Source: an uncultured virus (IMG/VR IMGVR_UViG_3300033463_005796) (Duplodnaviria > Heunggongvirae > Uroviricota > Caudoviricetes). From it: DNA of 64,000 bases. A program made the position numbers and the translations under genes. The DNA lies in IMG/VR virus record IMGVR_UViG_3300033463_005796, one strand, 5' to 3'. Shown here piece after piece: positions 1 through 64,000 of the stretch; within the stretch, counting starts at the first letter, position 1; each line of letters starts with the position of its first letter. The notes below the pieces were generated by a model. The model saw only the letters and a list, made by a program, of their open reading frames with translations. It was not told where the DNA came from and did no database searches.

Positions 1-7
1 TATTTCA

Positions 8-1531
8 TTGACTTCACAATATGGAAATTATTTTGAATGGAAAAACCAAAACAATGAATCTGTTGATGGTACGCCTAGAGGAGAAATTCCAGCTAAATAT
101 ATAAGTTCATTGAATGTATTTAGACAACCAATAATAGGTTTATATGTACCAGAAAATTCTACTAACTCATATGTTTCATTTGTATTTTTTAAAGATTACA
201 ATGCTAACCAAACTGGCTCACATACAGAATATCATGTAACTACATCAACAATTCCATATGATTCAGATGTAAGTTCTACATATGCTACAAAAGACCAACT
301 GTCAAGCTATCTGGAAAAAAGCAATGTTGCGCATTTAAATACAAGTGGTTATACAGCGCAACCGGTCAATAGTAATGAAGAGCTTACAGGAACAATCTAT
401 TTGCATAAGATCTCAAAGACAGGATCTTATAATGATTTGCTCAATAAGCCAGATTTGACAAAGTATGTTGAATTAAGTGCATTGAATTCATTGCCATTGT
501 CTTCTTATACATATCTAAGTACAACTACAAATATAAGCAATGACATCCAAGCAGCTGTTGTCCATAAGGCTGGCAATGAGACATTGAGTGGTGATCTATA
601 TCTTTCACACCAGATTGAAAATAGATTCTATGATAAATATGTATTATCTATGAAGCTGCCAAAACCTGGTGCACCAATATATAGTACTGATGTCGAAAAT
701 TTGGAGACCGTAAGAGTTATATTTGATGAACATCCATTAAGTCAATTATACTATACTGGAGATATAGCATATACAATGGAAAGATATGATGGAAATACTG
801 TTTTATCATCTCAATATACGCATGCAACTAAAGTTTATGGCTCATCACCTAATACTATGTGTTTTTATTTTACTGGATTATGGTATAAAAATATTTGGAG
901 TAAGTTAAATTATTTTGAATTAAATAATGTTTCAGCTGATACTAAAGCAGCTATTATTGCTAGTGCACAAGATGCATCTAATAATGGTTCAACCACTAAT
1001 AAAATTAAATATTATAAGCAAGCATATACTGTGAATGGTAGTATAGTAGACTATACACAGTATACGTACAATAATTGGAACACTATTAGACCCGTCTTTA
1101 ACGACTATTATAATTCAAATGAAAATATAAATTGTATTGATAGATTCATACAAGAAAGTGACTTAGAAAAGCTTAAATGGAATGATTTTGAGAATTTCAA
1201 GAAAGAAATAAGAGATGTAAATCTTTATTATAAGATTGTTTCACCAGAAGTTTCAGGCATAACAAGCATCTCCGTTGATCTTGAAGATAGAGCTATAAAT
1301 GCATTGACTGTTGATGATAGCACTCTTTCAGCAACAATTACTTTCCCGAACAAAATACAGGGATATGCTCGTGACTTCTTTGTTCGCTTGACTGTTACTG
1401 GATCAAATATTCCAACATTCATCTTCCAAGAACCAGATGGATCATCAATTTCATTTGACGTTATTGAAAATGATTGGGCAAATATTGAACAGGGCGTCAA
1501 TATCTTGATGTTCACTGAAACTGCTCAATAG
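8..1531 (+). CDS. putative tail/virion-associated protein (probably truncated at window start)
   Basis: 507-aa ORF open from the window edge; contains a tail-fibre-like TGSYNDLLNKP segment and VVHKAGNETLSG motif; heads the + strand AT-rich block. Confidence 0.55.
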   Translation: MTSQYGNYFEWKNQNNESVDGTPRGEIPAKYISSLNVFRQPIIGLYVPENSTNSYVSFVFFKDYNANQTGSHTEYHVTTSTIPYDSDVSSTYATKDQLSSYLEKSNVAHLNTSGYTAQPVNSNEELTGTIYLHKISKTGSYNDLLNKPDLTKYVELSALNSLPLSSYTYLSTTTNISNDIQAAVVHKAGNETLSGDLYLSHQIENRFYDKYVLSMKLPKPGAPIYSTDVENLETVRVIFDEHPLSQLYYTGDIAYTMERYDGNTVLSSQYTHATKVYGSSPNTMCFYFTGLWYKNIWSKLNYFELNNVSADTKAAIIASAQDASNNGSTTNKIKYYKQAYTVNGSIVDYTQYTYNNWNTIRPVFNDYYNSNENINCIDRFIQESDLEKLKWNDFENFKKEIRDVNLYYKIVSPEVSGITSISVDLEDRAINALTVDDSTLSATITFPNKIQGYARDFFVRLTVTGSNIPTFIFQEPDGSSISFDVIENDWANIEQGVNILMFTETAQ

Positions 1532-1554
1532 CATAAATATATAAAAGATATAAC

Positions 1555-4176
1555 ATGTTTTCACCAATAATAAAACATATTTATTCAAAAGGACGTATAT
1601 TAGCATCTAAATCAAAGGGTTCTAATGTACTTGAGCAAGATATCTACAAGCCAAAAATAAAGCCGGTTAGAAAATACTATGAGCTATTAACATCATATCA
1701 AATAGATGAATGCAATGGAAATGATCCAACAATAGCTAATGTAAACTTTCCAAGCGGCACATATTCTGCACTTGACTATACACCTGTTTGGACAGGACAT
1801 AGATTTACTGGATGGTATACGACATCATCAACACCAACAACCGCGGTTGATGCATCTGGAACACAAATCCAAATATCTGAGTATGTTGTTTATAATGCTA
1901 TTAATGCTTATGCACGCTGGCAGCTTCCAACTACTGTGGCATTTGACGCAACGACAAATGGTGGACAAATGCCTTCAGGATGGACTGCTCCATATTATTA
2001 TGATGGACAACCGTTTGGAGAATTGCCAACTCCAACAAAGACTGACTATGTATTTGTTGGATGGTTTACTCAAAATGGAAATCCTATAAATACAACTACA
2101 CATCTAGATTCTAGCAATACATCACTTACAGCTAGATTCAAAAAGGCACCAACAGAAACACGTATTGATGTAACTATTGACAATGCTAGCTATAATAAGT
2201 TTGGAATATACTCAACTGTCTCTAGAGACCAATCTGTTCCAACAATTGTTGATTGGGGTGATGGAACTAGCGATACAATATCTGGCAATATTTCACAACT
2301 TGTCCATACATATGCTAGTCTTGGAACATATACAGTTACAATCAATAATACAATAAGATCAATTGCTTTATCATATAGTGGTAGTGCATGGTATAGCACT
2401 AATACTAAGAATAGATATATAAAAATGCGAGTGAAGAGCATTTCACATAATATAAGCTCATTCCCAGACTATGCATTCTATTATTGTCAAAAATTAACAG
2501 ATGTTGTATTTCCATTGAACTCAGAATTTACAACAATACCAAATTATTGCTTTAGTTATTGTACATCATTAACTTACATAAATATTCCATCAAGCGTAAC
2601 TACAATTGGATCATATGCATTTAGAGGAGCAGTATTTGATTCTATAGTTATTCCAGAAACAGTTACAAATATTGATACTGGTGCATTTACTGGATGTGAT
2701 AATCTTAGAAATATTGCAATTGCTCCTGGAAGTTCATTGACGCTTGGAAATTCGATATTTTCTAGTTGCTATTTTGGAAATGATTTGAGTGGAATTGGTG
2801 TAATTGATCTTTCAACAAGACCGCTTTCAGCTATTTCAAGCAATTTAATGAGTATGTGCACATATCTTAAAGATATTCGTCTTCCAAATACAGTAAAGAC
2901 TATTGGTATGAGATCATTTAGAGGATGTTTTGATGAACCAGAAGCTATTGGAAAGATTGAATTGCCAGAAGGAATTGAGACACTGGGAACAGGAGCATTT
3001 CAAGTAGCAACATATCTTAAGAAGGTTGAGCTTCCATCAACACTGCAATCAATTGGAAATACTGCATTTAGCGGTTGCTCATGTCTTACTGCAATAAATA
3101 GCTATGCATCGACTGCACCAACAACATTAAGCGGATCATTTGGAACATCTGAAGCTTCTTATACTGGAAGAGACACTTATCTATCAGGAATAAATAAATT
3201 GAATCTTCCATCTGAGAATAGCGGCTATGATGAAGATTATTGGTCAAGTGCGTTGCTAGATCCAGACAAATGTGGATTCACTATTGGATCACTGCCAGAC
3301 AAGTCTAAGACTAGAGCATACTATGCTGATGGAAGTATGATTGAATATGACATATCTGGAGAGCTTATGCCAGGAATCATTGATACTAACAACTTAGTAG
3401 AAGTTGAACTTGGCAATACTATTACATCAATTGGATTTGATGTAGAAAATGATATAGCTGTATTTGATGTATGCTCAACTCTTAAATCAATAGATATTCC
3501 ATCAAGTGTCCATACAATTGGAGACTATGTATTTTGGCAATGTGGAGCTCTTACATCTGTCTATCTTCATGATGGCTTGTCATCTATTGGAAATAGCGTA
3601 TTCAATGAATGCACTGCATTGCAAGCAATCCTTATACCAAAGACTGTAGAAAAAATGGGCAGTACTGTATTTGATACTTGTACTTCATTACAGTCTATAA
3701 CTATTCCAGCATCAGTATCTGATATTGGCACACAAACATTTTTAAGCTGCACATCTTTAAACTCTGCAATAATTCTAGGAAAAATAAATCTTCTTACAGA
3801 AGGTACATTTAAAGATTGCACTTCATTGAACTATGTATATTTGCCAAATGAACTTACTGGCATTGGAAAAGGAGCATTTCAAAATTGCTCATCATTGAAG
3901 AAGCTTGAACTTAATGACAATATTTCAAATATTGCTAATGGCGCATTTAGTGGTTGTACTAGCTTGTCATATATCATTTGCAATAGTAATACTGCTCCAA
4001 CTGTTCAATCTGGTACATTTGGATCAAACAATACTAACTATGTAGGAGCTAATACTGCATTATCTGGAACTAATACATTGATTGTTCCTGATGGATCAAC
4101 TGGATATGATACTTCATATTGGTCAAGCATATTGCAAGATTCAACTAAATGCGGGTTCACAAAGGAGGAAATATAA
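1555..4176 (+). CDS. BspA-type leucine-rich repeat (LRR_5) protein with InlB B-repeat-like and PKD-like N-terminal domains
   Basis: many IPxSVTxIGxxAFxxCxxL repeats in two blocks; LPTPTKTDYVFVGWFT and GHRFTGWYT B-repeat motifs; VDWGDGT PKD-like motif. Confidence 0.85.
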   Translation: MFSPIIKHIYSKGRILASKSKGSNVLEQDIYKPKIKPVRKYYELLTSYQIDECNGNDPTIANVNFPSGTYSALDYTPVWTGHRFTGWYTTSSTPTTAVDASGTQIQISEYVVYNAINAYARWQLPTTVAFDATTNGGQMPSGWTAPYYYDGQPFGELPTPTKTDYVFVGWFTQNGNPINTTTHLDSSNTSLTARFKKAPTETRIDVTIDNASYNKFGIYSTVSRDQSVPTIVDWGDGTSDTISGNISQLVHTYASLGTYTVTINNTIRSIALSYSGSAWYSTNTKNRYIKMRVKSISHNISSFPDYAFYYCQKLTDVVFPLNSEFTTIPNYCFSYCTSLTYINIPSSVTTIGSYAFRGAVFDSIVIPETVTNIDTGAFTGCDNLRNIAIAPGSSLTLGNSIFSSCYFGNDLSGIGVIDLSTRPLSAISSNLMSMCTYLKDIRLPNTVKTIGMRSFRGCFDEPEAIGKIELPEGIETLGTGAFQVATYLKKVELPSTLQSIGNTAFSGCSCLTAINSYASTAPTTLSGSFGTSEASYTGRDTYLSGINKLNLPSENSGYDEDYWSSALLDPDKCGFTIGSLPDKSKTRAYYADGSMIEYDISGELMPGIIDTNNLVEVELGNTITSIGFDVENDIAVFDVCSTLKSIDIPSSVHTIGDYVFWQCGALTSVYLHDGLSSIGNSVFNECTALQAILIPKTVEKMGSTVFDTCTSLQSITIPASVSDIGTQTFLSCTSLNSAIILGKINLLTEGTFKDCTSLNYVYLPNELTGIGKGAFQNCSSLKKLELNDNISNIANGAFSGCTSLSYIICNSNTAPTVQSGTFGSNNTNYVGANTALSGTNTLIVPDGSTGYDTSYWSSILQDSTKCGFTKEEI

Positions 4177-4177
4177 T

Positions 4178-5806
4178 ATGAGTACTGCTGGACATAATAC
4201 TTTAGGTGAAAAAAATAGGAATTTGACATACGCATATTATAGCAATAAAAGACTTCCAGTAGTTTATAATATAGCAGGAGAATTATCTGCAAATAGTATT
4301 GACCTTAACAATTTAGTATCAATTGAAATTGGAAAAAATATAACAAGTATTAGAAGTCAAACGTTTAGAGGTTGCTCTAGTTTAAGATCTGTTTTACTTC
4401 CTAATAGCTTATCAAGTATTGGAAGTCAAGCATTTGAAAATTGTACAGGACTTATATCTGTAGAAATTCCAAATAATATTAATCTTACAAAAATTAATTC
4501 ATATGTTTTTCAAGGATGTTCTAATTTAACTTCAATTATTATTCCAAATACAATTACTGATATTGAAAGCTATGCATTTTATAATTGTACTAATTTATCA
4601 TCTGTTGTAATTCCAGATAGTGTTTTTAGTATAGGAAGTCATGTATTTGCTGGTACTTCATTAAAAAATAAGTTTGTTTATAATAAATCTGAAACTACAA
4701 TTTGGCATGCACCAACTGATATTAGTGGATCATATAGTATTCCAAATAATATAACAAAAATTGGAAATTATGCTTTTAGCGAATGCACTAATTTGTCATC
4801 TGTTGTAATTCCAGATAGTGTAACATGTATTAAATCTAGTGCATTTAGATACTGTATTAATTTAGCTTCTGTTACACTTCCAGCCAGCATATCATATATT
4901 GATAGCTATACTTTTCAAGATTGCCATAGTCTTTCATCTATAGATATTCCAAGTAATGTAGATTCTATTTATTCTTGTGCTTTTGAAAATTGTATCAATT
5001 TGTCATCTATTTATATTTCAAAAAATGTTCGAACTATTGGCAGCGATGCATTCCACAGCTGTTCTGAACTTACATCTATAATATTTGAACAGAATGGTGC
5101 ATATCCATTAAACTTTAACGAAGGCACATTTCTTTATTGTCAAAAATTAACAAATATTGATATTCCTAGCAGGGTTGCCGAAATATATCCTACGACATTT
5201 AGATTCTGTGATAATTTATCATCAATAAATATTGATATCAACAATGCTAATTATAGTTCTTATAACAGTAATGTTATAGTTAAAAAAAGCACAAATACAT
5301 TAATTTTTGGATGTAAAAATTCAACAATTCCAGATAATGTAACATGTATTGATGATTATGCATTTTATTATTGTTCAGCACTCACATCAATAAATATTCC
5401 AAATAAAACAACTAAAATTGGATTTAAAGCATTTTACTACTGTACTAATCTATCATCTATAAATATTGGAAACAGTTTGACATGTATTGATGATTATGCA
5501 CTTGAAGGTTGTAATAAATTACAATCTATTGATTTTCCAGCCTCACTGAAAATTCTTGGTGATAATTCTTTGCAAAGTTGTAGATCACTATCATCTATAA
5601 CATGTAGAAGTACTGCTGCTCCAACTATTTATAGCCAAACATTTGGATGGGAAAATAGCAATTATACTGGAAGAAATACATATTCAACTGGAAACAATGT
5701 ACTTTATATTAGCCAAAATGCAACAGGCTATGATACTTCATACTGGTCAAGCATTTTGTTGAATTCAACAAAATGCGGATTCCATACTTCATATATTCAA
5801 ACATAA
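4178..5806 (+). CDS. BspA-type leucine-rich repeat (LRR_5) protein
   Basis: tandem IPDSVxxIxxxAFxxCxNL repeats; ATG at 4178 follows AAGGAGG and the upstream stop, so preferred to the 4082 start. Confidence 0.85.
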   Translation: MSTAGHNTLGEKNRNLTYAYYSNKRLPVVYNIAGELSANSIDLNNLVSIEIGKNITSIRSQTFRGCSSLRSVLLPNSLSSIGSQAFENCTGLISVEIPNNINLTKINSYVFQGCSNLTSIIIPNTITDIESYAFYNCTNLSSVVIPDSVFSIGSHVFAGTSLKNKFVYNKSETTIWHAPTDISGSYSIPNNITKIGNYAFSECTNLSSVVIPDSVTCIKSSAFRYCINLASVTLPASISYIDSYTFQDCHSLSSIDIPSNVDSIYSCAFENCINLSSIYISKNVRTIGSDAFHSCSELTSIIFEQNGAYPLNFNEGTFLYCQKLTNIDIPSRVAEIYPTTFRFCDNLSSINIDINNANYSSYNSNVIVKKSTNTLIFGCKNSTIPDNVTCIDDYAFYYCSALTSINIPNKTTKIGFKAFYYCTNLSSINIGNSLTCIDDYALEGCNKLQSIDFPASLKILGDNSLQSCRSLSSITCRSTAAPTIYSQTFGWENSNYTGRNTYSTGNNVLYISQNATGYDTSYWSSILLNSTKCGFHTSYIQT

Positions 5807-5845
5807 TAAAATCTAAAGTAATTAAATAAGATTGGAGATTTACAA

Positions 5846-6334
5846 ATGACATATGTAAAACGATTATCAGAAACTGCAATTGATGCAAATCCTCCACATT
5901 CAGCTGTTATTGATGGAAAAGTAATAGTTGGAACACTTCCAGAAGCATATCTTAATAGTATTGGATATTATCGTTATTCTACATCAACTGCACCAACACC
6001 ATATGATGGATATCATGTAGAAGCCAGATACAATTATGACAACGATGAAAATCCAACACAAATCATCCAATCATGGGTCCAAGTAAAAGATCCAGATGAA
6101 GTTGCAGTCTATTCAAAAGTCAAGATTCTTCTTGCAGCACAAGAAGCAGGATTTATAGAACAGCTTATTGAATTTATAAAGTCAAATACCATAATTGAAT
6201 GCATTTGGAATGCAAGCAATACAATTGAAGACAATGAACTGCTAGATAAATATATAAATGCTGTAGCTGAAGCTCTTGGAAAAACCGAGCAGCAGGTACG
6301 AGATTTCTTAGATGAATATTGCTTAGCTGACTAG
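5846..6334 (+). CDS. hypothetical protein, possibly tail-fibre accessory
   Basis: 162-aa ORF with GGAG RBS, last gene of + strand block. Confidence 0.6.
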   Translation: MTYVKRLSETAIDANPPHSAVIDGKVIVGTLPEAYLNSIGYYRYSTSTAPTPYDGYHVEARYNYDNDENPTQIIQSWVQVKDPDEVAVYSKVKILLAAQEAGFIEQLIEFIKSNTIIECIWNASNTIEDNELLDKYINAVAEALGKTEQQVRDFLDEYCLAD

Positions 6335-6341
6335 TTTTAAC

Positions 6342-6677
6342 TCAAGCAATAATCTGGTTCAGCAATCTGTTTTTGTCAAATTTAACAAATTCATCTAATG
6401 CTTTCTGTAGTCGTTCTACTTCTTTTGGTTTTAGTAGCACTTCGTCAAATGATCCAAACCTGCATTTGAAGCCAAAGATGTATTTGATTCCATGCCAGAG
6501 CCGCTTCCAGAATCCCATTGACTGGTTCAAGTGGACTTGGATATAGAGCTCATCATTCCAGTCAACATTGTCTTTGTACCAAGATACAATGAACTGATGA
6601 GAGACATCACCGCAGTCGCATACGAAAAGCTGCTGTTTTAATCCTCTGCCTGTCATAGCTGGTCGCTCCCGTGGCAC
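6342..6677 (-). CDS. hypothetical protein
   Basis: ORF abutting neighbours in - strand block. Confidence 0.6.
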   Translation of the reverse strand: MPRERPAMTGRGLKQQLFVCDCGDVSHQFIVSWYKDNVDWNDELYIQVHLNQSMGFWKRLWHGIKYIFGFKCRFGSFDEVLLKPKEVERLQKALDEFVKFDKNRLLNQIIA

Positions 6678-6988
6678 TCATCTGAGAAGTCATCAATGAA
6701 GTTAGACCTGTTTGAATACCATCCAGTCTTCCAATGCCGCTTTCCATTGTCATCGGTATACTTGAATGCCACAGGGAATTTCCCACTACGCAGCGGTCTC
6801 TTCAAAGCTGGTTCATAGTTTGGATGGGTGTCATCCCATGAATAGCGCTTGACTGGCTGCTCTGCTTTGAGCTTCTTAAGCTCCTTCAGCCACTGCGCCA
6901 GTTGCGCATGGTCGGCACGGCAGTCTTTACTGCATTTCTTGTCATTTGCTTTCTCAAAAGCATGTTCAATTGCTTGGTCTAATGTCAT
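6653..6988 (-). CDS. hypothetical protein
   Basis: MTLDQAIEHA...CRADHAQLAQWLKELK; start chosen after AAGGAAAG. Confidence 0.6.
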   Translation of the reverse strand: MTLDQAIEHAFEKANDKKCSKDCRADHAQLAQWLKELKKLKAEQPVKRYSWDDTHPNYEPALKRPLRSGKFPVAFKYTDDNGKRHWKTGWYSNRSNFIDDFSDECHGSDQL

Positions 6989-6999
6989 TTTGCTTTCCT

Positions 7000-8436
7000 T
7001 TATCTGCTTCTTTTCAAACGGATGTTCTGTCCCCACTCAAGCTCTTGGCCATCTTCAGTAAGGACCCAGAGGACTGGATATCCTGGCTGGCGGTCTGGAA
7101 TTGAAGTATAGCCATCTGTAAGGCAGATCACTACATTTGGTGGATCAATGTGGTTCTTGTCAATCCAATTGAAGACTGGATGGTGGTCTGTTCCTCCACC
7201 ACCATACATCTTCCATTCTTTGTTTGTTGGTGGATTTTCATCATCAGAGTAATGCTCCACTTTCTGGATGTCTGCATCACAGTAGATGACGTCAAGGTCA
7301 TACTTTCCAAATGAATTGAGAAGTCCTACAAGCTCTCCAAAGAACTTAGGAAGGTCAGGAATGCAAGAGCCTGACGTGTCAAGAGCAACAACTCCTTTGA
7401 ACTGCTGCTGCCGAGTCGACTGCATATAGACTCCTTTCCAGACATGGCGACGGTTTGGAGGAAGCCAGTGGCGATTTCCACCGAGCGTCTGAGTCACGAA
7501 CTGACGAAGCACCTGCTGCCAAGGGATCTCATTCTTTGGAAGGTCGTCGACAATTCCCTGAAGGTGAGCTGGAAGAAGTCCACGATTGCGCTTGCGAGCA
7601 AAGTCTGCTGCTGACTTGATCTTCCCGCAGACACGGTCTTCAATCTCTTTAGGGTCATCGTCTTTAGAGTCAGGATCTTCCTTCTTTTCATGAGAGTCAA
7701 ATCCTTTTCCATTCTTTGAACCCTTGAGGTTCTTAGAGTCTTTTCCTTGGTTCCAGTCTTCTGGGATATCGCCGATTGGAGATCCATCAGGATTTTGTGT
7801 CTTTCCACCACTTCCATCATCCCCTTGGAAGTCACTCTTCTTGTCGCCTTTCCCTAACTCGTCTTCACTGATAGAAATGCCTTTAGCCTTTTTCTTCTCT
7901 TCCTCAGTCAAAGTCTTTCCAGAACCAAGTGCTTTTCCCTGTTTAGCTTGCTGAAGAAGCTTGTCATAGATCTCTTCATATGAAAGGTCTTTCCATTCAG
8001 GCTTATGTGGAAGTACGAATGGCGCTTTCAAACCCTCTTTAGTAAGAAGAAAATGGATTTCAAGGTCTGTAGCCCAGTTCCACAGCTCCTTGTTGCGGTT
8101 CATTTTACGAAGGAAGTGACGAAGGATCACATGCCAGCATTCATGCGCAAGAACGAAAAGCCTCTCTTCTGGATCAAGCTTAGCGTAGAAAAGGACATCG
8201 ACCCAAATCTTGTCGCCATTTGTGCAAGCAGTGTCGACTTCTGGCCAATGCCCAACAAGGACATCAAGACGAGAGATCACATTTCCAGTAAATGGAAATT
8301 TCGCCATCAACGTCTGCTTGTCGATGGCGATCTGCTCTGAGACCCATTTGATGAGTGCTTCTTCCTGAGCTTTCTTCTGCTCTTCTGTCAGCTCAACATG
8401 CTTATGTTCTTTCTTAGGAGTTTGGCCGTAACCCAT
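7000..8436 (-). CDS. DUF2201-type putative metallopeptidase with C-terminal VWA-like domain
   Basis: TACTNG, FVLAHECWH (HExxH), WNWATDLEI, DTSGS MIDAS, GGGGTD, LTDGY. Confidence 0.85.
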   Translation of the reverse strand: MGYGQTPKKEHKHVELTEEQKKAQEEALIKWVSEQIAIDKQTLMAKFPFTGNVISRLDVLVGHWPEVDTACTNGDKIWVDVLFYAKLDPEERLFVLAHECWHVILRHFLRKMNRNKELWNWATDLEIHFLLTKEGLKAPFVLPHKPEWKDLSYEEIYDKLLQQAKQGKALGSGKTLTEEEKKKAKGISISEDELGKGDKKSDFQGDDGSGGKTQNPDGSPIGDIPEDWNQGKDSKNLKGSKNGKGFDSHEKKEDPDSKDDDPKEIEDRVCGKIKSAADFARKRNRGLLPAHLQGIVDDLPKNEIPWQQVLRQFVTQTLGGNRHWLPPNRRHVWKGVYMQSTRQQQFKGVVALDTSGSCIPDLPKFFGELVGLLNSFGKYDLDVIYCDADIQKVEHYSDDENPPTNKEWKMYGGGGTDHHPVFNWIDKNHIDPPNVVICLTDGYTSIPDRQPGYPVLWVLTEDGQELEWGQNIRLKRSR

Positions 8437-8514
8437 GTTGTTTTCCTTTCATTGAATTACATAATAATTATATCAAGATGATCCTGATATAGCAGAACAA
8501 TTTTTAATAAATTT

Positions 8515-8793
8515 TTATTCTTTTTCTTGGATCTTCTTAATCTTTTGACTTGGATCTTCATCTGGAAACACCAGAAAACAAATTTCAGTTGTCAGAACGA
8601 CAAATGAAACAAGTCCTGTCAAAAGCCAAAATGAAAGAAATGGAAACCAGACAGGAGCAAGAGTCCAAAGCCATGGCCAATGGATTACATTGCAAAGCTT
8701 AAGGACTGGAAGAAACCCAACATACAAGACCATTGCTGGCCCTGTAAAGATCAAATTCTTATGGTCTAAGAAGTATGGGAATGTCTTATTCAT
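8515..8793 (-). CDS. small membrane protein
   Basis: hydrophobic, LKLCNVIHWPWLWTLAPVW. Confidence 0.6.
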   Translation of the reverse strand: MNKTFPYFLDHKNLIFTGPAMVLYVGFLPVLKLCNVIHWPWLWTLAPVWFPFLSFWLLTGLVSFVVLTTEICFLVFPDEDPSQKIKKIQEKE

Positions 8794-8794
8794 C

Positions 8795-9130
8795 TTATTT
8801 CTTCTTTGATTTCTTTTTCTTTGACTTGCTTTGTTTTTCTACGATTGGATTTTCAGCAAAGTGCTGGTTCAATGCAGTTGGATCAACATTCATCATGAAG
8901 TCTGGATTTACTCCAGAAGATGCAATAGATGACATGACTAATGAGAACTGGTTGATGAACACATTGATGTATGACGCTAGCTGGACTGCATAATGATGGC
9001 ATTCATCATCGCCACCTGAGACACCCAATATAGTAAAGTCATAGTTGCCAGCTGATGTCCTCTTCACTTCAATGTTGATGTTGCTTGAGCTTCCAAGATC
9101 TTCCGCTGTAGTTTTTTCTTCTGATTCCAT
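8795..9130 (-). CDS. hypothetical protein (paralog of 20006..20311)
   Basis: shared GxSGGD...YAxQxAxYxxVFI motif. Confidence 0.65.
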   Translation of the reverse strand: MESEEKTTAEDLGSSSNINIEVKRTSAGNYDFTILGVSGGDDECHHYAVQLASYINVFINQFSLVMSSIASSGVNPDFMMNVDPTALNQHFAENPIVEKQSKSKKKKSKKK

Positions 9131-9156
9131 TATTTCACCTTTTAAATATTTTACAG

Positions 9157-9585
9157 CTATTCACCATGGCCAATTTCATTCAGAGTTGTTTTTGTTGTCC
9201 TCATCAAGACAACTTCATCTTCCCAGTTTTTGTTCTCGTCATCTTTGCATTTGTCTAAGAACTCTAGAGCCTCATTCTCAGTCTTGAACCCTTTAGCCGA
9301 GAAGATGTTCATAGTAAAAGTCTTATGTTCTCCAAGAAGCATTGGCTTTCCATCATATTTGCATTTCACTACGAAATCAACAACGGCGTCATCCATTGCA
9401 AATGTATCTGATGTCTTCCATGAATAATTTCCAACAACTGGAGTTGGAGCAACTGTTGTTTCTTTTATTGCATCTACTGCTTTCTCTAGAACAGTCGTAA
9501 GGAGCTGCTTTGTAGCTTCTATTGTCTCATTGCTGTGTGTAGCAGCTTCAACAGGCTGTTCTTCATTATTTGTTTCTGTTTTCAT
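9157..9585 (-). CDS. hypothetical protein
   Basis: 142-aa ORF overlapping the end of dnaJ. Confidence 0.6.
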   Translation of the reverse strand: MKTETNNEEQPVEAATHSNETIEATKQLLTTVLEKAVDAIKETTVAPTPVVGNYSWKTSDTFAMDDAVVDFVVKCKYDGKPMLLGEHKTFTMNIFSAKGFKTENEALEFLDKCKDDENKNWEDEVVLMRTTKTTLNEIGHGE

Positions 9586-10732
9586 ATTTTTCTAATTGTT
9601 CTTTGAAGTTCTTCAAATATACTTTAGGATTATATGTACTTTGGAGAACACTGTCCAGATAAGATTTTTCATCTGGAGTGATTGAATCAACATCAATCAT
9701 ATCATATGTGACTTTAACTAGCAGAGATCCTTTATGGTCAATTCCACGGTTCCTCAGAGTTATGACTTTGCCATTGTCTGTCTTAGGTGAAATGTCTATT
9801 TGTTCAGGCCCAAATGGAGTCAAGACCATTGTCTTTCCGCCTAAGACTCCCATGAATGGATGGATGAACAGATTTGTCTCAAGGTTGAATGAATCATCAG
9901 ACTGCCGTGTAAAGACACCATCTGTATTGTCGGAGAACACAACAATGAGAAGATGCCCATCTTTTCCACCATTTAGCCCAGCTTCACCACCGCCATTCAC
10001 TCTTAAGATCCCACCATTTGGAAATCCAACAGGGATCTTCACTTTGAACTCTTTAGATGTCCGAATGCGTCCAGCTCCACTGCAGTTAGAGCACTTGTCT
10101 TTCATCTCAAATCCAGATCCATTGCATCTAGTGCATGGAGTCTGGAAGATAGTATATCCTTCGACTCTTTGGTGGATTCCTGTCCCATGGCATTCAGAAC
10201 ATGCTGCAAAGCCACTGCATTTATGCCCGTGGCAAACCGGACAAACATCGAGTTTATCCATAGTGAAAGTCTTCTCTGCCCCATACAAGACATCGTCAAA
10301 GTTGACTTTCATTTGGATCCTTACAGTCCTGCCATTCTCAGGGTCTAGATTTGAAGGAGGATCTCTTCTTTGCTCTTTTTCATCATCTTCGAATGGATTA
10401 AATCCAAACCCACGCATGTGCTTACGGATGAAATCAGCAAGGTTGTCTGGCATTCCATCTCCAAACCCACCATGCTGAGCATGGCCTCTAAGGCCATCTA
10501 TCCCATACTCATCATATGCACTTCTTTTCTCAGGATCAGACAAGCATTCATAGGCAGCTTGTCCTTTCTTGAACATCTCTTCAGCTGCTTTCTTCTCAGC
10601 TTCAGACTTCCCATGCTGCATGTCTGGATGGTACTGCTTGGAGAAATGCCTAAAAGCTTTCTTGATGTCGTCAGCTGAAGCATTTCTGTCGACACCAAGA
10701 ATCTTGTAGAAATCTGTCTCTGAATCATTCAT
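9566..10732 (-). CDS. dnaJ: DnaJ molecular chaperone
   Basis: J domain DFYKILGV...HPD, G/F region, CxxCxGxG zinc-finger repeats, C-terminal domain. Confidence 0.92.
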   Translation of the reverse strand: MNDSETDFYKILGVDRNASADDIKKAFRHFSKQYHPDMQHGKSEAEKKAAEEMFKKGQAAYECLSDPEKRSAYDEYGIDGLRGHAQHGGFGDGMPDNLADFIRKHMRGFGFNPFEDDEKEQRRDPPSNLDPENGRTVRIQMKVNFDDVLYGAEKTFTMDKLDVCPVCHGHKCSGFAACSECHGTGIHQRVEGYTIFQTPCTRCNGSGFEMKDKCSNCSGAGRIRTSKEFKVKIPVGFPNGGILRVNGGGEAGLNGGKDGHLLIVVFSDNTDGVFTRQSDDSFNLETNLFIHPFMGVLGGKTMVLTPFGPEQIDISPKTDNGKVITLRNRGIDHKGSLLVKVTYDMIDVDSITPDEKSYLDSVLQSTYNPKVYLKNFKEQLEKYENRNK

Positions 10733-11166
10733 CAGATTGATGATATGTCAATGTAAGCTTTGTCTTCGTCATCTGGCGTATCCCAGTCATGGTTGCACCA
10801 GTCAAGTTTGTCTAGATTGATGGTGAAGTGCTTAAAGTTTGCTTCTTTGCGTGTTGAAAAAAGAACCATCCATTCTTCAACTTGTGGCTTAGTCTTCTTC
10901 CAGAAGTCATAAAGCTTGTTGTTCCTTTCGATGAATTCTTTCTCTTCTTTCTCTGAAAGGCATCTGCGAAGGTCTTCTGACAAGTCTTTTGGATCTTCAA
11001 TCCTGTTGTATGGAACATCAAGCATCTCTTCTACTTCTTCAATGACGCACTCTTTTGGAAGGACATATGTCTCTTCAAAGATCCGCTTGACAATAGGACG
11101 AGTGCTGTCCCATTTGAAATTCATAGTTTCATTCGTATGCAGCTTAACAGTGTAGTTCATGGTCAT
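10732..11166 (-). CDS. hypothetical protein
   Basis: ORF 10732..11286, likely start MTMNY at 11166. Confidence 0.55.
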   Translation of the reverse strand: MTMNYTVKLHTNETMNFKWDSTRPIVKRIFEETYVLPKECVIEEVEEMLDVPYNRIEDPKDLSEDLRRCLSEKEEKEFIERNNKLYDFWKKTKPQVEEWMVLFSTRKEANFKHFTINLDKLDWCNHDWDTPDDEDKAYIDISSI

Positions 11167-11470
11167 TGTTGTCTTTCTTCTCGAACAAGCTTCCAATCCA
11201 TAAGCACAGCCCAATAATGCTTGCCACAGCCAGATAGATTCCTCCAATGACAATTGCAAACGCATAGAACAAAGCAAAGAATGCAATGCACAATGCCCAT
11301 GGTCCCCACAATGGGCAAGTCACTATCCACCATGGAAGGTCAGGGCAGTAGCCAAAACACTTTGCAAACAGCATCAGCAGAAATGCTACTCCAAGGACAC
11401 CTAATGAAGGTGTCCTGAAGATTGTCATGCTTGTTTTATTTTCTTCTTCGTTAGGCATTTTCTGGAACAA
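11144..11470 (-). CDS. small membrane protein
   Basis: hydrophobic, LPWWIVTCPLWGP, resembles 8515..8793. Confidence 0.6.
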   Translation of the reverse strand: MFQKMPNEEENKTSMTIFRTPSLGVLGVAFLLMLFAKCFGYCPDLPWWIVTCPLWGPWALCIAFFALFYAFAIVIGGIYLAVASIIGLCLWIGSLFEKKDNNDHELHC

Positions 11471-12059
11471 AGTTTGTCAGGATTTTCTCACCAACGACTT
11501 CACACTGCTGGGCGTTGAAGCAGATCTTAGCTGCTTCATGCATTTCCATTGTCACATCTCCACAAGCATCTGCATGGACAATGATCTTTGCATCTGGCCA
11601 AGCTGCACGAAGAAGCACGACATTTGCAAGAACGCAGATCGAAGTGCATACTCCACAGACATGGAATTCAAGGTCTGCGCCACGGCCAAGCATCTCTGCT
11701 GCTTGCTGGCCATAGCAGTATTTGTACTGGTCAAAGATTTCTTTGTGAAGGTCAATGCTTCCAAATGTTGGCTTGTCAAGAGCTACATAGTTCAAGTTAG
11801 CTTCAATGACTGCATTCTCAATAGACTGCTCTACTTTCCATCCATCTGTGTCTTTCTTGCAATGTGGAACAGGAAGCTTCTTTCCCTCAAGTGTCTCCAT
11901 ATAAAGATCAGTGTGAGTGTCGCGTGTAGCAAACACATAGTCCCACTTGTCTTGCTTGATCAGGGTTTTCACTTGCTCAATGGCGCCTTTGCAATGGGCA
12001 TTTCCAAGAGGGCCAGTAAGGAAGTCATTCTGCATGTCTACGATGATGAGTGCTTTCAT
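11451..12059 (-). CDS. isochorismatase-family cysteine hydrolase (nicotinamidase-like)
   Basis: LIIVDMQNDF, TRDTH, PHC..T.GW, DKPTFGS, GVCTSICV. Confidence 0.88.
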   Translation of the reverse strand: MKALIIVDMQNDFLTGPLGNAHCKGAIEQVKTLIKQDKWDYVFATRDTHTDLYMETLEGKKLPVPHCKKDTDGWKVEQSIENAVIEANLNYVALDKPTFGSIDLHKEIFDQYKYCYGQQAAEMLGRGADLEFHVCGVCTSICVLANVVLLRAAWPDAKIIVHADACGDVTMEMHEAAKICFNAQQCEVVGEKILTNFVPENA

Positions 12060-12148
12060 TTTGTTTTCTTTATTGAGTTTGTTTATTTATATTTTACTGA
12101 CTGAATACTAAAAATGCCCTCTTTTTCAAGAAGGCATTTTTAAAAGAA

Positions 12149-13696
12149 CTATGCTGCTAGAGCTTTTCGGACTGCATCATAGCGTGGAGCATCAAGCTGC
12201 TCAATGATGATGTCATATGGGTCAAGCTTGTTGCTCATCACCATCTTCATGATCGACTGGTTGAAGCCAGAAATCAATCCAACACCAAGGTCATTCTCAA
12301 CCATTGGGATTGTCCCAGTACGTGAGTTGATGTTCCAGAAGAAGAGCTTTGGCATCTTGTAGCCGGCAGCTTTCCACTTTTTCTCAATCTCTTTGAACAG
12401 ATATTCGCCTGGATTCTCACAAGCAAAATTGAACTCCATGTCAGAGAAGATGATGATCCCTGGAATCTCTTCTTGCTTGAGGTTTGCATTGACAGCTGTC
12501 CTCAAAACAAGGTCAAACACTGCTTCAAGGTTAGTTGTGCCACAATCTCCATGGCGTCCAGCAATCTTGAGCTGATTTAGAAGAGAACCATCTGAATCGA
12601 CTTGGAAGAACTCTGGATGGCTTCCAAACTCAATTGCTTTGCCACGCCATGGCTCAGCGTTGATTCCAGCAAAGTAGAGACCAAGGCCACGTGCAACGTC
12701 AATTGCCATGATGTTTCCACCAACATTTGTGCACATTGAACCGGAGCCATCAATCACTGGAATGAAGTTCGTGATTCCTTGCTGGCGGCCTTTTTCGACC
12801 ATGTCTTTCCAAGCAGCTTCAAGCGTAGCATCTTTGCTGTTTGAATAGTCACCATACCATCTGTCAGTGCAGTACTTAGAGACGATTGTTGGGCAATCAA
12901 GTGCTGCTGTGTTGATCTTAGCGCCTGACTCTGGCTTCTCAAGGTCTGCAAGCCATTGGCGACGACGAGTTTCATCGTGCTTCAAGAAGCTGTTTCTGTA
13001 GATGACTCCTGCACGAGATGGAACTTTGTTGTAGTCGATTTCACCCCACTTGTTAGAAGACATCTGAGTTTCAAGAACCTTGATATAACCACGGAGGGAA
13101 GCCAAAGTCTTGCGGTATTCCTTTTCCGTGATTCCAAGGACGTTGCGCCAGTATCTTGCAAGGTTCTTTGATTCTTGCGAAGATGCATTTGCAGATGGAC
13201 ACCACTTAGCCATCAATGAAATGCTCTTGTCAGCATCCATCCCATCGATGTCTTTGTCCCACTGGTCAACAAAAAGAAGGTTCGCTGCTTTCCGAACATC
13301 TTCAGACGCAGAAAGGAAATAAGGCGTCAACTCGAAGAATGACTTCCACGATCCATATTCAGGAATTAAGGAAAGCAGCGAAATTGCTGCAGCTGGATCA
13401 TTTTCAATGACCCAACCAAAAATCGCGTTGAAGACATGCTTCTCACCTTGGCCACCACGGCAGTCACGGACAAAGAACATCAACTCAAGTGCACGCTGCT
13501 TGTCTTCAGCATACACTTCTGAGAATGCTCTTTGAATGTCAACTGGACCAAGCTTGCGCATTGATCCAACTTTAAAAAAGAAATCGGTCAATGCATGACC
13601 TGATCGTGCATAACCTTTTGCGCCATTTTCTGTGATTGAGACTGAACCTTCAGCGTCAGTCTTCTGGAGTGAAGAGAGAAATTTGTTTGTCTTCAT
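12149..13696 (-). CDS. DUF2828-family protein (TROVE/Ro60-like helical domain plus VWA)
   Basis: TENGA, FFVRDCRGGQGEK, IPEYGSWK, LMAKWCPS, EYRKTL, IDYNKVPS, DGSGSM, TNLEAVFDLVL, FSDMEFN, FWNIN, SGF. Confidence 0.85.
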   Translation of the reverse strand: MKTNKFLSSLQKTDAEGSVSITENGAKGYARSGHALTDFFFKVGSMRKLGPVDIQRAFSEVYAEDKQRALELMFFVRDCRGGQGEKHVFNAIFGWVIENDPAAAISLLSLIPEYGSWKSFFELTPYFLSASEDVRKAANLLFVDQWDKDIDGMDADKSISLMAKWCPSANASSQESKNLARYWRNVLGITEKEYRKTLASLRGYIKVLETQMSSNKWGEIDYNKVPSRAGVIYRNSFLKHDETRRRQWLADLEKPESGAKINTAALDCPTIVSKYCTDRWYGDYSNSKDATLEAAWKDMVEKGRQQGITNFIPVIDGSGSMCTNVGGNIMAIDVARGLGLYFAGINAEPWRGKAIEFGSHPEFFQVDSDGSLLNQLKIAGRHGDCGTTNLEAVFDLVLRTAVNANLKQEEIPGIIIFSDMEFNFACENPGEYLFKEIEKKWKAAGYKMPKLFFWNINSRTGTIPMVENDLGVGLISGFNQSIMKMVMSNKLDPYDIIIEQLDAPRYDAVRKALAA

Positions 13697-13738
13697 TTGT
13701 TTTCCTTTCGTTTTGTTCGTTTGTTTTTGTTTTTGTTA

Positions 13739-13799
13739 CAAGACACGTTTTGTTTCTTGATCCTAATTAAGAAATTGAAGTATTGCTGTATGTGTCTTT
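13739..13799 (-). ncRNA. CAGCAA-stem RNA copy A (5' leader of the DUF2828 gene)
   Basis: AAGACAC-ATACAGCAA...GTGTCTT terminal stem with inner TTTCTT/AAGAAA hairpin. Confidence 0.65.
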
Positions 13800-13837
13800 A
13801 TAAGAAATATTATACTGATTGTTTTTTGTTTTTTTTT

Positions 13838-13943
13838 CAAGACGCATTTTTCTTTAGGAGTTTCCTCCCTGATGGATTTGAACCATCTAACGGAATTTTC
13901 AGTTCTGTATTTTACCAATTTATGTGTTGCTGTGTGCGTCTTT
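13838..13943 (-). ncRNA. CAGCAA-stem RNA copy B with tRNA-like insert
   Basis: AAGACGCA-CACAGCAA...TGCGTCTT; contains GAA-CTGAAAA-TTC anticodon-like arm and GATGG-TTCAAAT-CCATC T arm. Confidence 0.7.
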
Positions 13944-13961
13944 ATATTTTTATCTTTTAAA

Positions 13962-14106
13962 TGGTACAGAAGGCAGTGTTTGATTTAGCAATTACGAGGC
14001 ACGCCGCCTCAAGCTTTCCTTTCTGCATCAGCTGCAGAGCTCCTCGCTCAACAGCATACCCTTAACCGTGGATAATTAATGTTTTATGTGTTGCTGCATG
14101 TGCCTC
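13962..14106 (-). ncRNA. CAGCAA-stem RNA copy C, CCA-ended
   Basis: GAGGCAC-ATGCAGCAA...GTGCCTC; paralogous to copy D over its length. Confidence 0.65.
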
Positions 14107-14120
14107 AAAATTGTTTGAAA

Positions 14121-14651
14121 TTATTTCTTGTCAATCGGATCAGGATCGGCTGAATCTGTGCAGAAGAAAATGCCAGGCTTGAATCCGAAAACTTCATTTG
14201 CAAGATCCTGATACAATGTGCTTGCCTTTCCATCTACGTCAGACAGATCATCATTGAAGAATTGAACGACTTTCTTTTTGAAGACGAAGTAGTCAACCTT
14301 GTCTATAAAAACATCACGGATAGATTCGACACGAGAAAGTGCAGGATTTCCCTCGAACGCTTCACGAAGAAGCTGGTCAGCATCTTCTGTCTCGACAATA
14401 TTATCAATGCGCTCAGGAATGACTGTTGTTCTAACAACCACGTTTCCAAAAACGCGCTCAGCAGGAATCAACTTCTCAATTGCTTCTGCTTTCTTGTTTC
14501 CAACAACGTAGATTTTGACTTCTGGAGTCTTGCACTCTTCATCGAGTTCAACACGGACATTCTCATCTTCAGAGAAGAGAGCTTCAATTTGACGGAAATA
14601 TGTCACCCAAGGGGAAGACAATTTGATAGTTTTTTGCTGTGCTTTCATCAT
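14121..14651 (-). CDS. hypothetical protein embedded in the CAGCAA RNA cluster
   Basis: KLSSPW...VVQFFNDDLSD...STLYQDLANEVF; likely start MMKAQ. Confidence 0.7.
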   Translation of the reverse strand: MMKAQQKTIKLSSPWVTYFRQIEALFSEDENVRVELDEECKTPEVKIYVVGNKKAEAIEKLIPAERVFGNVVVRTTVIPERIDNIVETEDADQLLREAFEGNPALSRVESIRDVFIDKVDYFVFKKKVVQFFNDDLSDVDGKASTLYQDLANEVFGFKPGIFFCTDSADPDPIDKK

Positions 14652-14680
14652 AAGTTTTTTGTGTTTTGTTTGAAATGGCA

Positions 14681-14834
14681 TGGAGAGCGGTGTTAGATTT
14701 GACTATTACGAGGCACGTCGCCTCTATCTTGCTTTTCCACATCAGTTGAAGATGAGTCATATACGGATCTAGCCGGATCTACCTTCAACAATCGTACCTT
14801 GATTTAAGTATTTGTGTGTTGCTGTGTGTGCCTC
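14681..14834 (-). ncRNA. CAGCAA-stem RNA copy D, CCA-ended
   Basis: GAGGCAC-ACACAGCAA...GTGCCTC, internal GTTGAAG/CTTCAAC stem. Confidence 0.65.
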
Positions 14835-14875
14835 AAAATGTTTATGAATATAATATACTCAACCTATTTACTTTT

Positions 14876-15175
14876 TCAATAGTCGAAGATAGGAACAATT
14901 GAAATCAGTTCATAGCGTAAATCTGAATATTCTAGCATATCTGCATTGTTGTCGAAATACTCATATGGAAAGCTTCCAATCTTGGTTTTTTTAGCCCCCA
15001 CCTTTTCTTGCTTTTCAATATATAGAGCCTTTTCTCTAATTGCTTCTCTATATGAATCGCACTTCATCAAGCAGGTTGGAGGTTTTCCTTTAGAATTCTT
15101 TCTGTTGAAAGTAGAACTGCAGATGGCGTATTTCTCTGGAATGTCGTATTTTTCTGTTGTTTTTGTTTTTTCCAT
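14876..15175 (-). CDS. hypothetical protein
   Basis: tightly packed ORF. Confidence 0.55.
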   Translation of the reverse strand: MEKTKTTEKYDIPEKYAICSSTFNRKNSKGKPPTCLMKCDSYREAIREKALYIEKQEKVGAKKTKIGSFPYEYFDNNADMLEYSDLRYELISIVPIFDY

Positions 15176-15176
15176 C

Positions 15177-15545
15177 TTAGACTCCTAAGAATCTGAAGAC
15201 ATCTGACAAAGATTCATTCAGTGAAGCAAATGCGTCATTGTAGTAGATTGTCTTCTGGTTTGGATCTTTTACAAGGTTGAACTTTGAATATTGCTCCCTT
15301 GCTTTCTTCTCACATTCACGCCTTGCAAGATCTTCACGCCGTCTAGTTTCTTTCTTCTTGCGTTCAACTGCTTCAAAAAAGTCTTTAGACCGTTCAAGAT
15401 CTTCTCTGATCTGCTTTCCTTGTTCCCAATTTTCCCAATCAATATTGTCAGTCGTATTCAACAAGGAAAGCAGATAATGGCAGTCTCTAGTTAGATTTGC
15501 CACTTGGTCTTCAAGAGCTTTGATGTGCAGTTCTTGCAAAGACAT
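15177..15545 (-). CDS. hypothetical protein
   Basis: tightly packed ORF, coiled-coil-like. Confidence 0.55.
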   Translation of the reverse strand: MSLQELHIKALEDQVANLTRDCHYLLSLLNTTDNIDWENWEQGKQIREDLERSKDFFEAVERKKKETRRREDLARRECEKKAREQYSKFNLVKDPNQKTIYYNDAFASLNESLSDVFRFLGV

Positions 15546-15558
15546 AATCGCTCAGTGA

Positions 15559-16098
15559 TTATCGGTTTGCCTTTTTTACAAAGCGGCCTTTAGAGTCACG
15601 AGTTGATTTGCTGTGAGTTGGCCATGGCTTTACGACCTCTTTTTCACGACAAGCACATTTGTCATATGTCCCATCATCGACGTCATTAGCTCTCTTAGCA
15701 TTGCGCTTTGCAGCTCTCTTTGCTTTCTCTTCAGCTTCATGAGCTTCTTGGTCATAGCCATTAGCTACAACTTTAGAAAGCATATTGCCCATGCCATTGC
15801 CTTCAACAATGCCATCTTTACCAACTGTTCCATATGCACGCTTGACAATCGCATAGACGACTGCATGCTCACGGTTATATTCATCTGTTGGTGACTTCTT
15901 GACAATTGAACGTGTTCCATCAGTGAAGTACACGATCGTAGCGTTCTTGTTGAAGATCACTGACTTGACTGCAGGCATGTTGACGCCCTTCACCATTGGG
16001 ACTTCAACTTCACGATATGTGTACCACGTTGATGAAGGAAATGGCGCATAGCCAAAAATGTCTCCAAAAATCGTGTTGGCATATTCTAGGTTATTCAT
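15559..16098 (-). CDS. hypothetical phage protein
   Basis: VKSVIFNKNATIVYFTDGTRSIVK; C-terminal RDSKGRFVK. Confidence 0.7.
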   Translation of the reverse strand: MNNLEYANTIFGDIFGYAPFPSSTWYTYREVEVPMVKGVNMPAVKSVIFNKNATIVYFTDGTRSIVKKSPTDEYNREHAVVYAIVKRAYGTVGKDGIVEGNGMGNMLSKVVANGYDQEAHEAEEKAKRAAKRNAKRANDVDDGTYDKCACREKEVVKPWPTHSKSTRDSKGRFVKKANR

Positions 16099-16152
16099 TT
16101 TTTGTTTTCTTTCTTTTTATGTGTTCTTTGTTGAATTAAAAATAATATACTG

Positions 16153-16362
16153 CTATTGTTTGTTTTTAGCTTTTGATTCTTGAAGTTTTTGCATATACAA
16201 AGAATGTATAGCATTTGATTTCTTCTCAAGCTCTTTTACTTCTTGAGTCTTTAGCTCACGAATCATTCTAAGTTCATCTGCAATAGTCTCAAGAGCATTG
16301 ACTGCATGTGAAACCATGTCTTGTTCCCATTGTGTCAGAGGATTGCTAGCTGGCATTTTCAT
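16153..16362 (-). CDS. hypothetical protein
   Basis: short ORF with GGAG RBS. Confidence 0.5.
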   Translation of the reverse strand: MKMPASNPLTQWEQDMVSHAVNALETIADELRMIRELKTQEVKELEKKSNAIHSLYMQKLQESKAKNKQ

Positions 16363-16365
16363 CTC

Positions 16366-16629
16366 CTATTTGATTGAAGCCCAAATCATTCTTCCAGTAT
16401 ATCCACCATCGGTACTATGCTCTTCACGGTAGACTTTTCCATTCTTGTATGGACGAAGTGCTGATGTTGCGTCATATGATTCATAGTCTGAATCCATTGG
16501 TGTCCTATAGAGCATTGCATGGCGGATCTTGTCATAATGCTTGATTTTGAAGCTTGTCCCTAGAATAGGGCATCCATATTCTTGGACAAGCTTCTGTCCG
16601 CATACTGGGCATTTGTAGACGGTTGCCAT
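16366..16629 (-). CDS. hypothetical protein
   Basis: short ORF, N-terminal CPVC. Confidence 0.55.
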   Translation of the reverse strand: MATVYKCPVCGQKLVQEYGCPILGTSFKIKHYDKIRHAMLYRTPMDSDYESYDATSALRPYKNGKVYREEHSTDGGYTGRMIWASIK

Positions 16630-17481
16630 CTATTCTCCATCTTTCTTTGGAAAGAGCTTTCCAATCTTGTCTTCTTCTGTAGAAAGCTTGTAGTCCATTT
16701 TCAGTGGGACAACTTTAGTTCTAACCATGGTGTCTTCACCTGGATGGAACTGAGCATACTTTGGATCAATCTTCTCGATTGATGTCTTCTTGATGAGCCA
16801 GTGCCCATACAGAATATTGAAATCAATGCCCATCAGATGATGACCAGCCTTTGAAAGCATTTCAATGCGTTGGTCTTGTGACTTTCCAAGCAGTTCTTTG
16901 TGAGTGAACCACCTCTGCGCATATTGGTTGATAGCGCCACGAATGCAGTCATTCTGCCTCCAGACGAAGCAGTTGACAAGCTCCATCAGATCTGGAAGCT
17001 GGACAATCCTGCAATCAAATGATGGATATTCATTCTGCAAAATTGCAACGTCATCACGCTCTCTTTTAAGATCTAGAATACTTCCATCTCCAAAGAAATT
17101 AAAGACTGATCTTGTAAAAGCCATGCCAGCGTAAGATGCAATGTTCGAGACAAGCTTGAAGTATTTTCTATCAAATGGCGCAGTCTTGATGTTCTTCCAA
17201 CCAAGTGAGATCTCATCTGAATGTGTTTCAGCAACATCACACTTGAACTCGTTCATAAGCATGTAAGCGGTTGTTTGCATAAGCTGAGAAAACACAAATG
17301 AACGCTTCTCAGCAGGAAGATCCTTGAATGGATATCCAAGATTCTTAGTCAGCTTTGAAAAGTGGCGCCCGTCAATCCGTGCATATAGAGGAAGATCAGG
17401 AATGAGCAGCTGTCCATTTGCTACTTCCTCATAGCGCTTCATACGCTGTCCAAGCGCATCATACTCGTTTTCTTTGCTCAT
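16630..17481 (-). CDS. Thg1-like protein (tRNA-His guanylyltransferase / 3'-5' polymerase family)
   Basis: RMKRYE, RIDGRHFSK, HSDEISL, FDCR, WRQNDC motifs. Confidence 0.9.
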   Translation of the reverse strand: MSKENEYDALGQRMKRYEEVANGQLLIPDLPLYARIDGRHFSKLTKNLGYPFKDLPAEKRSFVFSQLMQTTAYMLMNEFKCDVAETHSDEISLGWKNIKTAPFDRKYFKLVSNIASYAGMAFTRSVFNFFGDGSILDLKRERDDVAILQNEYPSFDCRIVQLPDLMELVNCFVWRQNDCIRGAINQYAQRWFTHKELLGKSQDQRIEMLSKAGHHLMGIDFNILYGHWLIKKTSIEKIDPKYAQFHPGEDTMVRTKVVPLKMDYKLSTEEDKIGKLFPKKDGE

Positions 17482-17774
17482 TCTGCTTGATCCCAAAGGA
17501 TTGTAAGGCTTACTGTTTGTGTTGCAGTTCTATAGCTATGCTTAACTTCATATCCAAGATATTCTAGCCAATCAATGATTCCCTCGTATACTGGCTGTGA
17601 CTCATAGATTTGAAGAGCATTCACATCATCATAATATGCCATGTTTTCACCTTTGGCAATTTCCTTTTCAATGACTCGTTCAATGTCTTTACGAATCTTT
17701 TCTGGAACAAATCGAGCTGCAAGCTCAATGTTCCTTTTCTTAGTAGCTTCTAAAGCTTCTTTAGCTGTCTTCAT
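17478..17774 (-). CDS. hypothetical protein
   Basis: ATGA overlaps with both neighbours. Confidence 0.6.
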   Translation of the reverse strand: MKTAKEALEATKKRNIELAARFVPEKIRKDIERVIEKEIAKGENMAYYDDVNALQIYESQPVYEGIIDWLEYLGYEVKHSYRTATQTVSLTILWDQAE

Positions 17775-18067
17775 TTCTTCTTCCTTTTAAAGTGGTTCTC
17801 ATCAAGCTGCCTGTATGTATTGATGATCTCGATTGGCATAGAAGTATACGCCCAAAGCTTTACAACATCTTTGTTGCTTGGACTCGTCTTTTCACAACTC
17901 CAATATCCAGTCCCGTCTTTCAACATAGTGTATTTTGAAAATGTGAATCCGTTGAATGCTTCACGTCCATTTCTAGACGGAACATAGTCTGGAGCATAGA
18001 CAAAATACCATCCGGTATCAAATGGTCCATCCTCTCTATCGTGCCAAAATGTTGCAATCTGTCCCAT
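17771..18067 (-). CDS. hypothetical protein
   Basis: ORF with GGAG RBS. Confidence 0.55.
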   Translation of the reverse strand: MGQIATFWHDREDGPFDTGWYFVYAPDYVPSRNGREAFNGFTFSKYTMLKDGTGYWSCEKTSPSNKDVVKLWAYTSMPIEIINTYRQLDENHFKRKKK

Positions 18068-18127
18068 AAGAAATCTCCTAGATGTGCTTCTTAATTACTC
18101 GTTGTCTTTAGAGCTCATTGTTTGTTT

Positions 18128-18382
18128 TTATCTTTGTGACAAGAATAAAATTTTCTTTTCAGAAAATTGTTCTGGCGCATTTGTACTATCTTTGATTAAA
18201 ACTTGTACTTTTCTAAAAAACTTTTTAGAAATGTCACTGGAAATGAAACTATCTATCCAAGGTGATGAAGTGTCATAAAGATACCAACCAGATTTTAATA
18301 ACTTAGAAAAATCAATATAATCATTTCTCTTTATTGGATAAACTTCTACCCATTTCTTGTAGAATTTAGAAAAATCGTTCAT
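18128..18382 (-). CDS. hypothetical protein (AT-rich)
   Basis: ORF after the AAA ATPase. Confidence 0.45.
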   Translation of the reverse strand: MNDFSKFYKKWVEVYPIKRNDYIDFSKLLKSGWYLYDTSSPWIDSFISSDISKKFFRKVQVLIKDSTNAPEQFSEKKILFLSQR

Positions 18383-18398
18383 TTGTTTGTTTCTTTCC

Positions 18399-19547
18399 TT
18401 AGATGTGCTTCTTCATTGCTTTGCCGTGGACCTTTGCCCACTCTTTGTAGCCAGGATGCGCAAGCAAAATCTTAGTGTAGTCCTTATTGATCTTCTTGTG
18501 GGCGCCATCAAAAGACATGGCGTCGACTAGAGCCATTGTAGCAAAGTTGGAAGGAAGCTTAGTTGCAATCCTAAAGAATCCAGCGATTCTCTTAGACTCA
18601 TCGTCATCATCTTTTCCTTTCCAAAGATGATAGACCATTGCAGCAACCATTGCATACTGCTGGTCTGCTTTTTCTGGAATGACAACTGGCTTGTTCTCAT
18701 CTGTCATGACGTCAAGGATGTTCTCATAGACTTCACGGTTCTTGTAGAACTCCATGAACTCAGCACCAGCTCCAGGACCAACAAGGCCATAGACAATCTT
18801 CTTGACTACAGTTTTCTTAGCATTAGTCTTCTCCATGATGTCGACCATGTGAGAGACTTTCTCCCAAGAACGAGGGGATGGCCAGCCATACTCGAGATTC
18901 TCACCATCCATATGATGGAGCATCTCAGGACGATAACGGATGAAACCTACGACTGAAGGATTGATTCCATTGTTGATTGCCCAACGTGCCCAATCTTCAG
19001 CATCTTCAGCAAGCTCGATATGCATGAAGCGGTTTGCAAGAGCAGAAGACATAGACATAGCGACAGCACGATCCTCAGTGCGGTTGCCTGCACCACAGAT
19101 GTACCAGCCATCTGGGACTTTGTAGATGTCGCCAAGCTTACGGTCAAGGATCAGCTCATATGCTGCAACCTGGATCGAACGGTCGCATGAGACAACTTCA
19201 TCCAAGAAGAGGATGCCCTTTGAATTGGGATCACGTGGCCAGAAGTCAGGCGGATTCCAAGTCATGCTGTGCTTCTCATTGTCGACAGAAGGAAGGCCAC
19301 GGATGTCGACTGCATCCATTTCTGCAAGTCGCACATCGATGAATCCAATGCCAAGCTCTTCAGCAACCTGCTTGACAATCTGGCTCTTTCCAACACCAGG
19401 AGCACCATGGATAAGAAGCGGAGGAAGCTTCTTAGCAAGCTCGGGGTCATTGATGATCCCCTGAGTCTGCATAACTAAAATATCATGCAGTTCAGAAGCA
19501 GTAATTCTGTTCGACTGCACATCGAGATTTTTCGCTTTAGCGTTCAT
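18399..19547 (-). CDS. MoxR-like AAA+ ATPase
   Basis: Walker A GAPGVGKS, DIRGLP, Walker B ILFLDE, AGNR, ALANRF, PSPRSW. Confidence 0.88.
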   Translation of the reverse strand: MNAKAKNLDVQSNRITASELHDILVMQTQGIINDPELAKKLPPLLIHGAPGVGKSQIVKQVAEELGIGFIDVRLAEMDAVDIRGLPSVDNEKHSMTWNPPDFWPRDPNSKGILFLDEVVSCDRSIQVAAYELILDRKLGDIYKVPDGWYICGAGNRTEDRAVAMSMSSALANRFMHIELAEDAEDWARWAINNGINPSVVGFIRYRPEMLHHMDGENLEYGWPSPRSWEKVSHMVDIMEKTNAKKTVVKKIVYGLVGPGAGAEFMEFYKNREVYENILDVMTDENKPVVIPEKADQQYAMVAAMVYHLWKGKDDDDESKRIAGFFRIATKLPSNFATMALVDAMSFDGAHKKINKDYTKILLAHPGYKEWAKVHGKAMKKHI

Positions 19548-19613
19548 TTGTTTTCCTTTTCTTTAATTGAAAGTTCGTCGTCTATCAGACACGTATGGAT
19601 ATATTATACTGAT

Positions 19614-19973
19614 CTACCTGTTCTTTTTCAAGATTTCTTCAGTATTCATGATGTTCAATTTTCTCAGGTTGTCTACATGGAACCTGTCATCATCATAGAC
19701 GAACACATGCAGATAGCCATTGCTGCTAGAACGAACTGACTCTACCATCAAACCATTCATCATTGCTGGAATGTCAAGATAGCCAAGAAGATCTTCAATG
19801 ACTGACTCATCTTTTCCAGAATAAGTGCAATGGATCCCTTGGTTGTCAGAAGAAAAACAATGTGGAGTGAAATAGCATGCAGACAAGCCATCATATCGCT
19901 TGTCTGTGCCCATGAAAGATTTTAGAATCTCTTCGATCTCGGAGAGTTTCTTTTTGCGCTCAGTAGAATCCAT
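19614..19973 (-). CDS. hypothetical protein
   Basis: 119-aa ORF. Confidence 0.55.
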   Translation of the reverse strand: MDSTERKKKLSEIEEILKSFMGTDKRYDGLSACYFTPHCFSSDNQGIHCTYSGKDESVIEDLLGYLDIPAMMNGLMVESVRSSSNGYLHVFVYDDDRFHVDNLRKLNIMNTEEILKKNR

Positions 19974-20005
19974 TGCTGCTTTATTTGTTTGACATTTTTA
20001 TTATA

Positions 20006-20311
20006 TCAAGCTTGATTATTATTGGCAGTCTCATCAGAATTTTTATTTTCTGAGGATTTACTGTGCTCTTTTGAAATGTCATCAGCTACTTGCTGGAGCT
20101 TTTCAATGAAGACAATCATATACTTAGCAATCTGCTTTGCATATGCATCTGTAACTTCATCTCCTCCAGAGATTCCATCAATCTTGCATCTAAACTCTGA
20201 ATCATTCAGACGCTGCACTTCAAAGATGATCTTGCTGCTAGCAACTACTTTTTCTTCTTTGACTTCTTCAGTCTTTGTCTCAGGTGTTTCTTCTGCCATG
20301 TCTTTGTCCAT
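20006..20311 (-). CDS. hypothetical protein (paralog of 8795..9130)
   Basis: shared GISGGD motif. Confidence 0.65.
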   Translation of the reverse strand: MDKDMAEETPETKTEEVKEEKVVASSKIIFEVQRLNDSEFRCKIDGISGGDEVTDAYAKQIAKYMIVFIEKLQQVADDISKEHSKSSENKNSDETANNNQA

Positions 20312-20331
20312 TTTTTTATGAATAATATACG

Positions 20332-20604
20332 CTATAGAGTCTTGATGACGTCTTCAAACTTTAAGCATTTTCCAGGCTCTTTATGCGCATAGGCGATCTT
20401 CTTGACGTTGTTCCATGAGTCTGTATGGTAGAGAAGGTTGTGCTTTGACACTGCATCTGAGATCTTGTAGAAGCTGATGCTTGTCCCATTTGACTTCAAG
20501 AATTCAGTAAGGTCTAGTATGATTCCAAATTTGTTCCTGACAATCTCTGATTCATACTGCATCTGCGGTGTAAATATCTTGCTTTGGATCTTTTTCCTGT
20601 CCAT
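20332..20604 (-). CDS. hypothetical protein
   Basis: ORF in packed block. Confidence 0.5.
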   Translation of the reverse strand: MDRKKIQSKIFTPQMQYESEIVRNKFGIILDLTEFLKSNGTSISFYKISDAVSKHNLLYHTDSWNNVKKIAYAHKEPGKCLKFEDVIKTL

Positions 20605-20626
20605 TTTGTTTCTTGCTGGCTAGTTG

Positions 20627-20878
20627 TTATTTGTAGTTCTTAGATTGAACACGGTAAAGCTGATATACAGGGTTGATCCCAGGTGAAATTCGTTTGTAGA
20701 TATGGACTTGCTTTTCCATAGTCACTACGATGTTTGTCCCTTGAAGTAGGGCATTCTCAACCGGATATGGAGTATTGATGTAAGTCAAGATATTTCCATG
20801 CAATGAATGGACTGCTATGCACTTTGGACCTTCAGTCGTGCAGTAAGCCGGTTCATCATAGTATTCGTTTCTAGCCAT
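20627..20878 (-). CDS. hypothetical protein
   Basis: ORF in packed block, AAGTAATTA motif upstream. Confidence 0.55.
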   Translation of the reverse strand: MARNEYYDEPAYCTTEGPKCIAVHSLHGNILTYINTPYPVENALLQGTNIVVTMEKQVHIYKRISPGINPVYQLYRVQSKNYK

Positions 20879-20902
20879 ATTATTGTTAATTACTTTTGTT
20901 CA

Positions 20903-21271
20903 TTAGTGGAACACCATCCAACGGATCAGTTTGCCAATTGGCCAGAACTTCAGATATTCTGGAACTTCATCCCAGAGCTCTTGCTCTTTCTTTCTGACAA
21001 TCTCTTCGTGCGTCAGTTTCTTCTGTTCTTTTTCTTTCTTCAGCCGTTCTGCTTCATTGATGTTCGCTTGAGCAATGTTAATCGCAGTGTCAAGATTGTG
21101 CATCGTGACTTTCATCATGTCCTCAAAAGCAAGATCATCAGTGACCTCAATCTCTTTGCCTTTGTACTTTTCAGGATATTTCAAAAAGTCTTTCACTGTG
21201 TCTTTCTTGACTGACTCTTCCCAAGCAGAGTCCCAGTCAAAGAAGTCATCTGGTACTTCTAGTCTTTTCAT
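20903..21271 (-). CDS. hypothetical protein
   Basis: ORF directly after the sigma factor. Confidence 0.55.
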   Translation of the reverse strand: MKRLEVPDDFFDWDSAWEESVKKDTVKDFLKYPEKYKGKEIEVTDDLAFEDMMKVTMHNLDTAINIAQANINEAERLKKEKEQKKLTHEEIVRKKEQELWDEVPEYLKFWPIGKLIRWMVFH

Positions 21272-21273
21272 TT

Positions 21274-22056
21274 TCAGCAGAAAGCTGGAGCTAAGTCAGA
21301 CCAGCTGTTGATTGAGAACTTGTCTTTAAGACGCTGCTTGAACTTGTCTAAGATCGTCTTCTTAGATTTGTTTACTTCGGAGATGTTGATTCCAAGATCA
21401 ACAGAAATCTGCTTGACTGTGTCATGGTCTACAAATGCTCTTTGGAAGACTTCACGGTCTGTTGGATTGAAGTCAACAGAAGTCTTGACATAGTCAATCA
21501 AATGCTCATAGATCGAATGAGTGTCATTCTCTTCGATCTGGCTTTCAGTGTCTTTCACTGAACGCTGGTAAGTTGGATCAATCTGCTCTTCAATGAAGTT
21601 CTCATATGTAGCTCCAGACTGGTCATCTCCTGCTGTCTTGTCTTCATTGACAAAAGTATTCAGTCGAATTGAAGCTGCTGAGACTTGGTCATCTTTGTCA
21701 TAGAACTGCCCAACCATGTATTTGAAGACCCATGGCGTAGCATAAGTGATGAACTTGTTTCCTTTCTCTGGCTCAAACCTCTGAGCTGCAGTGACAAGAC
21801 CAAAGAACCCTCTTGCTACCATGTCATCAAAGTCATGTGTCTTCAGGGCATATTTCTTAGACATGCTGAAGACAATCCTGAGGTTGTGCATGATGAGAAG
21901 CTCCCTGCAGTGGTCCCTGTCTTTGTCCCACCATTCATCAATCAGAGCTTGCTCTTCTTCTTTTGAAAGCGTGTCATACTGCTTCTCTGACGCTTTCAGC
22001 TGTCGAATCATCGCTGTAGATGATTCATTATTCTGGATTGCGATCTGTTCTGCCAT
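21274..22056 (-). CDS. sigma-70 family RNA polymerase sigma factor
   Basis: LSKEEE, LIMHNLRIVFSMSKKY, DDMVARGFFGLVTAAQRFEPEKGNKFITYATPWV (region 2), C-terminal HTH-like region. Confidence 0.9.
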   Translation of the reverse strand: MAEQIAIQNNESSTAMIRQLKASEKQYDTLSKEEEQALIDEWWDKDRDHCRELLIMHNLRIVFSMSKKYALKTHDFDDMVARGFFGLVTAAQRFEPEKGNKFITYATPWVFKYMVGQFYDKDDQVSAASIRLNTFVNEDKTAGDDQSGATYENFIEEQIDPTYQRSVKDTESQIEENDTHSIYEHLIDYVKTSVDFNPTDREVFQRAFVDHDTVKQISVDLGINISEVNKSKKTILDKFKQRLKDKFSINSWSDLAPAFC

Positions 22057-22134
22057 TTCTGCCTCGATTCTTTATTGCCATTATATCAAGCTCTAGCTAT
22101 ACTTAGCAGAGCTTGTTCATTTTATTTGATTAAA

Positions 22135-22491
22135 TCATTTCTCAAAAAGTTTCATGAAGTCAATGACTTCTCTCTTTTCAGCGGTCTCTTTCAAGAAAAC
22201 TGTTTCTAGATCAAATTCATGATAGTCTTTTGCGAGATATCTAGTGAATACAAATCCATGATCAATAAGATACTGCGCATCCTCTTTAGAATACCAATGA
22301 AGAAGATCTTCAATTCGTGAACAAGAAGAATACCAGTTTTTCCCATCAATATGATATCTAGGATCATATCCCATAGGAAGATTCTTAGCATCTCCTTTAC
22401 AGTCTTTGCAACCCCAGACATATTCATTCTTAGAGTTGTACCAAAGACCGTTGTTTTCGTCAACAGCTTCTAGTCTATAAAGCCATTTCAT
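22135..22491 (-). CDS. hypothetical protein
   Basis: ORF coupled to RNA ligase gene. Confidence 0.6.
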   Translation of the reverse strand: MKWLYRLEAVDENNGLWYNSKNEYVWGCKDCKGDAKNLPMGYDPRYHIDGKNWYSSCSRIEDLLHWYSKEDAQYLIDHGFVFTRYLAKDYHEFDLETVFLKETAEKREVIDFMKLFEK

Positions 22492-22493
22492 TA

Positions 22494-23711
22494 TTAGTCT
22501 CCATTCTTGAGAAGGTACTTAGCTGAGACCTTCTTGAAGGAGATTTCTCCATTGTCGATTCTTTTGAAGACAACACCCTCGATCTGGTTTCCATTGTCAG
22601 ACTTCCGATCGACATACTTCTCAAAGTCTTCAATTGAATGGAGCTTCTGGAAGATCTTGCAAGTCTCAATGACCTTGACATGCTCAAGGCCAAGGAACTC
22701 ACAGATAGAGTATCTGACTTCCGGAGAGACAAACTTCTGGTCAGTGATGTCAAAGATGCGGAAGACTCTGAAGTGAGACTCAGCATTCTTGTCACGGTTG
22801 CCATTGAACTTTGGTCCAATCATTTCACCTTGGATTGCAAGCTCATGCTTAGCCGGGAAGATTTCTACGTCACCATCTTTTCTCACTAAGCCAATGCCAT
22901 ACAGCGTGTCAAGTCTGTTTTTCAGACCATCCCAGCCAATCTTCTTGAAAGCAGCAAACCAGTCATCGCTTCCACCATCGTCTTTCAAGAGGAAACGACG
23001 AGAAGAGATCTGCATTGCATCTTTTCCAGTCTCGGGGTTCCAAGTCAAAGGACGGTAGAAGAGGGTGCAAGAAGAACCATCATTCTTCTCAGTGCATTCC
23101 CAATCAGCATTGGCCATCTCTGGGTCAGTGAAGTATTCCATCAGTGCCTCAAGGCGGATCTCATCAGTCTTAGGAACATCTGAAGGGAAATTGCCTGAAG
23201 CATGGGACTGTGCTCTAGGACCGAGCTGAGAACGCTCGTCAAACCACTCGACAAGACGATCATAGACTTCAACTTTGAAGAGTGAAGTCATGTCAGTCCC
23301 AACAGGAAGATCTATGAAGAATGGAGTCTCAGGAGTGTTAGGAAACTCATGAGCAATTGTCTGCAGAGGAATGACAAGACCTTGAGAGACTTGGCCACGA
23401 AGCTTGATAGTCTTGATCTTCACATACTGCTCAGAGAATGCTGAAGACTCGGGTGTCTTTCCAGTGTAAAGCTTCTTCAAAGCTACGTTCTTAAGGAACT
23501 CCATGCAAGGAAGAAGATCATTGACATTGATTGCTGAGTCAATCTCGAAGTAGACGACCTTCTGACCAACAGAAAATTCACCTTTCTTTACGACGACTTT
23601 CCAGCCAAGGTTCTTCATCTCAGCTACTTCAAGAAAGTCAGAGTTCTCAATAGGAGAAAGCTTAGCAATCTCCTGGATTGACGCCATTTTACGTTGAGTT
23701 TCAGTAAGCAT
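22494..23711 (-). CDS. ATP-dependent RNA ligase, DRB0094/Rnl5-like
   Basis: N-terminal RKMASIQ...WKVVVKKGEF...VYFEIDS...KLRGQVSQGL; PKTDEIR; motif I EKNDGSS; QGEMIGP; FDI; EGVVFK; SFKKVS. Confidence 0.9.
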   Translation of the reverse strand: MLTETQRKMASIQEIAKLSPIENSDFLEVAEMKNLGWKVVVKKGEFSVGQKVVYFEIDSAINVNDLLPCMEFLKNVALKKLYTGKTPESSAFSEQYVKIKTIKLRGQVSQGLVIPLQTIAHEFPNTPETPFFIDLPVGTDMTSLFKVEVYDRLVEWFDERSQLGPRAQSHASGNFPSDVPKTDEIRLEALMEYFTDPEMANADWECTEKNDGSSCTLFYRPLTWNPETGKDAMQISSRRFLLKDDGGSDDWFAAFKKIGWDGLKNRLDTLYGIGLVRKDGDVEIFPAKHELAIQGEMIGPKFNGNRDKNAESHFRVFRIFDITDQKFVSPEVRYSICEFLGLEHVKVIETCKIFQKLHSIEDFEKYVDRKSDNGNQIEGVVFKRIDNGEISFKKVSAKYLLKNGD

Positions 23712-23769
23712 TTTCTTTTCCTTTGTTTTACGTTCTTATTATATCAACTTCTGCAGCAGTTTAGCAGAG

Positions 23770-24948
23770 TCATTCTATTTCAAAAAGCTGAATGAACTTG
23801 TCATCAGTGATTGACACCACAAAGTCATCTGTCAGCTTGCCATCATACGCCTTGAACCAAAGCATTGCCTGCGGCTCATTCTTATGACGAAGAGCAAAAT
23901 CTTTTCTAGAAAGGTGCTCTTCATTGATTTCACCATCAACACAAGTCTTAATGAACTTTACTCTCAGCATTGCAGCATTGACTCGAAGTCTAACCTCATC
24001 AAAGCGCTCCTTGTACTCGGGGAAATATGAAAGGAATTCAGCATCTTCACCTTTGCGGATCAAAGCTACCATTGCTTCTAGATCCATTGCTCCGTTTGAC
24101 ATCTGCTTGTGCAGTTGGAAATAGAGCTTTGATTTCATCTTGATCCTATTGCCATTGCCATCTCTGACAACAATGCCCTCATGCTTAATGCCAAATCCTT
24201 CAACAAGATTCGTGTAGTCTTCAGGAGACTTCATCTCATAAGCTGTTGGAGTGTCAACACCTAGCTGATATCCAACATAGCCATCAACCACAAGGTTCCC
24301 CGTCAGCTCTGCTCCATCTTCATTTCTGAACCTGCCAATAAGGAAGAGCTTTGGCTTTGGATAGTCAATGACAATGCGATTGAACCTAGAGCAAAGCTCA
24401 AAGCAATATGTCGCCTTCTTCCAAAGATATCCTCCTGTAAATGGATCTTTGCTATCCGGGCTTTCAAGCTTTTTCTTGAATTTAGGATAGTTCTTCTCAA
24501 TAATGTCTCTCAGCAGTGCGCCAAATGTTGGGTAGATGGCATCTGACAGTTCTGCTTCATCTACATCGAAGTTCTGTCGAGTTCCAAAAATCCAACGTCC
24601 ATCATAGTATGAAAGAAACACTAGTGTCCCATCTTCCTTGATTGTGGCATTTGCAGTGTCCCAATCGATATTTGCAGCAGGGCCTTCACCATAGTTGAAG
24701 AACCTGTTGAACCCCTTTCTTACGATTTTGAACTTCTCTTTTGAGTCAAGGACAAGGCCACGAGCTTCAGCTACGATTGGATCATAGTTGTCAGACTCAA
24801 GCATGTTGTAGTTGAACATGACATAGCGTCCATCTGCAAAAGACGAACGCTTGATCTTCAATGAATAAGGAGGTAGCTGAAGTGCAGCTTCCCAATCATC
24901 ATGCTCAAAAATGAACTTTTGAATGTTTAGCATCTTTTTATAGGTCAT
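23770..24948 (-). CDS. T4 Rnl1-like RNA ligase
   Basis: EARGLVL, RFFNYGE, motif I KEDGTL, FELCS...NRIV, EGIVV, RIKMKS. Confidence 0.88.
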   Translation of the reverse strand: MTYKKMLNIQKFIFEHDDWEAALQLPPYSLKIKRSSFADGRYVMFNYNMLESDNYDPIVAEARGLVLDSKEKFKIVRKGFNRFFNYGEGPAANIDWDTANATIKEDGTLVFLSYYDGRWIFGTRQNFDVDEAELSDAIYPTFGALLRDIIEKNYPKFKKKLESPDSKDPFTGGYLWKKATYCFELCSRFNRIVIDYPKPKLFLIGRFRNEDGAELTGNLVVDGYVGYQLGVDTPTAYEMKSPEDYTNLVEGFGIKHEGIVVRDGNGNRIKMKSKLYFQLHKQMSNGAMDLEAMVALIRKGEDAEFLSYFPEYKERFDEVRLRVNAAMLRVKFIKTCVDGEINEEHLSRKDFALRHKNEPQAMLWFKAYDGKLTDDFVVSITDDKFIQLFEIE

Positions 24949-25771
24949 CTAGTGTTTGTTCTTCACCCTTGCACATTGCAAGGAACTCTTTCTCAGACAG
25001 GAGCTTTGTCCCAAGCTCACGAGCTTTGCAGGCTTTAGTCGATGTGCTGTTAGGATCAGCAATGACAAGATAAGTAAGGCCCTTTGAAACACTGCTCTTG
25101 ATCTCAAACCCAACAGACTCAGCAAGCTTCTGAGCTTCAGTCCGCCCCATTGTCTCAAGTGCGCCTGTGAAACAAATAGACCCCTTAGAAGATGGGCGAG
25201 CGACATCATCTACTCCGCTATAGTGGTATCTAGAATCAGTAACAATCTTCTTTGTATTCTCAATGGCTTCAGGAAGATATTCCCAAAAAGCTTCAATTGA
25301 CTTCTCACCAATTCCAGCAGGAAGAGTTGAAAGCATATGCTGCTTCTCATTGTCTTCATGCTTCAGGCCCATGATCCAGTCAAAATGGTAATGCTCGATG
25401 ATCTTTCCAATCTGAACTTCTGCTAGACCCTTGAAGTGCATTGCTCTAAAGATCTTCTGTGGAGAAGCTGAAAACAGCTTGTCATTCAGCTCATTGTAAA
25501 GTGTAGTCTCACTCTTATAGTTTGGATTTGGAGTGAATGAGATCAAATCACTGACAGTCTTGATTCCAAAGTTGTCAAGCTGCTTCTTAGCTGAATGCTT
25601 GATGTCAAACTTCTTGATGAACACAGTCAAAGCAGTGCCAAGCTTAGCTTCACACTCTTTGTTCATGCATCGAAGGTCAACACCATCAACCACCAATGGA
25701 GATCCACAGCATGGACAGACCATTGGCGCCAGATAGCGGTCATGTAGCTCTTGAACTGAAATGTCTTTCAT
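24938..25771 (-). CDS. NAD-dependent DNA ligase, C-terminal part (Zn finger, HhH, BRCT)
   Basis: CPCCGSPL...LRCMNKEC, GIGEKS HhH, ICFTGAL...SSVSKGLTYLV...KARELG BRCT. Confidence 0.85.
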   Translation of the reverse strand: MKDISVQELHDRYLAPMVCPCCGSPLVVDGVDLRCMNKECEAKLGTALTVFIKKFDIKHSAKKQLDNFGIKTVSDLISFTPNPNYKSETTLYNELNDKLFSASPQKIFRAMHFKGLAEVQIGKIIEHYHFDWIMGLKHEDNEKQHMLSTLPAGIGEKSIEAFWEYLPEAIENTKKIVTDSRYHYSGVDDVARPSSKGSICFTGALETMGRTEAQKLAESVGFEIKSSVSKGLTYLVIADPNSTSTKACKARELGTKLLSEKEFLAMCKGEEQTLDDL

Positions 25772-25927
25772 GATTTCTTTTATTAGGTTTACATAATAAT
25801 TATATCAAGTTTAAAACTAATTGGCAGAATAAAATTTAACTAATTTAAAATTTTAACAAAAAGCTCTTGCCTATAGACAGGCAAGAGCATAGCATAGCAA
25901 TTAATGTTCGTTCCATGATGTTTTATA

Positions 25928-26003
25928 TGGGGCGGCGGATGGGATTTGAACCCATAGTTATTCGGACCACAACCGAAAGTCTTGCCATTAGACGACTGCC
26001 ACC
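25928..26003 (-). tRNA. tRNA-His(GTG), G-1 encoded
   Basis: cloverleaf, TTCGG-TTGTGGT-CCGAA, C73, CCA. Confidence 0.9.
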
Positions 26004-26809
26004 ATTTTAATATTTTCTAAAGATATTTTACCATTTATAAAATCACCATAATTTGTTTTATCAATAAAAAGTATTTTAACATCATTTTGTGTTAAAACTA
26101 ATTTCATTTTTTCTTTATCTTTTGAACTATAAAAACCTTTCACTTCAATGTATAAATCATTTTTTGGAATATAAAAATCTGGAATATATCTGTGTTCAGA
26201 ATTATCTTCTTTAAAATATTTTATTGTTTTATTTCTTTCCCAGAGTATTCCTAAATCATTTAATCTTTTTGCAACATTTAATTCCCATAATCCTTGAAGT
26301 TTATATTCTTCATTATTTATATTAAAATATGAATAAAACTTTACATCAGTTCTTTGTGAAGGTAACTTTCCATTTTTATATAAATAAATTTTTGTTCTTG
26401 ACATTTTATCACGTGATTCTTTAGAATGATGTCTTCCTTTAAATCCCGGTATTATTTTTCCATTTTTTATATTATTTATATATGTTTCACTACCTCTTTT
26501 AATACTAATATTTGTTTCTTTTGTCAAACCTTTATTCCATCCACCTTTAACACAGAGTTGTGAATGTTCTTTATGCTGGTGTTCTTTTAATTTAGCACGT
26601 GTTTCTCCAATAAAATCACAATGTGAACATTTCCATGTTCCAAATGGTGATTTTAATTTTAGATGACTAGTAGATGTATTAAAATTACAAACATGCCTTT
26701 TTACTTTAGAGGCAATAAATTTCATTCTACATGATTTAGAACAAAATCTTCCACTACCATAAGATCCATCATGCTCTTTCTTACAAAATTCACAAATATA
26801 TTTTTCCAT
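25988..26809 (-). CDS. putative homing endonuclease (Zn finger, NUMOD3-like, PD-(D/E)xK domain)
   Basis: CEFC...RFCSKSC, FKGRHHSKESRDKMS, YIPDFY...IEVKG; very AT-rich insertion in tRNA array. Confidence 0.75.
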   Translation of the reverse strand: MEKYICEFCKKEHDGSYGSGRFCSKSCRMKFIASKVKRHVCNFNTSTSHLKLKSPFGTWKCSHCDFIGETRAKLKEHQHKEHSQLCVKGGWNKGLTKETNISIKRGSETYINNIKNGKIIPGFKGRHHSKESRDKMSRTKIYLYKNGKLPSQRTDVKFYSYFNINNEEYKLQGLWELNVAKRLNDLGILWERNKTIKYFKEDNSEHRYIPDFYIPKNDLYIEVKGFYSSKDKEKMKLVLTQNDVKILFIDKTNYGDFINGKISLENIKMVAVV

Positions 26810-26844
26810 ATAATTTAATTACTTTAAATGATTAAATTATTGGT

Positions 26845-26867
26845 TTACCAAACTGAGCTACCGTCGC
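26845..26867 (-). pseudogene. 5' fragment of a tRNA
   Basis: GCGACGG-TA-GCTCAGTTTGGTAA then breaks off at the endonuclease leader. Confidence 0.55.
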
Positions 26868-26868
26868 A

Positions 26869-26944
26869 TGGCACATTGAGCCAGACTCGAACTAGCATTA
26901 GTGGATTTGGAGTCCACGGTCCTAACCAATTGGACGATCAATGT
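26869..26944 (-). tRNA. tRNA-Trp(CCA)
   Basis: GTGGA-CTCCAAA-TCCAC, CCA end. Confidence 0.92.
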
Positions 26945-26946
26945 AT

Positions 26947-27021
26947 TGGCATTTCCGCTGGGAATCGAACCCAGACCTTCTGAATGAGAATCAGAGAACC
27001 TAACCTTTAATCGACGGAAAC
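26947..27021 (-). tRNA. tRNA-Glu(CTC)
   Basis: TCTGA-TTCTCAT-TCAGA. Confidence 0.92.
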
Positions 27022-27096
27022 TGGCGTCCCATGCTGGAGTCAAACCAACTTCACTGGTTCCGTAGACCAGGGCCCGATTCGTTAGACCAATGGGAC
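27022..27096 (-). tRNA. tRNA-Arg(ACG)
   Basis: CTGGT-CTACGGA-ACCAG. Confidence 0.9.
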
Positions 27097-27104
27097 ATAT
27101 AAGA

Positions 27105-27180
27105 TGGAGCATTCGGTGGGTGCCGCCCCCACGTATAGCGGTTTTGCAGACCGCCGCGTTTGCTGTTTCGCCACGAATGC
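27105..27180 (-). tRNA. tRNA-Cys(GCA)
   Basis: GCGGT-CTGCAAA-ACCGC, U73, atypical T loop. Confidence 0.85.
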
Positions 27181-27181
27181 T

Positions 27182-27256
27182 TGGTGCTGGAAGATGGAAT
27201 CGCACCACCGACGCTCTGCTCTTCAGGCAGACGCTCTACTTCTGAGCTATTCCAGC
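27182..27256 (-). tRNA. tRNA-Phe(GAA)
   Basis: TCTGC-CTGAAGA-GCAGA. Confidence 0.92.
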
Positions 27257-27331
27257 TTTTGCTCTTGAATTCCATCTGCAATCCGAAGCCAGACCACTTA
27301 GATTTTAAAGTTGTCGAAATCAAATCAACTT

Positions 27332-27406
27332 TGGTATGTCTGACAGGACTCGAACCCGCATAGAATTCCTTAGGACGGAACCGAGGATCCATTCCTCAAC
27401 AGACAC
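27332..27406 (-). tRNA. tRNA-Arg(CCT)
   Basis: GTTCC-GTCCTAA-GGAAT. Confidence 0.85.
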
Positions 27407-27482
27407 TGGTGGGCATGGCAGGATTCGAACTTGCACTTGACTGCCTCTGAAACAGTTGCCTCTGCCGTTGGGCTACATACCC
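27407..27482 (-). tRNA. tRNA-Leu(CAG), short variable loop
   Basis: ACTGT-TTCAGAG-GCAGT, A73, 5-nt variable loop. Confidence 0.85.
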
Positions 27483-27490
27483 GAAATCAA

Positions 27491-27565
27491 TGGTGGCGTT
27501 GGCAGGACTCGAACCTACAACCATGGGATTATGATTCCCGTGCTCTACCATTGAGCCACAACGCC
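27491..27565 (-). tRNA. tRNA-Met(CAT), elongator (Ile2 not excluded)
   Basis: CGGGA-ATCATAA-TCCCA, G2:C71 and C3:G70. Confidence 0.88.
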
Positions 27566-27577
27566 ACTGTGAAGAAG

Positions 27578-27664
27578 TGGTGGGCCTGATAGGAATTGCA
27601 CCTACACGGGATTTCTCCCCTTGGATCCTTAGTCCAAGGCGGCTGCTAGTTACGCCACAGACCC
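27578..27664 (-). tRNA. tRNA-Leu(AAG)
   Basis: TTGGA-CTAAGGA-TCCAA, long variable arm. Confidence 0.85.
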
Positions 27665-27698
27665 ATATTTATATTTTACTTTTTGAAAGTTGAAATTT

Positions 27699-27787
27699 CA
27701 GAGAGGAGAGGATTCGAACCTCCGGACGTTTTTAGGCGCCACAGCATTTCCAGTGCTGCTCCATAAGCCAGACTCGGACACCTCTCT
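27699..27787 (-). tRNA. tRNA-Ser(GGA), no encoded CCA
   Basis: CAGCA-CTGGAAA-TGCTG, long variable arm, G73. Confidence 0.9.
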
Positions 27788-27792
27788 ATAGT

Positions 27793-27884
27793 TGGCGCCG
27801 GGAGAAGGATTCGAACCTTCGGGACGTTTTGAGGCGTCCAACGGTTTAGCAAACCGTCGCTTTAAGCCACTCAGCCATCCCAGC
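27793..27884 (-). tRNA. tRNA-Ser(GCT)
   Basis: ACGGT-TTGCTAA-ACCGT, long variable arm. Confidence 0.92.
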
Positions 27885-27892
27885 ATTAAATT

Positions 27893-27984
27893 TGGCGGAA
27901 GGTGAGGGCTTCGCTCCCCCGTGGCTTTTTAGGGCCAACCGCATTTCGAGTGCGGCGCGATAAGCTGGACTCTGCCAACCTTCC
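27893..27984 (-). tRNA. tRNA-Ser(CGA)
   Basis: CCGCA-CTCGAAA-TGCGG, long variable arm, atypical T loop. Confidence 0.88.
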
Positions 27985-28060
27985 TGGTGGTCCCAGCCCG
28001 ACTCGAACAGGCGACATTCTGCGTGTAAAGCAGACGTTCTAACCACTGAACTATGGAACC
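27985..28060 (-). tRNA. tRNA-Val(TAC)
   Basis: TCTGC-TTTACAC-GCAGA. Confidence 0.92.
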
Positions 28061-28134
28061 TGGTTGTCCCTCAGGGATTCGGACCCCGACTAACTGATCC
28101 AGAGTCAGTTGTGCTGCCATTACACCAAGGGACA
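28061..28134 (-). tRNA. tRNA-Gln(CTG)
   Basis: ACTGA-CTCTGGA-TCAGT. Confidence 0.92.
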
Positions 28135-28139
28135 ATAAA

Positions 28140-28215
28140 TGGAGCACGTGATGGGATTTGAACCCACGACATCCTCCATGGCAAGGAGGCATTCTAGCCA
28201 CTGAATTACACGCGC
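28140..28215 (-). tRNA. tRNA-Gly(GCC)
   Basis: CCTCC-TTGCCAT-GGAGG. Confidence 0.92.
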
Positions 28216-28221
28216 ATTTTA

Positions 28222-28298
28222 TGGTCGGCCAGGTCCGACTTGAACGGACGACTTTCTCCTTATCAGGGAGACTATCTAACCAGCTGATATACTGGCCG
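28222..28298 (-). tRNA. tRNA-Ile(GAT)
   Basis: TCTCC-CTGATAA-GGAGA. Confidence 0.92.
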
Positions 28299-28322
28299 AT
28301 GAAAATATTTTAAATATTATAC

Positions 28323-28985
28323 TTATTTACCATTTTTAATTTTTCGCCCAGCTTTCCAACCATTTGGAATAGATTCTGTTTTAAAAATTGTTTTTGATTC
28401 TAAGGTCTTAATATTATAAATCCAAATTTTACCATACATTGCATTTTTATTTTTAAAATGGTTTTTTGACATTTTCTTTCTTGTTTCTTCAGAATGATTT
28501 TTTCCAAACATTGGATTTTTATTACCGACTCTACTAAATTTTTCAGGATTATTTAGTTTTGCTTTTGCTATTCCTTCTTTTACTCTTTTTTTATGATATT
28601 CAGATAATTTTTTCCCTATTTTGCCAATATTATTTAATTTCATTTTATTTATGTAAATAAATCCAAAATTTCCATCATTAATACTATCTCTATTTTTATT
28701 TATATAATCCCATCCACCATCTCCACCAACTTTTAAATTATACGTATCATCTCTAGCTACAAACTCTTCATTAACAATCTCTTTTTCTTTTGCATCCATT
28801 TCATCTTTGTCCTTACAAAAGAAAAGAATTTTTCTATCAAAATTTTCTATGCCATATTTATTAATAGCATTCCAAAGAATTTTTCCTGATCCTAAATAAC
28901 CATCATTGAGATTATTTGTTTGGTGCTGACCAATATAAATTTTTCCATTTATTTTATTTGTTGTTTGATAAATTAAAAAATACAT
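28323..28985 (-). CDS. GIY-YIG (Seg-like) homing endonuclease with NUMOD3 motif
   Basis: LIYQTTNKINGKIYIGQH, YLGSG, YNLKVGG, NPMFGKNHSEETRKKMS; AT-rich. Confidence 0.88.
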   Translation of the reverse strand: MYFLIYQTTNKINGKIYIGQHQTNNLNDGYLGSGKILWNAINKYGIENFDRKILFFCKDKDEMDAKEKEIVNEEFVARDDTYNLKVGGDGGWDYINKNRDSINDGNFGFIYINKMKLNNIGKIGKKLSEYHKKRVKEGIAKAKLNNPEKFSRVGNKNPMFGKNHSEETRKKMSKNHFKNKNAMYGKIWIYNIKTLESKTIFKTESIPNGWKAGRKIKNGK

Positions 28986-29026
28986 AATTGAACCTTTAAA
29001 AATATTTACTTTTTAAAGGTTCAATT
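28986..29026 (-). promoter_or_regulatory. perfect 16-bp inverted repeat abutting the endonuclease ATG, with AGTAAATAT in the loop
   Basis: AATTGAACCTTTAAAA-N9-TTTTAAAGGTTCAATT. Confidence 0.7.
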
Positions 29027-29033
29027 CTAAGCT

Positions 29034-29107
29034 TTGCGGGAGCATGATTTGAACATGCAACACACGGGTTATGGGCCCGTTGAGCTACCGGGTTGCTCTA
29101 TCCCGCA
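29034..29107 (-). tRNA. initiator-type tRNA-Met(CAT), no encoded CCA
   Basis: ACGGG-CCCATAA-CCCGT with three G:C pairs, GAGC/GCTC D stem. Confidence 0.88.
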
Positions 29108-29196
29108 GTAATTAAAGGTTCAATATTATTTACAAAAAACCCATCAGAGTTGAACCTCAAGGAGAATTACTTCTATCTTGAACTCTGATGAATAAG

Positions 29197-29277
29197 AGAG
29201 TCCGCTACTCTGCCGATTGAGTTACACCGGAATAATTGGTTCCGGTGGAGGGACTTGAACCCTCAACTCGCGGATTA
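29197..29277 (-). tRNA. circularly permuted tRNA, most likely Lys(CTT), split in the anticodon
   Basis: 3' half 29277-29237 (TAATCCGC...CACCGGAACCA) precedes 5' half 29231-29197 (TCCGGTG...GCGGACTCT); all four stems pair. Confidence 0.8.
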
Positions 29278-29352
29278 TGGCAAGGCACCCGGGAGTTGAA
29301 CCCGGCTCTTCGGGATGAAAGCCCGATGAACTAACCGATATTCGAGTGCCTC
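29278..29352 (-). tRNA. tRNA-Glu(TTC)
   Basis: TCGGG-CTTTCAT-CCCGA, G73, CCA. Confidence 0.9.
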
Positions 29353-29359
29353 ATTAAGC

Positions 29360-29435
29360 TGGCTCCCAGACCAGGATTCGGACCTGGAACTACCTGATTA
29401 ACAGTCAGGACTTCTACCAATTGAAGTATCTGGGA
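29360..29435 (-). tRNA. tRNA-Asn(GTT)
   Basis: CCTGA-CTGTTAA-TCAGG. Confidence 0.92.
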
Positions 29436-29455
29436 ATAATTGAAAATATTATACT

Positions 29456-29533
29456 TGGTCGGAGAGATAGGATTTGAACCTACGACATCTTGCTCCCAAA
29501 GCAAGCGCTCTAGCCAGACTGAGCTACTCTCCG
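29456..29533 (-). tRNA. tRNA-Pro(TGG)
   Basis: CTTGC-TTTGGGA-GCAAG. Confidence 0.93.
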
Positions 29534-29539
29534 TTAAGT

Positions 29540-29673
29540 TGGTTTGTCCAATAGGATTTTCACCTATATCACCGGCCGTATTCTCCGGTGTTCTTTCAGT
29601 CAAAGATAGGTCGACTCTGCTTTGACCTAGCGGCTCTCCATCATCTTGCTTCGTCCGCTTGAACTATGAACAA
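29540..29673 (-). ncRNA. tRNA-like RNA with a large structured D-loop insertion
   Basis: acceptor TTGTTCA/TGGACAA-ACCA, T arm ATAGG/CCTAT, D stem GTTC/GAAC enclosing about 67 nt, non-canonical anticodon loop. Confidence 0.7.
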
Positions 29674-29691
29674 ATGAAAAATGATTGATGT

Positions 29692-29768
29692 TGGTGGACA
29701 CGTGGGGACTCGAACCCCGATCCTCTGAGTGCAAATCAGAAATTCTAACCAAATTGAACTACCGGCCC
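29692..29768 (-). tRNA. tRNA-Ala(TGC), imperfect acceptor stem
   Basis: TCTGA-TTTGCAC-TCAGA, G3:U70. Confidence 0.82.
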
Positions 29769-29773
29769 ATGAA

Positions 29774-29932
29774 TGGTGGCGCCTGGTGGTAACGCTCCAC
29801 CCGTCCCGAAGGAGCAGATTTTGGCGGGCTCACGGGGAATCGAACCCCGAATAATGGATCGACAATCCATAGTTATAACCGTTTAACTATGAGCCCACAG
29901 TCTGCCGCCCCTCTTTAGAGCTATAAGACGCC
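29774..29932 (-). tRNA. tRNA-Tyr(GTA) interrupted in the anticodon by a complete tRNA-Asp
   Basis: 5' half 29932-29897 ends GCAGA-CTGT; 3' half 29821-29774 starts AAA-TCTGC; acceptor GGCGTCT/AGGCGCC-ACCA; long variable arm. Confidence 0.85.
29822..29896 (-). tRNA. tRNA-Asp(GTC), nested in tRNA-Tyr
   Basis: GGGCTCA/TGAGCCC-GCCA, ATGGA-TTGTCGA-TCCAT. Confidence 0.92.
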
Positions 29933-29965
29933 ATAGGAAAGTTTGTTCGTTTGTCACAGATCAAA

Positions 29966-30040
29966 TGGAGCCGGCTGAGAATTCCGAGATCTCGACCCGC
30001 GGTTTACAAAACCGCTGCTCTGCCGCTGAGCTAAGCCGGC
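29966..30040 (-). tRNA. tRNA-Thr(TGT)
   Basis: GCGGT-TTTGTAA-ACCGC, atypical T arm. Confidence 0.87.
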
Positions 30041-30102
30041 ATTTAGATATATTGTACCTAGTTATTTACTTTTTACTTTTTGTTTTTTCACTTATTTTTG
30101 TT

Positions 30103-30178
30103 TGGAGCCGAGGCTCAGGATCGAACTGAGAACCGATGCTTACGAGGCAACTGTTTTAACCAGTTAAACTATCCCGGC
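30103..30178 (-). tRNA. tRNA-Thr(CGT)
   Basis: GTTGC-CTCGTAA-GCATC. Confidence 0.88.
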
Positions 30179-30181
30179 ATG

Positions 30182-30325
30182 AATAGTTGTAGCAATACCA
30201 TACGTTTGCTCTTTTTCAGCCCCTACGTTCCAATCAATGCAGTTCATCACACAACAGGCTCGACTAGTATTACCTTCATGCAATTCCCTGAACGGAAAAG
30301 ACTAGCTCTTGGTGGGACAACTATT
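30182..30325 (-). ncRNA. candidate rod-shaped ncRNA
   Basis: terminal AATAGTTGT/ACAACTATT plus nested short stems. Confidence 0.45.
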
Positions 30326-30340
30326 AAGAACCTTTAAAAA

Positions 30341-30583
30341 TCAAACTGAATAATCATGATCTAGATATTCATCAGTGAAGACATTATACCTATTGATGCC
30401 AACGATCTTTTTGCCGAAATCATTCTGAGAAATCATTAGCGTCCGTCTCTGAAGGCTGTCTCCCTTCTTCCAAATTGGCTTCTTGAAGACAAGCATAATG
30501 CTGCCGCCCCAAGGCTCCCAACCAATGATGTCTTTCACTGAAACTTTTTTCGTGCGATGAGCTGACTGGTCGTAGAATTTCAT
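30341..30583 (-). CDS. hypothetical protein
   Basis: ORF with AAGGAA RBS and class I promoter upstream. Confidence 0.6.
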   Translation of the reverse strand: MKFYDQSAHRTKKVSVKDIIGWEPWGGSIMLVFKKPIWKKGDSLQRRTLMISQNDFGKKIVGINRYNVFTDEYLDHDYSV

Positions 30584-30777
30584 GTGTGTTTTCCTTGTTG
30601 TTCGTTTGACGATTTGATTATATCAAGATTGGATTTCTTTAGCAGACTAAATTCAGATTTGAAAAAATTTTGACTTTCTTAAAAAGTGACCCTTACGCCC
30701 CAGAGTATTTTTCAATTTTATGGTTTTGCCCGGGAATGAAAAACTGATACGCATGGAGCAGCTAGCAAAGGATGGAG

Positions 30778-30851
30778 GCAGAACCGAGGTAAAAGTTCGG
30801 CATGAAGCACTTAAGATACGCAACGAATCCGTCATCTCCATTTTAATCTGC
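30778..30851 (-). ncRNA. structured RNA motif copy 1 (three-way junction with pseudoknot)
   Basis: paralog at 50589-50651 with compensatory change. Confidence 0.65.
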
Positions 30852-30880
30852 CTGCGCGCGACTTGCCACCTTGCCAATTA

Positions 30881-31025
30881 GGATCATCTAGCCAGACTTG
30901 CACTGACGGCTCCCACTGAAATGTACACGCTCTACCGGACTGAGCTACAGTACCCTTTCGAGTACCGATTGGATTTGAACCAATGACCTTGTGGTGTGGC
31001 GCTCTACTACCTGAGCTATAGATGA
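30881..31025 (-). ncRNA. double-tRNA (dumbbell) RNA
   Basis: outer tRNA halves enclose a permuted tRNA domain whose acceptor stem is capped by GAAA. Confidence 0.8.
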
Positions 31026-31026
31026 A

Positions 31027-31133
31027 TGGTCGCCACAGCAGGATCGTCCTGCATTCCCGGAGTCATGCTAATGCCTCGCAAGCAAAGCTGGGGCTCCAGT
31101 GTCCTAGGATTAAATTCTTTAGACGATGTGGCT
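31027..31133 (-). ncRNA. tRNA-like RNA with expanded anticodon arm
   Basis: GCCACA/TGTGGC-GACCA, GTCT/AGGAC D arm, CTGGAG/CTCCGG stem with 31-nt insert, GCAGG/CCTGC T arm. Confidence 0.7.
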
Positions 31134-31163
31134 TTGTTGAACTTTTGGCTGCGATAACCAATT

Positions 31164-31256
31164 TGGCGCGTTTTGCTAGGGTTTTGCCCTTGTCACCAGA
31201 CCCAGTCAGGAGTCAAACCTTACTAGAGGTCGAATCGAACGGCACTTTCACCGCGC
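31164..31256 (-). ncRNA. candidate CCA-ended ncRNA with two T-loop-like motifs
   Basis: GCGCG/CGCGC closing stem, GTTCGATTC and GGTTTGACTCC. Confidence 0.45.
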
Positions 31257-31306
31257 TAGAACTCGGTTGCTTTCAACTTAAATATTTTACAGATCTCTTT
31301 CTGCTT

Positions 31307-31618
31307 TTAAAATCCCGCAGTCTTCTTTGTGAAAGCTTTTGCCTTAGCTTTCATCGCTTTGTAGACTTCTCTCTGCCGAGGAGTAGGGACAAGATAGCGG
31401 TTGTATGTCTTGCCGTCTTTGCCCTCATAAGCGTCAAAGTGGATGACAACAAGGTCTCCATGGCGCATCTGAACTCTTTTGTGAAGCCGGCAGTCATAGG
31501 CAAAGACATTGCCAACATGGCCCTTGGCGTCAATGTTGTCTTGCGTGCTAAACTGAAGCGGCATCATCTTCTGAGACTCAGAGAATGAAAGGCAGTCATT
31601 GTGCGGGTTGAAATACAT
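31307..31618 (-). CDS. hypothetical protein
   Basis: ORF with AAGGAAA RBS. Confidence 0.6.
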   Translation of the reverse strand: MYFNPHNDCLSFSESQKMMPLQFSTQDNIDAKGHVGNVFAYDCRLHKRVQMRHGDLVVIHFDAYEGKDGKTYNRYLVPTPRQREVYKAMKAKAKAFTKKTAGF

Positions 31619-31646
31619 GTGTTTGTTTCCTTTTCTTTGTTGTTAT

Positions 31647-31985
31647 TTATTGTTTGTCGTTTTCTAAATCAGCTTCAAGCTCAGATGCGTTAGCATCCCA
31701 ACTTTCTACTTCAAATGAGAGTTTCATCCATGGGTCAGCTGTGAAGTCTTTTTCAACCCAGAATCCGCCAGATGCCATGCAGTCGACATCTGCATTTGCG
31801 CAATCCCACATAAGGCGTGATGCCTCTTCTTTGATCTGCTCTACAGTTGGCACATCTCCAACAGTCGCCCACTTCCATCCAAGAGCGTCCATGACTTGAT
31901 GGACTATGTCAAAGTTGAAATTGTCAAAGATGTCATTCAAGACATCAATGCACTGTTCTTTGTTGCTGTCAGTTATCTTGTTCAT
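31647..31985 (-). CDS. hypothetical phage protein
   Basis: IFDNFNFDIVHQVMDALGWKW...SGGF. Confidence 0.7.
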   Translation of the reverse strand: MNKITDSNKEQCIDVLNDIFDNFNFDIVHQVMDALGWKWATVGDVPTVEQIKEEASRLMWDCANADVDCMASGGFWVEKDFTADPWMKLSFEVESWDANASELEADLENDKQ

Positions 31986-32036
31986 GTCGTTACGTCTATA
32001 TTATATCAAGCTTTCTTGCAGTCTAGCAGAGCACTT

Positions 32037-33119
32037 TTAAATTTTTCTTCCATTGACTTCAACAATCTTTGGAATGATCTCACCAGACTTAAGGACTTTG
32101 ACATTGGCGCCAGGATGGATGTCATTCTTCGTGATGAAGTCTACATTGTAGAGGCTTGCTTTCTGGACAATTGTCCCTGCAAGCTCAACCGGGTCAAGCA
32201 AAGCGACTGGGACAAACTTGCCGTCTTTGGATGGACCAGTCCATTCAATCCCTACGACTACTGAATCTGCAATAGACTCATTGATCTTGTAAGCAATCTG
32301 GTTCTCTGGAATGAGCTTGTCTTCATTCCTGTAGCTGTCATCAGACATGACAAGGCCATCGACTCCATAAGGGAATGGCTGCTTGACATAGCGGCGAAGC
32401 TCTTCATTGAAGCGCTCAAAGCTTTCAGCTGTCAGAGTGTAGACTTCAGTTGGCGTGATAGTCTTGTTCCAAGCTACATAGAAGCCATTCTTCTCAAGGA
32501 ATTCAAACTGCTCTTTCTTAGTGAACTTGTCGCCAAACACCGTGTAAGCGACAAATGTGATCTTCTTCAGGTCTTCAGTGATGTCTTTGCGTCCAACAAT
32601 CCCTGCAGTAGCATTGCGAGGATTGGCAAAGTCAAGGCCTTCAAAGTCTTTTTCAAGGATGACAAGCTCACCACGGATGTCAAGAGTGCTCTTGTCATAG
32701 ATCGACTTTGGAACATAGCTGACGCTGAAGATCTTGTCAGTGATGTTCTCACCTCTGCTTCCATCTCCACGAGTAGTTGCAGATACTAAGCTTCCATTCT
32801 CATAATGGAGCCTGCAGCTGATGCCATCGACTTTAGCACTGATGTTCAGTCCAGTCGTGACATGGCTGTTAAGCCACTTCTCAAGGTTCTCGGGCTCTTC
32901 AGCTTTGAACTTCTCAAGAGAGCCCATAGGATATGGATGCTGGACTTTGCCAGCTTTCTCAAACAGCGTTGAACGGAACTTTGTCCACTCTTCAAATGAA
33001 AGATTGCTTCTAAGCTCATCACAAAGGCCATCAAACTCCTGGTCAGACATCACAGGATTGCCTTCACGATAAGCAACGTTAGCAGAAATGATTTTGCTCT
33101 TGAGTTCAGCAGTAGTCAT
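32037..33119 (-). CDS. ligA: NAD-dependent DNA ligase, N-terminal part (Ia, adenylation, OB domains)
   Basis: YREGNPVMSDQEFD, HPYPMGSLEK, KVDG, TRGDGSRGENIT, RGE, NPRNATAG, DGLV, AYK, KSGEIIPKI then stop. Confidence 0.9.
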   Translation of the reverse strand: MTTAELKSKIISANVAYREGNPVMSDQEFDGLCDELRSNLSFEEWTKFRSTLFEKAGKVQHPYPMGSLEKFKAEEPENLEKWLNSHVTTGLNISAKVDGISCRLHYENGSLVSATTRGDGSRGENITDKIFSVSYVPKSIYDKSTLDIRGELVILEKDFEGLDFANPRNATAGIVGRKDITEDLKKITFVAYTVFGDKFTKKEQFEFLEKNGFYVAWNKTITPTEVYTLTAESFERFNEELRRYVKQPFPYGVDGLVMSDDSYRNEDKLIPENQIAYKINESIADSVVVGIEWTGPSKDGKFVPVALLDPVELAGTIVQKASLYNVDFITKNDIHPGANVKVLKSGEIIPKIVEVNGRKI

Positions 33120-33166
33120 TGTCTTAGTCTTAGTTTGTTTACAAGATTATTATATCAAGCTGTAAA

Positions 33167-33535
33167 CTAATTGGCAGACTCATTTTTATTATTTTGTTTT
33201 CCAAAGAATGCATTGTTGATGCATCTTCCAGTGTACTTGATGAATTCACTGAGCCCAATTGCCATGACAAACACATATGCAATGGCGACTAGACTTCCAA
33301 CAATTCCAAGCACAATGACCAATGGCGCCCACAAGAAGAACGTAATCTGCCATGTAGTAAGCCTGAATGCATCTAGCCAATAGCCAACAGTGTCAGCAAT
33401 AAAAAGGAAGACTGTTGCTCGAATGCATCCGCAGCAGATGACTGAAATCGTGTTGATGAAGTTCATAATGGACTTCTTTGCTTCTTCAAGCTCTTCCTTG
33501 CTGTAGTTGAAATATTTGTTGTCTTTGTTTTCCAT
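33167..33535 (-). CDS. membrane protein
   Basis: hydrophobic segments. Confidence 0.55.
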   Translation of the reverse strand: MENKDNKYFNYSKEELEEAKKSIMNFINTISVICCGCIRATVFLFIADTVGYWLDAFRLTTWQITFFLWAPLVIVLGIVGSLVAIAYVFVMAIGLSEFIKYTGRCINNAFFGKQNNKNESAN

Positions 33536-33566
33536 AGTAATAATTTACCCTTTAGTTGAAAACACT

Positions 33567-34022
33567 TTAGTCCAATTTCTTTTCAAACTTTAGTTTTCCA
33601 CGCTCAATGAAATACTGCTTGATGTCCATGCTGCCAACAAATTCATCATACTCTACAACATTTGCAGCACAACCAATGACCATCAATGAGCTGTTTTCAG
33701 AACCAGGCATATTAACAACTAAGATCTTCTTCTCCTTAGCAAATGCATATCCACATTCCCATGCTGTTCCAGCACTAGCTCCATTCCGTCCAAAGTTGCA
33801 AAGGACAATCCAATCAGCATGATCAATAGCTACGACATCCATTGTGAAGACACATTGTCCCCACATCTCCATTGTGATTCCCCACTCATTGGGGACTTTA
33901 TGAAGGCCCGGGCGATAGACATCATCGACATCAAACTTAGTCAATAGCTTCTGATAGATTCCACTGACTAAGTTCTTTACCTTGTCTTCAGCTACAACTG
34001 GTCCTGCCAAATAGACTTTCAT
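33567..34022 (-). CDS. nucleoside 2-deoxyribosyltransferase family protein
   Basis: KVYLAGP, DVVAIDHAD, AGTAWECGYAFAKEK. Confidence 0.85.
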   Translation of the reverse strand: MKVYLAGPVVAEDKVKNLVSGIYQKLLTKFDVDDVYRPGLHKVPNEWGITMEMWGQCVFTMDVVAIDHADWIVLCNFGRNGASAGTAWECGYAFAKEKKILVVNMPGSENSSLMVIGCAANVVEYDEFVGSMDIKQYFIERGKLKFEKKLD

Positions 34023-34306
34023 TTGACAAACTTTACTTCAAGATCTATCTTATGGTATGTAAATGGATATTTAGCTTTAAGCTTGTCGGCCATGACCTTT
34101 TCAAAGCTCCGCTTAAGGACATCAGCATCATACATCATTCTGTCATCTCCTCCATTGATTTTGCCAGGGAGGAGACGGGTGTTCTCTACGATCTTTCCTT
34201 CCTCAACAAAAATCGGAGGATCAAGATCCATGACAACTTTCCATTTTGCAGCAATCTTACTTTTCATTTTGTTTTTCCTTTTCGTTTTATCAAAGTTCGT
34301 GGACAA
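34019..34306 (-). CDS. hypothetical protein
   Basis: ATGA overlap with next gene. Confidence 0.55.
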   Translation of the reverse strand: MSTNFDKTKRKNKMKSKIAAKWKVVMDLDPPIFVEEGKIVENTRLLPGKINGGDDRMMYDADVLKRSFEKVMADKLKAKYPFTYHKIDLEVKFVK

Positions 34307-34568
34307 TTGTTTTCATAAGATACCGAAGTTTTCTAGGCTTAGGTTTGAAGCCTTGTTCCCAATAGTCCTTTTGCTTTTTGACATAGTTCATTGCCTCATC
34401 CAACGAATCAAAAGAAATGACCTTTCTTGTTGTGGGAAACAGCCCATCATCAAAAGCATAATATTGCCAGCCATGCCACCAGTCCCCGATCTGAGGGAAA
34501 TACTTGATGGTGTCATCACTGTAGTGGTTCTCTGCAACTCTGAACTTGTGTTTCATACTAGCCTCCAT
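34290..34568 (-). CDS. hypothetical protein
   Basis: ORF in packed block. Confidence 0.55.
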   Translation of the reverse strand: MEASMKHKFRVAENHYSDDTIKYFPQIGDWWHGWQYYAFDDGLFPTTRKVISFDSLDEAMNYVKKQKDYWEQGFKPKPRKLRYLMKTIVHEL

Positions 34569-34578
34569 AAGTAGATGT

Positions 34579-35247
34579 TCATTTTGCCACTCTTACTTTG
34601 TCGTGGCCTCGCTCAATATTTGCATTAAGATAATCTTCAAGCGAACCTTCTTCTAGTTCACGATTCTTTCTGTCAATATCGATGATTTCATCAAGCGTTC
34701 TTGGCGCATAATCCATTCCTCGAATCATGCAACCAACATTATACATTCGAGATTCATGAAGGTAAAGATCTTCAATTTGCTTGCGGACATGCTTGATGCA
34801 TTGCGCATCCCAAGAAATATGGACATGGCCATAAAGATGGTAGGTGTTGTCGTGGTGCATGTTCACGAAGAAAGGCATCGGCGAATGGTTCAGTACCACA
34901 TAGCGTGCCTTACCATTAGCTCCTGGATCCTGGACCACTTCCTGGTGAGACCAATTCCTAATGAAGTTGTACTCCTTCAGAAGATTCAGAATCTCAGTCT
35001 TGTCATGGTTGCCCTTGACTATGTGCTTCTGGCCGTTGAGCTGCTTGAGAATCCGGACCCACTCTTCATACTTGTTGGACCAGACCACATCCCCAAGAAT
35101 GTAGACTGTATCATTTGGATCAACTGTCTTGTTCCAAAGCTCAATCATGTCATGCTCCATGTTGACAGTATTTGCCCAAGGACGATTGTCATAGCGCATA
35201 ATGTTCTTATGGCCGAAGTGCGTATCTGAAATGTATCTGATAGCCAT
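34579..35247 (-). CDS. calcineurin-like metallophosphoesterase
   Basis: SDTHFGH, LGD, GNHD, H.P, YGHVH, NVG. Confidence 0.9.
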   Translation of the reverse strand: MAIRYISDTHFGHKNIMRYDNRPWANTVNMEHDMIELWNKTVDPNDTVYILGDVVWSNKYEEWVRILKQLNGQKHIVKGNHDKTEILNLLKEYNFIRNWSHQEVVQDPGANGKARYVVLNHSPMPFFVNMHHDNTYHLYGHVHISWDAQCIKHVRKQIEDLYLHESRMYNVGCMIRGMDYAPRTLDEIIDIDRKNRELEEGSLEDYLNANIERGHDKVRVAK

Positions 35248-35248
35248 C

Positions 35249-35512
35249 TTATTTTCTTGCCTTTCTTTTATTGATTAAATCAATCATCTTTGGCTCTACA
35301 TGGAACCAGCAACGCTCACCATCTGGATATTCAAGCATCAATGCTAATAAACCACTTCTAGGCCTCACTTGCAAACGGGAAGCATCACACCAGCCATAAG
35401 CACTCTCACAAAGAGTATCAGTATCAAGCATTCCTAATGCTCTAGAATCATATAGTTCATAAATGAACAGTTCTGGAGAAAGTTCTTCAAGTTTATTCAT
35501 TGCTTTAATCAA
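35249..35512 (-). CDS. hypothetical protein
   Basis: ORF in packed block. Confidence 0.55.
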   Translation of the reverse strand: MIKAMNKLEELSPELFIYELYDSRALGMLDTDTLCESAYGWCDASRLQVRPRSGLLALMLEYPDGERCWFHVEPKMIDLINKRKARK

Positions 35513-35784
35513 TCAAGTTTCATGAATTGATCTGTAAGTTTGTCTGGATCAATTCTTTTAAACTCTTTTTTCAAATAAGGCAAAAGAGTCTTTGCTATTC
35601 GATAACAGTCAGGACAATTGCATGGTTCATCTGTGTGGACCATTGACTCTTGACCATACTCAACGTGTGGCGTATCCCAAGCAAGACCACAGAGCGTAAA
35701 CTCATAAGCATTGATTCCGCCTGAAACACCATTCCAAAGATGGACAACGCCTGTTGAAGGTTCTTTAAAGTTAAGTGCTTTCAT
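35509..35784 (-). CDS. hypothetical protein, possible Zn binding
   Basis: H...TLCG...CPDC; class I promoter upstream. Confidence 0.6.
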   Translation of the reverse strand: MKALNFKEPSTGVVHLWNGVSGGINAYEFTLCGLAWDTPHVEYGQESMVHTDEPCNCPDCYRIAKTLLPYLKKEFKRIDPDKLTDQFMKLD

Positions 35785-35849
35785 TTTATCTGATAATTTA
35801 ATTATATCAAACTGTTTAAAAATTGGCAGACTAAAGTAATTAATTATTT

Positions 35850-36290
35850 ATGCCGCTTTCATTTCCAGTATATTGGCTTCTTAGCTCCGGTGGAACACTT
35901 GGAGTCAACTGGAATGCAGGAACTGAACTTGCATCTAACAAAGGTGTCTGGCATGGTGGTGGCAGTGGATGCTCTATTGAGATAACTAAGATTGGAAGTG
36001 TCTACTGGAAATGCACATCAGGATCTGAAGCGAACTTAGGAAGAGGAGGAAATCCAGATTTGAATGGTCCAGATGTCTATATCTGGTTCAAGAACAAAGC
36101 TAATGGAAAAATCATCGGTGGATTCTTAGACAGATGGACTTTAGACCGTCCTCGTTTACGTGGATTTGGAAATATCAAAAAGCTTTGGCATATGAATCCA
36201 GCACTTATAATTGCTACTTCCAGTGAAGCTCAATTAGGATTATGTGGCCAGAATGGTGGAGTAAAGTCTCCTTGGTATCGGTTAGGTTAA
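35850..36290 (+). CDS. hypothetical protein (lone + strand gene)
   Basis: 146-aa ORF filling the gap, AAGTAATTA upstream. Confidence 0.6.
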   Translation: MPLSFPVYWLLSSGGTLGVNWNAGTELASNKGVWHGGGSGCSIEITKIGSVYWKCTSGSEANLGRGGNPDLNGPDVYIWFKNKANGKIIGGFLDRWTLDRPRLRGFGNIKKLWHMNPALIIATSSEAQLGLCGQNGGVKSPWYRLG

Positions 36291-36917
36291 GCTGTCTAAG
36301 ACATAGCACCATTGCTCTATCTCTTCTTCATTAAGCTGTATCTTATAGCCAATCTTCCATAGTTCTTCTGCTGTTATTGTGCAGAGGAGCTTTTCTTTTT
36401 TAGAATTAGTCTCTTTGATGACTTGGAACTTTTGAAGTGGGACATTGCTTTCAGCTATCAGTTCCTTGAATCCCTCTCTGTCGTCATTCCATCCATGGAA
36501 ATCTGGATAGACATTGTCCATCAGCCATTTTGCCAGAGCAGTGCTTGAGACTAAGACAATGGAATCTTTCTCACAAAACGCAATGAATCTGTCTTGGACA
36601 TCTGGATTCTCTATTTTGACTTCCAACGAAACATCCCGTTTGTTTCCATTTGTATCGAATGGACATATCCAATGGTTGTCCCAGTCTATCTTTGTCTTGA
36701 TTCCCTTTGGTGATTTAGCGTCAAAAGCTATCCAATCTTTTCCGTTTCGTCGAAGGAAAAAATCACATTTGAGAGCATGGTCTTCATGCCAATTTTTCCT
36801 TGACCGCATTTCAATTGTTTTGTCGAATGGGTACTTTGCCCTTGTCCGTGATAAGATGATCTTTGAAACAAATTCTTCTATTGGACCTGCATATTTTTCG
36901 AAATCTTCTTTTGGCAC
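36282..36917 (-). CDS. hypothetical protein, possible PD-(D/E)xK nuclease fold
   Basis: CDFF...FDAKS spacing only. Confidence 0.5.
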   Translation of the reverse strand: MPKEDFEKYAGPIEEFVSKIILSRTRAKYPFDKTIEMRSRKNWHEDHALKCDFFLRRNGKDWIAFDAKSPKGIKTKIDWDNHWICPFDTNGNKRDVSLEVKIENPDVQDRFIAFCEKDSIVLVSSTALAKWLMDNVYPDFHGWNDDREGFKELIAESNVPLQKFQVIKETNSKKEKLLCTITAEELWKIGYKIQLNEEEIEQWCYVLDSLT

Positions 36918-37256
36918 AATATCGTTATAACTGATTCACTAATCATAATATACTCCTAATGAAATGCACCTTCTGACAGGTCACTTTGAGGAACTTTGAA
37001 CTTCTGGGCTTATCTCATGCAATTTTTAATAAATAGGATTTTGGAACTAATGACATTATAACTTTTGAACTGCCAATATTTTTAATAACACTTAAAGAAA
37101 CGACAATATTGCTATTGTCATTTCTTTAAGTTATTGAAGCTGTAATCTTTATGTTTCAGGATTATTGAAAATCGGTTTAAAGCATTATTTATCCTGTTGA
37201 AAGAAAATCAGCCACGAGCATCAAATGATGTCACTTTTAGGCTTGTTGTCTGTCAC

Positions 37257-37622
37257 TCAGATGGTTGCTTCAGGCTTTGCTCCAGCACCCTCATTGTCCC
37301 ATGCGACTGGAACAGGAATGGTAGCTGAACCACCTTCAGCTGCAACCTTGACAACACCTACGAGGTCATCATAGGCAGACGGTCCAAAGTAATTTCGGAT
37401 AGCCTCACCACCAGACTTCCGCTCAAGGAGCGTCAGTGCATTCTTGAAACGCTTTCGACCAACAAGCTCACCAACATGCTTCCATGCATTCTGAGCTGTG
37501 CGAGCCAGCTTGACGGCTTCAGGGAGTGGCTTACGGCCACGCTTCTTAGGAGTAGTTTCTTCGTTCATTTTGTTGTTTCCTTTACTTTCTCTTTCCGAAC
37601 AGGCTGAACAGGAATCCAGCAT
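37257..37622 (-). CDS. hypothetical protein with AT-hook-like KKRGRKP
   Basis: likely start MNEET after AAGGAAA. Confidence 0.55.
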   Translation of the reverse strand: MLDSCSACSERESKGNNKMNEETTPKKRGRKPLPEAVKLARTAQNAWKHVGELVGRKRFKNALTLLERKSGGEAIRNYFGPSAYDDLVGVVKVAAEGGSATIPVPVAWDNEGAGAKPEATI

Positions 37623-37759
37623 GATGCTTAGTTTCTTTGATGATTCTCTTCTTCGGCTTGTATGCGGACTTTGTGATTTTACCCATTTTTGTTTGTTTCG
37701 TTGTTGTTTGTTTTAAACTCTTTTCCTTTCTTTGGTTGGTTTGGTTGGTTTGGTTGAGC

Positions 37760-38194
37760 TTAGATCGCAAACGTGTCAGCAAGGACCCAGTAGTTAGGCT
37801 TGCTTTCATCTTCCCAGAACACAGCACCATTCTCATCAAGAGTCTCGATGCTTGCTCCAAAGTATTGGCTAAGATTAGACTTAGATGCACGGACTGAACA
37901 TCCAGTCTTCTCATTCATGATCTCAAGGTAAGTGTAAGTCATAGACTTATGCTTTTCCTTAGTAAGAGTCATCTTGATGTATTCAGGAAGCTTGTAAGTC
38001 ATGATCGGAATCATTCGCTTCCAGATGGCAAACCGACGGGCGACTTCTTCCAAAGAGACCTTTTGCTTGACCCATTCAGTGACAGTTCCATCACGATGCT
38101 TGACAATGTGCTTTTCCATTTGATTAGTACCCCCAAGATTCGTAGTGAGTAGACTTGCCAGGCTTCTCAAGATAAGCATCAGCATAAGATGCAA
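37760..38194 (-). CDS. hypothetical protein
   Basis: likely start MEKHI. Confidence 0.55.
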   Translation of the reverse strand: MHLMLMLILRSLASLLTTNLGGTNQMEKHIVKHRDGTVTEWVKQKVSLEEVARRFAIWKRMIPIMTYKLPEYIKMTLTKEKHKSMTYTYLEIMNEKTGCSVRASKSNLSQYFGASIETLDENGAVFWEDESKPNYWVLADTFAI

Positions 38195-38681
38195 TCCGAA
38201 TGTATGGACGCTTGTCTTCGTAGTATTGAGCTGCTTGGACTCGCTTTACGTCACCATTCTTCTGGTCTTTGATATGGACTGAAAAGCTCTTCACTGGAAG
38301 AAGTGTCCCATCAGAAGGAATATCATACGTGCGGTCTGCAGAGAATGGACCGGTCCCATGGTCATCTAAGATAGGAGGACAGACTTCCTTGATCCTGACA
38401 CTGTTCTTTCCAACCTTCTCAATGACTTGGAAGAAGTCAACATTCGTCTGCTCATATCCCCAAGAGCAAGAGAAGACATCACCGACCTTCACTTTGTCGA
38501 GGATTCCTTCATTGTCAGCTTTGCGCTGAGCAGCACGTTCCTTCCGTTCAGCTGCAAGGCGTTCCTTTCGAGCAAGCACCTTCCGGTTGTGCTCTTCATA
38601 GAATGCCTTTGACTCAGGAGAAAGATAGTCTGGAATCGGCCAAATGCCATGCTTCGTGTAGGGGTTTTTGATTTTGAGCAT
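38124..38681 (-). CDS. hypothetical phage protein
   Basis: VKVGDVFSCSWGYEQTNVDFFQV. Confidence 0.7.
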   Translation of the reverse strand: MLKIKNPYTKHGIWPIPDYLSPESKAFYEEHNRKVLARKERLAAERKERAAQRKADNEGILDKVKVGDVFSCSWGYEQTNVDFFQVIEKVGKNSVRIKEVCPPILDDHGTGPFSADRTYDIPSDGTLLPVKSFSVHIKDQKNGDVKRVQAAQYYEDKRPYIRIASYADAYLEKPGKSTHYESWGY

Positions 38682-38705
38682 TTTGATTTTCCTTTGTTTT
38701 ATGGT

Positions 38706-39023
38706 TTAGAGGCTAACTACTTTGTTGGCTGATAGACGGAATCGTGCACGAGGATTTTCTTTATGGATTCTATCCATCCAATAAAGGAAAGTTCCAACAA
38801 ACTTATTGTCATTTGAAGGCATGTTGTAGCCATAGCTAATGTCACAGCAAGCATAAGAAGGTTCATTGTCTTCAACTTCTCTGTCATTGAAATATGCATA
38901 GAGGTCGAAGAGAATCTTTTCACCTTGGCCAAAATGCTTAATGACATCTTTAGCAGTAGACTTTGTCTTCTGATAAGACATTGTCACACCATAGTTCGTC
39001 GACATAATCCAGTTCTTAAGCAT
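38706..39023 (-). CDS. hypothetical protein (paralog of 46790..47206)
   Basis: shared IHxENPxARF. Confidence 0.6.
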   Translation of the reverse strand: MLKNWIMSTNYGVTMSYQKTKSTAKDVIKHFGQGEKILFDLYAYFNDREVEDNEPSYACCDISYGYNMPSNDNKFVGTFLYWMDRIHKENPRARFRLSANKVVSL

Positions 39024-39108
39024 TAGTTGATTTCCTCTGTTTTATCAGGTTGACAGAATTATTATAACAAGCTGGAAACCTATTAGCAGTCTCTCTAGAT
39101 TTTTATTT

Positions 39109-40251
39109 TCAAGAGGCCTTTTCTTTTGCAAGAGAAACCATCGACAGGAACTCAGACTCGGACAGAAGCTTTGTCCCAAATGCACGCGCACGGCAAGCTT
39201 TGATCGACGTAGAGTTAGGATCAGCCATCACAAGGTATTTCAAGCTTTGTGTCACACTAGTATGGATGTCAAATCCAACAGACCGAGCAAGCTTCTGCGC
39301 ATCTGCACGAGTCATTGTCTCAAGTGCGCCTGTGAAGCAGATAGAGCCTTTATAAGGAACTGTCTTGTTCTGAGGAACTTCTTCTGGCTTGTCAAGCGTA
39401 CTGGCTGCAAGCTCTAGCATGTCAATAGAAGGAGGAGCAGAAGGAGCATCAGCTGCAATAGGCTCTTCAGCCATTGGAGCTTCCGGCTCAACAGGAACCT
39501 GAATCTCCTTCTTTCTGAAGATGATCAAGTTCTGCCCGTATTCAACATGCTTGAACTCAGAATACTCATAGCCATCAGCAATGATCTCACGGAACTTCTC
39601 CTTGCAGACTGCAAGGAACTCATTGCGCTTAGTTGCACGGCACCAGTTCCTCTTCTTCTTGCTGTCAGGAATTGGACCAACACCGACAGTCTGAAAATGA
39701 CGGAACCGATAGAGCTGCTTGTCCGGATCGAACCAAAGCGAATAAGTGTTGTGAACTCCTCGAGAATAGCTGCCTTTACTTTGGTAGTTGTAAGACCATC
39801 CAGTATCAAAGTCAACAATGGCTTTTTCTAGAGGAACTAGTGTGACACGGTCAACACCATTCTTTCGAGACCAAGAAGCATGGTCGTTGTCAAGACAAAG
39901 AAGATGGACATCAGGCGTAGTATTTCCCCAAGAAGTCGGCTTGATGAAGCCATCAGGAAGCTTATAGAACTTTGAATCATTCCCTGAAAGGCCCCCTCGG
40001 AAAGAACGCTCAAACGCTTCACAGTAATTTCGGCCAATCTTTCGAACTTCTCGATTGCCAGCTTCTACCTTGACTCGAACTTCTTCATACTTTCGGATCA
40101 TGGCTTCATGAAGAGCATCAGAGATGTCCTTCGGAAGATACTGCTCTTTGACAATCGGGTGAGAAGTCGCAGCTCCCCAACCGGGACCGTTGTACCACTT
40201 CTCAGTGCAGATCGAGATGAGCTCACCGGGGAATTCAGCTTTGCGTGCCAT
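39109..40251 (-). CDS. protein with C-terminal ligase-type BRCT domain
   Basis: KGSICFTGALETM...ADPNSTS.KAC.AR..GTKLLSE.EFL nearly identical to BRCT of 24938..25771. Confidence 0.8.
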   Translation of the reverse strand: MARKAEFPGELISICTEKWYNGPGWGAATSHPIVKEQYLPKDISDALHEAMIRKYEEVRVKVEAGNREVRKIGRNYCEAFERSFRGGLSGNDSKFYKLPDGFIKPTSWGNTTPDVHLLCLDNDHASWSRKNGVDRVTLVPLEKAIVDFDTGWSYNYQSKGSYSRGVHNTYSLWFDPDKQLYRFRHFQTVGVGPIPDSKKKRNWCRATKRNEFLAVCKEKFREIIADGYEYSEFKHVEYGQNLIIFRKKEIQVPVEPEAPMAEEPIAADAPSAPPSIDMLELAASTLDKPEEVPQNKTVPYKGSICFTGALETMTRADAQKLARSVGFDIHTSVTQSLKYLVMADPNSTSIKACRARAFGTKLLSESEFLSMVSLAKEKAS

Positions 40252-40274
40252 TTGGTTGTTTCCTTTGTTTTGGG

Positions 40275-40607
40275 TTAAGAATCCAGGATTACAAGAATGT
40301 CGTCAATAGCCGACTGAGGATCATAGGTCTCAGAATAAGTTTGACTTGGAGCATCAGACCAAGGATCCCATTCAAAGTATTTTCGAAGGACATCCTTGAT
40401 CGCTTCAACTTTCACAGTGTCATTTCTGTTAGGATAGAACTTCGCGAACAGAAGGTCATAGTTGTCTTTAATGATCTTGACCTCTTCCTTAGACATGTTG
40501 ACTGTATAATCCCGAAGGTAGCAGTCGAACATCTCCTTAGTGACGTCTTCAACAGTCACAGGATCGAAGTTTCCAAAATCGCAGTCAGCCATTTTGTTTC
40601 CTTTCAC
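40275..40607 (-). CDS. hypothetical protein
   Basis: acidic ORF in early block. Confidence 0.55.
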   Translation of the reverse strand: MKGNKMADCDFGNFDPVTVEDVTKEMFDCYLRDYTVNMSKEEVKIIKDNYDLLFAKFYPNRNDTVKVEAIKDVLRKYFEWDPWSDAPSQTYSETYDPQSAIDDILVILDS

Positions 40608-41018
40608 TTAAGCAGTTTCAACAGCGTAAGCATTGCACTTGACGGTTGTATGGACTTCAAGTGGACGGATGAACCAGTCAACCTGACCACCTGAATCTCC
40701 AGGAAGCTCATATTCTTCAACAAACCGTTCAATGATCTTGGGATCGACAGAAGGAACATAGCGGGTGTACCAAGAAGAATCCCACTCACCACGAACAAGG
40801 ATCTTGCACCAAGTCTTGCCCTCTTCTTCGTCTAGAGGCTCATAGCAGAACCCCATAGACTTAATATGGCCATCAGTGAAGAAATCACGCATAACTCCAT
40901 ATCCACCGATCTTGTTAGGATCATTGAGGAAGTCTTCATACCACTTGATGCAGCGAGCTTCCTGTTCAGGAGTATGGTCAGCGACTTCTTTGACGAACTT
41001 CCAGCAGTAGAGTTTCAT
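40608..41018 (-). CDS. hypothetical protein
   Basis: first gene after class I promoter. Confidence 0.6.
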   Translation of the reverse strand: MKLYCWKFVKEVADHTPEQEARCIKWYEDFLNDPNKIGGYGVMRDFFTDGHIKSMGFCYEPLDEEEGKTWCKILVRGEWDSSWYTRYVPSVDPKIIERFVEEYELPGDSGGQVDWFIRPLEVHTTVKCNAYAVETA

Positions 41019-41110
41019 GGTTGATTTTATTTGTTGGTTTGTTTTATTTGGGTGATATAATTATTATAACAAACTGAAAATCTTTTGGCAGTCTCAATTA
41101 AAAATAATTT

Positions 41111-41425
41111 TTATCCATCAAGTGCCGATTTAGCGAGGTATTGAAATCTGTCCCATGCAGCATTTGCTCGATCAATATCTCCAGGACAAATGTCAATGGC
41201 TCCAAGCATGTCAAGATATTCGATGTCAGCGCTCTTTGCCATTCTCTTAAAGTCTTCATCAGTCTTCCCTGGAAAATGATTGTTGCACCACTCTTCAACA
41301 TCGTGGTTGATCTTGACAAGGTCTTCATATGTCATAGTGTTTCCTTTGTTGCTAGTTGTTCTCAGCAGCGTCTTCAAGCTGGTTGCAAAGTGAATCCCAA
41401 TAGTCTTGGCCATAGTAAGCCACAA
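41111..41425 (-). CDS. hypothetical protein
   Basis: likely start MTYED. Confidence 0.5.
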   Translation of the reverse strand: MWLTMAKTIGIHFATSLKTLLRTTSNKGNTMTYEDLVKINHDVEEWCNNHFPGKTDEDFKRMAKSADIEYLDMLGAIDICPGDIDRANAAWDRFQYLAKSALDG

Positions 41426-41555
41426 TTGGGCCTTTAGCTTCTTCCTTGTTCAGCCACTCAAGTGCTGCACACCAGAACTTGCCTTCAACAAGCGAATTGA
41501 ATGTGTCAATCGCTTGGTTGGCTTTGGTCAGGATGTTCTTCCAGTCTTTAGCCAT
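41352..41555 (-). CDS. hypothetical protein
   Basis: first gene after class I promoter. Confidence 0.55.
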   Translation of the reverse strand: MAKDWKNILTKANQAIDTFNSLVEGKFWCAALEWLNKEEAKGPIVAYYGQDYWDSLCNQLEDAAENN

Positions 41556-41646
41556 GTTGATTTCCTTTCAGGTGGGTGACAATATTATTATAATAAAAAA
41601 CTAAATTTTTGGCAGAATTATTTTTATCCGCTAAAAATTTAGTAAA

Positions 41647-41738
41647 AAGAGTGGCGGTCTAACTGTTGAACCTACTGCCGGGTATCGTTAATTGATTGGT
41701 CCGGCAGGCTGGATTTGCACCCGCAACGTCCACCTTAT
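41647..41738 (-). tRNA. circularly permuted Ile-like tRNA (anticodon reconstructs as TAT)
   Basis: 3' half 41738-41697 (ATAAGGTGG...CTGCCGGACCA) precedes 5' half 41681-41647 (CCGGCAG...CCACTCTT). Confidence 0.75.
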
Positions 41739-41813
41739 TGGAGCGGCATATGGGATTTGAACCCATGTGATTAGCTTGGAAGGCTAGGACCCGAACCACT
41801 AGGCCAATGCCGC
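41739..41813 (-). tRNA. tRNA-Gly(TCC)
   Basis: CTAGC-CTTCCAA-GCTAA, U73. Confidence 0.9.
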
Positions 41814-41822
41814 ATCTTTATT

Positions 41823-41904
41823 TGGTGCCGAAGGTGGGACTTGAACCCACACGCTTTCGCGGAGCATTTTGAGTGCTCTGTGTCTGCCATTCCACCACTT
41901 CGGC
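41823..41904 (-). tRNA. tRNA-Leu(CAA)
   Basis: GAGCA-CTCAAAA-TGCTC, long variable arm. Confidence 0.92.
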
Positions 41905-41938
41905 AAAGTATATTTTACTTACTTTCGTAAAAGAAAAA

Positions 41939-42060
41939 CAAGACGCATTTGTTACGTTACTCTATCAACTGAGCTACAGTCTCGATTTGGCGAGACTGGT
42001 GGGACTCAAACCCACGACCAACGGGTTAATAGCCAAGTATGTTTTGCTGTATGCGTCTTT
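41939..42060 (-). ncRNA. CAGCAA-stem RNA copy E with permuted tRNA domain (YrlA-like architecture)
   Basis: AAGACGCA-TACAGCAA...TGCGTCTT enclosing T arm, CAGTCTCG-CCAAAT-CGAGACTG acceptor hairpin, D arm. Confidence 0.8.
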
Positions 42061-42128
42061 AAATTATTGGAGGAACCTCAAGACCAATCACTCGTTGGTA
42101 TTTGTAAGACTCATTGTTTCAGGTTCTT

Positions 42129-42202
42129 TGGTGGTGCTCCGAGCCATATTTCAGGCATCTCCCCGGCGGGTGTTCTTAGTTTCCTTGAACTATCGGAACA
42201 AC
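42129..42202 (-). ncRNA. tRNA-like RNA with stunted anticodon arm
   Basis: TGTTCCGA/TCGGAGCA, GTTC/GAAC D arm, CCC-GCC-GGG, CCA end. Confidence 0.65.
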
Positions 42203-42404
42203 AGTGTTTGCGCTCACACAATTGAGGGCATACCGTTTAGCCCTTACCTTTTGGTTTGATCTTTGCCCGAAGGCGAATCTTCAGAGAGGCCTAACTCAAT
42301 ACAATGGTTCTGCGTATCTCATTCTCAGCATTTTCGTCTAGCATGCGCAGCCCGCTATCTTCTATGCTGTCAGTCCACCCGGACTGAATCATGAGGCAAA
42401 GTCT

Positions 42405-42614
42405 TTATCGAGCAAGCTTAGCTTCCCAAGCAGAACGATGCTGGTTGCGAAAGATCGCATTGTCAGTGACTGCAATTTCCTTCAGGCCGCGGCCAGTCTC
42501 AGTACGAGACTCATGGAGATAGATAGTGAATCTTGCTTGGCGAGTAGCATAGATGTTGACATTGTCTGGATCAATGTCATATGAACGATGTGAGATTTTA
42601 TCGTAGAGTTTCAT
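42405..42614 (-). CDS. hypothetical protein
   Basis: first gene after promoter; N-terminus resembles 30341..30583. Confidence 0.55.
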   Translation of the reverse strand: MKLYDKISHRSYDIDPDNVNIYATRQARFTIYLHESRTETGRGLKEIAVTDNAIFRNQHRSAWEAKLAR

Positions 42615-42908
42615 GTGTTTTGTTTGTTGTTTGTTGCTTTGTTTGATTATATCATACCAAGACTCAAGTCAATTGGCAGATATTTTGAAAAATTATTTGT
42701 TGAGTGTGAAAGCGGTATGGAGTGGAAGATACTCTTCAGGATGCGCCTTGTTGTACTCAGCGACCTTCTCCTTCAGATCCTTCTTGCATTCAGCGTCAAT
42801 CCGAATGTAATCAATGAAAGGACCAGCTTTCTTATGTCGTGCAATAGTGTAGTGCTTCATGTTTATATTTTACCTTGTTGTTTGTGTTGTTTGAAATGTT
42901 TTTAATCT

Positions 42909-43196
42909 TTAATGCAAGCTTTCAAGATGCTTAAGTGCTTCCTTTGCAGCTTCAACTGCACGATGACAAGCCCATTCAGAAAGTGGTGACTTGCCATCTC
43001 TGACATCTAGAAGGATAGCTTTCTTAAGGTCATTGGGACCAGGACCACTGAAGAACCCCTTAGAGATCGAGGGGAACTTATTGCCATTGATGATCTTCTT
43101 CAGCTCACTTTTCTGAAGGGCAGAAATCTGAAAGTCAAGATATTCATTCACTACATTCTTCATGTAGGTGTCAAAGTACTTTTCAACTCTAGTCAT
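42909..43196 (-). CDS. hypothetical protein
   Basis: ORF with GAGG RBS. Confidence 0.55.
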   Translation of the reverse strand: MTRVEKYFDTYMKNVVNEYLDFQISALQKSELKKIINGNKFPSISKGFFSGPGPNDLKKAILLDVRDGKSPLSEWACHRAVEAAKEALKHLESLH

Positions 43197-43205
43197 GGCT
43201 TTTCC

Positions 43206-43748
43206 TCACTTGATTCGAATGAGAGAAACTTTCTCCTTGATTCCATTCTTGCGATTCTCTCTTGAGCAAGACCTGCAACTGTAGTTGCTCGGATTCCTGA
43301 CACATCCAACATACCGATGGAAACCCCAGACATGGCCACACTTAGGGCACTTCACAATGTATTTGTATGCGCCGTTGATCTGGTCATTAGTCATCTTCTC
43401 TTGGCAGTCAGTGCATCGAGACACATGGTACTTGTCAGGGAATTTCTCATTGATCTTAGCCGCGAATGACTTGAACAGCTTACGATGCCCCCATGCTCCA
43501 GCACAATGGCACAGCTCATGGATCATCGTATTCAAGATAGCGTTCTCAGACGTGAATCCACATAGAGTGTAGCTAAGCTTGATGATGTAGTCATAGTCTC
43601 CACTGTAGTCTTTCTGGCAATATCCCCAGTAGCTTCCAATCTTCTGATGGTAGAGAACACCAATCCGAAAGCGTGGAGGAACAGGGACTCCAGCAGCTAC
43701 AGCATCTGCATAAGCTTCATTGAAAAGCTCAGTAAGTGGACGAGCCAT
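43206..43748 (-). CDS. SprT-like zinc metalloprotease
   Basis: WGYC, TMIHELCH..G..GH, CPKC and CRSC zinc ribbon. Confidence 0.85.
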   Translation of the reverse strand: MARPLTELFNEAYADAVAAGVPVPPRFRIGVLYHQKIGSYWGYCQKDYSGDYDYIIKLSYTLCGFTSENAILNTMIHELCHCAGAWGHRKLFKSFAAKINEKFPDKYHVSRCTDCQEKMTNDQINGAYKYIVKCPKCGHVWGFHRYVGCVRNPSNYSCRSCSRENRKNGIKEKVSLIRIK

Positions 43749-43771
43749 CTTAAGATCTCCTGTTGTTGGTT

Positions 43772-44083
43772 TTAAGCATGGAAAGCGCCAATCCAATAGA
43801 CGCCTTTTGCATAGAGCTCATTAGCCCGCTTGTAAAAAGACTCATCATCCTTGAAGCATTCAATGTCAGAAGGCCGAAGCTCAATGTCAAGCCGCTCCTT
43901 GTTCCGGCAATGCTTGCCGCGATAAGTGGCGGCATAGATCACGTGAGCGTACTTGCCCTCCTTCAAAATACGAGAAGCAGCATCACTCGAAGTTTCAGGC
44001 CGCTTCCATCCTTCAAGGTTGTACCAGCTCCTCGGAAATCCGAGACGAGCAAGCATGTTGAGAGTTGTTCCAAGTCTGCGCAT
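43772..44083 (-). CDS. hypothetical protein
   Basis: first gene after class I promoter. Confidence 0.55.
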   Translation of the reverse strand: MRRLGTTLNMLARLGFPRSWYNLEGWKRPETSSDAASRILKEGKYAHVIYAATYRGKHCRNKERLDIELRPSDIECFKDDESFYKRANELYAKGVYWIGAFHA

Positions 44084-44164
44084 GGTTGTTTAGTTTGTTT
44101 GGGGTTGACAGTATTATTATAACAAACTGGAAATCTTTTGGCAGTCACATTGAAATTTTATTTT

Positions 44165-44455
44165 TCAATGCTCTTCAGCCCAGACCCAAGTTCCAGTAGT
44201 CTCATCATAGATGACTTCATCTGCAAGCTGCGGTTCTCCAAAAGAGATATGGAACCTGTCAGCAGGGTCTTCAGGAGTGGAGTACTTTGCGCAAGTTCCA
44301 CCCTTCTCGATGTCATACAAGTCTTCTACAATCATTCGCTGCGCCTCATCAGGAGACTCAGCAATTGCAGTCCATGGCTCAACCTTAGGAAACACGTCTA
44401 GGTTAGGGTTGGGAGAAGTGTCGAAGATTGTCACGTTGTAGAGGTACTGGTTCAT
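44165..44455 (-). CDS. hypothetical protein
   Basis: ORF in early block. Confidence 0.55.
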   Translation of the reverse strand: MNQYLYNVTIFDTSPNPNLDVFPKVEPWTAIAESPDEAQRMIVEDLYDIEKGGTCAKYSTPEDPADRFHISFGEPQLADEVIYDETTGTWVWAEEH

Positions 44456-44461
44456 GTTAGT

Positions 44462-44674
44462 TCAGCTCCAAAGGTTGTAGACTGTCCGTGTAGAAGAGCA
44501 TAGAGTAGTCTTGTCATACCCGATTGCCTTCTGATGGTTTGCTGCAATGTGCATTGCTTCAACAACGCTGTCAGCATAGAGTGTCTGGTAAAGTGACTTA
44601 CAGTCCTTCTTTGAATAGCGGACTTTGACTTTGAAGGACTTATGCCAAGGATTGCTTCTCATTAGATGCCTCAA
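44462..44674 (-). CDS. hypothetical protein
   Basis: ORF in early block. Confidence 0.45.
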   Translation of the reverse strand: MRHLMRSNPWHKSFKVKVRYSKKDCKSLYQTLYADSVVEAMHIAANHQKAIGYDKTTLCSSTRTVYNLWS

Positions 44675-44976
44675 ACTACAACAATGTGATAGCCACTGTT
44701 CTTCTTAGAATTGTCAAAAATGCAACTGTAGATCGATCCTTGGCAATGGACTTCATAGTTCCACCATGGAAGCTCAGGATCAAATCCGGTAGCTTCATGC
44801 AGATATTCCTTAGCCTTCTTCACAAGCTCATCTGCGACATCGAGGTCTACAAGCTTGTTCTTGGTAGGAGCATTCCTACGGTAACGAAGCTTGAAGATGC
44901 GCTTTCTGCCCTCTTCACCTTCAAGCCCATGAGTTTCATCATTGATGTAGACGTAGTAGTTAGCTTTCATCTTCAA
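44671..44976 (-). CDS. hypothetical protein
   Basis: ORF in early block. Confidence 0.55.
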   Translation of the reverse strand: MKMKANYYVYINDETHGLEGEEGRKRIFKLRYRRNAPTKNKLVDLDVADELVKKAKEYLHEATGFDPELPWWNYEVHCQGSIYSCIFDNSKKNSGYHIVVV

Positions 44977-45069
44977 GCCTCTGTGCGTTGCCTCTGTTCA
45001 TTGACTATGGTTAGTCGGCAGATGCGCACCCCCTGCCGAATGCCTTTGCGCTTGCTTGGGAAATTGCTT

Positions 45070-45474
45070 CTACAGGTAAGAAGCCGCGAGATCAGCGTAC
45101 TTGGCAGCAAGGCCAGCATAGCGCTTGACCTGAGCAACGTAGTCAGTCTCACCAAAGGTGTACCGCTTCCCGTGCTGGAAGAGACGCAGCTCCTCGCAGA
45201 AGGATTCAAACTCAGAACCCTTGATGTAGTAGTGAGTCTTGCCATCCTTCAAGATGATGACATTGTAATTGCTGCCTCTCATCTTATCCAAGGTAGACTC
45301 CTTAATGCTGAGCTTCTCCCAATCAGGCTGAAGGATGTTGTCAACATCATCAAACAGCTCGAAGGGAATGATGAATGTCCGCTTAGCGATAGGATCGTAG
45401 AACTTTGCAGCACGATCGGACTTTGCAATGTCGATGTATTCCATTTGGTTGTTTCCTTTGTTTGTTGTTAGCAA
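45070..45474 (-). CDS. hypothetical protein
   Basis: likely start MEYID. Confidence 0.55.
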   Translation of the reverse strand: MLTTNKGNNQMEYIDIAKSDRAAKFYDPIAKRTFIIPFELFDDVDNILQPDWEKLSIKESTLDKMRGSNYNVIILKDGKTHYYIKGSEFESFCEELRLFQHGKRYTFGETDYVAQVKRYAGLAAKYADLAASYL

Positions 45475-45785
45475 TCGTAAGCTTCTTTGAGATTTCGCTT
45501 CAGCTCAGTAGCTTCCTTCCAAGAAATATAACTAGCAGCTTTGTTCTGGAAGACGGTCCGTCCAGTCTTTCTTTCGAAGACCCAGAGATTGACGTCGTAC
45601 TTTGCCTTTTCCATTCCATAAGGATCGGCGGGCGACACCTTGATGATGTCAATTCGAACTTTAGTAGGTTTAGCCATTTGATTTCTCCTTGTTTTAGAAG
45701 CTCCAGTCGTAGTAGTATTCAGCATGCCCCATGGCAAAACGGTTTCCCCAACCCTTGCCATCATATCCCTTAGAGTACCAGCCAT
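45468..45785 (-). CDS. hypothetical protein
   Basis: likely start MAKPT after AGGAG. Confidence 0.5.
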   Translation of the reverse strand: MAGTLRDMMARVGETVLPWGMLNTTTTGASKTRRNQMAKPTKVRIDIIKVSPADPYGMEKAKYDVNLWVFERKTGRTVFQNKAASYISWKEATELKRNLKEAYDC

Positions 45786-46086
45786 TCCGGCTTTTCCTCC
45801 ACTTCAGAGTGACAATTTCACCATTAGGATCTTCCTTGATGATCCAGTCTTGATGGCCCATAGGATGAGGCTTGTTAGGATCGACCTCATGCTTCATAGC
45901 CTGGACCTTCAATGACTTGATCTTTCCTCCAAGCACGTTGATCTCAACAACGCGAAAAGGATTTCGATCAGACCACAGAAGCTCAGTGCAGCCGAGACCA
46001 ATCTTCCAGTGCTTCCCCATTTCAGGGCCATAAGATTCAGCAACATGGTTTGCTTGAATCTCATTGATTATCGAGCCGTATTCCAT
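45694..46086 (-). CDS. hypothetical phage protein
   Basis: GLGCTELLWSDR...EYYYDWSF; first gene after promoter. Confidence 0.65.
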   Translation of the reverse strand: MEYGSIINEIQANHVAESYGPEMGKHWKIGLGCTELLWSDRNPFRVVEINVLGGKIKSLKVQAMKHEVDPNKPHPMGHQDWIIKEDPNGEIVTLKWRKSRNGWYSKGYDGKGWGNRFAMGHAEYYYDWSF

Positions 46087-46162
46087 TTTGTTTGTTCCTT
46101 GGTTGTTGTCAAGTGGGTGACATAATTATTATAACAAACTGGAAATCTTTTGGCAGTCTCAA

Positions 46163-46537
46163 TTAAATTATTTTTTTCTTGCTTTTAGCGCCAATTCCCG
46201 GCCTTACTGACTGGATTGTGATTCCAAGCTTGTTGGCCATCTTCTGACAGTCTTCACAAGGATCGATTGGAAGGACTTCTCCACTCAAGCCAATTCTCAT
46301 GATGACAATTGTCTTCAATCCAAAAGGATAGTAGCGTGCCATTGCATAAGCTTCTGCATGAAGGCCAGATCCAATGACAGGCTTGATGTTGTCTTTGCGG
46401 AACTTATTTGTCGTGTAGCCTATTACTTGGCCCTTCTTGTCAAGAGCAACACATGAAATACGATACTGAGAAGGAGACTGCTCTGCCTTCTTCTTCAGTC
46501 GCTGTATGACAGCTGGATTGTCAAGAATTGCACACAT
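46163..46537 (-). CDS. zinc-dependent cytidine/deoxycytidylate deaminase-fold protein
   Basis: LHAE and PCEDC motifs; ATG at 46537 preferred because the TTG start overlaps a tRNA-like RNA. Confidence 0.75.
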   Translation of the reverse strand: MCAILDNPAVIQRLKKKAEQSPSQYRISCVALDKKGQVIGYTTNKFRKDNIKPVIGSGLHAEAYAMARYYPFGLKTIVIMRIGLSGEVLPIDPCEDCQKMANKLGITIQSVRPGIGAKSKKKII

Positions 46538-46547
46538 TTGATTTATT

Positions 46548-46617
46548 TGGTTGCTCAAGTGAGGCTATTACTCACATTTCCAGAAAGACTCCAGTGTCCT
46601 AATTAGACGATTGAGCT
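46548..46617 (-). ncRNA. tRNA-like RNA lacking a canonical anticodon loop
   Basis: GCTCAA/TTGAGC-AACCA, GTCT-AATT-AGGAC, CTGGA-GTCTT-TCTGG, GTGAG/CTCAC. Confidence 0.7.
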
Positions 46618-46697
46618 TCTGATTCATTTTTAGGAACCTTCTCAACAAACGTTTTTCGGGGAACCCTGTGTGAAGGAACAGTTTGAATGAATCAAGC

Positions 46698-46774
46698 TGG
46701 CGCGCCAGGGGGGACTCGAACCCTCAACCCTCGGCTTAGAAGGCCGATGCTCTGTCCAGTTGAGCTACTGGCGC
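46698..46774 (-). tRNA. tRNA-Arg(TCT)
   Basis: TCGGC-CTTCTAA-GCCGA, canonical. Confidence 0.95.
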
Positions 46775-46789
46775 ATTAAGATAATATAC

Positions 46790-47206
46790 TTACTTATCTT
46801 CGGGGTCATCGACATATCGAGTCCCAAAGACCTGGAACCGGGCCTTAGGATTCTCTACATGGATCTTTGTAAGAATACTAAGAAGGTTGTTCTTGTCCTT
46901 GTAGAAAGGATCCACCAATGGAAGGTTCTTGTAGATTGCAGGGCAACGGCCTTCAATCTCCTTTTGAGAAGGATAAGCATGAAGCTCAAACCGAATCTTC
47001 TCTCCCAAGAAATGCTTGCAAGCCTCTTTGCAATGCTTTGCAATAGTCCTTGCAGGAAGATAGACGTCGTAGCACGTGTGGATTATGTCAGAGGTATGCA
47101 TTGTTGTTTTCCTTGTTTTAAGCGTTGTCCTTGACCCACTCGACGAGACGAATGACGCTAGACATATCAAGGTCGCTAAGCAGATAGTCATATCCTCCAA
47201 TAGCAA
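46790..47206 (-). CDS. hypothetical protein (paralog of 38706..39023)
   Basis: likely start MHTSD. Confidence 0.55.
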   Translation of the reverse strand: MLLEDMTICLATLICLASFVSSSGSRTTLKTRKTTMHTSDIIHTCYDVYLPARTIAKHCKEACKHFLGEKIRFELHAYPSQKEIEGRCPAIYKNLPLVDPFYKDKNNLLSILTKIHVENPKARFQVFGTRYVDDPEDK

Positions 47207-47516
47207 GGGTTACGTCACCATCATAATAAAGATATTCGAGATCTTCAAGATAATCTTCAGAATCTTCATTCGCAAAAAGCGCAATATTAGCGTCTGAAAG
47301 ATCGATCTTCTCTTCCTTCTGCTTTTCAATAGCAGAACGCAGATAATCCTCGGCGGCACGGTAGAATGCCGTCTCAGTATTGGTAATCTTGTCGGACAGA
47401 GCAGTAAGCTTGTTGACAATGTCAGTCTTCTTAGTTTTCTTAGTGTTCATTTTAGCATCCTTTTCCAAAGAAGCCGGGCTTGCAGATTTCATTTGCATAG
47501 AAGAGCTCATCTGCAT
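47118..47516 (-). CDS. hypothetical protein
   Basis: likely start MNTKK. Confidence 0.55.
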   Translation of the reverse strand: MQMSSSMQMKSASPASLEKDAKMNTKKTKKTDIVNKLTALSDKITNTETAFYRAAEDYLRSAIEKQKEEKIDLSDANIALFANEDSEDYLEDLEYLYYDGDVTLAIGGYDYLLSDLDMSSVIRLVEWVKDNA

Positions 47517-47754
47517 AGTTCTCTCCTAGAGGCTTGTGGATCTTTTCAAGGCCATCAAGAGCAGTTTCAAGCCGCTTGTTCAAAGTATTGACTCGAGCTT
47601 CATACATGTATTTATCGAAGTCAGTATCTTCTTTCATGCTCTTTGCAGTATAAAGAGCCCAAGCAACATCTTGCGTGATGACACCTATTCGATAGGCTTC
47701 AACAATGTGGTCAGGGGAATTTCCCTTTGCGTATTTTGGATCAATGTTTTCCAT
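47452..47754 (-). CDS. hypothetical protein
   Basis: first gene after class I promoter. Confidence 0.55.
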   Translation of the reverse strand: MENIDPKYAKGNSPDHIVEAYRIGVITQDVAWALYTAKSMKEDTDFDKYMYEARVNTLNKRLETALDGLEKIHKPLGENYADELFYANEICKPGFFGKGC

Positions 47755-47829
47755 GGGTTTTATCAGGTTGGTGACAGTATTATTATAACAAACTGGAAAT
47801 CTATTGGCAGTCTCGCTAGAAATTATTTT

Positions 47830-48192
47830 TCAGAGGTCAGCACCATCTGTGTAGTTGAGATTGCAAGGAGACCACCATCCGTCGATGTCAATCTCTCTGC
47901 CATTCAAATAAGCATGCACTTGGTCTTCCTCTTTGTGATAGCTGATGAGGACACCATCAAGAGCATTCAGCCTACGGCTTGTGCTCAAAGTAGGATAGCC
48001 GCAATAAGAAACATAGGAAGGAATATCTCTATGGCTCTTCTTGTGCTTGTCGCACCAGGTGGCAATAGGATTGCCATGGAAATAAAGAACCCATTCCTTC
48101 TTCTCATTGTCATGCTTGAAGACGGTGTTTCCACTAGAGAAGAATTCTCGCTTGTGGATAGCACCAATGATCTCTAGACAGATTTTTCTCAT
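47830..48192 (-). CDS. hypothetical phage protein
   Basis: LYFHGNPIA...CGYPTLSTSRRLNAL. Confidence 0.65.
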   Translation of the reverse strand: MRKICLEIIGAIHKREFFSSGNTVFKHDNEKKEWVLYFHGNPIATWCDKHKKSHRDIPSYVSYCGYPTLSTSRRLNALDGVLISYHKEEDQVHAYLNGREIDIDGWWSPCNLNYTDGADL

Positions 48193-48452
48193 TTGCTTGC
48201 CTTTGGTTAGTTTGCTTCCTTGTTTTTGATTGGCAGATTTATTATATCAAATTGAAAAATAATTGGCAGTCTCAATTTTTAACCGTTGTTCCAGAGGGAA
48301 ATTTTTGCATTCTGGAATCCCTTTGGCAAACGAAAATCTAGTACCGCCATGAAAGACCTAAAACGGAACAAACGGAACCGAGCTCTGCTCAGGCTCAAGA
48401 GCGTTTCAACCAGGAGTCCTCTTGATTTAATCCGTTAACTCCTACCCACAAC

Positions 48453-49274
48453 TTAATTCCAGCCGCGATTCGCAATCAGCTTCTTGATGACATTCTCCTT
48501 AGTGACAGGGACAGGAGAACCATTCAGCATCAGCGTGCTGCAATTGCCGGCATAGTACTTTGTAGCTTTAGCGACAAACTTTGGAGAAAGGTCACCCCAA
48601 CGACGAGGAGTCTTTGTCGTAACGTGGGCATCATTCCAATGAGTGTCTCCATTTCGATTGATGTCGAAGTTCAAAACAAGAGAACCATCATTGTCAATTC
48701 CGGTTCGCGTCCAATAAGCTTTTGTGATGTTCTTCTTCTGAAGAGACTTCATCTTTGGAGCTTTGCGAGCGACAGCCAGGACTAGCTCAGCGACCTTCTT
48801 GTTCGTCAGGTCAAGGTTCCTTCGGCCAGAGACATGCCGATTAGAATGGCGCTTGATCCGCAGATTCTTGCACCGTTGAGCAAACTCTTTGTCAGCAGTC
48901 CAAGCTCCCTTCTCCTCACGAGATCCAATAGCATAGAATGTCTCTTCACGAAGAGTCTCAGTAGGATGACGGCGGTCGACAGAGTTCCAATGCTTCTTCC
49001 CAACATACTTGTAGATTCCAAGAGTCCGAGCAGAAGGCTCATCATCCGGGCCAGAATAGAAGCACGGTCGATCAAGCTCAACAAGAATGAAAGTGTTCCT
49101 CGTCTCAGGAGAAATTCCACGAAGGACACAATGAGAAGTCATGTTCGAGTAGTCATTAGCAGGACCATCGAAGATGTAGCCATTGTTGAGAAAATGCCTT
49201 ACAGAGTTTGAAAAGCTTCCAATCATCTGTTCCTCAGAGAGGATTAAGGCAGTGGGCAAACTAGAATTTTTCAT
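48453..49274 (-). CDS. hypothetical protein
   Basis: 273-aa ORF after class I promoter. Confidence 0.65.
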   Translation of the reverse strand: MKNSSLPTALILSEEQMIGSFSNSVRHFLNNGYIFDGPANDYSNMTSHCVLRGISPETRNTFILVELDRPCFYSGPDDEPSARTLGIYKYVGKKHWNSVDRRHPTETLREETFYAIGSREEKGAWTADKEFAQRCKNLRIKRHSNRHVSGRRNLDLTNKKVAELVLAVARKAPKMKSLQKKNITKAYWTRTGIDNDGSLVLNFDINRNGDTHWNDAHVTTKTPRRWGDLSPKFVAKATKYYAGNCSTLMLNGSPVPVTKENVIKKLIANRGWN

Positions 49275-49280
49275 GTGGTT

Positions 49281-49367
49281 GTTCCTTGGTTGTTGTCAGG
49301 TGGGTGACATAATTATTATAACAAGCTGGAAACCTATTGGCAGTCCCGCTAGAAATTATTTTTAATC
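49281..49367 (-). promoter_or_regulatory. class I promoter/stem-loop/RBS cassette (identical copy at 52871-52957)
   Basis: AAAATAATTT, CTGCCA-N17-TATAAT with TG extension, TGTCA-CCCACC-TGACA hairpin, AAGGAA. Confidence 0.85.
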
Positions 49368-49586
49368 ATCCCATGGCCATTCAAAGCCAAGGTCAGTCAT
49401 AGCCTTGAAGACTGCATCTCTCATGTCTAAGAAAGAATCATTTGGATTTTCATTATGCTTTACAGCATTATCACAAACCTTCTTTTCAATTTCCTTGATG
49501 TCGTCATCATTCAACGCCGTATCAAAGAGGTCTTTGTCACAGCAGTCGACTAGAGCACTTTTGAAGAGTTCTTTATCAAGCTTCAT
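49362..49586 (-). CDS. hypothetical protein
   Basis: ORF in early block. Confidence 0.55.
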   Translation of the reverse strand: MKLDKELFKSALVDCCDKDLFDTALNDDDIKEIEKKVCDNAVKHNENPNDSFLDMRDAVFKAMTDLGFEWPWDD

Positions 49587-50021
49587 TTAAATCCACCCAT
49601 AAAGTTTCAGAGTCTTGACGTCATCAGGATGGACGTAGACTTCTTTCACACAAGGGTCAGAAGAGCGCTCTTTGTAAGTAATGACACCAAAGGGTTTTTT
49701 GCCACTCGAAGGCTTTTCTACAATGCTTCCACATACGAGGTTGTGGCTGGAGAGATAGACATTGCGGTGCTTGTAGATGTCACGCACCCAGATGTGGAAG
49801 AAGTAGCAGCTAGAATCAAAGATCGTAATTCCAGTATTGCCGACATGAGACATCAATCTGACGTCATTTTTTCTGCAAGTCTCATGAATCTTTTTAAAGG
49901 AAAGGTGCTTCATTTTACTTCTCCTTCGAATAGAACTTGTTCTGCAGCTCACCATAGTGCTGGATGACAGACCAGTACTCGATTTCAGAAAGGCCAGCTG
50001 CACGCGCCGCAGCATGAGCAT
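49587..50021 (-). CDS. hypothetical protein
   Basis: likely start MKHLS. Confidence 0.5.
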   Translation of the reverse strand: MLMLRRVQLAFLKSSTGLSSSTMVSCRTSSIRRRSKMKHLSFKKIHETCRKNDVRLMSHVGNTGITIFDSSCYFFHIWVRDIYKHRNVYLSSHNLVCGSIVEKPSSGKKPFGVITYKERSSDPCVKEVYVHPDDVKTLKLYGWI

Positions 50022-50112
50022 CCATGATCATGTTGTAATGGCCCTGCATCTGAACATGCCGATAACTGTCGAACATGCTCTTCGTAATCTTTTCAAGTGG
50101 AAGAATCTTCAT
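49915..50112 (-). CDS. hypothetical phage protein
   Basis: VQMQGHYNMIMD...IQHYGEL. Confidence 0.6.
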   Translation of the reverse strand: MKILPLEKITKSMFDSYRHVQMQGHYNMIMDAHAAARAAGLSEIEYWSVIQHYGELQNKFYSKEK

Positions 50113-50347
50113 TTGGTTTATGCTGCTGGTAGTTTTGGCTGTATGTCAATTTGATTGACAGGACTATTATAACAAACTGGGAACTAATTGGCAGTCACAT
50201 CAGAAATTATTTATATTTGATGCAGACTTCATAGATCCAGTTCAATGCTTCCCAGACCATAGAACAAAGGAAAGGAATGACTGTAAAGACAATGCCAATC
50301 ACTAGCGCGATCAGCATCACTGCAAGGAAATAGTCCATCTTGCTTCC

Positions 50348-50554
50348 TTAATTGATAAGGATAAGATAGTCGTCAGGATTCTTGCCAGAAGCCTCAAGAT
50401 TCTTCTTCTCAAGGTCACGGATCAATTGAGCACTCTCAGAAGTGTTCTCAAGGCCAAAGAACATACGCTTAAGGACCTGCTCTTCATCACGTCCATCTTT
50501 GCGACGGATAGTCACTTCACATTCAAGTCCAAGAGTCGTTTCATTGATTCTCAT
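50348..50554 (-). CDS. hypothetical protein
   Basis: ORF downstream of RNA motif copy 2. Confidence 0.5.
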   Translation of the reverse strand: MRINETTLGLECEVTIRRKDGRDEEQVLKRMFFGLENTSESAQLIRDLEKKNLEASGKNPDDYLILIN

Positions 50555-50588
50555 GTTTGTTCTTTCTTTTGGGCGTTAAATCAACCAA

Positions 50589-50651
50589 GCAGAACCGAGG
50601 TCAAAGTTCGGCATGAAATGTTTCAACCAGGCACCTTCCATTTTGATCTGC
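50589..50651 (-). ncRNA. structured RNA motif copy 2
   Basis: paralog of 30778-30851. Confidence 0.65.
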
Positions 50652-50695
50652 AGCGCCCGACGCCAGAAAAGGAGGTTCTGACGTCTTAACCAAAT

Positions 50696-51016
50696 TTAAG
50701 GCGTGCAGTCGTCAAGTGCAATCCCGGTAAGGCGCTCAAGCATAATCATAGCATCCCACACGGTGTCAGTAGACTCAGTCACTTCAAGATAGTCACGCTC
50801 TTCCTGAGTGAAAAGCTTCTTGTTGGCAGAGATCTTCTTCAGAAACTCATCAGCATTATAGCCATCATTTCGGAAAAGCTTCTCATTTAAACCGAACTTC
50901 TCATGCTTGACCTTAGAATGGATCTTCTTCGTAAGGATCGCATTCGTATATTCCGTAATTGCACTAAGGCATGCACGGAACTTGACTTCTTTCTGCTTCT
51001 TGGTAAGTTTCTTCAT
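50696..51016 (-). CDS. hypothetical protein
   Basis: ORF in early block. Confidence 0.55.
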   Translation of the reverse strand: MKKLTKKQKEVKFRACLSAITEYTNAILTKKIHSKVKHEKFGLNEKLFRNDGYNADEFLKKISANKKLFTQEERDYLEVTESTDTVWDAMIMLERLTGIALDDCTP

Positions 51017-51047
51017 TGGTAGTTTGTTGTTAGTTGTTCAAAATATT

Positions 51048-51383
51048 TTACTTGAAATAGAGAGTGATTGTCTTGCCATTTCCACGGCTGATGTCGACCC
51101 ACGATTCAGTGGGGCCAAGAGCTCCAACAGCATGAATCTCTCCATCGTATTCGCTCTTCTGCTGGTCAGCAAGCGCGGTGTTGAGCTCAGCAGAGTCATC
51201 ATAATTGTAGAGCTTGACAAGAGGATCAAGCTTCTTCGCTTTGTTGAAAGCTCGAGCAAAGCCCTTCTGGCCAGGATTGAAGTAGTTTCCACCACATCCA
51301 CAGCGGCATCCACTTTCAAGACCAGTGTAAGCTTTAGTGACTTCCTTGTTCTGAAGAAGGAGATTGAGGGTGATTGTAGTCAT
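51048..51383 (-). CDS. hypothetical phage protein
   Basis: YTG..GCRCGCGGNY motif. Confidence 0.65.
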   Translation of the reverse strand: MTTITLNLLLQNKEVTKAYTGLESGCRCGCGGNYFNPGQKGFARAFNKAKKLDPLVKLYNYDDSAELNTALADQQKSEYDGEIHAVGALGPTESWVDISRGNGKTITLYFK

Positions 51384-51472
51384 GGTTTTATTTGTTGGTT
51401 GTTGTCAGGTGGGTGACATAATTATTATAACAAGCTAGAAATCTTTTGGCAGTCCCGCTTGATTTTTATTTT

Positions 51473-52105
51473 TTATTGCGCCCACATAGCAAGCTCAATG
51501 AGCTTCGAAGAGATCTCATCAACGTCTTTCTGAATCTTCTCCATTCGTTCAGCGAGCTTAGCAATCTCAGAAGCGAGAGTTGGAACAGGAAGCTTCGAAC
51601 AATCATCAGCTGGAGCAGGAGGATTGATGCAAACGTTAAGCTTGCAATGAGAACAATCACCTTCACAGCCATAGCATTCCTGAGGAGTGAAGTCATCATC
51701 TCTCCATTCCTCTTTCTTTGGAGGAATATCTTCTTTCTTTGGAGAATACTTTTGCATCATCTTTTTAAAGACATTCATTCCCTCATTGGTGATGAAGTAA
51801 GTAGGAGCGCATTTCTTCCAAGCTGACTGAGCACGGTCACAGCTGTCAGTGTGGCTCCAATAAGAAGGAGGGCACTTCACCCTCTTGAATCCACCATCAG
51901 GCTCGACAAGTCCATCTTCCATGAGCTTAGCCCACAGAGAAGAATGATAGCCAGGAGTGTAATGTCCATAGCGCGTTTCTTTATAGACTTCCTTGCGAGT
52001 CATCCCAGTATGAGGGACATCTGCAAGCCGCCTAAGAATGAATCCGCATCCTGTCTCAGGATTGATTCGAGAGTAGTCAACGATCTTTGCTCCGTTGTAC
52101 GCCAT
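51473..52105 (-). CDS. hypothetical protein, possible winged helix plus Cys-rich tail
   Basis: GMTRKEV...LMEDGLV...YFITNEG; CYGC..DCSHC. Confidence 0.6.
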   Translation of the reverse strand: MAYNGAKIVDYSRINPETGCGFILRRLADVPHTGMTRKEVYKETRYGHYTPGYHSSLWAKLMEDGLVEPDGGFKRVKCPPSYWSHTDSCDRAQSAWKKCAPTYFITNEGMNVFKKMMQKYSPKKEDIPPKKEEWRDDDFTPQECYGCEGDCSHCKLNVCINPPAPADDCSKLPVPTLASEIAKLAERMEKIQKDVDEISSKLIELAMWAQ

Positions 52106-52150
52106 TTGATTGTTTCCTTTGTTTGGTTGTTGAACAGATGCAATTAAGCT

Positions 52151-52537
52151 TTAGCTTGCTTCACGATTCTTGTTGTTGTCACGGACATCATCAAGCCAAC
52201 GAGCGCCAACATTGAACCGAGGAAGAATAAGATTCTGCCAGCCGGTGATGTCTTCAAGGCGGAATGACACGATGCTAACGTCAGAAGGATATGCATTAGA
52301 GCCAGTCAATCCATCAATCTGGTTCATGACAGCGCCCTTAGTCACATAGACACTTGCTTCAGGCTTGAAATCAGCACCATACTTTTTCATCCATTTGACG
52401 GCAGCATCAAGATTCTCGCCATCAGTGCTGAACCCTTCAAATGTAAGAGCAGACCCAAGAGAATCAAGCTCATCAGCCGTTGTCACATTCTTGATGTTCA
52501 TTTCTTCTGTTCCTTGTTTTGATTGTTGGTTAGACAT
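52151..52537 (-). CDS. hypothetical phage protein
   Basis: GLTGSNAYP...GARWLDDVRDNN; likely start MNIKN. Confidence 0.65.
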   Translation of the reverse strand: MSNQQSKQGTEEMNIKNVTTADELDSLGSALTFEGFSTDGENLDAAVKWMKKYGADFKPEASVYVTKGAVMNQIDGLTGSNAYPSDVSIVSFRLEDITGWQNLILPRFNVGARWLDDVRDNNKNREAS

Positions 52538-52865
52538 CCATCAGCTGTGTCTCAGCGACCCAGAAAAGAAATCGCTCTCCAGTCTTGACAATCTCATATT
52601 CGAACTGAGAGCCACAGCACTCACTGGGATGCTCAGTCAGATACTCATTGAAGTAGTCAATCGGAATGGAAAATGGAATCTCACCGTTAATAAGGCTCTC
52701 ACGAACGTCGTTTGCCATCTTGTTGGCAAAGTTCCGAAGCCACTGCTCAGCGCTCTCATGATTGAGGAAGAACCGTGCATGGCAGTTCCACTCAATACTG
52801 TTAAAGTTATATTCGCTAGACTTTGAGGGTTTCTTTGCGAAACGAATTCCGTAGATGGTTTTCAT
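52530..52865 (-). CDS. hypothetical protein
   Basis: first gene after class I promoter. Confidence 0.55.
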   Translation of the reverse strand: MKTIYGIRFAKKPSKSSEYNFNSIEWNCHARFFLNHESAEQWLRNFANKMANDVRESLINGEIPFSIPIDYFNEYLTEHPSECCGSQFEYEIVKTGERFLFWVAETQLMDV

Positions 52866-52870
52866 TGTTT

Positions 52871-52957
52871 GTTCCTTGGTTGTTGTCAGGTGGGTGACAT
52901 AATTATTATAACAAGCTGGAAACCTATTGGCAGTCCCGCTAGAAATTATTTTTAATC
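52871..52957 (-). repeat. 87-bp exact repeat of 49281-49367 (promoter cassette)
   Basis: base-by-base identity. Confidence 0.9.
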
Positions 52958-53347
52958 GCGGTCAAAGTCAGCGTGCATGTCTTTCTCATAAGAACCGATC
53001 TTCACAATCTTGTTGGTCTTGTCGAACTTGACTAGCTGGTAGTCTCCATTGCGCCACGCCCAGAACTCGACTTTGGAATCGCCGTATCCATTGTCCCACA
53101 TCAGACCCTTAGCGATCTTGGCGTTCTTCTTAGCTTCAGCAATGGAAGTCGCAGGAGTTCCACGAAGCCAATCGGAGAAATACGCAGGTTTGCCGTAGAT
53201 GTCCCAACCGCGCTCCATGTAAAGTTCAGCGCAAGTGTTGATCTTCTTGACACGCCCAGTGTCATAGTCTTCCTTCACAGACGTGTCATTGTACCAAGCT
53301 GGATTTCCTCCAGTGTCTTTGCAAATGCAACGAATGTAGATCTTCAT
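52952..53347 (-). CDS. hypothetical protein
   Basis: ORF in early block. Confidence 0.6.
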   Translation of the reverse strand: MKIYIRCICKDTGGNPAWYNDTSVKEDYDTGRVKKINTCAELYMERGWDIYGKPAYFSDWLRGTPATSIAEAKKNAKIAKGLMWDNGYGDSKVEFWAWRNGDYQLVKFDKTNKIVKIGSYEKDMHADFDRD

Positions 53348-53361
53348 CTCTAAGTTTCCTT

Positions 53362-53955
53362 TTAAGAATTAGAAGAAGACACACCGATCTTGTCGTATTC
53401 GTCTTCCCAGACTCCACTCAAAGCATCAAAGAGTTCGCTGAAATGCCGATTGCAATAATTGTCGCATTCATCCTGGTCATCAAAGATTTCTGAATGTCCA
53501 TGGCTTGCAAGCTTGTCCCAGATGAAGGAATCTCTCTCTTCAATCCACTTAGTGATTTCATCATCGCAATGCTCCGCGATATTGTGCTCAATGATTTCTC
53601 GAGCTAAAGCATAGATGTCGACATTGGGTTCTTCATCTTCCTCATCGTCTTCATCTTCTTCCTCAGACTCTTCATCTTCTTCAGACTCAGAATCTTCCTC
53701 TTCCTCATCATCTTCATCGTCAGGCTGGCCGAACATCTCTTTCCAGCACTTGTCGCAGATTCCAGACATGAGAGCCTCACGATCACTGGGAGAAAGATTA
53801 GGAAGAAGATCTTGGATCAATCCATCATGATCAATCCACTTGAGATAGTTCTTGTATTCCTCATCAGTCATGACAATCGTCGTGTACTCACCGCAATGAG
53901 GGCAACGACGTTCAACAATGTTCTGATAAGCGTAAGGTGAATCCTTCATCGGCAT
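53362..53955 (-). CDS. zinc-ribbon protein with long acidic tract
   Basis: CPHC...LIQDLLPNLSPSDREALMSGICDKCW, then about 30 D/E/S residues. Confidence 0.7.
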   Translation of the reverse strand: MPMKDSPYAYQNIVERRCPHCGEYTTIVMTDEEYKNYLKWIDHDGLIQDLLPNLSPSDREALMSGICDKCWKEMFGQPDDEDDEEEEDSESEEDEESEEEDEDDEEDEEPNVDIYALAREIIEHNIAEHCDDEITKWIEERDSFIWDKLASHGHSEIFDDQDECDNYCNRHFSELFDALSGVWEDEYDKIGVSSSNS

Positions 53956-54214
53956 GGTCAGTCCTCCTTGGTGAAGTAGCGAGCAGCTTCAGCGACTGAG
54001 TCAAACGTGACTCGAGAAGCAGAATGTCCATCAAATGTCCCAATGAACGTAAGTTCCTTGGTCCGTGCATAAGCGCCGTCATCAAACAGATAACCTGCTC
54101 GAGACGCGATCTCGATGAGCTTTGAGAGTGTCATGGTTTTTGTGGTTGTTTTGGGGTTGACAGTATTATTATAACAAGCTGGAAACTATTTGGCAGTCCC
54201 GCTTGATTTTTATT

Positions 54215-54652
54215 TTAAATGTCGGCAGCATCAGGATGGTTGGCAATCCAGTCACGACGAGCTTGGACCCGATCAAAAGAGACGCCAGTAGAAAGATTCA
54301 GCTTTCCATTATTGTCTTCAATGATGTCAATGATCTTCTTTGCAAGGGTCATATCCTGGTCATGCTGGACAGCGGCATTTGCTTGAGCATAGATGTCATA
54401 GAGCTTCTCATCATGATCGCGATCAGGCCATCTCAGATAGATAGACCCAGAAATCCAAGCCTTCTGAGTATGAGTTCGATTCCATTCATTGCAGAAATCA
54501 TTCTGCTTCTTTGCATATCCGCTCCAAGAGCCACTAACAGTCTTAGTCGCAAGAGCGTTCTGGCCATTGTAGCTCTGGCCCCACGGAGTCAGATGAGTGA
54601 CGACGACGAATTCGTTCTTCATTGGTTGTCTTGATTTAGTTGTTAGTTCCAC
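54215..54652 (-). CDS. hypothetical protein
   Basis: likely start MKNEF. Confidence 0.55.
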   Translation of the reverse strand: MELTTKSRQPMKNEFVVVTHLTPWGQSYNGQNALATKTVSGSWSGYAKKQNDFCNEWNRTHTQKAWISGSIYLRWPDRDHDEKLYDIYAQANAAVQHDQDMTLAKKIIDIIEDNNGKLNLSTGVSFDRVQARRDWIANHPDAADI

Positions 54653-54951
54653 CAGATGTCGTAATGGTCAGCATAAGGAAATCCATCACTGCATCGAGTC
54701 TGATGGACCTTGAACCCCTGCTTCTCGATGCTCTCTTTGACGATCTTGAACTTCTGCCAATCGTTATTGTAAGGAGAGCAATTGACATTGATTGCTGAAT
54801 GGGCATGGTTCTGGCCTTTAGAAGCAGCCTCTCGAATCTGCTTCTCCAGCCACTTCATTTCATCGGCAAAGTCCTTGGATTCCAGAAAATCCTTGGTTTT
54901 CTTTTCCAGAGAATTGTTCGTTGTAGCACGAATTTCGTCAATTAGGCTCAT
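54643..54951 (-). CDS. hypothetical protein
   Basis: first gene after class I promoter. Confidence 0.6.
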   Translation of the reverse strand: MSLIDEIRATTNNSLEKKTKDFLESKDFADEMKWLEKQIREAASKGQNHAHSAINVNCSPYNNDWQKFKIVKESIEKQGFKVHQTRCSDGFPYADHYDIWWN

Positions 54952-55044
54952 GGTTGATTTGGTTGTTAGTGGTTGTTTTGGGGGTTGACAGTATTATTAT
55001 AACAAACTGGAAACCTATTGGCAGTCCCGCTAGAAATTATTTTA

Positions 55045-55269
55045 TCAGACGTCTGATGGCTCACGGACCCAAGAGAACTTTGCAGCGGTGATTCCATTGT
55101 CTTCACGCCCCCAGTTCAAGAACTTCTCGATTCTCTTCTTTCCATACAGCTTGTCGCTGTAGAAGATCTCAATGCTGTTCAATCCAGTAGCATCTGCGCC
55201 TGGAGCAATGTTCCAGACAATGTCAGTGACGGTGTACTTGTAGTTGAAACGCTTTGGTGCAATGTTCAT
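55045..55269 (-). CDS. hypothetical protein
   Basis: ORF in early block. Confidence 0.5.
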   Translation of the reverse strand: MNIAPKRFNYKYTVTDIVWNIAPGADATGLNSIEIFYSDKLYGKKRIEKFLNWGREDNGITAAKFSWVREPSDV

Positions 55270-55271
55270 TG

Positions 55272-55808
55272 CTAGACTCCAAACTTCTCGTTCTTCAGTT
55301 TCTCGTGAAGCTTCTCAGAAAAATACTTCGACTCAACATCAGTAAGGATCTCCCTGTGGAAGATGACCGGATAATCATTCACCCAGTCAGCCATCTCAAA
55401 GTGCTGGAGGCCGAGACGATGCTTCTTGACGGTCTCATCGGGGACATTGTGAACATTATCATGCTCAGTCCGAAGAGTGAAGACGAAGATAGAACGGTTG
55501 AACATCTTCGCAATCTCGAAGTAGGGCTTCAGCTCCCACATCTGGCAGAACGTGTTAGCCACGACAATCGGAACAGTAGGGCAGTCACGAGCAAACCGAA
55601 TGACTTCACCCTGGTTCCAGTTGTGGGCGAACTTCAGAAGGTTCGCGTTGAAGTGGTAGTCATGGTTGTTGACAGCGTCCTTGAAGAAGTTGTCAGTCTC
55701 AAAGATGAGGCAGTTGATCGCATCATCCTCGGGACCACGGATCTCTTCAGCGAACGTCGACTTGCCAGCGCCAGAAGCGCCACGGACGAAGATCATCGGA
55801 GCATTCAT
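55272..55808 (-). CDS. AAA_33-type P-loop kinase (polynucleotide-kinase-like)
   Basis: RGASGAGKSTFA, ETDNFF, AHNW, VANTF..WEL.PY, NVHNVP. Confidence 0.82.
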   Translation of the reverse strand: MNAPMIFVRGASGAGKSTFAEEIRGPEDDAINCLIFETDNFFKDAVNNHDYHFNANLLKFAHNWNQGEVIRFARDCPTVPIVVANTFCQMWELKPYFEIAKMFNRSIFVFTLRTEHDNVHNVPDETVKKHRLGLQHFEMADWVNDYPVIFHREILTDVESKYFSEKLHEKLKNEKFGV

Positions 55809-56056
55809 TAGTTGTTTCCTTTCTGGAAGTAGTAGCGGATTTGGAATCGGTTGAGCCCATAGATTCGGCATCGAGTGCCGTTGTATTCTTTCATGAGCTT
55901 CTGCCAGTGCTCACCAGCGGGCTTGAACTGAACAATCGGCTTAGGAGTGCCAGGAGGAATGTCAAAGTACATGTGCTCGTACTTGATGATTCCTTTCTTC
56001 TTTCCACGTCCAGGACGTAGATCCCAGATTTCGTAGAGGACGTCAAGCTTGTCCAT
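55808..56056 (-). CDS. hypothetical protein
   Basis: TAATG coupling to kinase. Confidence 0.55.
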   Translation of the reverse strand: MDKLDVLYEIWDLRPGRGKKKGIIKYEHMYFDIPPGTPKPIVQFKPAGEHWQKLMKEYNGTRCRIYGLNRFQIRYYFQKGNN

Positions 56057-56265
56057 CAGTCAATCTCCTTCGTCAGTTTGTTGAGGTTCTGCCGAGAACG
56101 CATCTTGTCCCGCTTAGAACGCATGACACGTGTTCCAGTGTTGAATGGAATGATGACACGCGGCTTGAGCAGCTTAGACTTGTTCTTGTTTTTCATTGGC
56201 ATGGTTATTATAACAAACTGAAAAACAATTGGCAGATCCGACTAGAAAATAATTTCAGTCGGCCA

Positions 56266-56781
56266 TCAAGCTGCAATCTCTTTCACGCCCTTCTCAACAG
56301 CGGCAATGTAGATCTTGATCTCACGGACAATGCGCTCGGCACGATTCTTGACAAAGTAGCCATCATTCGCATAGAGCTTAGCAAAAGTATCAGCGTCAGT
56401 GCCATAGTCATCTGGGCCAATGGTCCATTTGATAGTCACGCCATCAGACAGCAGCCGAGCAATCAGATCATGGTTTCCGCAAGCTCCACCTGCTTTATAT
56501 CCAAACTTAGTCGTCCAGCCGGCAAAGCCAAGGGTGTGGTTGATGCAGTCAGTCGTAAAGATGGAATGGGCGAAGATAGAGTTCTTATTCACAATTCCAT
56601 AGTTGAGCTTCATAAGCTTTTCAACGACGGGCGCAAGCTCAAACACCTTAGGAAGGAGCTTCTCAGCCTCATGGAGCTGAGCAGCTACAAAAGCGATGTT
56701 GTAATTCTCAATATGCTTCTTGGCGTCCTCACGGGCGTTCTCGACTTTGTCAAGCTTCTTAAGCATCTCTTCAGCTGTCAT
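56266..56781 (-). CDS. hypothetical protein
   Basis: 171-aa ORF with GGAG RBS. Confidence 0.65.
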   Translation of the reverse strand: MTAEEMLKKLDKVENAREDAKKHIENYNIAFVAAQLHEAEKLLPKVFELAPVVEKLMKLNYGIVNKNSIFAHSIFTTDCINHTLGFAGWTTKFGYKAGGACGNHDLIARLLSDGVTIKWTIGPDDYGTDADTFAKLYANDGYFVKNRAERIVREIKIYIAAVEKGVKEIAA

Positions 56782-56793
56782 TTTCTTTTCTCC

Positions 56794-57045
56794 TTACTTT
56801 TTGGCAATGAAGAAGCGAGTATTTCCCATCGGTTCCACTCCACGAAGACGCACCGATGTCTCAGTCTCACGATCAAGCGTCCACCTAACCTTCAGGTGGA
56901 GAGTATTGAGACGCTTGACGAGATCCTTGCCGTTCTTTGCATCTTCAACTGCATCATGGATGTAGACAGTATCTTCACGATCCCAAGGAAGATCACTGAT
57001 AGCACAGGGAATCATGGATGCCGTAGTGTAATGAGGATTGGTCAT
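56794..57045 (-). CDS. hypothetical protein
   Basis: ORF with AAGGAAA RBS. Confidence 0.6.
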   Translation of the reverse strand: MTNPHYTTASMIPCAISDLPWDREDTVYIHDAVEDAKNGKDLVKRLNTLHLKVRWTLDRETETSVRLRGVEPMGNTRFFIAKK

Positions 57046-57068
57046 TTGGTTGTTTCCTTTGGTTGGGT

Positions 57069-57335
57069 TTAAAGAGCAATGTTGAAGTGCTTCTTGATGT
57101 GGTCAAGCGCATCCTTCCAGGTGGTCTTGCCATCAGCCAAGAATCCGGGAATGTCTTTAGCCGTCTTCGTGTCGACAGGCGTAATGCTGTCGAAGTAGAA
57201 GTCAGCTCCATTCTTCTTTGAAGCGCCGTGCTTCCGTGCCCAGCGGATGAAGTCCATCTGGTTGGAATAGACGAGCGTGCATCCGAAAGCTTGCTCGGGA
57301 TAAGCCTTCGAATAGTAGAAGTATCTCATGTCCAT
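57069..57335 (-). CDS. hypothetical protein
   Basis: first gene after class I promoter. Confidence 0.6.
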   Translation of the reverse strand: MDMRYFYYSKAYPEQAFGCTLVYSNQMDFIRWARKHGASKKNGADFYFDSITPVDTKTAKDIPGFLADGKTTWKDALDHIKKHFNIAL

Positions 57336-57420
57336 GTGGTTGTTCCTTGTTGGTTTGGTGGGTGACAGAATTATTATAACAAGTTGAAAATCTTTTGGCA
57401 GTCCCGCTAGAAATTATTTT

Positions 57421-57678
57421 TCAGCGGTCGACTTCTACTCGGTCCTTTGGGTACCAGTGTTGATAGCAAGCAATAGCATTAATCTCTGCTTGCTTCTCAT
57501 TGGAGCCGCCAATGTTTGCGACATGGTGCAAGACACTGCCGCTTGGAGTAGTGATCTTCAAGTGGACAGAGTAGAGGTTCGTTCCAGGATCGCTGTTGAT
57601 CCTTCGTCTGATAAGAGACATGCTTTCCTTCTTTCTCTTAGGCGATGGCGACACAGTCATACCATCTGCGAAGTGCAA
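57421..57678 (-). CDS. hypothetical protein
   Basis: likely start MSLIR. Confidence 0.45.
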   Translation of the reverse strand: MHFADGMTVSPSPKRKKESMSLIRRRINSDPGTNLYSVHLKITTPSGSVLHHVANIGGSNEKQAEINAIACYQHWYPKDRVEVDR

Positions 57679-57798
57679 GAGCTGCGAACTTTGCAGAAGT
57701 AGGATTCGTGTAAGCGCTCACACGACGAGCGCGGGTGCACGTCCCATCAGGATCATAGTTGTAAGCGAAGACAAGCCATGGTTTCATGTGTTTTCTCC

Positions 57799-58158
57799 TT
57801 AGATGATCTTGATGCTGGCATGAGCATTGTTCTCATCGATCAGCATCTTCTCTGCATTCTTGAGAGCGCCATTGGCATGCGGGAACCAGCCGATCGAGAA
57901 AGGAATCGGCCTGTCAGTCTGGACGCAGCTGATCAGCGACATGACTGCGTTGTTGGCCTTGATCAGTTCGGCCAAAATCTGTTCTTTGGTTGCAGGGTTC
58001 ATGGTTGTTTGGTTAGTTTGGGTTAACGCTTCATTTCGTGCTCCATTCTCCTTCGACTTTTTCAGGAAGATCGATGACAGTCTTTCCAATTTTCCAATGG
58101 CCGGCAGGAGACCAATCATTGTCTTCAGACGCCTCTTCATCTTCGACATATTCACCAA
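57799..58158 (-). CDS. hypothetical protein
   Basis: likely start MNPAT. Confidence 0.45.
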   Translation of the reverse strand: MVNMSKMKRRLKTMIGLLPAIGKLERLSSIFLKKSKENGARNEALTQTNQTTMNPATKEQILAELIKANNAVMSLISCVQTDRPIPFSIGWFPHANGALKNAEKMLIDENNAHASIKII

Positions 58159-58258
58159 TCACGACTTCTTCTTTGAGAGTCGCGACGTATTCGTCAAGAA
58201 GGTCGGGGTTTTCTTCCGCGAACTTGTTAACCTTTTGGACAAAGTCTTTAAGTGTCAT
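58031..58258 (-). CDS. hypothetical protein
   Basis: first gene after class I promoter. Confidence 0.55.
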   Translation of the reverse strand: MTLKDFVQKVNKFAEENPDLLDEYVATLKEEVVIGEYVEDEEASEDNDWSPAGHWKIGKTVIDLPEKVEGEWSTK

Positions 58259-58339
58259 GGTTTTGTGGTTATTTGGGGTTGACAGTATTATTATAACAAA
58301 CTGGAAACTTATTGGCAGTCACATCAGAAAATAATTTTT

Positions 58340-58669
58340 CTAATGGATCCGGTTGATGATGCACTTGTCAATGTCGAAGACCTCTTCAACACGGCTGCCA
58401 GTGAACTCTGGCCACTTGGCAGCATCTTCATCAAGTCGCTTTTGGACAATGCTGCGAGCATCATCCTCATTTTCAGCATTGAGATAAGTGCGGAAATTGA
58501 CACGCTTCTTCAACTGCTTGCGCTTTCCATTCTTGTCATAAGTGTATGTTGGCGTAGAATAAGTGACGCACCACCGGCAATGAAGGTTGGTTTCTTCAGG
58601 CATGCTTCTTTCCCTTTCTCTTCTTGGTTGGGAACCTGGTAAGGACTTTGTAGTTAAAGCCTTCGACAA
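58340..58669 (-). CDS. hypothetical protein
   Basis: likely start MPEET. Confidence 0.5.
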   Translation of the reverse strand: MSKALTTKSLPGSQPRRERERSMPEETNLHCRWCVTYSTPTYTYDKNGKRKQLKKRVNFRTYLNAENEDDARSIVQKRLDEDAAKWPEFTGSRVEEVFDIDKCIINRIH

Positions 58670-58898
58670 GCCAATTGCCGGCTTCAGTCAGCTCATCGCA
58701 GATGTAGTCGGCCGTCAAGTCAGATGGCTTGTCGATCTCAAGGACAAGATCCATCTCGGTGCCAAGTGAAGCCTTCACTTCAGCGATCCTGGCTTCAATC
58801 TTCTCTTCGTCTTCAATGTCTTCTTCAGGCATTGAATCGATGACGTCCTCATCTTCGACACTCCACCTGATGTTGTAGCAATGAACTTTAACAGTCAT
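58596..58898 (-). CDS. hypothetical phage protein
   Basis: YNIRW...ICDELTEAGNWLVEGF. Confidence 0.6.
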   Translation of the reverse strand: MTVKVHCYNIRWSVEDEDVIDSMPEEDIEDEEKIEARIAEVKASLGTEMDLVLEIDKPSDLTADYICDELTEAGNWLVEGFNYKVLTRFPTKKRKGKKHA

Positions 58899-59105
58899 CT
58901 AGTTTCCTCCTGGTTCGACGATCCATTTGACATTGACATCGTAAGCCGCCATCGGCCAGACACTGAGCAAGAACTTGCGTGTGTCACGGACAAAATCTTT
59001 GACTGAACGCCTCTTGTCAATTATGACGAACGTTCGAGACCCCATCTCGACAAGACGGCCATCGAAGTTGGCGACGACTTGCCATTTGATTGTGAACTTG
59101 GTCAT
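58899..59105 (-). CDS. hypothetical protein
   Basis: ORF in early block. Confidence 0.5.
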   Translation of the reverse strand: MTKFTIKWQVVANFDGRLVEMGSRTFVIIDKRRSVKDFVRDTRKFLLSVWPMAAYDVNVKWIVEPGGN

Positions 59106-59108
59106 TGC

Positions 59109-59366
59109 TTAGTCCTCAAAAGTGAGATTGCGGCGGGTGATGACGACGTTGTGGAAGAGCTTGGCAGGGTCGTCGCCGCGGACGGCTCGGCTCAAGTGGA
59201 CTCCAGCCCAGAGAGTCTTCGGCCCAATCTCGATCTTGGAGACCTTCGCTCCCCAGACATTCTCGAACTGGTCACGGATAGCTTCCTTGATGCCATCAAG
59301 GGTCTTAGCGCATCGTGCCGTCCGGAAGGTGTTTCCAAACGCTGTGTAGAAGTTGATCTTGCTCAT
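59109..59366 (-). CDS. hypothetical protein
   Basis: first gene after class I promoter. Confidence 0.55.
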   Translation of the reverse strand: MSKINFYTAFGNTFRTARCAKTLDGIKEAIRDQFENVWGAKVSKIEIGPKTLWAGVHLSRAVRGDDPAKLFHNVVITRRNLTFED

Positions 59367-59492
59367 TGGCTGTTTCTTTGGTTGTTGGTTGTTTGAGCTG
59401 CTTTATTCAAGCGGCATAATTATTATAACAAATTGGGTCCTAATTGGCAGGACCCATCAGAAAATAATTTTCCCCGCTAGACAGCCATCATT

Positions 59493-59711
59493 CTACTTAG
59501 ACTCTTCTTTGTTCTTAGCGATCAGGCCATCGATGTCGGCGGAAGTCTTCCTAAGGAACTTAAGCATCCCATCAAGGAGCTTGTCCTCTCGCTCAAGCGT
59601 TTCAATCTCGCCATCAAGCTTCCCTTGAATCTTGCCGACGCGATATCCGACAAAGCATCCAGCAAGGAAGCAGATTCCGCCCATGAAGACTGGGTCATTC
59701 AGCAGTTCCAT
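59493..59711 (-). CDS. small membrane-anchored protein
   Basis: N-terminal hydrophobic helix. Confidence 0.55.
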   Translation of the reverse strand: MELLNDPVFMGGICFLAGCFVGYRVGKIQGKLDGEIETLEREDKLLDGMLKFLRKTSADIDGLIAKNKEESK

Positions 59712-60130
59712 TTCATTTTCTCCTTTTCTTTTTTATTGCTGTCTAGCCAGCAAATGGATCGTCAAGAAACGACGAGAGCTCCTTGCCAGCCTCAGGATGC
59801 TCAAGCAGATAGAGCATGATTTCCGGCTGACGAAACGCAAAACCAGTCAAGAACAGCGCTTCCATCGCGATTCCAATGCCATAGAACCAGATGGCGAAAA
59901 CCATCAGCACAGAAAGAATTTCCAAGATTTCCATTTGTGTTTCTCCTTTTAGTAGATCGGGTCGAACGGACTGGCCATCTTCACGGACCTCACCTTCAGG
60001 CTGCATGCCGCTGCGGCCAGCTCGGCCTCGTGCCTTGCGTCCATAGAGTTCTTCGCCCAGACAGACGTGACGACGCCGTTGGTGAACCTGACGGTGTAGC
60101 GGAAAGAATTCATTTTGTTTTTCCTTTTGT

Positions 60131-60340
60131 TTAGATTTGAATCGCTGAAACGAACTGGATGCTGCGATAGCATCGGCTCATGTAGAACCGAGCTGCAAGG
60201 TTGAAGGCCGTCTCAGAAGGAGACTGGCCATTGAGCGCACCAAGGCAGACACGCTGCCTGCGGCACACGACTTTCGACGGATCGCCAACTGCCCGTTGGA
60301 CGAGCATCTTGACGGAGTATGTTGCGACTGGGCTGCTCAT
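60131..60340 (-). CDS. hypothetical protein
   Basis: first gene after class I promoter. Confidence 0.5.
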   Translation of the reverse strand: MSSPVATYSVKMLVQRAVGDPSKVVCRRQRVCLGALNGQSPSETAFNLAARFYMSRCYRSIQFVSAIQI

Positions 60341-60552
60341 GTGGGTTTATTTCCTTGGGCTGCTGCTCAATCAAGCAGCATGATTATTATAACAATCTGG
60401 AAACTATTTGGCAGTCACATCAGAAAATAATTTTATCTCGGTCAGCCTCGCCAGCCGTAGCATTTCCTTGCCATTCTCATCAGCCACTGCCATCTGTAGT
60501 ATTCAGAAGGCCGGCACGTGAAGAAATAGAGCGTCATTTGGTTTCTCTCCTT

Positions 60553-60846
60553 TCAGCTGACGACCGGAAGATTGCGAAGCTCACCCCAGAAGTGATGGTA
60601 CTCGGTATGCTGGAAGAACCAGAACGCCGAGTCAACGTCCTCGAACGTCATGGTCAGCTTCTTCATTCTGCTGTCACCGGCGTAGAATCCCGAGACCTTG
60701 ATCTTCCCAGTCTCTTCAAAGAACTTCTCATCGCAGTCCCAGTGGAATTTGCTAGGGATGTAGTTCTTGAAGTCACGGACTCGGAACTTGACGTAGTCTT
60801 CCTCACTGACGGCATGGCCGCAGTAGTCTCTCATCTTCTTAGGCAT
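60553..60846 (-). CDS. hypothetical protein
   Basis: ORF in early block. Confidence 0.55.
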   Translation of the reverse strand: MPKKMRDYCGHAVSEEDYVKFRVRDFKNYIPSKFHWDCDEKFFEETGKIKVSGFYAGDSRMKKLTMTFEDVDSAFWFFQHTEYHHFWGELRNLPVVS

Positions 60847-60868
60847 CTAGTTTCTCTCTTTGATTGTC

Positions 60869-61117
60869 CTACGCGAAGACTCCCAAGATCCGCTGGTTCG
60901 CCTTGAACGCCATCGCACAGCGGTCCTCAGGATACGAAAGAACAACGAACTTGCCAGCTGGATATTGGTTGTGCAGAACGCGGCTGATCTTGTCCTTCGC
61001 CTTGTCCAAAGTGTCGTGCTTCGAACAGCAGCACCAGCCGGCATCTACGCAGTTGCCCCCGTCAGGGACGCCCTTGTAGACCTCAGTCCAAACCATCTGG
61101 TAGTCGTTGGGGATCAT
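60869..61117 (-). CDS. hypothetical protein
   Basis: ORF in early block. Confidence 0.5.
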   Translation of the reverse strand: MIPNDYQMVWTEVYKGVPDGGNCVDAGWCCCSKHDTLDKAKDKISRVLHNQYPAGKFVVLSYPEDRCAMAFKANQRILGVFA

Positions 61118-61127
61118 CGCATTGTCC

Positions 61128-61355
61128 TCACTGCTTTACGAGCTCGTAGCCCGTAGTCATGCTCCAATAGGAGCGGCCGTTGTTCAGGCAATTCAGAAGC
61201 CCGCGGATCGACTTGATCTGCCAACGCTCTTTGCCGTTGCATTCAATGGTATACCCAAACACGTTGTCAACAAGCTCACGGAGCGTTCCCGTGTAGTCGT
61301 GAGAATGGCCGTTGTGCCGGGTGCGGACCGTGTAGACTTTGCTGGAATTAGCCAT
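61128..61355 (-). CDS. hypothetical phage protein
   Basis: GTLRELVDNVFGYTIECN...KSIRGLLNCLN. Confidence 0.6.
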   Translation of the reverse strand: MANSSKVYTVRTRHNGHSHDYTGTLRELVDNVFGYTIECNGKERWQIKSIRGLLNCLNNGRSYWSMTTGYELVKQ

Positions 61356-61396
61356 TTTGTTTTTTCCTTTTAGTTAGGGTTGCTGCAGTTGATGGT

Positions 61397-61663
61397 TCAG
61401 CTGTGCCAAGCTTCATTGCGGATGCGCACGATCTCCTCAGCCTTGGCTTTGCCGGCGTCACCGGAGAATGGAAGGCCGACCGACTTCGTCTTGGTGCCGT
61501 ACCAAGAGCTCTTCTCTCCGTTAGGACCCACAGGGCGTTCCATCACGTAGTACCACGGTTCTTTGAGGATCTGAGGATCGTTGCGGTCGCCGGACGGGAG
61601 CTGTGTGACTTTCTTGACGAAGTACCGCCGCTTGCTCTTAGGAATGGAATCGAGTTTGGACAT
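61397..61663 (-). CDS. hypothetical protein
   Basis: first gene after class I promoter. Confidence 0.55.
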   Translation of the reverse strand: MSKLDSIPKSKRRYFVKKVTQLPSGDRNDPQILKEPWYYVMERPVGPNGEKSSWYGTKTKSVGLPFSGDAGKAKAEEIVRIRNEAWHS

Positions 61664-61761
61664 GTGGGTTGTTCTCTTTTTGGTTTGAGCTGCTCAATCA
61701 AGCAGCAAGATTATTATAACAAAAGACAAAACAATTGGCAGTCCCATCAGAAATTATTTTA

Positions 61762-62088
61762 TCAGTCGGAGACGACAACTTGCCAGTCATCCTCATAGAT
61801 GATCGGACCAAGGCTTACATCATCGGTGACAACCTCTAGGATCCGCACTCCATCAAGAAACCGCTTGAAGAACGGCAAAGTATGCTTCTTGAAAGCAGCA
61901 CACCCAGATTCCGTAAACCAAGACATACGGCTTCCATAGAAAGGAAGAGCCGACTTCGGAAGCCATGAAACGGCCGGACTTGAAAGGATCTCATTCTTCC
62001 AGACATCTGGACTTACAGACTTCTTAAGGAAATCGTAGATCCCTACACCATTGACAGTGAACCTATGCAAGATCATTTCCAGCTCCAT
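61762..62088 (-). CDS. hypothetical phage protein
   Basis: SWFTESG...IIYEDDWQVV. Confidence 0.6.
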   Translation of the reverse strand: MELEMILHRFTVNGVGIYDFLKKSVSPDVWKNEILSSPAVSWLPKSALPFYGSRMSWFTESGCAAFKKHTLPFFKRFLDGVRILEVVTDDVSLGPIIYEDDWQVVVSD

Positions 62089-62300
62089 GGACTTTTCTCC
62101 TTATCGGTTCTTGTTGTTCGCCCAGATTAGAAATGCGCCGAAAAAGAAATATGCGGCAATTGCTGACAAAGTCGCATTGACGAAACGGCCTTCAGCATAA
62201 TGGAGTATTGCTGCATAAAGAGAAAAAATCGCTGCAAGCCCGTTGCAAACTACTATTGCAGTTTTCATGGTCTTTTATCTTTCATTTATTAGAAACTTTC

Positions 62301-62482
62301 GGTGGAATCTTTGGCGGAATCTTTGGCGGAACTGCCGGCGGAATCTTTGGCGAAACTCCCGGCGGAATCGCAAATTTTTGCCCTAAACCTCCGCGCGACC
62401 CACGCGCGCCCGTGCGGCATGGATTCCGCCGAAAAACGAAAAGCCCGGCGATTCCGCTTAAAAAAGCGATTCCGCTTAAAAA
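62301..62482. repeat. six 12-bp GGCGGAATCTTT-type tandem units plus three inverted GATTCCGC copies
   Basis: direct reading of non-coding region. Confidence 0.85.
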
Positions 62483-62527
62483 TTTGCTCTGCTAATTTTT
62501 AGCCGCTATCGTAGTTTCTCCGCACTG

Positions 62528-63115
62528 CTATTTCCTTTCGATTTTTCCCATGAGGGTCTTTGTGATGTATGCGTCAAGTTCGGCTTCGCTGACCGGTCTG
62601 TAGTTCCAGACGTCTGTGCCGACGTTGATGTTGAGAACGGGCGGCGTGAACTTGAACTTCCAGGCGTCATGCACATGGCCGCACAGATGGATATGAAACC
62701 AGAGATGTCCGTCTGTGTAGGTGGGAGTTTCAACCTGCTCCCAGCGAGAATCGTAAGATGGGAAGTGGCCGACAGAAACGATGTATCTTCCTATTTTTCG
62801 GGTAAGGGTCCGGCCGATGACGCGCACATGGTTGTTCGCATCGTGGTTCCCTTCGAGGAAAATGATCGGGGCATGGATCTGGGAGACGTAGAAGTCGGGC
62901 TTGTTCCGGCCGGTTTCGATCCCGCGGTTCTTGCCGTAGTTGAGGAAGTCACCGACATGGATGAGGATGTCATCTGGCTTGACGCGCTCGTTGATTCCGC
63001 GGATGAGGGCAGCGTCATGCTTCTCGACGGACTTGAACGGACGATGCGCCCAGTCGATGATGCCGGGGGACTGGGAGCTTTGGAGGTGCAAGTCACTTGT
63101 GAAGAATGTTTTCAT
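62528..63115 (-). CDS. calcineurin-like metallophosphoesterase
   Basis: FTSDLHL, HVGD, GNHD, HFP, CGHVH, NVGTD. Confidence 0.9.
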   Translation of the reverse strand: MKTFFTSDLHLQSSQSPGIIDWAHRPFKSVEKHDAALIRGINERVKPDDILIHVGDFLNYGKNRGIETGRNKPDFYVSQIHAPIIFLEGNHDANNHVRVIGRTLTRKIGRYIVSVGHFPSYDSRWEQVETPTYTDGHLWFHIHLCGHVHDAWKFKFTPPVLNINVGTDVWNYRPVSEAELDAYITKTLMGKIERK

Positions 63116-63204
63116 CGAGGAACTTTGTTTTTCTCTGGGACTATTATAACAAAGTGACAGGGGTTTAGCAGAGTTGGATAAAATATTTTTTAATAAAACG
63201 GATT

Positions 63205-63233
63205 CTGCTAAAACAAAATTATTTTGTTATAAT
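63205..63233 (+). promoter_or_regulatory. class I promoter on the + strand
   Basis: CTGCTA-N17-TATAAT with TG extension. Confidence 0.7.
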
Positions 63234-63239
63234 AGCCGG

Positions 63240-63321
63240 CATTAAAGGAAATCCCCCTCCCGATGAGGCCCACACGGCGGACCCAACACGCCACTCACCG
63301 GGAGGGGGATTCCGGTTTTTT
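63240..63321 (+). ncRNA. candidate small RNA (GC-rich hairpin ending in U tract)
   Basis: AATCCCCCTCCCG/CGGGAGGGGGATT stem then TTTTTT, directly after promoter. Confidence 0.55.
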
Positions 63322-63335
63322 ACCCAGGAAACCGG

Positions 63336-63686
63336 TCAAAGATAGATTTTGTCGGAAGCATAAGTCCGTTTACGATAAGTCTGGTTGTCGTCCTTCGAGA
63401 CATATTCGAACTCGAGGTACTTTGTCCCAAACTCGTTTTGGACGACTTCGTTCTTCAGGAGCTTGTGGCCCCAGTAGTCGGCGAAGTTCTTGTTCTTGCG
63501 GATGAGGTCTTCCCACGGAAGGTACGGATCCCAGTCGTTGCCGCTCGAGAAGACCCAGCGGCCGTTCTTCTTGACATGGACGTAAGATGTGACAAGGCAC
63601 TTCGTGCTAGTGGAGTTGCTGCTCATTGTCGGTTTCCTTTCTGTTTGCTTAAGGTGTTGAAAAAGCAATCGTCTATTATAACACAA
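63336..63686 (-). CDS. hypothetical protein
   Basis: likely start MSSNS after class I promoter. Confidence 0.55.
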   Translation of the reverse strand: MCYNRRLLFQHLKQTERKPTMSSNSTSTKCLVTSYVHVKKNGRWVFSSGNDWDPYLPWEDLIRKNKNFADYWGHKLLKNEVVQNEFGTKYLEFEYVSKDDNQTYRKRTYASDKIYL

Positions 63687-63723
63687 AAGAAACTTTTTAG
63701 CAGTGCTTCATTTTAAAAAAAAA

Positions 63724-63987
63724 TCAATCGACCAGCGTGAACACGTAGTCGAAGAACTGGGAGAACCCGATGGACTTCTTCGCCGGAAAGAGACTTGCAT
63801 TGTGGGCAAGGTCTTTGAAGAGTTCGGATTCGGGGTTTCCGTTCCAGATCCAGTCGTAAGCCTCGCGGGCAACTTCTTCGGATTCGAAGACGATTCCGAT
63901 GTAGTTCTTCGAAAACTCGACGGACTTCACGCGGATGAAATCCAGGCCGATGTTCGGGTCGGAGACTTTGTCGATTCGGAGCTTCAT
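63724..63987 (-). CDS. hypothetical protein
   Basis: ORF at window end. Confidence 0.55.
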   Translation of the reverse strand: MKLRIDKVSDPNIGLDFIRVKSVEFSKNYIGIVFESEEVAREAYDWIWNGNPESELFKDLAHNASLFPAKKSIGFSQFFDYVFTLVD

Positions 63988-64000
63988 GCGTGCGTGGGGC

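Follow-up and report, generated by a model that had tools for sequence, protein, structure and literature searches.

Can one complete tRNA gene sit in the anticodon loop of another, and can both tRNAs then be made from a single transcript? This question is raised by a locus on the minus strand of the DNA analysed here, at which a tRNA-Asp gene interrupts what reads as a tRNA-Tyr gene. The whole stretch, hereafter the window (64,000 nt), appears to be a fragment of a large uncultured phage. Its open reading frames (ORFs) are for the most part small and encoded on one strand, and its matches to PHROG profiles are of phage type, including homing endonucleases, a sigma factor, RNA ligases and an NAD-dependent DNA ligase, along with a Ro-like RNA-binding protein and a Thg1-like enzyme. 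The window DNA is present in full in two runs (X1 and X2) of one bovine gut sample and in part in runs of other bovine and goat gut studies; the 24 runs listed as matches include no RNA run. A blastn search of positions 29600–30200 against 50,697 phage records returned only short matches to other tRNAs (13 records), and the nearest phage records are distant relatives only.

Anatomy of the nested locus

The locus and the array in which it lies comprise the following features.

25928..30178, minus strand: tRNA array containing the nested pair, with 23 tRNAs called by ARAGORN and two found by Rfam only
29897..29932, minus strand: 5' half of the outer, tRNA-Tyr(GTA)-like gene, with the 5' strand of the acceptor stem, a shifted D arm, the 5' strand of the anticodon stem and loop nucleotides 32–35
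29822..29896, minus strand: inner tRNA-Asp(GTC), an intron-like insert of 75 nt with discriminator G and encoded CCA (ARAGORN, Rfam tRNA)
29774..29821, minus strand: 3' half of the outer, Tyr-like gene, with loop nucleotides 36–38, the 3' strand of the anticodon stem, a long variable arm and the T arm

Nearly all tRNAs of the array have an encoded CCA, and several junctions between them are without any spacer, the CCA being followed directly by nucleotide 1 of the next tRNA. Homing endonuclease genes also lie inside the array. No promoter-like or terminator-like site was found between about 30100 and 29100, and a conserved TTGACAAACGAAC-like leader 5' of the outer gene, considered as a promoter, received no support from a promoter scan. 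The same array contains YrlA-like permuted and nested modules, that is, tRNA-like architectures that are not tRNAs.

The nested pair runs from 29932 to 29774 on the minus strand, its 159 nt being made up of a 36-nt 5' part, the 75-nt tRNA-Asp and a 48-nt 3' part. The 5' half ends in the five-nucleotide stem strand GCAGA followed by CTGT; the 3' half opens with AAA-TCTGC, carries the T loop AGCGTTA and closes with the acceptor end AGGCGCC-A-CCA, which supplies A73 and CCA. The insert falls between anticodon nucleotides 35 and 36 of the outer tRNA. It consists of mature tRNA sequence alone, without terminal repeats or extra bases, and its identity (Asp) is unlike that of the interrupted gene. 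ARAGORN calls it as tRNA-Asp(gtc), and it scores 66.6 bits on Rfam RF00005 (gathering score 29). The original prediction, of a three-part anatomy with an exact 75-nt tRNA-Asp insert, is therefore borne out by the letters themselves and by both programs.

When the 75 nt are removed, the outer halves form a cloverleaf in which 24 of 24 pairs are made (acceptor stem 7, D stem 4, anticodon stem 5, variable arm 3, T stem 5), with a seven-nucleotide loop, CTGTAAA, that holds the anticodon GTA, and with A73, encoded CCA and a long variable arm able to form a hairpin. This agrees with the predicted loop on a 5-bp stem, paired acceptor, A73 and long variable arm. Imposed on the flanks of the 25 other ARAGORN tRNAs in the window, this geometry gave 6–15 pairs of 24; at 200,000 random positions the mean was 9.0 pairs and the top score below 24 was 20 (two draws). 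Five of the random draws scored 24, and we presume that these hit the true site itself (about three such hits were expected). The pairing of the outer halves is far more than chance gives. Folded as a whole, the 159-mer at minimum free energy (MFE) forms two cloverleaves, one nested in the other (−64.2 kcal/mol, z −3.3); in both this fold and the consensus fold a helix encloses the 5' junction, and the 3' junction is part of a five-nucleotide single strand.

Relatives with and without the insert

The original prediction had pointed to relatives as a check, and these carry the same nesting, with compensatory changes in the outer gene. A scan of metagenome contigs with a pattern for the outer 3' half yielded four loci (L003–L006), all four of which are nested at the same two junctions: CTGT abuts nucleotide 1 of the inner tRNA, and the inner GCCA abuts AAATCTGC. 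The inner gene is in every case a tRNA-Asp(GTC), 75–78 nt long, with Rfam tRNA scores of 57.4–66.6 bits. The phage from which L003 comes is syntenic with the window at 88–98% DNA identity, and the nested element of L003 is identical to that of the window; L004, L005 and L006 are more distant. The two strands of the outer acceptor stem read as follows.

Window: 5' strand GGCGTCT, 3' strand AGGCGCC
L004: 5' strand CCCGTCT, 3' strand AGGCGGG
L005: 5' strand CCCGTCT, 3' strand AGACGGG
L006: 5' strand GGCGTGT, 3' strand ACACGCC

The alignment of these elements (A2) has five rows, four of them distinct, and 28 base pairs were scored in it against a structure that we drew. Across these pairs 99.1% of cells are paired, compared with 34–49% when the 3' partner is slid by one to three columns. 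Eight pairs have changed on both sides, comprising three of seven in the outer acceptor stem, one of four in the outer D stem (pair 13–25, C-G to A-U in L004) and four of seven in the inner acceptor stem. All 84 cells of the outer stems (21 pairs in four distinct rows) are paired, a count from which the variable arm was omitted because MAFFT had set it out of register. Read by hand, the stem of that arm is compensated too: the window has TCC/GGA, L004 and L005 have AGCC/GGCT and L006 has AGTC/GACT. The anticodon and T stems show no variation in the alignment, although the invariance of the T arm is uninformative because the search pattern required it.

The outer loops are invariant, and the flanking spacers are about 50–70% identical. 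Identities between lineages place the outer halves above both the inner tRNA-Asp and the flanks.

Outer 5' half: 31–36 of 36
Outer 3' half: 42–49 of 51
Inner tRNA-Asp: 49–54 of 78–86
100-nt flanks: about 50–70%

That none of the 84 outer cells is unpaired amid such fast-changing spacers favours continued selection on the outer gene. The nested tRNA gene pair is real and conserved, in large uncultured phages of ruminant guts.

The insert-free allele was recognized in Logan contigs from four runs of four other studies, aligned to positions 28986–31000 at a likeness of at least 85%, and is known from the joint and piece coordinates of these contigs. One contig in each of X3, X4 and X6 joins 29821 directly to 29897 and so skips 75 nt, with no letters common to the two sides of the joint. 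The shorter side of the joint measures 30 nt in X3, 130 nt in X4 and 52 nt in X6; record 13 of X4 passes straight from one piece to the other between its positions 363 and 364. What is skipped coincides exactly with the tRNA-Asp called by ARAGORN (29822–29896). Because X3, X4 and X6 are DNA runs, these relatives carry the outer tRNA-Tyr gene uninterrupted. Independent data also contain the nested form, which is spanned by X5 record 18 (29692–29975, two differences) and by X3 record 6 (29780–30040, 22 differences and four gaps). The locus is polymorphic between filled and empty states, and the two differ by exactly one mature tRNA from end to end.

The inner tRNA and the outer gene do not share one history. 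Between L004 and L006 the inner tRNA is identical (77 of 77), while their outer halves differ at five and seven positions (12 in all) and their flanks are about 55% identical. Conversely, L004 and L005 have nearly the same outer halves (34 of 36 and 49 of 51), and their inner tRNAs agree at only 54 of 78 positions. Such mosaics could have arisen either by recombination at the short conserved junctions or by movement of the inner unit between outer alleles. Because the two histories differ, part of the compensatory changes may date from insert-free alleles and not from the nested state. At least three inner and four outer types are found nested, which indicates that the nested state is old or recurrent.

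Identity of the outer gene

With the insert removed computationally, the outer tRNAs of the window and its relatives are 84–87 nt long, against 85 nt for Escherichia coli tyrT, with which they have the whole 17-nt anticodon arm in common and 49–60% identity overall. The anticodon GUA, A73 and a long variable arm are the features that define bacterial Tyr identity. We propose that the outer gene is a bacterial-type tRNA-Tyr(GUA), which TyrRS would presumably charge. Base pair 1–72 is G-C in some relatives and C-G in others, a flip that would not be expected were this pair important for charging by a single TyrRS. Beyond the nested pairs, ARAGORN called neither a tRNA-Tyr nor a further tRNA-Asp in the 64-kb window or in L003–L006.

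The elbow of the outer tRNA is unusual. Its T loop, AGCGTTA, lacks TTC, its D loop lacks GG, and its D stem is shifted two nucleotides in the 3' direction, leaving a four-nucleotide linker after the acceptor stem. ARAGORN called no tRNA in the computed insert-free 84-mer, and its intron search (-i) with relaxed thresholds, which produced many spurious introns, did not call a Tyr gene either. A search for 5-bp stems around AGCGNNN loops in the window and L003–L006 gave 15 matches, of which five are the outer Tyr genes themselves. Two others are the tRNA-Ser(CGA) genes of the window and L003 (loop AGCGAAG), both called by ARAGORN, and two are tRNA-Ala(TGC)-like genes at L004:5910-5981 and L006:116-187 (loop AGCGTTA); the remaining six are without tRNA context and look like chance matches. 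The Ala-like genes have a short D loop without GG and retain G3·U70; their scores on the Rfam tRNA model are 42.5 and 43.4 bits.

The presence of the AGCGTTA loop in Ala-like genes that keep G3·U70 indicates that this loop marks a class of phage tRNAs and is not a sign of decay. Judged by its sequence, the outer Tyr gene would be a member of this alternative-elbow class in these phages. The original prediction had noted that the D arm and T loop were atypical, as the AGCGTTA loop, the missing GG and the shifted D stem bear out; the decoy role that it drew from them is weakened by the Ala-like genes with G3·U70.

Expression and origin of the nested pair

The tRNA introns known to us are either self-splicing ribozymes or are cut at a bulge-helix-bulge (BHB) by a dedicated endonuclease, and neither kind fits the nested locus. 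Protein-spliced introns of archaea and eukaryotes, among them the non-canonical and multiple introns of Thermoproteales, depend on a splicing endonuclease and RtcB or Trl1 and resemble it in being inserted in the anticodon loop, often of tRNA-Tyr; their exon halves are ligated and their presence varies among relatives. Here, in contrast, the host is a bacteriophage, the position is 35/36 and not 37/38, the intron is a complete tRNA, and the ends proposed below are 3'-OH and 5'-phosphate and not 2',3'-cyclic phosphate and 5'-OH. An intron of the BHB type was rejected on the position of the insert at 35/36 and on the folds, which have no bulge-helix-bulge at the junctions. Group I introns of bacterial and phage tRNA genes likewise occupy the anticodon loop, vary in presence and have homing endonucleases nearby. 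This type was also rejected, the 75-nt insert having no ribozyme core (P3–P8) and, at E ≤ 1, no Rfam match other than tRNA.

Our best reading, to which we give about an even chance, is that tRNA end-processing and ligation splice the tRNA-Tyr; we infer every RNA-level step of it, as well as the charging with tyrosine. The array would be transcribed as a single precursor, in which RNase P would cut at the 5' end of the tRNA-Asp, so that the Tyr 5' half ends in a 3'-OH. An endonuclease, for which an RNase Z/BN-type enzyme is a guess, would cut right after the CCA of the tRNA-Asp, so that the Tyr 3' half begins with a 5'-phosphate. Pairing in the acceptor stem (7 bp) and the anticodon stem (5 bp) would hold the two Tyr halves together until a phage ATP-dependent RNA ligase, of the Rnl1 type or the second ligase described below, sealed the anticodon loop. 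One transcript would in this way yield both tRNA-Asp and tRNA-Tyr. Somewhat more tentatively, and with slightly less than an even chance in our view, the locus may represent a new form of tRNA splicing with a tRNA as the intron, where the universal end-maturation nucleases of tRNAs excise it and a phage repair ligase joins the exons, the excised unit being perhaps mobile.

RNase P leaves its upstream product with a 3'-OH, RNase Z-type enzymes leave the trailer with a 5'-phosphate, and ligases of the Rnl1 and NgrRnl types join a 3'-OH to a 5'-phosphate; T4 Rnl1 seals, and prefers, breaks in tRNA anticodon loops. Since the ends made by RNase P and RNase Z match the needs of the ligases, the chemistry fits without an end-healing step. 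No clear Pnkp was found in the window, which holds only an AAA_33 ATPase and metallophosphoesterases. The zero-spacer junctions of the array indicate that the phage already depends on single endonucleolytic cuts, each of which yields the CCA end of one tRNA and the 5' end of the following one. Direct linkage of tRNAs is described as a means of 3'-end processing in vitro (PMC12381190). Two ligase genes lie about 5 kb from the nested pair.

23770..24948, minus strand: T4 Rnl1-type ATP-dependent RNA ligase (PF09511, 2c5u, phrog_562), candidate sealing enzyme
22494..23711, minus strand: second RNA ligase, like Naegleria NgrRnl (PF09414 and PF21189, 5cot, phrog_968), alternative sealing enzyme

The Rnl1-type ORF matches PF09511 at E 1.2e-17 (65 bits against a cut-off of 28.3), PDB entry 2c5u at E 4.7e-10 and phrog_562 at E 3.1e-44 over profile positions 28–362 of 377. 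In L003 it is 94.7% conserved over 337 of 392 aligned residues, in a partial ORF at the end of the locus. The second ligase has an N-terminal OB domain and a nucleotidyltransferase domain and matches PDB entry 5cot at E 3.1e-27. The Rnl1-type protein matches 141 phage records, the best at 29.9% identity to an uncultured 484-kb phage, and has no relative in viral_contigs. Because so many phage records have matches and ligases are common beside the tRNA arrays of large phages, these genes are not specific to the nested locus, and a tie of either ligase to it is putative.

The 3' junction is the weak point of the splicing proposal. No tRNA 5' end follows the inner CCA, so RNase P cannot cut there. 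Cleavage by RNase P at a nicked anticodon stem that mimics an acceptor stem was also considered; it was rejected, as the cut would fall after A38 and not after A76 of the inner tRNA. We know of no enzyme that would be expected to cut exactly between the inner A76 and the outer A36. Maturation of the 3' ends of tRNAs with encoded CCA is usually exonucleolytic, and if the inner tRNA were matured in that way the Tyr 3' half would be destroyed.

Several other systems share elements with the proposed splicing. In phage T4, Pnkp and Rnl1 reseal the break made by PrrC, and the likeness extends to an Rnl1-family ligase beside a tRNA array and a nick in the anticodon loop; the T4 break, however, is damage by the host, whereas here it would be programmed by the gene and would need no end-healing. 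The split and permuted tRNAs of Nanoarchaeum equitans and Cyanidioschyzon merolae are also made from halves that are broken in or near the anticodon loop, paired and joined, but these use a BHB and a splicing endonuclease, while here both halves lie in cis around another tRNA. In mascRNA (MALAT1), engineered tRNA scaffolds and tRNA–guide RNA arrays, RNase P and RNase Z free flanking RNAs, and engineered scaffolds moreover embed an RNA in the anticodon arm of a tRNA; in none of those systems do the flanks have to be rejoined as the halves of a second tRNA.

Searches for further examples were negative. In viral_contigs, the 17-mer of the 5' junction had two matches, both by chance in coding DNA, a pattern for an uninterrupted Tyr gene with AGCGTTA had five, all by chance and none in a tRNA, and a pattern for any 60–85-nt insert ending in CCA at position 35/36 had none. 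The 3'-half pattern and the 5'-half motif each had no match in viral_contigs or in genome_contigs. A full-text literature search outside subscription journals returned no paper describing a tRNA nested in a tRNA, in agreement with the original prediction, which was aware of no bacterial or phage precedent.

The strongest alternative, which we regard as unlikely though well short of negligible, is that the tRNA-Tyr was broken by a mobile or exchanged tRNA-Asp unit, that only tRNA-Asp is made and that the outer halves are young remnants which have not yet decayed. Such a history would be in keeping with the presence/absence polymorphism and its exact ends, with the mosaics, in which L004 and L006 carry the same inner tRNA in different outer genes, and with the homing endonuclease genes within the array, and the failure of ARAGORN to accept the insert-free outer sequence could be read in the same sense. 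Young remnants are harder to reconcile with the full pairing of the outer stems (84 of 84 cells) and the invariant outer loops next to spacers that are only about 50–70% identical, and no decay is visible even though the nested types are as numerous as they are. A dead outer gene would also leave the 64-kb window and L003–L006 with no spare tRNA-Tyr, and the insert has neither the terminal repeats nor the extra bases, nor the same amino acid identity as the gene that it interrupts.

Less probable still, and in our view improbable, is a composite that stays unspliced, in which the outer halves act as a scaffold that protects the tRNA-Asp or guides its processing, or as a decoy, a nicked mimic of tRNA-Tyr that occupies a host anticodon nuclease. 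The noncanonical outer elbow would suit such a role, as would the fact that the outer sequence, loops included, is more conserved than a working tRNA, and the YrlA-like modules of the array together with the Ro-like RNA-binding protein offer a setting for it. The relatives with an uninterrupted outer gene argue otherwise, for the product there would be one continuous tRNA-like chain. Also against it are an anticodon arm identical to that of true tRNA-Tyr, the retention of A73, CCA and the long variable arm, and the occurrence of the same elbow in Ala-type tRNAs with G3·U70. An artefact of assembly or chimera formation at the junctions, which the original prediction had itself raised, is scarcely credible: the DNA is a metagenome assembly whose only full matches (X1 and X2) may be its own source, but the same junctions recur in diverged sequences in L003–L006 and in X5 and X3 contigs of other studies, which excludes such an error.

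If the Tyr halves are indeed rejoined as proposed, the role of splicing endonuclease would fall to RNase P together with a 3' endonuclease, and a phage repair ligase would gain a routine job in gene expression. Large phages would then have a reason beyond countering host anticodon nucleases to keep ligases beside their tRNA arrays, and the locus would be a natural counterpart of engineered tRNA-scaffold and tRNA-array designs. Even if the outer gene is dead, the recurrent, precise insertion of a mature-length tRNA into the anticodon of another remains to be explained across diverged phages.

The exact filled and empty alleles provide a rare test case for the origin of such inserts. The exact mature-tRNA ends, the lack of microhomology and the differing histories of the inner and outer parts together suggest that the insert was gained or lost by way of an RNA intermediate. 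Such an event may have been an insertion made by a ligase, or a cDNA copy of a joined tRNA, and the unit may be mobile. No reverse transcriptase and no RNase was found by Pfam among the 96 ORFs searched. In X6 record 22, about 78 unmatched letters ending in CCA may lie between the Tyr and Ala genes, as judged from coordinates only, and these could be a free-standing tRNA.

Tandem tRNAs and their spacers

Default ARAGORN overlooks two tRNAs in the window that are both detected by Rfam:
29966-30040, minus strand: tRNA-Thr(TGT), unusual T arm (Rfam, 48.8 bits)
27105-27180, minus strand: tRNA-Cys(GCA)-like gene whose T loop reads GGCGGCA (Rfam, 44.9 bits)
No tRNA-Lys was found within the 64-kb window, unlike in L004 and L006, two metagenome contigs with the same tRNA-Asp/tRNA-Tyr nesting, where tRNA-Lys(CTT) is present. 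Some tRNAs of the window, L004 and L006 form a class in which the elbow is noncanonical: the T loop reads either AGCGAAG or AGCGTTA, and GG is missing from the D loop. Its members include the following:
27893-27984, minus strand, window: tRNA-Ser(CGA), called by ARAGORN and absent among the Rfam rows
5910-5981, minus strand, L004: tRNA-Ala(TGC)-like gene, G3.U70 kept
116-187, minus strand, L006: tRNA-Ala(TGC)-like gene, G3.U70 kept

At several junctions in the array the spacer is zero, such that the CCA of one tRNA is followed at once by nucleotide 1 of the next:
28061/28060, minus strand: Gln to Val
27985/27984, minus strand: Val to Ser-CGA
27407/27406, minus strand: Leu-CAG to Arg-CCT
27022/27021, minus strand: Arg-ACG to Glu-CTC
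Elsewhere, a structured-looking spacer of 158 nt leads from tRNA-Ala to tRNA-Pro (29534-29691, minus strand), with a predicted fold that is not distinctive (z -1.24). This spacer is variable among relatives: X4 skips it, and in X5 and X6 a different stretch of 113 letters takes the place of part of it (all DNA runs from other studies). L003, a contig syntenic with the window, carries an additional tRNA-Ala at the site.

YrlA-like RNAs

Rfam matches to YrlA (Y RNA-like), together with predicted folds, point to two tRNA-like RNAs, and a family match identifies a Ro-like protein gene in the same window:
30881-31025, minus strand: second YrlA-like match (Rfam YrlA, 30.8 bits)
29128-29277, minus strand: permuted tRNA-like RNA (partial YrlA match of 32.3 bits, below the Rfam gathering score of 69)
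12149-13696: Ro-like/DUF2828 RNA-binding protein gene

As modelled, the RNA at 30881-31025 would be a further tRNA-like design built by nesting, in the array that also holds the tRNA-Asp/tRNA-Tyr pair, with a fold z score of only -1.25. Contigs from all four of the compared runs (X3-X6) cover 30100-31000. The predicted fold has an outer tRNA-like top, comprising a 7-bp acceptor, a D arm and a T arm, in which the anticodon arm is swapped for a second tRNA-like top. This second top is permuted and has a hairpin of 8 bp closed by GAAA.

The RNA at 29128-29277 has a fold energy of -49.7 kcal/mol (z -3.5). Its closing stem encloses a T arm, an acceptor-like hairpin with CCA within its closing loop, and a D arm; 3' of this tRNA-like module lie a long hairpin and then a U tract.

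A split DNA ligase and other genes

The NAD-dependent DNA ligase is encoded as two separate ORFs, and the same split is found in L003:
32037-33119, minus strand: N-terminal ORF, adenylation and OB domains (phrog_3869 positions 9-381 of 656)
24938-25771, minus strand: C-terminal ORF, Zn finger and BRCT (phrog_3869 positions 387-654)
The approximately 6.3 kb between them carries two genes resembling homing endonucleases as well as the tRNA array. BRCT also occurs in a third ORF, at 39109-40251.

Other genes include:
16630-17496, minus strand: Thg1-like gene, tRNA-His guanylyltransferase family (PF04446; phrog_4717)
1555-5806, plus strand (opposite): two large BspA-type leucine-rich-repeat proteins
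By its sequence family, the Thg1-like gene is a putative addition to the tRNA maintenance gene set; it is close to the RNA ligase genes. G+C is lower across 1555-5806 (0.29-0.34) than in most of the remaining window (about 0.40-0.45).
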